Shown here piece after piece: positions 1-18,254 of a DNA stretch of 18,254 nucleotides; within the stretch, counting starts at the first letter, position 1; the number at the start of each line of letters is the position of its first letter. The translations under genes and the position numbers were made by a program. The notes beneath the pieces are model-generated. The model saw only the letters and a list, made by a program, of their open reading frames with translations. It had not been told where the DNA came from and did no database searches. The stretch spans positions 1 through 18,254 of the forward strand of contig JBEKXL010000033.1 in assembly GCA_049512075.1 (NCBI GenBank). Reading direction: 5' to 3'. The stretch is from Candidatus Bathyarchaeia archaeon (GTDB lineage: Archaea > Thermoproteota > Bathyarchaeia > Bathyarchaeales > Bathycorpusculaceae).

Positions 1-212
1 GACATTCCCACGGAGGCCAGTTTGTGATACCCAAGCTCGGAACTCCTTTCCGCGGTGACGGTTTCAGGAAGTATCCCCTCGGAAAGTATCAGGTGGGGGA
101 AATGGTCCAGTACACCAACCGAGGCTTGGGCACAAACGCATTCTGGATACGCATCAACTGCGCGCCTGAGATTACGGTCATTGATCTGCAACCTGGAGAG
201 AAGAGAGCATGA
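1..212 (+). CDS. Metallophosphoesterase (YkuE/calcineurin-like), 3' part only; cut by window edge
   Basis: The frame from position 3 reads HSHGGQF (GH[ST]HGGQ motif), then YTNRGLGT...RINCAPEITVIDL, the typical C-terminus of this family. The stop overlaps the next ATG (ATGA). Confidence 0.85.
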   Translation, partial: HSHGGQFVIPKLGTPFRGDGFRKYPLGKYQVGEMVQYTNRGLGTNAFWIRINCAPEITVIDLQPGEKRA

Positions 213-2227
213 CAAAAGATAATTTCACACGTGCACTAGTTGTATGGTTTTTAACCTCATTAGGTATTTTCTTTACGGGCGTTCTGACTGGATTTTATGC
301 CCGCAATCTTGTCGTCGCGCTGATCGCGACCGCTGGGCTTGGGTTAATTAATGCACTGCTTTGGCCCCTATTATCGAGGTTAGCGGGCGCGCGCTCTGTG
401 ATAACGTTCGGCTTGATTGCGCTGCTATTGAACGGCATAATAATCTGGTTGCTGGCTTTCTTCACTTCGGAAATTGAGGCCTCTGGGTGGGGGTTACTTT
501 TCCTCCCCTTGAACATAGCGTTGATCAATACTGTGGTCTCGGGAATACTCGCCATCGACGATGACGCATCATTCTACCGTGCGGTTTTCAAGAAGATGAA
601 GGGGCGCGCAGAGAAGGCAGCGGAGAACAAGGACAAGCCAGGCTTCATCTTTCTGGAGATCGACGGGTTGGCTGAGACTATTCTCCGCAAAGCGATAGAG
701 AACGGGACGATGCCAACTCTGGCAGGGTGGGTCAGCAGTGGGACGCATAAGACAAGGGGATGGGAAACGGACTTTTCTTCCCAGACGGGCGCAAGCCAGG
801 CGGGCATATTGCACGGGAACAACAAAGACATCCCTGCCTTCCGATGGGTGGAAAAAGCGAAAGGCAACAAAGTCATATCGACCGTCGGCATGGGCGATGC
901 CCAGGCGATCGAGGCACGCATCTCGGATGGGAACGGTTTGCTTGCAACCAGTGGACGTGCTATAGCCAATCTCTATTCTGGTGACGCCAAAGACAACATC
1001 TTCGTCTTCAGCAAGCTCAGCAAGATAAGGCAGTTGTACAGTGAGTCGTGGAACACTTTTTACGCGGTCTCCTTCAATCTTGTCCACACGATCGCGTACA
1101 CTCTCTGGGAGATAGTGCTGGAGGCCCGGTCCAGATACAGGCAGTGGCGAAGGAATACCCTACCCAGACTGCGCCACCGCGGACTCGCATACTACTTCAC
1201 AAGGGTGGTGGCGGATGTCTTCCTGCGCGAGTTGAGCACTTACACGGTCATAGGCGACATTATCGCGGGTGACAAGGATGTCGTATATACTACGTTCATG
1301 GGGTACGATGAGGTGGCGCATCACTGCGGCATTTCGGATGATGAGGCTTTCTACGTTTTAAGAAAACTGGACAGGTGTATAAAGAGGATAGAGGCGGCAA
1401 AGGCATACGCCCAACGCCCGTACTACCTCTGCGTCCTTTCAGACCACGGTCAGACCAACGGCGCCACGTTCAAGCAACGTTATGGTCACACGCTTGCAGA
1501 TCTTGTACAGAAGCTTCTGCCTGAGGGACATAGGACGTACTTCGAGCTTGACTCCAACCAGGACCACTTCGGACAGATGGTGACGGTGCCTTTGCGGAAC
1601 GTAAGAAATAGAGTGACTCGAAAGTCGAAGAAAAAGGAGGACAAAAAGATTGATGCAATCGTGCTGGCTTCGGGAAACGTGGGTCTGATATACTTCACAC
1701 AATGGGCGGATCGGATAAGTTTGGAGGATATCAATAAGACCTATCCAGAGATGGTGAAGGGTTTGTCGCAGCATGAGGGCGTGAGTTTTGCCATGATCCG
1801 CTCGAAAGAGCGGGGGCCGGTCGTCATAGGGGCGAAGGGCAAATATTACCTCGCGGACGATAAGGTCGAGGGTGAGAACCCGCTGGCCAAATTCGGGAAG
1901 CGGGCTGCTGCGCACCTGCGCAGGTTGGACAGCTTCAACTGTGTCCCTGATATCCTTCTCGTAAGCATGTACGACACGGAGAAAGATGAGGTGGCAGCAT
2001 TTGAGGAGCTCATTGGTAGCCACGGTGGCTTGGGTGGCACCCAGTCGAAGCCCTTCATATTGCATCCTTCTGAATGGGACCTTGGGAAGGAGGAGATCGT
2101 CGGCGCCGAGAACGTTTGTCGGCTATTTAAGAGGGAGATGGCGAATGTTTCGACGAAGTCGGGCGGAACCAAACGGAATGATAACAATGGAACAGTGCAC
2201 GTGGATAAGAAGACGCACGCGATTTGA
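209..2227 (+). CDS. Phage-holin-family (4-TM) domain fused to an alkaline phosphatase/type I phosphodiesterase-superfamily domain
   Basis: 672 aa. About 4 N-terminal hydrophobic helices (GLINALLWP, TFGL..LLLNG), then alkaline phosphatase superfamily motifs LEIDGL, SQTGASQ, YDEVAHH, LSDHGQ, GSHGGLGG. Confidence 0.85.
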   Translation: MTKDNFTRALVVWFLTSLGIFFTGVLTGFYARNLVVALIATAGLGLINALLWPLLSRLAGARSVITFGLIALLLNGIIIWLLAFFTSEIEASGWGLLFLPLNIALINTVVSGILAIDDDASFYRAVFKKMKGRAEKAAENKDKPGFIFLEIDGLAETILRKAIENGTMPTLAGWVSSGTHKTRGWETDFSSQTGASQAGILHGNNKDIPAFRWVEKAKGNKVISTVGMGDAQAIEARISDGNGLLATSGRAIANLYSGDAKDNIFVFSKLSKIRQLYSESWNTFYAVSFNLVHTIAYTLWEIVLEARSRYRQWRRNTLPRLRHRGLAYYFTRVVADVFLRELSTYTVIGDIIAGDKDVVYTTFMGYDEVAHHCGISDDEAFYVLRKLDRCIKRIEAAKAYAQRPYYLCVLSDHGQTNGATFKQRYGHTLADLVQKLLPEGHRTYFELDSNQDHFGQMVTVPLRNVRNRVTRKSKKKEDKKIDAIVLASGNVGLIYFTQWADRISLEDINKTYPEMVKGLSQHEGVSFAMIRSKERGPVVIGAKGKYYLADDKVEGENPLAKFGKRAAAHLRRLDSFNCVPDILLVSMYDTEKDEVAAFEELIGSHGGLGGTQSKPFILHPSEWDLGKEEIVGAENVCRLFKREMANVSTKSGGTKRNDNNGTVHVDKKTHAI

Positions 2228-2359
2228 CAAAATCGACATCCCTCATATTTATGACTTCGTAGGACCAAATTTGGCTCGCGTTAAAACGAATAAGGCCGAT
2301 GTTAAGTCAGCGCGAAAGCTTTTTTAAGCAAAACCAACCACCCTTCCAATGGTATATAC

Positions 2360-2518
2360 ATGTCAACTTTTGATAAAGCCAAGAAAAAAGTTAAGGAAGC
2401 AGCTGAAAAGACAGAGGAAGAAGCCAAGGAAGCTGGAGGAAAAATAAAAAGGGCCGGCAAGAAAGGCGTTGAAAAAACCAGAAAAGTTGGCCATGAAACG
2501 AAAGAAAAACTGAAATGA
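2360..2518 (+). CDS. Small Lys/Glu-rich hydrophilic protein (LEA/CsbD/YtxH-like), 52 aa, not in ORF track
   Basis: ATG at 2360 to TGA at 2518 encodes MSTFDKAKKKVKEAAEKTEEEAKEAGGKIKRAGKKGVEKTRKVGHETKEKLK. TATA-like TTTTAA near 2323; T-run directly after the stop. Confidence 0.75.
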   Translation: MSTFDKAKKKVKEAAEKTEEEAKEAGGKIKRAGKKGVEKTRKVGHETKEKLK

Positions 2519-2646
2519 CTTTTCGCCTATTCTGCCCATCTCATCGCGTGTTTATCTTGCCATAGATTAATTGATCTCTGCTTTGCATGTCCCGCGCGCG
2601 CTGAGTGCAGAGCTGTATGTAATGAAATAGCCAATGGTGAAAAATT

Positions 2647-2997
2647 ATGACAAAAATAACTTTTATTGGAGCTGTTAGTGACCAAGAGAAGGCAGGTGGA
2701 GTTGTTACTATAACAGTGACTCTTCCTAGTGGAGATACAATGCATGTTGCAGCTGCAACTTTAGAAGACAAGACCTATTCTGTTGTTCAAGAATTCATTG
2801 CTGAAGGAGATTACAGTGCAGTTGCAAATGTCGAAGCTGATCTTACCGGGAGTGATGTGGTTTACTTCACAGTGACAAAGGCACTGACAGAAAGGACAGT
2901 GACTCTAAATGTACGAAGGACAGTAAGAAACAGGAAGGGAAGGCGAAAAACAGAAAGAAGGACAAGAAAGCCATTAGCGCGAGCCAAGAGAGTGTAG
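2647..2997 (+). CDS. Hypothetical protein, beta-rich (Ig-like?) domain with Arg/Lys-rich tail
   Basis: 116-aa ORF preceded by a GGTGA RBS (2636-2640); alternating T/V beta-strand pattern. Confidence 0.6.
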   Translation: MTKITFIGAVSDQEKAGGVVTITVTLPSGDTMHVAAATLEDKTYSVVQEFIAEGDYSAVANVEADLTGSDVVYFTVTKALTERTVTLNVRRTVRNRKGRRKTERRTRKPLARAKRV

Positions 2998-3405
2998 GGT
3001 AGGAGTATTGGGGTTTAGGTTAGTGTTTAGCGTGCGCTAACGAGGAAAAGACGTTAAGCAACATTGTTTTGTAACAATTTCGCGCGCGCAGATGCTTTAA
3101 GCTTTTTTGTTTTAGGTGCTAAGCGCATGCGAGCTTTGGCAAAAGAAGATTGTGAAACTAGAGTAAATTAGACTGAAGATTTAGTTTAGCGCGAGCGCCA
3201 TGGGCAAGATAAGTTTACAGTATTCTATCCGTCAGTGTTTAAGCAATCTACTTGGTCGCAGATTGGAGAATAGCAGAGTTTAAAATTAGCATGTTAAACG
3301 CGCTGCCAAGTATGATAATAGTTGGAACCAAGATGTCGACGAACCAATCCGGTGGTCCCATCTGCCCCACAACCCCGAATAAGCCATGAAACTTAGTGCG
3401 CGGGC
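2974..3405. repeat. Cluster of TTAGCGCGCGC-type motifs
   Basis: TTAGCGCGAGC 2974, TTAGCGTGCGCTAA 3027, CGCGCGCGC 3081, GCGCATGCG 3123, TTAGCGCGAGCGC 3186, ACGCGCT 3298, TTAGTGCGCG 3393. Confidence 0.75.
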
Positions 3406-3485
3406 GGCAGATTCTTTCTTTTGAAACTGATTTCAGATAAATCTTTTATATTGGTTACATTCATCTGAAGGGGCAAGGTGAAAAC

Positions 3486-3851
3486 ATGGGAAGTTTATGG
3501 CTGGGAGCTTTCGTTGGTTTTCTCATAACACTGGTTCTTGGCTGGCTGTTTCCAGGAGTTGGACACCTGATAGGCGGGTTCATTGGTGGGTTAGTGGCAG
3601 GGCTCATAGCTCGAGGGATAGGAAAAGGAGCGTTAGCCGGTTTCCTCGCGGGAATATTCGGCGGGATCATCATCGCAGTACTAGTAGCAGTAGGTTTTAC
3701 GGTGGCAGGTGGAGTATCGGGCGGGGTGCAAGGCGGAGTTTTTGGGTTCCTGTCAGGACTAGCCCTTGGAATCGCAGTGATTATCGTGGCTGCCTTCGGC
3801 GCAATCGCCTCAACGATAGGCGGACTCATAGGCGGACTGCTAGCAAGATAG
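3486..3851 (+). CDS. Gly-rich membrane protein (DUF5518-like)
   Basis: 121 aa with GxxxG-rich hydrophobic helices; AGGTGA RBS; TTTTATA box near 3445. Confidence 0.8.
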   Translation: MGSLWLGAFVGFLITLVLGWLFPGVGHLIGGFIGGLVAGLIARGIGKGALAGFLAGIFGGIIIAVLVAVGFTVAGGVSGGVQGGVFGFLSGLALGIAVIIVAAFGAIASTIGGLIGGLLAR

Positions 3852-4003
3852 AAAACCCCTGTTTTGTCTGCTCGGAAGAGCAGCTCACGGCGAAGATAGA
3901 AAGCGCGCGCCAACCTTGTCTATAGGTATATTTTTCGCGCCTACGGAATGGACAACAAAAAAGGGCAAAGAGAAAACCAGCATTAAGAATGAAGACTGAA
4001 AGT

Positions 4004-4426
4004 ATGAAAAATGAAGACTGCAAATTCAAAGTATTGTTTGTATGTACTGGTAATGCATATCGTAGTCCAATATGTGAAGCACTTCTCAAAAAGCTTAGAC
4101 CAGATTTGGAAGTTGATTCTGCAGGGACGAAAATTGCACGTAAAATCACAAGAGAAGCAAGAGAATACTTGATGTCAGAAGATGCTATACAGTATCTTAA
4201 GCAGACACCTGAAAGCATTGACCGCAAACAATTGGAGCAGTATGATATTATTATTGCTATGGAACAGAGACACAGCGACTCAGTCTTAAAGAAATGTCCT
4301 GAATGCAAAAATAAAGTAGTTGTTTGGAATGTTCGGGATAAGATTCCCTTTTTGCATAGACGGACCGAGAAGATTAACAATCAGATGAAAAAGAATGTCA
4401 CCGAATATGCAGGGTCATTAGCATAA
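4004..4426 (+). CDS. Low-molecular-weight protein-tyrosine phosphatase / arsenate reductase family protein
   Basis: P-loop KVLFVCTGNAYRSP (CX5R), VDSAGT, YDIIIAME. In-frame ATGs at 3989 and 4004; 4004 preferred. Confidence 0.85.
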   Translation: MKNEDCKFKVLFVCTGNAYRSPICEALLKKLRPDLEVDSAGTKIARKITREAREYLMSEDAIQYLKQTPESIDRKQLEQYDIIIAMEQRHSDSVLKKCPECKNKVVVWNVRDKIPFLHRRTEKINNQMKKNVTEYAGSLA

Positions 4427-4431
4427 GACTT

Positions 4432-4504
4432 GCGCGCGCTAAGCGGTATCCATTGCAGGGCGCGTTGAGGTTAGAGTCAAGGTGCGCTTGCTATCTTTAG
4501 CGCG
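4432..4504. repeat. Cluster of GCGCGC motifs
   Basis: GCGCGCGCTAA 4432, GGCGCGTTGA 4459, GTGCGCT 4482, TTAGCGCG 4497. Confidence 0.7.
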
Positions 4505-4891
4505 TCACGTTCTTTCCCCATCGGGCTTGCATCTTCGGGCCATAAATCTTCGCAGGAACAGGTGTATGCTTCAATTGCTCCAGACGTGCCGTAACAATCG
4601 AGTGAAGTCGATTGCGAAGATCTTCGCCTCTCAAATTGGTTGCTCGTAACTCATCCCTGACTTGTTTTGCCCACTCTTCATCTTTCAGGACTTCGGTTAT
4701 CCAGTTTCAAAGTCCCCTCGCCGAAGGTGAAACGCCAAGGATTTTACATCTACAGCCTCGACATTCTCGGCAAACTCTTTCAGCGAAGCAGCACTCTTAC
4801 CAGTGTAGTTTCCAATGTCGTTGTAGAAATAGAACGCCTTCTCTCTTTGAACCGGTTTAAGGACTACCTCATTCTCCGGCATAACTTTCAC
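4497..4891 (-). pseudogene. DUF5752-like protein, frameshifted
   Basis: AFYFY...A.SLKEF...VDVKSLAFHLRRGDFE stops at 4697. Restoring one base at the T-run 4705-4707 continues the frame as NWITEVLKDEEWAKQV...LRNRLHSIV...TR* to a stop at 4497-4499. Confidence 0.7.
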
Positions 4892-5144
4892 TTCGAAATA
4901 ACCATAGCGCGCGCTCTAATAAAAACTTGTCACTGTACCACGACAGCGTCTTGCCGTAGGGTTGTCGCGCGCGCGAGATGTCAAGAAGACTTCTCCACAT
5001 TACTCTGTCAATAGAACACTACTAGACAATGTGTTCTTATTGCTTGTGGAATAGCACCTGATTCAACCGTGCGCGCTTAAACACTGACGGATAGAAATCC
5101 ATAAATACAAGTTTTCACAAACCGAAATTAAGAATGAAAGAGGT

Positions 5145-5336
5145 ATGAAATTGGCAGGAGAACGTTTTGAAATATTCAATGATGCGGCAGGAAAATTCAG
5201 GTTCAGACTTAGAGCTCAAAATGGTGAAATCATAGCGGAAAGTGGAGCTTACGGATCAAAAGAGAGTTGTCAAAAAGGGATAGCATCAGTCAAGGAAAAT
5301 GCATCCAAAGCAGAAATAAAAGACTATACAACCTAG
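5145..5336 (+). CDS. YegP/DUF1508 family protein
   Basis: FEIFNDAAGKFRFRLRAQNGEIIAESGAYGSKESCQKGIASVK signature; TATA-like ATAAATA at 5101; the start may be TTG at 5151. Confidence 0.9.
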   Translation: MKLAGERFEIFNDAAGKFRFRLRAQNGEIIAESGAYGSKESCQKGIASVKENASKAEIKDYTT

Positions 5337-5381
5337 AAACCCACACTTTCTCTTTTTTCGAACTTCTGCATCTACATGAGC

Positions 5382-5570
5382 TAGCGCGCATGCTTGTTCC
5401 GAAATTGGCCTAAAATGGTTTTTATTCGTCCTTCATGATCTAGGGACGGCTTTGGGCTGCGTGTCTGTTCTTGATTTCTTTGGGGATTTTGTCTTCCTCG
5501 AACACAGGAGAAACGGGCAAACCGGAATTAAAACCATTTTTAACCATTTTAGGAACACGCATGCGCGCTA
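5382..5570. mobile_element. MITE-like non-autonomous element, 189 bp, 46-bp imperfect terminal inverted repeats starting TAGCGCGCATGC
   Basis: 5382-5427 and the reverse complement of 5525-5570 match at 39/46, with the first 12 nt identical. Repeated AAAATGGTT subterminal motifs; the outermost TA on each side may be a target duplication. Confidence 0.7.
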
Positions 5571-5672
5571 AAGCGGTTTATAAGGCAGTGATTAAAGAAG
5601 AACGAAGATGTGGAGAAACTTTGTGTCATGTTTATTCTACCTATTTAGCAGAAAAGTGGCAGATGAGAGATT

Positions 5673-5870
5673 ATGAAGAAGAGTAAGAAATTGCATATTG
5701 TTTCTGGTTTAGTCATTTTGATTGGTATTTTGGTTATTGTAGATGGTATAGGAAGTATTTTGTTACCTGGAAATAACCATGACTTTATTTATGATTTTGA
5801 ACGTATAATTAGGGTTGTAGCAGGATTCTTGATTGTTATACTAGGTATTTATCTTGAAGTTAAAGAGTGA
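5673..5870 (+). CDS. Small 2-TM membrane protein, AT-rich
   Basis: 65 aa; basic N-terminus and two hydrophobic stretches. Confidence 0.7.
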   Translation: MKKSKKLHIVSGLVILIGILVIVDGIGSILLPGNNHDFIYDFERIIRVVAGFLIVILGIYLEVKE

Positions 5871-6090
5871 TTCAAAGTATATTTTGGGTGAAGAAGTGAA
5901 TAAAATAAAGAATAGTACGCGCTATTTCATAGAAATGTTCTAGCCCAGAACCTTCAAGTCTGCCTTGTCATAGATCCGAGCAAAGCCGCTTGAAAAAATC
6001 GATCGATTAGCAGAAAGAGCTCCCGTCCTTATCCGAGATTTACAACATTTTTACATCATCTTCTCTAGTTATCTAGTAGGGAATTTGAAG

Positions 6091-6140
6091 ATGGTCAATT
6101 GTCCAGAATGTGGGAAACCATTGAAAAAAACCGCGCGCGC
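6091..6140 (+). pseudogene. 5' fragment of a small zinc-ribbon protein gene
   Basis: ATG at 6091 gives MVNCPECGKPLKK (CPxCG), then runs into GCGCGCGC at 6133-6140; no second CxxC before the stop at 6186. Confidence 0.5.
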
Positions 6141-6311
6141 TATTTGCACAGGGAAAGAGCTTTCTCCACATTCCGCAGACGCATAGGATTCGGAGAAAGA
6201 ATAGACACAGAAAAAGCATCAGCAAACATGGCAGAAGGCATCCTTGAAATAAAACTTCCCAAGCTCGAGCCCAAGCCTGAAAAGAAAACCAAAAAGCTAA
6301 CACCTCAATAA
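6141..6311 (+). pseudogene. 3' fragment of Hsp20/alpha-crystallin small heat-shock protein
   Basis: YLHRERAFSTFRRRI...IDTEKASANMAEGILEIKLPK is the C-terminal half of the alpha-crystallin domain. The N-terminal half is absent, and the resemblance starts right after GCGCGCGC. Confidence 0.8.
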
Positions 6312-6492
6312 ACCCCTTTTTTCCCATCTAGCCAGTTAACTGGACCGTTCAAATAAGCACACTTACCTTCTACATTATGACCCAGTGCGCGTCATTTCGT
6401 GCGCTCAAAAGACCGCTAGGACACGGAAGAATTAGCTATAAATAACCCTTTGTCGTTGTATGTAGAAAGCATATCAGAGGGATTCGACTGAA

Positions 6493-6690
6493 ATGAGCGA
6501 AGAAAGCGGTTTCGGACTGAATTTGGCTGAAAAGTTCTTCGGCCTTATCATTCTCCTGACGGGCATCCTTGCCCTTTATTACACCGTGTCGAGTTCTCAA
6601 GTCCTTCTGGCGTACACGGGGCTTTTCAGTTTTCTGAGCATCATCCTGATAGTTCTAGGTCTCGTTTTGCTGATTGTTAAGGTAGAATAG
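6493..6690 (+). CDS. Small 2-TM membrane protein
   Basis: 65 aa with two hydrophobic helices; TATAAATA box near 6437; GAGG RBS. Confidence 0.75.
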   Translation: MSEESGFGLNLAEKFFGLIILLTGILALYYTVSSSQVLLAYTGLFSFLSIILIVLGLVLLIVKVE

Positions 6691-6691
6691 G

Positions 6692-7009
6692 TTATTCTCT
6701 TCTTTCAACGACTATCCTACATTTTGCGGCTAGAGTAGCTATCGCGCCCAATGCGGCAAGCCAGGGAACAAGGAGCACTCCAATGACTCCTACAGTGGCA
6801 GGGATCTCAAGCATGACTTTCCCTTTTTCATCCTTGACGATAATTCTTGTCACGTTGCCTTCATGAAGCAGCTGCTTAACCTTCTCGATAAGGCCATCAG
6901 AGGAAACTGTGAATTCCTCTCTCGTGACCTTGGCACTTGTTGCACCGCAAACAGAGCAGAATCTGTCTTCGTCGTTCAGTTTTGCTCCGCATTTCCAACA
7001 ATAGGGCAA
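6692..7009 (-). CDS. Zinc-ribbon + DUF4342 domain protein
   Basis: CWKCG...FCSVCG, then EEFTV...LIEKVKQLLHEGNVTRIIVK...LEIPATVG. Confidence 0.85.
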   Translation of the reverse strand: MPYCWKCGAKLNDEDRFCSVCGATSAKVTREEFTVSSDGLIEKVKQLLHEGNVTRIIVKDEKGKVMLEIPATVGVIGVLLVPWLAALGAIATLAAKCRIVVERRE

Positions 7010-7119
7010 ACCGACTCATCTTCTGAATAAGTGTTTATTAGGGCAATTGCTTATTAGTTTTCAAACGTTTCAGTGAATTAGCAACTTGTCTGATGCCTAG
7101 CGACTGAGGGAAAAATTGG

Positions 7120-8898
7120 ATGCCGACCCGTCAACCAATCGTGTGCGTTCTTGGCCATGTTGATAGCGGCAAGACTTCTCTCTTGGACAGAATCCGTAAG
7201 ACCAGCGTCCAGGCGAGGGAGGTTGGAGGTATCACTCAGCACATAGGTGCAAGCTTTTTTCCGGTTGAGACGCTCAGTCAACTGGTCGGCTCCACGCTTT
7301 CGAGAGTTAAGGGTGAAATAGAGATTCCGGGTTTACTCATCATTGATACGCCGGGGCATGAGGCCTTCGCTAACCTTCGCAAAAGAGGTGGCAGCGTCGC
7401 GGACATCGCCATTCTTGTGATTAATGTTCTGCGAGGTTTTGAGGCTCAGACATATGAGTGTGTAGAGATTCTGAAGGCTCGGAAAACTCCCTTCTTGGTC
7501 GCTGCGAACATGATAGACCGCGTACCTGGCTGGAATTCCTACACTGATGCACCGTTTTCGAAGACGTATCCACAGCAAGATCCTTACGTTCGAGAGGATT
7601 TGGACAACAAGATATACGACGTTATCGGTGTTTTCTCTCGTTTGAGTTTCAAAACGGATCGTTTCGACAGGATAAAAGACTTCACGTCAACCGTGGCCAT
7701 CGTGCCCACAAGCGCAAAGACGGGTGAAGGCATATCCGAACTCATAACGGTTCTCATAGGGTTAGCGCAGCAGTATCTGAAGAAGCGTTTGCAGACAACG
7801 GAAGGGCCCGCTAAGGGCACGGTTCTGGAGGTTAAAGAGGAACCCGGACTCGGCTTGACAATCAACACTATAATATATGATGGGGTACTGCAGAAAGATG
7901 ACTTGATAGTTGTCGGCGGCAAGGAGAAACCGATTGTAACGCGTATACGGGCGATTCTGGTTCCCAAACCGCTGGATGAAATAAGAGATCCTAGAGAAAA
8001 GTTCTCCTCCGTCAATTCCGCGTCCGCCGCTGCAGGCATCAAAATCGTTGCGCCCGACATAGAAGGAGTCTTGGCAGGGGCTACTTTGTACGCTGTGCCG
8101 CAGGGCGAAAAACCCGAAAGGTACGCGAGGCTCATCGCCGAGGAAATCGAGAAAATAAGAATAGCGACTGACATTGACGGCATCGTCTTGAAGGCCGACA
8201 CACTGGGTTCGCTTGAAGCCATCGCGGACATTTTGAAACAAAACAACATCCCCATCAGACTAGCCGACGTGGGAGACATTTCAAAACGAGACATCATAGA
8301 AGCCTCCGTCGTGAAGGAGCATGAACCCCTGTACGGGGCAGTGCTGGCTTTCAACGTCAGAATCCTGCCAGACGCTGAAGAAGAGGCTGGAAGTAGAAGC
8401 GTTCAGGTTTTCCGTGAAAAGATAATCTATCACGTTATTGAAAACTATCTGGCGTGGTTCAAAGGAAAACGAGACGCCGGACTTGAACAGGACTTTGAGA
8501 CTCTCGTCAAACCTGCCAAACTCCAGGTGATGGACGGCTACGTTTTCCGAAGGGCGAAACCAGCGATTTTCGGCGTTGAAATCTTATCTGGGAGCATCAA
8601 ACCCAAGATTGCCCTTGTCAGGCAAAACGGTGAAGAAGTAGGCGAAATTCAGCAGATTCAGGACAAGGGGGAGGCATTGCCAAACGCTGAACAGGGAATG
8701 CAGGTCGCGATTTCCATGGATAAGCCGGTGTTTGGAAGACACATATTTGAAAAAGACGTGTTGTACGTGAAAGTGCCTGAACAACAGGTGAAGGTTCTCA
8801 TGACAACGTTCGCTGAAAGATTGACAGAGGGAGAACAAAAAGCATTGGACGAGTACGTCGGTGTCATGAGAAAGAAGGTGCCGTTCTGGGGAGCATAA
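7120..8898 (+). CDS. infB: Archaeal translation initiation factor aIF5B (IF-2)
   Basis: 592 aa; RQPIVCVLGHVDSGKTSLLD, GGITQHIGA, IDTPGHEAF, KADTLGSLEA. Confidence 0.97.
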   Translation: MPTRQPIVCVLGHVDSGKTSLLDRIRKTSVQAREVGGITQHIGASFFPVETLSQLVGSTLSRVKGEIEIPGLLIIDTPGHEAFANLRKRGGSVADIAILVINVLRGFEAQTYECVEILKARKTPFLVAANMIDRVPGWNSYTDAPFSKTYPQQDPYVREDLDNKIYDVIGVFSRLSFKTDRFDRIKDFTSTVAIVPTSAKTGEGISELITVLIGLAQQYLKKRLQTTEGPAKGTVLEVKEEPGLGLTINTIIYDGVLQKDDLIVVGGKEKPIVTRIRAILVPKPLDEIRDPREKFSSVNSASAAAGIKIVAPDIEGVLAGATLYAVPQGEKPERYARLIAEEIEKIRIATDIDGIVLKADTLGSLEAIADILKQNNIPIRLADVGDISKRDIIEASVVKEHEPLYGAVLAFNVRILPDAEEEAGSRSVQVFREKIIYHVIENYLAWFKGKRDAGLEQDFETLVKPAKLQVMDGYVFRRAKPAIFGVEILSGSIKPKIALVRQNGEEVGEIQQIQDKGEALPNAEQGMQVAISMDKPVFGRHIFEKDVLYVKVPEQQVKVLMTTFAERLTEGEQKALDEYVGVMRKKVPFWGA

Positions 8899-8910
8899 AG
8901 GCCTCGCAGG

Positions 8911-9900
8911 TCACAGCGGCAGCATTTTTCCAACTTTTGCTTTCTTCGCTTTCTTAAAGACGTAAGTAGCCGTTGCCACGTCTTCTATGGCTAAGCCAAG
9001 GTTCATTGCCATGATTCGTTCTTTCGCGTTTTCTCGACCTGGTTTGACGTATGCTACGATTTCGCTCAATTCTGCGTACACCTCTGGCAGGTCGGCGAAG
9101 TAGCCTTGAGCTTTGTAGTAGGCCAGTTGGTCTCGGTCATCAGTGCAGAACTTGTGCATAGAATGCATTGTTTCTGGTTTCCAGTAGGAATCAAAATCCA
9201 AAGGACACGCCAGACCGCCGTCTCTGAACCACGACTTTTCGATGACGGGTTGCGGTTTTTTCAGAATTGGGCCGGCAGTGACTACTATGTCACAACCTTC
9301 AACAGCTTTCTTGGGCGATTCGACAGGAGCGATGCTGATTCTATTCAGCGCAGTCATTTCTTTCACGTATTCTTGCAGATTCCTTTGACTAATGTCATAG
9401 GCTTTAACCTGTTCCAGATTCTTGCACACCACCATCAAGGCTTCAAGATTGCTTCTACCCTGAGCACCACAGCCGAGAACACCTAAGACTCTGGAGTCCT
9501 CTCTTGCCAGATGTTCAGCTGCAACTGCAGTCGCCGCACCTGTGCGTTTAGCCGTGATCCACGTGCAGTCCATGACACAGATTGGACATCCAGTGTCAGT
9601 ATCATTCAAGACGAGTAGGCCGGAAATGTATGGCAAGCCTCTTTTCGGGTTTTCTGGAAAACCGGCTACCCATTTTACGCCTGCTGTATTCATTTTTTGC
9701 AGGTATGCTGGCATAGCATGGATGAAAGCGTCTTTTTTGGGATGTACTCCTGGCTTTGGAGGAACTTCAGTTCTTCCAGCGGCTTTTTCACGAAAGGCCT
9801 CTTCTACGATTCCGACTATTTCCTTCATTGGAATGTTCAGTCTCTCCACGTCGGATCGAGAAAGGTACAGGAACTCACCCAATGGATCCATAGTTAACAC
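8911..9900 (-). CDS. Ornithine cyclodeaminase/mu-crystallin family protein (archaeal alanine dehydrogenase-like)
   Basis: HAMPAY, GVKWV..FPENP, ITAKRTGAATA, GCGAQG, GLAIEDVA. Confidence 0.92.
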   Translation of the reverse strand: MLTMDPLGEFLYLSRSDVERLNIPMKEIVGIVEEAFREKAAGRTEVPPKPGVHPKKDAFIHAMPAYLQKMNTAGVKWVAGFPENPKRGLPYISGLLVLNDTDTGCPICVMDCTWITAKRTGAATAVAAEHLAREDSRVLGVLGCGAQGRSNLEALMVVCKNLEQVKAYDISQRNLQEYVKEMTALNRISIAPVESPKKAVEGCDIVVTAGPILKKPQPVIEKSWFRDGGLACPLDFDSYWKPETMHSMHKFCTDDRDQLAYYKAQGYFADLPEVYAELSEIVAYVKPGRENAKERIMAMNLGLAIEDVATATYVFKKAKKAKVGKMLPL

Positions 9901-9951
9901 TCAACCAAAGTTACAGCTTGAACAGGAGAACTTGTCGAAAAGTCAACTTGG

Positions 9952-10245
9952 TCAGCCGCCGCCGACAGGTGGTATTATGGCCAGAACATCGCCATCTGAA
10001 AGTTTCGTTTTCAATCCTTCAAACGATGATATGCTTCTGCCATTAACCAGAAACTGCAGGAAGCCTCGAACCTCGCCGGTTTTGGGGTCGTAAATATATT
10101 CAGTCAAGCTCTTTCCGTGTAGCTCGATCAAGCGCTCAAGTACACTCTCAACTGTGACAGCTTCTCCTCTCGAAAATTCCAGAATCTCCTCCTTTTTGCC
10201 GGTTACCTCTCTCAGAGTTGTGAAGAACCGAACCGAAACATGCAC
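9952..10245 (-). CDS. MoaD/ThiS-family ubiquitin-like protein (SAMP-type)
   Basis: VRFFTTLRE..., LVNG, L.DGDVLAIIPPVGGG with C-terminal Gly-Gly. Confidence 0.92.
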   Translation of the reverse strand: MHVSVRFFTTLREVTGKKEEILEFSRGEAVTVESVLERLIELHGKSLTEYIYDPKTGEVRGFLQFLVNGRSISSFEGLKTKLSDGDVLAIIPPVGGG

Positions 10246-10325
10246 GTGCGGTCCACCGACATTGAAGGGCGCAACCTAAAATTTAAACTGTCTCACTGAG
10301 AAAGCGATTTTTCTGATCAGATTAT

Positions 10326-10348
10326 GTACAATGGTTTAGCGCGCGCGC
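10326..10348 (+). repeat. GTACAAYGGYTTAGCGCGCGC direct repeat, copy 1
   Basis: 19/21 identical to 12270-12290. Confidence 0.75.
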
Positions 10349-10434
10349 AACAGCTAAGGTGGGCGAGACAATGGTTCGACGGAGCGAATGCTCTGGCAGA
10401 ACTAGGGAAATACATGGGGCAAAGGGTGGACTGA

Positions 10435-10450
10435 GGTAAAGATTTATATT
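10435..10450 (+). promoter_or_regulatory. Putative BRE/TATA box of thermosome gene
   Basis: Purine-rich GGTAAAGA followed by TTTATAT about 60 nt upstream of the ATG; GGAGG RBS at 10498-10502. Confidence 0.45.
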
Positions 10451-10508
10451 TGTGGGCATTTTTTCTTGTTCCGATTAACAAGATTTTAAGTTTGAATGGA
10501 GGATTTGT

Positions 10509-12158
10509 ATGGCTTACTTGACGACGACAGCGTCGGGACAACCAGTACTGGTTCTAAAAGAAGGTACGACACGAAACAGAGGAAGAGAAGCTCAGAGAAA
10601 TAACATAATGGCAGCACGCGTCATCGGTGAAGTGCTGAGAACGACTTTGGGACCTCGCGGCATGGACAAGATGCTCATCGACAGTCTCGGGGACATAACG
10701 ATAACGAACGATGGAGCAGCTATACTGAACGAGATAGAAGTTGAACATCCAGCGGCAAAGATGATGGTGGAAATCGCGAAGACGCAGGATGACATGGTGG
10801 GCGATGGAACAACCACTGCCGTAGTGTTGGCAGGCGAACTTTTGAAAAGAGCTGAGGAGCTTTTGGATCAGAACATTCATCCGACCATAATTGTGAGCGG
10901 CTACCGCAAGGCGGCACAGAAAGCAATGGAAACTATAAACAAAATTGCAATAGAGGTGGACATCGACGACAGGGCAACACTGAAGAAGGTCGCAGTGACG
11001 TCCATGGCAAGCAAAGCCGTCGGTCCAGCAAAGGAACACTTCGCAGATATAGCCATTGACGCCGTGAGAAAAGTGGCTGAAAAACGCGGAGACAAATGGG
11101 TCGCCGACATAGACAACATCCAAGTGATTAAGAAAACCGGAAAAAGCCTCTTCGAATCGCAATTAGTCCAAGGTCTAGTTATAGACAAAGAAGTCGTCCA
11201 CACGGGAATGCCAAAGAACGTCGAAAGAGCGAAAATAGCCCTGCTTGACAGCGCTTTGGAAATCGAAAAGACCGAGATCAGCGCAGAGATAAGAATACGC
11301 GATCCAAACCAGATGAAAGCCTTCCTAGACCAAGAGAACAAGATGCTGCAAGAAATGGTTGAAAAAATCAAGGCTTCAGGCGCCAACGTCGTTTTCTGCC
11401 AGAAAGGCATCGACGACATGGCCCAACACTTCTTAGCGAAAGAAGGAATACTCGCAGCCAGAAGAGTGAAACAGTCAGACATGGAGAAGCTGGCAAGAGC
11501 AACAGGCGGAAGAATAGTCTCAAACCTAACCGATCTAAGAACACAAGACCTAGGCATAGCAGGCCTCGTTGAGGAACGCAAGCTCGGCGAGGACAAGATG
11601 ATATTCGTCGAAAAATGCAAAGACCCCCGCTCAGTAGCAATCATTATACGAGCTGGCCTCGAAAGAATGGTTGACGAAGCCGAAAGAGCAATGACAGATG
11701 CCTTGTCAGTGGTCTCAGACGTCATAGAAAACAGCAAGATAGTCGCGGGAGGCGGAGCAGTAGAAGTCGAAGTGGCCAAAGAGCTGCGAAACTACGCTAC
11801 CGACATCGGCGGAAGAGAACAACTTGCTATAGAAACCTTCGCGGACGCCATCGAGGTAATACCGAAAACCTTGGCGGAAAACGCAGGATTGGAACCCATA
11901 GACATACTCGTAGAACTGAGAGCTGCCCACGGAAAGCCGGACGGACAAAACAAAGGAGTAAACCTCTTCACCGGAAAAGTCGAGAACATGCGCGACAAAG
12001 GCGTAGTCGAGCCCGTGATTGTAAAAGAGCAAGCGATAAAATCCGCGACAGAATCCGCAACCATGATAATACGCATCGACGACGTGATAGCATCCACAAA
12101 ACCGAAAGAGGGACCCGGAGGGAAACCGCCAGGCGGAATGCCTGAAGGCGAAGACTAA
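10509..12158 (+). CDS. ths: Thermosome subunit (group II chaperonin; alpha/beta not resolved)
   Basis: 549 aa; [36 protein letters not shown]. Confidence 0.97.
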
Positions 12159-12170
12159 ACAACATCCCCA

Positions 12171-12180
12171 GTTTTTTTAT
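12171..12180 (+). terminator. Putative archaeal oligo-T terminator of thermosome gene
   Basis: T7 run 13 nt after the stop codon. Confidence 0.45.
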
Positions 12181-12269
12181 ATTCAAACCTGTTTTCACGC
12201 GTTAGGAAAACAAAGCACCTCCATTGTCGTGCACTCTTCTGACGGAGTAACTATGTTATTATCCGCTTC

Positions 12270-12340
12270 GTACAACGGCTTAGCGCGCGCTGGTAGCCGT
12301 ACGCGCTAGGTCCAGGCCCTTTCTAATCAGAGCGCGCGCG
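12270..12340 (+). repeat. GTACAAYGGYTTAGCGCGCGC direct repeat, copy 2, plus two further motif copies
   Basis: 12270-12290; TACGCGCTAG at 12300; AGCGCGCGCG at 12331. Confidence 0.75.
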
Positions 12341-12693
12341 ATATTTGTTCTAATCCTCTCAAGAATCCCCGCAGCGGTAGTACTCTACCTCATCTGAAGA
12401 GTCCTCTCCAGCCAGTTTGAAAACTGCGAAGAAGGTGAATTAGGTATCCTTCTCATAAGTGGCCGGCAATCGTATTCGTCGTCTTAGCCCTAAGAGTGTG
12501 AAAGTCGCGGAGGGCTTTGAATATGCCTGAGCTGAACCGAATCTTCTTGGAACATTTTTTCGTGAATATTCATAGATTGCTTGGTGAGTTGGAAACTCAA
12601 ATATTATCGTTGAAGTTAATGGCTCTTTTGTCTTTTGAGCAAAATTGTCCAGCATCGTGCAGCAGATGTACACCAAAGCGGTCTTTTGATTTT

Positions 12694-13176
12694 TCACATG
12701 TTTGTGGAGCTGCTTTGCTCATTGTCGATTTCTTTGAGAGTCTTTATTGCTTCTTCAACGTGGAGTTCAGGATGAGACTGGGACGAGAATATGTGCCTAA
12801 CGATGCCTTTTTTGTCGATTATGTACGTCACTCTTCCTTCTATTATGCCTAGGGTTGAGGGAACGCCGTATAGCTGTCTCACTTTGTGGTCCACATCGCT
12901 CAATAGGATAAATGGCAATCCATAGTGATTGGCAAAAGACTTATGGGATTCCATGCTTTGCGAGCTTACGCCAAGCACTTCTGCGCCTAGACTCGTTAAG
13001 ACATCATAGCTGTCCCTGAAGCTGCAGGCCTCCTTCGTGCAGCCTCGCGACTCGTCCTTGGGATAGAAGTACAAAACTATGTTCTTCTTGCCGAAGAATT
13101 CAGAAAGTGTCACGTTATCGCCCATCTGGGACGGAAGCGTGAAATCCGGCGCTTTATCTCCAACTCTAACTTCCAT
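12694..13176 (-). CDS. bcp: Peroxiredoxin, BCP/PrxQ subfamily
   Basis: GDKAPDFTL, LYFYPKDESRGCTKEACSFRD (CxxxxC), RVTYIIDKKG. Confidence 0.93.
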   Translation of the reverse strand: MEVRVGDKAPDFTLPSQMGDNVTLSEFFGKKNIVLYFYPKDESRGCTKEACSFRDSYDVLTSLGAEVLGVSSQSMESHKSFANHYGLPFILLSDVDHKVRQLYGVPSTLGIIEGRVTYIIDKKGIVRHIFSSQSHPELHVEEAIKTLKEIDNEQSSSTNM

Positions 13177-13228
13177 ATCAACACCACACAGCCCACGCGG
13201 TGAGTTTTACATTTTCAGGCGATAGACT

Positions 13229-13378
13229 GCGCGCGCGAGTAGTTGTTTTTCCTGCACCGTTCAGGCCCAAGAATCCAACAAACTTGGACCCTTCAATTCT
13301 CAAATTCAGTCTCGACACCGCAACAAACGAGCCGTAGTGCTCAGAAAGATTCACAGCTTCTACAGACGAGTTTGTCAA
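13229..13378 (-). pseudogene. 5' fragment of ABC transporter ATP-binding protein
   Basis: RBS plus TTG start, VEAVNLSEHYGSFVAVSRLNL...GFLGLNGAGKTTT (Walker A). The resemblance ends at the (GC)n tract 13229-13237. Confidence 0.8.
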
Positions 13379-13399
13379 GTAATCAGCTCCTCTTTTTTC

Positions 13400-14599
13400 C
13401 TATCTTGTCATCATTCTTCTAAATAATGGAACAGCAATTGCAATCATGACTGCACCGAACGCTATCATGATTATCAGGTCCGTAGAGATGTCGGATACTC
13501 CTGCACCTAGCACCATGACTTTTCGCATCGCATCCGAAGCATACGTCAACGGAAGGAATTTGCTTATGTCTTGCATGTACCAGGGCATCGACTGTATCGG
13601 GAACATCACACCGCTGAGGAACATCATTGGAAACATCAACGTCATCATCATCATCTGCGCCGTCTCCTGATCCTTAGCGACAGACGTCAAAACGATGCCT
13701 AAGCCGACGAATGAGAATACACCTAGCAAGAGCAAACCGACCACGAGCAGAATGCTTCCGTGGATTGCGACGCCGAATAGCCCTATAGCCAATGCCATTA
13801 TTATGAAGCCTTGGAGTAAGCCACGAGTGGTCTGACCCAAAGCTTTTCCCAGGATGATGGATAGCCTATTGATTGGCGCAACCATCATGCCGTCCATAGT
13901 GCCAACTTCCTTCTCCTGAGATATCGCCACAGGCAACCCGGTCATGACACTCATCATAACCGTCATCATCATTATTCCAGGTGCAATGAAGTTAAAGTAA
14001 CTCGGGTTTCCAGAAACAACGCCTTCCGTCTGAACATAATAAGGTTTAACGATGGCAAGAGAGTCATTCGCAGTTACTGTTGAAGATAGATTTTGAACTT
14101 TCTCCTGTGCGAGCAGCGTGCCCATCTGGTCAAATGTCGCGGACAAAACTGCCTGCAATTCTGCGGATATTGTTGGGTTAGACTGGTCAGTTATGATAAT
14201 CAGCGTTCCCTGTTCTCCATTCATGATGCTGGCGGAGAAATTGCTAGGTATGGCTATGCCGCCGTCTATGTCGCCCTTTAGAACCTTGTCCTTGATGTCA
14301 GCCACGCTTGAAGCGTTGGAAAGCTTCAGCATATGTGTCTGAGTGTTGATCTGCTGTAAGCCCATGATGAAGGCTTGGCTTGGAATCGTGATATTGTTAA
14401 AGCCTGAATCTTCATTCACCAAGCCCACAGGCATATTGCTTATCGTAGTGTTGCCGGATGGATAGATAAAGCCAATCATAGCCATCATGAACAACGGCAT
14501 CACGATAAGAAGGACCAGCCCCAAACGGTTCCTAAACAACTCTGTTAGATCTTTCCAAGCGATCCGCATAGAATGCGAAATCAAGGCTTTTGCGCCCAT
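13400..14599 (-). CDS. ABC-2 type exporter permease
   Basis: 399 aa; N-terminal TM, extracellular loop, EKEVGT, FLSGVMFPI..MPW, PLTYA. Confidence 0.93.
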   Translation of the reverse strand: MGAKALISHSMRIAWKDLTELFRNRLGLVLLIVMPLFMMAMIGFIYPSGNTTISNMPVGLVNEDSGFNNITIPSQAFIMGLQQINTQTHMLKLSNASSVADIKDKVLKGDIDGGIAIPSNFSASIMNGEQGTLIIITDQSNPTISAELQAVLSATFDQMGTLLAQEKVQNLSSTVTANDSLAIVKPYYVQTEGVVSGNPSYFNFIAPGIMMMTVMMSVMTGLPVAISQEKEVGTMDGMMVAPINRLSIILGKALGQTTRGLLQGFIIMALAIGLFGVAIHGSILLVVGLLLLGVFSFVGLGIVLTSVAKDQETAQMMMMTLMFPMMFLSGVMFPIQSMPWYMQDISKFLPLTYASDAMRKVMVLGAGVSDISTDLIIMIAFGAVMIAIAVPLFRRMMTR

Positions 14600-14605
14600 A
14601 TTATC

Positions 14606-15628
14606 TCACCTTATCCTCCCTTGCGCCGGCGCCCCAAAGCGTCGATGCCTAGCCATCGGTATCTTTTGGTCTGCGCTATCTCTTACCTCGTGACCAGTTA
14701 TGTGCAAGAACACGTCCTCAAGTGTGGGCTGAAGATTCTCCATAGAGTTTATCTTTCCATCCTTCGCTCTGACGGCGTCGATCACTGAGTCGAAAGCTTC
14801 ATTGCCGTGGACAATGATTCTTATATGAGTGGAGTTTTCCTGAGTAACAGCATCCGTGCATTTGCACGCCTGGATTGCCTCAATGATATCGGGTGACAAA
14901 TTTCCTATCTCCAGTTTCAGTATTGTTGTATCCGCTCCTGAAATTGTTTTTTTCAAGTTCGTCGAAGTGTTCAGCGCCACTATCTTGGCGTGATCCATTA
15001 TGCCGATTCGATCGCATAGCAGATCTGCATCCACCATCATATGGGTCGTTACGATTATGGTGGTGCCGTTTTCCCTGTTGAGCTTTTTGATGAATTCGCG
15101 AATCTCAACGGAAGACTGAGGGTCCAAACCCAGAGTCGGCTCATCGAGAAAGAGCACCTGTGGCATGTTCAGCAGCGCCCGTATCACGTTCATCCTCTGC
15201 CTCATGCCCGTCGAAAACGTGCCCACTTGAGCGTTCTTCCACTGTGTAAGTTGAACCAGCTCAAGCAACTCGTCTATTCTTCTGTTTAAGATGTCTTTGG
15301 GAAGGTTGAAGAGACTTCCGAAAAATATCAGGTTTTCCCTAGCCGTCAAACGGTTGTACATTATCATTTTTTCGGAAACGATGCCTATAAGTTTCCTGAC
15401 TTCTGTATCATCTTTCATTATGTCGTAACCGCCAATCGTGGCCGTTCCCTTAGTCGGCCGCGCTAACGTGGAGAGCACGCGCAAGGTTGTACTCTTACCC
15501 GCTCCGTTAGGACCCAGCAGACCAAATATCTCGCCTTTTTTCACATCGAACGAGATGCTGTCAACCGCCACGAAATCGCCGAAGGACTTCGTCAAATTCT
15601 TGACATCGATTATTGGATCATTTTCCAA
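14606..15628 (-). CDS. ABC exporter ATP-binding protein (DrrA-like)
   Basis: GPNGAGKST, FSTGMRQR, LFLDEPT, C-terminal PTLEDVFL. The TTG at 15628 follows a GGTGA RBS; the ORF track starts at 15646. Confidence 0.95.
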   Translation of the reverse strand: MENDPIIDVKNLTKSFGDFVAVDSISFDVKKGEIFGLLGPNGAGKSTTLRVLSTLARPTKGTATIGGYDIMKDDTEVRKLIGIVSEKMIMYNRLTARENLIFFGSLFNLPKDILNRRIDELLELVQLTQWKNAQVGTFSTGMRQRMNVIRALLNMPQVLFLDEPTLGLDPQSSVEIREFIKKLNRENGTTIIVTTHMMVDADLLCDRIGIMDHAKIVALNTSTNLKKTISGADTTILKLEIGNLSPDIIEAIQACKCTDAVTQENSTHIRIIVHGNEAFDSVIDAVRAKDGKINSMENLQPTLEDVFLHITGHEVRDSADQKIPMARHRRFGAPAQGRIR

Positions 15629-15656
15629 GAGACCATCACCGCGCAATATTGTTCAG

Positions 15657-15670
15657 TGCAATATATCGCA
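15657..15670. promoter_or_regulatory. Candidate PadR operator (imperfect palindrome TGCAATATATCGCA)
   Basis: 12/14 self-complementary; lies in the divergent gap between the ABC operon and padR. Confidence 0.4.
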
Positions 15671-15720
15671 GTAAAATATAAATATTCCGATGATATTCAC
15701 ATGAGAAAGATGAATTCAAC

Positions 15721-16308
15721 ATGCAGTCACACGATGAAGTAACGGCTGGACACTGGCTTAAAGAAACGCGGAAGGGCTACATACGTATTGCGGTTCTGAT
15801 TCTTCTCAGCAAAAAGCCGCATCATGGCTATGCAATAATGAGAGAGATCAAAGAAAGAACCGGTGGTTTCTGGAAACCGACTGCCGGCGGTATCTATCCC
15901 ATTCTTCAGAAACTGGAAAAGTCAGAATATATTGAGGGCAAATGGGACTCACGCCAAAAGAGAAAACGAAAGACTTACCGAATTACTGAGACGGGGAGAC
16001 CCGTGCTTCAGCAGGCTCTTGCCAGACAGAACCAGATCGCTGACGGCATGAGCAACTTGTTCAGTGAATTCATGAAGGATGTTCTGGACGTGAAGTCCTC
16101 TCCAAGGCGGCCTATGCCTAACCTTTTCTCGGTTTTTCTTGAAGAAAGGAAGCAGAGACCTGAGGACACTAACAGCGTGTTGAAGCTCAAGCGAGGCCAA
16201 ATCGGAGATGCAATTGAGGCCTTGCAGAAGGAGCTGGATGATATTAACAAGCGGTTGGCTAAGATGGAACCGCAGAAGAAGAGGACTTCGCGTAGGAGGT
16301 TGAATTGA
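15721..16308 (+). CDS. PadR-family transcriptional regulator
   Basis: LILLSKKPHHGYAIM, PTAGGIYPILQKLE, RKTYRITETG; C-terminal coiled coil. Confidence 0.92.
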   Translation: MQSHDEVTAGHWLKETRKGYIRIAVLILLSKKPHHGYAIMREIKERTGGFWKPTAGGIYPILQKLEKSEYIEGKWDSRQKRKRKTYRITETGRPVLQQALARQNQIADGMSNLFSEFMKDVLDVKSSPRRPMPNLFSVFLEERKQRPEDTNSVLKLKRGQIGDAIEALQKELDDINKRLAKMEPQKKRTSRRRLN

Positions 16309-17409
16309 GTGTCTGCGCTTTCAGGCTCTGACCCCATCAGTACGATATTGAATCTTGTTTATGTCGGAGTTTTCGTTGTTTTCATGTTCTTCTCCCAGAA
16401 GATACAGGCTCTGCTGATGACGCGTCAGGTATCGCGGGCTTTGACTAAACTGAAGGGCATGAGGGACAAGGCTAAGCAGGCAATCACCGGGGCGATTATG
16501 GAAGTGGGTAAACCGACAGGGGATCCGATGCCGAGGTTGGAGAGGCTTCTTCAGTTTTTCACTATTCCGCCTGAGGCCATGGATCCTGCGGGAGTTGTTC
16601 AACGATTGGAGCATTTGTTTGATACTGCGGATTCGAGAATTAGGGATGAGATTAAAGCAATCGCTCCGAGTGCTGATGAGAGTCAGTTGTTGAATTTGCA
16701 GAATCTTTTGGAAGCGGCGCAGGCCTTGAACACGCTCTATCGTGTCGTAAGGCATTATTACTTGTTGGGAAAGAAGGACGGCACGCTGAATTCGACAGTG
16801 CAGGTTCAGATGCAACTGCCCACAATCATGGAGGAGGCTGAAGCCTACCTCTCGTTCCTAGACGCTTTCAAGCAGAACAAACCGGTGGGCGACGGAGCGG
16901 GAGCGTTGACTGCATCGAAACTCATGGCCGGTCAGGAGAGGCGCGAAATTGCCAAGGAAATGGTCGTCGCTGAAACGGTAATTGGCGGAAGAAGGGTGTT
17001 GGCTACGAAGGCCAAAGGTCCAGGCGGTGCGGTTGGGAAGGTTGGAGATGCTGTCAGCAGTTTGATTGAAGCTAATGCTGGAAAAGTCGGGCTTGTCGTG
17101 ATGGTGGATGCTGGGCTAAAGCTGGAGGGCGAAGACACAGGCGAGGTTGCTGAAGGTATAGGCGCTGCGATAGGCGGCATAGGCGTGGACAAGTACAAGA
17201 TTGAAGAAGCTGCCACTAAATACAACGTTCCAGTATACGCTATCATCATTAAGGAATCGCTCAAGGAAGTGTTGGCGCCGATGAGCGAGCCGATCTCTAA
17301 AGCGGTTGACAATGCGATTGCCAGACTCAAAACGGTCTTGCAGGAACGGGCGAAGGAAGGAGACACCGTAATAGTTGTGGGCGTCGGCAACACATTAGGC
17401 ATTGAGTAA
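16309..17409 (+). CDS. DUF1512-family archaeal membrane-anchored protein
   Basis: 366 aa; N-terminal TM, MDPAGVV, PVGDGAG, KAKGPG, VDAGLKLEGE.TG.VAEG, GVGNTLGI; AGGAGGT RBS. Confidence 0.85.
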   Translation: MSALSGSDPISTILNLVYVGVFVVFMFFSQKIQALLMTRQVSRALTKLKGMRDKAKQAITGAIMEVGKPTGDPMPRLERLLQFFTIPPEAMDPAGVVQRLEHLFDTADSRIRDEIKAIAPSADESQLLNLQNLLEAAQALNTLYRVVRHYYLLGKKDGTLNSTVQVQMQLPTIMEEAEAYLSFLDAFKQNKPVGDGAGALTASKLMAGQERREIAKEMVVAETVIGGRRVLATKAKGPGGAVGKVGDAVSSLIEANAGKVGLVVMVDAGLKLEGEDTGEVAEGIGAAIGGIGVDKYKIEEAATKYNVPVYAIIIKESLKEVLAPMSEPISKAVDNAIARLKTVLQERAKEGDTVIVVGVGNTLGIE

Positions 17410-17418
17410 CAGAGTGAA

Positions 17419-17469
17419 GCGCGCGCTAATGTTCAGATGGGACAGATGGACTGGACATGCGCGCGCTGA
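17419..17469. repeat. Two GCGCGCGCT(A/G)AT copies 40 bp apart
   Basis: GCGCGCGC at 17419-17426 and 17459-17466. Confidence 0.75.
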
Positions 17470-17537
17470 TCATCACATACATGGTGAGAGTAGAGGGCAA
17501 CTATGTCTTGGCAAAAACTTAACGTTTGGGTGATAAC

Positions 17538-18170
17538 ATGAAAATCGCTATTTTTGGAGCAACAGGCGAAACAGGCAGACAACTTGTCGAACAAGCACTT
17601 GCAGCAGGACACGAAGTAGTAGCCTATGTTCGTAATCCATCCAAACTTGGCATCAGCAACGAACATTTGACAGTTATTGCGGGCGAATTGACTGATGAGA
17701 AGTTGATTGAAAGTGCCGTGACTGGGGCAAAGGCAGTAGTTAGTGCTCTGGGTCCACGTGGTGGTTCAAAGGATAAACCAATTACTCAAGGCATGCAAAA
17801 CATCATTACGGCAATGAAGAAACAAAACGTACGCAGATTGGTAATTACCTCAACCTTGAGCGCTAAGGATCCCAACGACCCGCTGAATTTCAGAACCAAG
17901 GCTATGGTCAGCCTTGTTAAGGTCACGATGCACGATGCATACAAAGAGATAGTTAGCACCGCAGAAACGGTGCGCAACTCCGATCTTGATTGGACTATCG
18001 TGCGCTTAACGATGCTTAATAATAATCCCAAATCCGGAAGAGTCAAGGCTGGCTATGTGGGAAAGGGCGAAGTAGGCACATGGATTTCGCGTGCAGACTT
18101 GGCCGAGTTCTTGCTCAGGCAGGTGCAGGACACGAAGTATTTGCGGCAAGCACCTGCGATTAGCAATTAA
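17538..18170 (+). CDS. NAD(P)H-binding oxidoreductase (flavin reductase/BVR-B-like atypical SDR)
   Basis: MKIAIFGATGETG, AGHEV.AYVRNPSK, LDWTIVR, ISRADLA; GGTGA RBS before the ATG at 17538. Confidence 0.9.
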   Translation: MKIAIFGATGETGRQLVEQALAAGHEVVAYVRNPSKLGISNEHLTVIAGELTDEKLIESAVTGAKAVVSALGPRGGSKDKPITQGMQNIITAMKKQNVRRLVITSTLSAKDPNDPLNFRTKAMVSLVKVTMHDAYKEIVSTAETVRNSDLDWTIVRLTMLNNNPKSGRVKAGYVGKGEVGTWISRADLAEFLLRQVQDTKYLRQAPAISN

Positions 18171-18219
18171 TGGCGATTGAAAATTGGAGAGAAAAATATG
18201 AAGAACGGACGTGGGAAAA

Positions 18220-18254
18220 TTGACTCTTGTGAAAGTTGCTGAAACGTCAGAGAT
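18220..18254 (+). CDS. Start of a CDS, possibly a Rieske-type ferredoxin; cut by window edge
   Basis: TTG-ACT-CTT-GTG... gives MTLVKVAETSE, resembling Rieske ferredoxin N-termini. Only 11 codons are visible. Confidence 0.35.
   Translation, partial: MTLVKVAETSE

Follow-up and report, generated by a model that had tools for sequence, protein, structure and literature searches.

The 189-bp stretch at positions 5382–5570 of the window, by which we mean the whole 18,254-nt stretch of DNA that was analysed, is a true multi-copy MITE of Bathyarchaeia genomes. This non-autonomous element arose by internal deletion of a ~484-bp cassette and is probably moved in trans by an IS5/IS1182-like transposase. 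A repeat finder, together with reading of the sequence, revealed 46-nt terminal inverted repeats at 5382–5427 and 5525–5570, which are complementary at 39 of 46 positions (85%) and are separated by a 97-nt spacer. A binomial estimate gives a probability of ~1e-10 that arms pairing this well would occur at any place in the window. The 19-nt tip has two sites in the window (0.01 expected), both of which are the ends of the element. These arms had been described in the sequence-only reading and were borne out, as was a repeat of 10-bp period at 5531–5550, which is mirrored at 5401–5420 and is kept in 26 of 26 aligned copies. The features of the element are as follows.

5382–5570, no strand assigned: the whole 189-bp MITE, from TA to TA including the flanking/terminal TA; a further 25 copies align with it over 187 nt or more at 70–95% identity.
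5382–5427, plus strand: left terminal inverted repeat of 46 nt, whose outer ~25 nt are common to the autonomous IS; conservation 0.94.
5401–5420, plus strand: left subterminal 10-bp repeats GAAATTGGCC TAAAATGGTT, the mirror of the right ones; kept across copies and not in the IS ends.
5440–5502, minus strand: short frame FEEDKIPKEIKNRHAAQSRP, 20 codons plus stop, a remnant of the C-terminus of the winged-helix/4-Cys gene (alignment with L006, L074, L069, and L027).
5525–5570, minus strand: right terminal inverted repeat of 46 nt; conservation 0.92.
5531–5550, plus strand: right subterminal 10-bp repeats AAACCATTTT TAACCATTTT, from reading of the sequence; kept across copies.

With its 189 bp and 46-nt arms, the element falls within the size range of MITEs (less than ~300 bp, with terminal inverted repeats). 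It has no transposase of its own, and its interior contains only the 20-codon remnant of a non-transposase gene. The window is archaeal and carries genes for the thermosome (10509–12158), aIF5B (7120–8898), and a DUF1512 protein. The element lies 46 nt past the stop of a DUF1508 gene (5145–5336) and 103 nt before a 65-aa ORF (5673–5870), and its insertion breaks no reading frame in the window. When the window was searched by tblastn, neither a homologue of the IS transposase nor the winged-helix gene was detected. The window also contains a second inverted repeat (3214–3244 and 5075–5105; 31 nt, 87% complementary, 1830 nt apart), whose 5075–5105 arm adjoins a GCGCGC at 5071 and shortly precedes the DUF1508 gene; no copy of this repeat was found among the at least 114 loci. 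A tandem 22-nt direct repeat (3979–4022, 82% identical) is located at the start of a low-molecular-weight phosphatase ORF (3989–4426), and the ORF at 209–2227 (672 aa) fuses a holin-like 4-TMS domain (Phage_holin_4_2) to a type I phosphodiesterase domain.

The tip was searched for in the GTDB set, with one genome per species, by using the pattern TAGCGCGCATGCNTGTTCC, which demanded TA at one end. The 19-nt tip was present in at least 114 genomic stretches; among those listed, 107 of 114 were in MAGs labelled Bathyarchaeia or Bathyarchaeota, and the remaining seven comprised two Promethearchaeati contigs, one Nitrososphaeria, one 'uncultured archaeon', and three bacterial records. For at least one of the bacterial records (L025), the similarity to the family was confined to the search pattern. 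Pairing of the tips with up to 3 mismatches gave at least 60 non-redundant elements of 155–1975 bp (59 in the loci, plus the window copy), and the mode of their length among the matches listed was 188–189 bp. BLAST against the listed loci aligned at least 25 other copies, from 10 MAGs, to the window copy over 187–192 columns. Among the matches listed, the closest copies were L085 and L113 (95.2%), L054 (94.2%), and L070 (92.1%), and the most distant full-length copies (L003, L072, L043, and L049) were ~70% identical. The full-length copies are dispersed in unrelated contexts in these 10 MAGs. Elements of the other size classes (155–179, 205–244, ~300, and ~484 bp) have only the 46–52-nt ends in common. 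A search of a plasmid collection in distant search mode gave no match to the MITE. No locus overlapped the neighbourhood of the window MITE; elsewhere in the window only the thermosome and ABC-transporter genes gave matches, at 64–76% identity.

The sequence-only reading had proposed a MITE-like element and had named a single-copy repeat as the observation that would speak against it. The repeat proved to be multi-copy, with at least 25 full-length relatives. With a single copy in the 18-kb window, the repeat might have been taken for an inverted duplication confined to this locus, but the full-length copies elsewhere and the occurrence of the tip in at least 114 places refute this explanation, to which we assign practically no weight.

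Some copies of the family are associated with other elements. In L049 the MITE adjoins the left end of the IS described below; the nested insertions in L049, L027, L062, and L079 had no interpretable target. An IS110-family transposase gene (DEDD_Tnp_IS110 and Transposase_20; L024, 975–2019, minus strand) begins 29 nt inside an inverted-repeat tip. This tip is cut off at ~22 nt, which looks like the insertion of an IS110-type element into a family end.

To the extent that 26 aligned copies can be compared, conservation is concentrated in the ends. The mean values were 0.94 for the left and 0.92 for the right terminal inverted repeat and 0.73 for the interior, and they reached 0.985 in the GCGCGC tip and 0.96 in the inner repeat block. 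Covariation in the helix was absent from these copies (the score was 0.038, whereas the shuffles averaged 0.042 and 480 of 500 equalled or exceeded the observed value), and the positions mismatched between left and right were also mismatched in 19–26 of the 26 copies. Since the ends are conserved and do not covary, each end is kept as a sequence, as a protein-binding site would be, and not as a hairpin. It is highly improbable that the stretch encodes a structured RNA or acts as a regulatory hairpin instead of being a mobile element. The strand folds into a long hairpin (−81 kcal/mol, z = −8.7), as any inverted repeat would, but no Rfam family reached the gathering score in the window and no compensatory changes were found in the 26 copies. 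The unrelated contexts of the copies and the decayed coding remnant in the interior also argue against a functional RNA.

Four elements of 481–485 bp with the same 46-nt ends were found among the matches listed (L006, L074, L069, and L027). This 484-bp cassette contains a single ORF of 124–125 aa, which is intact in three of the four and frameshifted in L069. The 189-bp copies align with the cassette over its first 47 nt and its last ~140 nt and lack the intervening ~295 nt. The minus-strand frame in the window corresponds to the tail of the cassette ORF in the same frame (FE... versus FEKGGYCKQ...), with the cysteines lost. The alignment shows that the MITE arose from the ~484-bp cassette by an internal deletion of ~295 bp. 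The earlier suggestion that the interior frame is a remnant of the parent gene was thus correct, although the parent gene encodes a 125-aa winged-helix/4-Cys protein and not a transposase. Further copies of the cassette gene were found by tblastn in L088, L087, and L094, and C-terminal remnants of it in five MITEs.

Pfam gave weak winged-helix matches for the cassette protein (HTH_20 at 25.8 bits, below its cut-off of 27, and, in the L027 copy, HTH_5 at 23.7 bits, above its cut-off of 22). Its AlphaFold model had pLDDT values of 80–87 in the N-terminal winged helix and 54–59 in the C-terminal third, and Foldseek matched it to MarR/PadR/ArsR-type regulators with E values from 3e-4. In 30 aligned sequences, three cysteines (C97, C105, and C112) are invariant and C117 is present in at least 90%. 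The pairwise dN/dS among three DNA copies of the gene was 0.16–0.21, indicating that the cassette gene is under purifying selection. Relatives at E ≤ 1e-3 accounted for 477 of 480 candidate clusters (90% identity); many of these clusters are on contigs of 0.5–2 kb, and their sources label them as hypothetical or as Lrp/ArsR/PadR regulators. A search for longer, fused forms of the winged-helix protein detected none, which is weak evidence.

Mobile insertion cassettes (MICs) are exemplified by MIC231, which is moved by IS231A in Bacillus cereus. Like them, the 484-bp parent is small and, in L006, L074, L027, and L069, combines IS-type ends and a passenger gene with the lack of a transposase. It differs from them in that the passenger is a very widespread DNA-binding protein under purifying selection and that the cassette ends carry subterminal repeats missing from the IS.

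Elements of 1084–1097 bp located between the same tips carry a 328-aa ORF in L047, L039, and L051, and the ORF is split by a frameshift in L058. L060 and L028 likewise carry the 328-aa ORF, partial IS copies being found at contig or locus ends. Pfam assigned the ORF to DDE_Tnp_1 (PF01609; 1e-23, 84 bits against a cut-off of 23) and DUF772 (PF05598; 5e-10, 39.7 bits against 23.1). The best NCBIfam models were IS1182 (149 bits against 270) and IS5_4 (99.7 against 140); because both scores are under the cut-offs, the curated family level is reached for neither IS1182 nor IS5. Candidates related to the transposase at E ≤ 1e-3 numbered 794 of 5134, and the best 120 of the 794 are 84–91% identical and 319–337 aa long, with the named ones called 'transposase' or 'IS5 family transposase'. 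A single-ORF element of ~1.1 kb with terminal inverted repeats that encodes DDE_Tnp_1 with an N-terminal DUF772 resembles the IS5/IS1182 group, and the IS translations contain a C-terminal Y-x2-R-x3-E-x6-K stretch, which we take to be an IS5/IS1182 feature. This IS differs from the group in scoring below the curated cut-offs of both families, in its unusual GC-rich palindromic tip TAGCGCGCATGC, and in its hosts, which are Bathyarchaeia. A second transposase relic, frameshifted and 40–46% identical to the IS protein, is present just upstream of the intact IS in L047 (318–1279), which indicates more than one lineage of the family in one genome.

The ends of the IS are the same as the MITE ends over 23–25 nt (TAGCGCGCATGCNTGTTCCNAAATT; 23/23 to 25/25) and then diverge, and they lack the AAAATGGTT repeats. 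Since only the outer ~25 nt are common to both, the MITE is not a simple deletion of the IS. The IS and the 189-bp MITE share host MAGs, as the pairs L039/L075 and L051/L033 illustrate. This ~1.09-kb DDE_Tnp_1/DUF772 IS was the only kind of transposase-bearing element with the same tip among the matches listed, and no transposase-bearing element with the full 46-nt ends was detected among them (80 loci with 2-kb flanks). Because the comparison covers the at least 114 listed loci, 80 of them with 2-kb flanks, the real partner could be another autonomous element that has the full 46-nt ends. We infer that the inner 20 nt of the MITE ends, which contain the 10-bp repeats, belong to the cassette and MITE lineage alone and are under selection for mobility. 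It is likely that these 20 nt are bound by a second factor, for which the winged-helix protein of the cassette is the obvious candidate.

TA was present at 46 of 81 unbiased partner ends; 25 ends were one substitution away from TA and 10 differed at both bases. A partner within 1.3 kb was missing for 44 of 125 ascertained ends. No direct repeat was detected just outside the TA (2 of 59 at k = 2 versus 3.7 expected, and zero from k = 5), and no base preference was seen beyond it. The sequence-only reading had proposed to look for the empty site in related genomes. BLAST of the 200–250-bp outer flanks and an all-against-all comparison revealed no clean empty site among the at least 114 loci and the window; three candidate pairs were obtained (L018/L029, L041/L080, and L101/L026), and none of them is a clean empty site because the homology was one-sided in all three. 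Since the tip is palindromic, the sequence would read identically whether TA was duplicated, bases within the GC run were duplicated, or nothing was. Thus, of the earlier claim that the element duplicates TA, the frequent TA at the ends is confirmed, whereas the duplication is unproven. A 155-bp MITE (L111, 301–455) and the left end of the full IS (L084, 301 onward) are located at the same position in two MAGs, next to a flank that is 98.8% identical; this site is either a hot spot or a case of in-place replacement.

The dispersed motif had been read as TAGCGCGCGCTA and had been ascribed to the joining of two element tips. The window contains no exact TAGCGCGCGCTA, although there are five one-mismatch matches (0.02 expected), and the unit that is dispersed is the 8-mer GCGCGCGC. 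Fourteen runs of (GC)4 or longer and five of (GC)3 were counted in the window.

Starts of GCGCGCGC runs in the window: 387, 2594, 3082, 3903, 4432, 4907, 4967, 6133, 10339, 12283, 12332, 13229, 17419, and 17459.

Twelve of these 14 runs lie between ORFs by our reading, and from 2.5 to 6.2 kb there is one in nearly every gap between small genes. Overlapping GCGCGC matches in the window numbered 34, as compared with 4.8 ± 2.1 in shuffles. Solo runs in the 319 kb of the loci and the window comprised 69 (GC)4 and 5 (GC)5, where an estimate from composition expects 3–4. The neighbours of the solo (GC)4 were A on the 5′ side in 40 of 69 and T on the 3′ side in 35 of 69. TA stood to the left of 15 of the 69, to the right of 16, and on both sides of 2. 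This low frequency of TA argues against solo motifs as simple footprints of TA-flanked elements, and likewise against random insertion of elements into solo motifs. We found no literature on GCGCGCGC in archaeal intergenic DNA. A 21-nt direct repeat (GTACAAYGGYTTAGCGCGCGC, 90% identical; 10326–10346 and 12270–12290) flanks the thermosome gene in the window and consists of the GC motif with a longer common flank.

These results bear on the family to which the element had been assigned, namely that it is an IS630/Tc1/mariner-type MITE that duplicates TA and whose excision or tip-joining makes the dispersed TAGCGCGCGCTA. The frequent TA, the difference of most other dinucleotides from TA by a single base, and the lack of any longer direct repeat outside the TA are consistent with this assignment, and a footprint of 4 nt per tip would give TA-GCGC-GCGC-TA. 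However, the enzyme encoded between the same tips is of the DDE_Tnp_1/DUF772 type, which is IS5/IS1182-like, and no IS630-type family was among its Pfam and NCBIfam matches. In addition, footprints should start with TA on both sides, which is rarely observed, and joining of the whole tips gives (GC)6 and not (GC)4; (GC)6 was not seen among the runs counted. The last two points make tip-joining a weak explanation for the origin of the motif. Taken with the type of the enzyme and the absence of exact TAGCGCGCGCTA from the window, they make the IS630/Tc1/mariner reading very unlikely.

It is also conceivable, and we regard it as unlikely, that the element starts further in, at or near ATGC, and was inserted into a pre-existing dispersed GCGCGCGC with duplication of a few bases within the GC run. 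The element would still be a MITE, and a 4-bp GCGC duplication would turn TA-GCGCGCGC-TA into TAGCGCGC–element–GCGCGCTA, so that both the GC tips and the TA would derive from the target. Duplications of 4 bp are typical of the IS5 group. Such insertion would fit the very high frequency of solo GCGCGCGC, the tendency of its 5′ neighbour to be A and of its 3′ neighbour to be T, and the presence of different family members at the same site in L111 and L084, which suggests a preferred site. In L080, a solo TAGCGCGCGC is located exactly where the 96%-identical flank in L041 meets the MITE tip. The other flank of L041/L080 is not homologous, however, and this pair is therefore not a clean empty site. 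The L026 site that matches the MITE tip of L101 has no GC run, although the homology on the far side is lost there too. Furthermore, TA is much commoner at the element ends than beside solo motifs, and the GCGCGC tip is as highly conserved as the rest of the repeat. Some IS target short palindromic repeats, for example IS1397 in REP/BIME, and insertion into a dispersed palindromic motif would be similar; the motif here is only 8 nt long, and the TA statistics are against simple targeting.

A link between the dispersed GCGCGCGC and the element is suggested by the homology between related MAGs, which stops exactly at GC motifs or at element tips. L013 and L014 have a common MITE that is followed by unrelated segments of ~1.07 kb, after which the homology returns at TAGCGCGCTA and GAGCGCGCGCTA, and in L034 a solo 46-nt end abuts GCGCGCGCTA. 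The segments between the MITE end and the GC motif of this one orthologous locus (L013, 2207–3280; L014, 2212–3275) are gene-bearing. A 113-aa ORF is present between two tips 1975 bp apart in L038 (2001–3975), and the L013 segment, judged by eye, appears to code for a protein resembling it. L013, L014, and L038 suggest that larger cargo may be moved or swapped at the element ends.

On the reading that we prefer, a non-autonomous MITE derived from the cassette, the ~1.09-kb IS5/IS1182-like IS would supply the 328-aa DDE transposase that acts in trans on both the MITE and the cassette and moves them by cut-and-paste. The two would borrow this transposase through the shared outer ~25 nt, TA-GCGCGCATGCNTGTTCCNAAATT, and the winged-helix protein of the cassette could bind the inner 10-bp repeats as a second factor. 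The parent is a MIC-like passenger cassette, and the probable driver is the IS5/IS1182-like IS. We infer mobility and target duplication from the copies; neither a transposition event nor an empty site was seen among the loci compared. A bolder version of this scheme, which we think rather doubtful, is a split two-component transposon in which the IS would give the DDE transposase, the cassette would give a winged-helix/4-Cys protein that binds the 10-bp repeats and recruits or licenses the transposase, and GCGCGCGC would be a preferred site of insertion or recombination.

PIF/Harbinger elements are eukaryotic relatives of IS5, and their Tourist-type MITEs match the autonomous partner at the ends only. 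PIF/Harbinger depends on an additional protein, which binds DNA at subterminal repeats, and by analogy the winged-helix protein could play this part here. The two systems differ in that a single PIF/Harbinger element encodes both proteins, the one that binds DNA being Myb-like, whereas the candidate helper here comes from a cassette that is separate and non-autonomous. The element also resembles IS630/Tc1/mariner MITEs in being small, in its inverted repeats, and in the frequency of TA at either end; the associated transposase is of another family, and the TA duplication is the unproven one discussed above. Prokaryotic MITEs derived from IS630/Tc1/mariner (Stowaway-like), such as MITEEc1, are mentioned in the text of a census of MITEs in 8,220 archaeal genomes, a text that is without Bathyarchaeia (PMC11602168). 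This census may already list the family (PMC11602168). Our literature search, which covered article texts, found no description of Bathyarchaeia MITEs or of this IS family. As far as found, the family is previously undescribed, but it is of an ordinary MITE kind.

Bathyarchaeia are abundant, uncultured archaea of sediment and peat, and to our knowledge their mobile DNA is almost undescribed. Many copies of the family sit at contig ends, indicating that it is common enough to break assemblies, and studies of MAGs should mask or annotate it. Databases label the cassette gene 'Lrp/ArsR regulator' or 'hypothetical', whereas it is in fact the cargo of a mobile element, and the GCGCGCGC motif merits a study of its own. 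If the two-component reading is true, archaea would have in the cassette protein a counterpart to the Myb-like helper of PIF/Harbinger, but one with a parasitic element to itself. If the idea of a helper protein holds, the family would serve as a simple model for asking how elements that are non-autonomous gain access to a transposase.

Follow-up and report, generated by a model that had tools for sequence, protein, structure and literature searches.

Cut-and-paste DNA transposons such as Tc1/mariner, P, hAT and PIF/Harbinger leave a few of their terminal bases at the former site, and their movement can be accompanied by loss of neighbouring DNA. In prokaryotes, insertion sequences (IS) mediate adjacent deletions and, together with MITEs, drive pseudogenisation, in which genes are cut off right where an element ends and gene fragments accumulate as mosaics. 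In cyanobacteria, the palindrome HIP1 (GCGATCGC) is associated with methyltransferases that have it as their recognition site, and its copies can outnumber the genes, according to excerpts of two reports (PMC5861425, PMC4390886).

We analysed an 18,254-bp stretch of DNA (the window), which is the entire contig C33 of a 2.73-Mb genome (G000; 86 contigs, 47.5% G+C). Four genomes of the same genus (G001, G002, G003 and G004) and one of another genus (G029) were compared with it. These six genomes form the motif-rich set, and 35 other relatives form the motif-poor set. The source organism occurs in peat and wetland samples; related loci retrieved with aIF5B came mostly from distant bacteria, the best named archaeal match being a Candidatus Bathyarchaeota MAG at 58% identity, so that its placement is tentative.

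The motif studied here, GCGCGCGC, resembles transposon footprints in its behaviour and HIP1 in its abundance, and differs from both. As in the footprints of Tc1/mariner, P, hAT and PIF/Harbinger, a seam between originally non-adjacent sequences is marked, and the termini of an IS and MITE family, GCGCGC, match the scar. The differences are the archaeal host, the IS5-like (DDE_Tnp_1) element, the fixed palindromic scars that far outnumber the elements, and excision as a proposed step. Unlike the case of IS-mediated adjacent deletions, no element is present at window 6133-6140 and an 8-nt mark is all that stands there. Like HIP1, as portrayed in the excerpts of PMC5861425 and PMC4390886, GCGCGCGC is an octameric palindrome that is restricted to certain lineages and is the most over-represented word of its genome. 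It differs from HIP1 in lying at indel boundaries and in being mostly intergenic: only 14% of the (GC)n runs with n of at least 4 fall in ORFs of at least 120 aa, which make up 77.5% of the genome. The methyltransferase search covered the C5 cytosine family PF00145, which was found in none of the six motif-rich genomes, and this gives no support to a HIP1-like, methylation-driven origin. GCGCGC does not occur in the text of the HIP review PMC4390886, and we found no printed description of the motif in literature searches on GCGCGCGC in archaea or on insertion sequences and MITEs of Bathyarchaeia, where only general MITE papers were retrieved.

The Hsp20 joint and its ancestral locus

The original prediction described window 6091-6311 as the start of a zinc-ribbon gene joined, at the motif, to the second half of an Hsp20 gene, and this reading is borne out: the ATG (6091-6093), the motif and the Hsp20 part are all as described (Table 1). 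The alternating run at the seam, CGCGCGCGC, occupies 6132-6140, and the frame of ORF 6099-6311, followed from 6141, translates as YLHRERAFSTF...GILEIKLPKLEPKPEKKTKKLTPQ (full reading YLHRERAFSTFRRRIGFGERIDTEKASANMAEGILEIKLPKLEPKPEKKTKKLTPQ). This 70-aa ORF matches Pfam HSP20 (PF00011) at profile positions 41-98 of 102 (E 2e-9, 37.9 bits, cut-off 20.8); it is the C-terminal part of the alpha-crystallin domain, with profile positions 1-40 gone. The remnant shares 55 of its 56 residues with G001 and 51 of 56 with G002, and is 84% identical at the nucleotide level to the genome's own paralogue on contig C45. Set against the Hsp20/alpha-crystallin family, it is thus near-identical to the full-length orthologue over residues 118-173, but lacks the full alpha-crystallin domain, the N-terminal region, and a promoter and start codon of its own. 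The two halves meeting at 6133-6140 are in different frames, and the ORF from the ATG ends after 31 aa with one CxxC. Judged from the sequence, the seam is a pseudogene joint and Hsp20 codons 118-173 are a dead stump, not a functional family member.

Table 1. Coordinates of features at and around the joint (window positions).
Feature	Position	Strand	Description
Low-molecular-weight phosphotyrosine phosphatase-like gene	3989..4426	+	Pfam LMWPc, E 5.6e-19; conserved left context of the ancestral Hsp20 locus
Left-edge motif copy	4432..4439		GCGCGCGC
Mosaic block	4440..6132		1,693 nt in place of 425 nt in G001
MITE	5382..5573		~190 nt; ~46-nt terminal inverted repeats beginning GCGCGCATGC; TA on both sides
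Zinc-ribbon gene 5' fragment	5973..6132	+	Upstream region 5973-6090 and first 13 codons from ATG 6091 (MVNCPECGKPLKK)
Motif at seam	6133-6140		GCGCGCGC; missing here in every intact Hsp20 gene compared; G002 synteny starts at 6140
Hsp20 remnant	6141..6311	+	Codons 118-173 of a 173-aa small heat-shock protein, and stop codon
Conserved right context	6312..7119		Hsp20 3' flank and two genes, upstream of aIF5B (7120-8898)
65-aa membrane ORF	6493-6690	+	In right context
Zinc-ribbon/DUF4342 gene	6692-7009	-	In right context; Pfam

To the left of the seam, window 6008-6128 aligns at 92% identity with G000:C39:1855-1977, a copy whose intact ORF of 51 aa has both cysteine knuckles. The family to which both belong (~51 aa, MVNCPECG...YxCENSAC...) has seven other copies, namely the one on C39 and six in G002, G003 and G004, all of which carry the second knuckle; the window ORF has the first, CPEC, only. 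The match to Pfam Zn_ribbon_3 is weak and below the cut-off even for the intact copy (E 0.0067). Between copies, mutual homology begins or ends at GCGCGCGC, at a position that differs from copy to copy.

The claim that two unrelated genes were cut and joined with the motif at the seam agrees with the homology on either side, which stops there: the closest zinc-ribbon paralogues match the window up to 6128, and the Hsp20 orthologues and paralogues match it from 6140 or 6141. The intact homologues in G001, G002, G003 and on C45 read AAAACC|TAT(T/C)TGCAC, with no GCGC and with TA just right of the cut. The NRAR N-terminus of the window ORF was seen in none of the 14 homologue matches, out of 36, that were examined, and the metagenomic protein P0001 ends in the same 56 residues, with normal Hsp20 sequence before them. 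The 7 nt AAAAACC left of the motif (6126-6132) also match intact Hsp20 of G001, G002 and G003, so the exact seam could fall inside the A-run at 6124-6130, and the motif could be an 8-nt extra situated 2 nt right of that run. Since one distant zinc-ribbon copy (G002:C4) has ACGCGC at the seam position, this shared heptamer also means that part of the motif could be microhomology and not derived from an element.

Two other metagenomic Hsp20 relatives, P0003 and P0020, have foreign N-termini with an Ala-Arg pair near the start of the Hsp20 part. As far as protein sequences can tell, such pairs are what GCGCGC at another truncation point would encode.

At the orthologous place, G002 encodes an Hsp20 of the full 173 aa, and this genome is collinear with window 6140-18254 at 88-96% identity; nothing of window 1-6139 was found in G002:C2:60000-77510, and synteny stops exactly at the motif. 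Full-length Hsp20 is also present in G001 and G003, in addition to the paralogue on C45. On the other side, window 3952-4439 is 90% identical to G001 L105:1-487, directly upstream of the full-length Hsp20 there, and at the position of the left-edge motif copy G001 reads GCGTGCGC (one mismatch), followed by the Hsp20 promoter. The 425 nt that follow in G001 comprise this promoter and codons 1-117, in place of which the window has the mosaic block and the second motif copy. The right context is collinear with G003, G004 and G001 from 6410/6440. These alignments show the ancestral order to have been LMWPc phosphatase, Hsp20, small membrane protein and aIF5B, and show the source genome as having lost the Hsp20 promoter and codons 1-117, with a mosaic of unrelated pieces now in their place and GCGCGCGC on both sides. 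The predicted two-gene join stands as a real seam, but instead of a simple fusion it forms the right-hand boundary of a 1.7-kb mosaic between two motif copies (4432-4439 and 6133-6140).

Within the mosaic, segments are separated by (GC)3-5 runs at 4907, 4966, 5071, 5384 and 5563, and the contents are a frameshifted minus-strand small gene, a DUF1508 gene, the MITE, a 65-aa membrane ORF and the zinc-ribbon fragment. Segment 4976-5068 has a longer paralogue at G000:C1:376214-376323, with 87% identity, and in the window a run cuts the segment off at each end. The frameshift-broken small gene (MPENEVVLKPVQREKAFYFYNDIGNY..., 4480-4882) starts 25 nt from the motif at 4907 and has a 70%-identical relative on G000:C8.

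Taken alone, the junction is no more than an ordinary pseudogene. Its interest lies in the scar, which it shares with the rest of the genome.

The motif across genomes and at rearrangement boundaries

No 8-mer is more frequent in the genome than GCGCGCGC, which has 646 copies; there are 451 runs containing (GC)4 and 1,873 matches to GCGCGC. The window holds 15 matches to GCGCGCGC where 0.31 are expected, a number reached in none of 200 shuffles. Copies tend to have the form tA-GCGCGCGC-Ta: position -1 is A in 69% of them, and position +1 is T in 67-68%. Beyond these two letters the flanks are unrelated, and we rejected the possibility that the motif is part of a longer conserved repeat. Runs of (GC)n with n of at least 4 cluster at a spacing of 20-200 nt, and the window has pairs 40-60 nt apart at 4907/4967 and 17419/17459. 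We also considered palindromic joints of terminal inverted repeats, with two hexamers a few nucleotides apart, but dropped this candidate: 12 gaps of 0-20 nt between runs were counted against 10 expected, which is no enrichment. Alternating runs become sharply rarer past 10 nt, with 105 ten-mers, 3 eleven-mers and 2 twelve-mers. Copies of AGCGCGCGCT number 115 in G000, 29 in G001, 87 in G002, 69 in G003, 98 in G004 and 63 in G029, and 11 or fewer in each of the other 35 relatives.

One window copy, at 387-394, lies inside a 672-aa ORF (209-2227) that combines an N-terminal holin-like domain of four transmembrane segments with a type I phosphodiesterase domain.

The motif is strongly associated with the points at which related genomes differ. 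In the comparison of G002:C2 with G000, a (GC)n run with n of at least 3 is found no more than 10 nt from 37 of the 84 internal HSP ends, as against 1.3% of random positions. Across 627 kb of G002 there are 63 collinear events, either indels or replacements, and 34 of them have such a run at a boundary. Where a short allele could be set against a long one, 11 of 30 events show a run at the joint of the short allele, and in 8 of these 11 the long allele is free of runs at both edges. Among 60 small indels inside aligned blocks, 6 are pure (GC)n insertions of 8-14 nt, including the one at window 12332. A gene for an XPD-like helicase (DEAD_2, HBB) provides an example in coding sequence: 776 nt of its DEAD_2 part (G002:C2:54540-55315) are replaced by acCGCGCGCGt at G000:C13:24737-24747, which indicates that the motif can arise at a deletion inside a gene.

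From these comparisons we conclude that the motif is a junction mark across the genus: it is shown to cap truncated copies, to fill deletions, to occur as pure 8-14-nt insertions and to stand at about half of the indel boundaries. Between two sister genomes, roughly one structural difference in two carries this fixed 8-letter palindrome. The suggestion that the motif is a rearrangement scar rather than a regulatory site is accordingly supported genome-wide by its association with indels and alignment ends, although the motif's strong bias towards intergenic sequence, taken alone, would also be compatible with a regulatory role alongside.

Three observations on individual loci accompany these counts. 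Relative to G002, the copy at window 12332-12339 is a clean 12-nt insertion (AGCGCGCGCGAT). The XPD-like helicase gene is split into three ORFs in G002 itself. Window 10339-10348 is a single 10-nt run; its counterpart, G002:C2:81729-82037, is about 300 nt long and consists of four or five short, unrelated pieces with GCGCGC between them.

MITEs, insertion sequences and the proposed origin of the motif

The element at window 5382-5573 has the features of a MITE: it is short, has inverted repeats and many copies (55 matches in G000), and is related to an autonomous IS. Of the ends found in G000, 30 of 46 read TAGCGCGC (TA-GCGCGC-ATGC); the TA at these 30 ends may be a target duplication, or the invariant GCGCGC could itself be the duplicated target. 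The related IS (G000:C32:7469-8577, 1,109 nt) ends in GCGCGC-TGCCTTGTCCC and encodes, between its inverted repeats, a transposase with a DDE_Tnp_1 domain (PF01609, E 5.4e-17) and a weak match to DUF772; we take it to belong to IS5 rather than to a neighbouring family. Five full copies, one each in G000, G001, G003, G004 and G029, have the ends GCGCGC-TGSCTTGTCCC. A search for a high-copy autonomous IS by self-BLAST gave no long repeat family of high identity, and only a search by their ends located the IS copies. The transposase frames of C39 and G001 are open over 333-353 aa. Transposase homologues (E <= 1e-20) are present in all six motif-rich genomes, with at least 71% identity in five and 41-45%, a weak similarity, in G002; two of the 35 other relatives have one, at 36-41% identity.

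We consider it probable, as the best explanation of the locus, that 6091-6311 is a real scar without a functional fusion, marked by a motif from the ends of this IS5-like transposon family. That the segment is a real genomic scar and not a functional gene fusion is the firmer part, read from the frames and homologies described above; the origin of the motif in a transposon family whose ends carry the same letters is probable. In the mechanism that we propose, the family would comprise the 1.1-kb IS with its DDE_Tnp_1 transposase and MITEs of ~165-190 nt, all with GCGCGC termini. An element would insert, and its presence would promote adjacent deletion or exchange with other copies. Later loss of the element body would leave the terminal hexamers to join with an overlap of 2-6 nt, giving (GC)3, (GC)4 or (GC)5. 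At the Hsp20 locus, an element may once have stood at AAAACC|TATTTG inside Hsp20, or beside the zinc-ribbon fragment, with only its ends left at 6133-6140.

The sharp stop in run length at 10 nt fits two hexamers joined with overlap, and the close tracking of the transposase family by the motif-rich state counts for the link to the transposon. At one locus the order of events can be read: a MITE at G000:C12 corresponds in G002 to a remnant, TGGCGCACAGGCGCGC, that keeps 11 nt of the left repeat, which suggests that the element was there first and was lost, leaving a GCGCGC joint. Against this origin, no excision event was observed, and no relative was found to carry an element at AAAACC|TATTTG. 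TA flanks just 24-29% of the solo 8-mers, compared with 30 of 46 MITE ends, so simple TA-duplication footprints do not explain all solos. No consistent target duplication was seen in the full-length IS copies either, and GCGCGC could therefore be a strictly preferred and duplicated target instead of a part of the element. Motif-filled deletions need at least two steps under the model, and the genome association comprises two independent lineages only (genus g1 and G029).

The most serious rival is a break-and-rejoin system independent of the transposon, such as a GCGCGC-specific endonuclease or end-joining with an alternating G/C filler, in which the IS and MITE would merely prefer GCGCGC and duplicate it as their target. 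We regard it as unlikely on balance, yet several observations count in its favour. The long allele is free of the motif at both edges in 8 of the 11 motif-filled short alleles, and the fillers vary in phase and length (cgcgc, GCGCGCG, acCGCGCGCGt and aaCGCGCGCGCGa). The flanks of solo motifs look independent of each other, TA..TA pairs being seen 16 times against ~17 expected; the IS copies lack a clear 2-bp duplication, so that GCGCGC may represent a 6-bp one; and G003 is rich in the motif (69 copies) with no match to the window MITE, which was found in five of the six motif-rich genomes. However, we identified no candidate enzyme, and the lack of PF00145 from all motif-rich genomes argues against a GCGC-type restriction-modification pair of that class. 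The motif-rich state also closely follows the transposase family, and free filler synthesis would not be expected to give the sharp limit at 10 nt.

It is distinctly improbable that GCGCGCGC is a functional element of the host, such as a promoter or terminator site, an uptake signal or a HIP1-like palindrome, at which rearrangements tend to break. The rarity of the runs in long ORFs, the many intergenic copies near promoter-like AT-rich boxes and the 24 of 43 G000 runs inside aligned blocks that are identical in G002 would fit such a role, but the intergenic bias is equally expected from purifying selection against gene-disrupting scars. Moreover, the motif appears de novo within the coding sequences of Hsp20 and the XPD-like helicase, where intact relatives have none, caps paralogous copies at differing positions, and is nearly missing from most genomes of the same family, as a general regulatory signal would not be.

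A chimera of assembly or binning, or a working fusion protein, is highly improbable: the zinc-ribbon fragment is a repeat, and the listed contig pieces of runs X2 and X3 break at 6107/6128 and 6140/6146 with none spanning the joint, but one independent assembly crosses it (X4 record 19, a 5,528-nt public contig from another study that bridges 6099-6700 across the motif with 1 difference), boundaries with the motif are seen again in five genomes that were assembled separately, some of them at orthologous positions, and the different frames, the 31-aa ORF with one CxxC and the lack of HSP20 profile positions 1-40 argue against a working product. The X2 and X3 pieces break because the assembly graph branches at the repeat, and speak neither for nor against the junction.

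If the transposon origin that we favour is true, this archaeon would offer a clear natural example of a genome shaped by transposon scars, and the rearrangement history of uncultured archaea would be readable directly from sequence. It would also carry a warning for annotation, as short ORFs beside GCGCGCGC in motif-rich genomes would often be gene stumps. A broader reading is conceivable, though we hold it only tentatively: the genus, and one other genus with the same transposase, may run an undescribed cut-and-rejoin process that leaves (GC)3-5 at nearly every boundary of an insertion, deletion or gene fragment, so that the record of rearrangement could be read and mark-bounded, gene-sized pieces would be shuffled like cassettes.

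Two further observations concern the MITE. In a contig of run X4, the left flank of the MITE continues straight into 5918, with window 5387-5917 absent (TAGCGCGCTA), which points to a related strain without the MITE and the 65-aa ORF segment and with a single 6-nt run there. MITE copies in G029 (for example C2:208286-208474) are 94% identical to the window copy despite the different genera, and this similarity suggests recent horizontal spread of the element.

Other joints and Hsp20 copies

The small membrane protein gene takes part in other joints. In G001 and G004 (L011, L017) it directly abuts an upstream gene that, from its C-terminal sequence, we take to encode topoisomerase VI subunit A. 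In G002 (C2:77101) an Hsp20 segment, after a motif, lies between the putative topoisomerase VI subunit A gene and the membrane protein gene, and in G000 (C13:63852) the two genes fall on separate contigs. These joints share a repeated promoter-like box, AAATAACCCTTTG.

The Hsp20 paralogue of the source genome (G000:C45:2381-2869, L125) has an in-frame TGA (GFE*PVQYE) at a position where G001, G002 and G003 have TGG (W); it could be a pseudogene, give a shorter product or be read through. Several metagenomic Hsp20 relatives are called as 94-aa proteins starting from VKAEL, as though this upstream stop were widespread.
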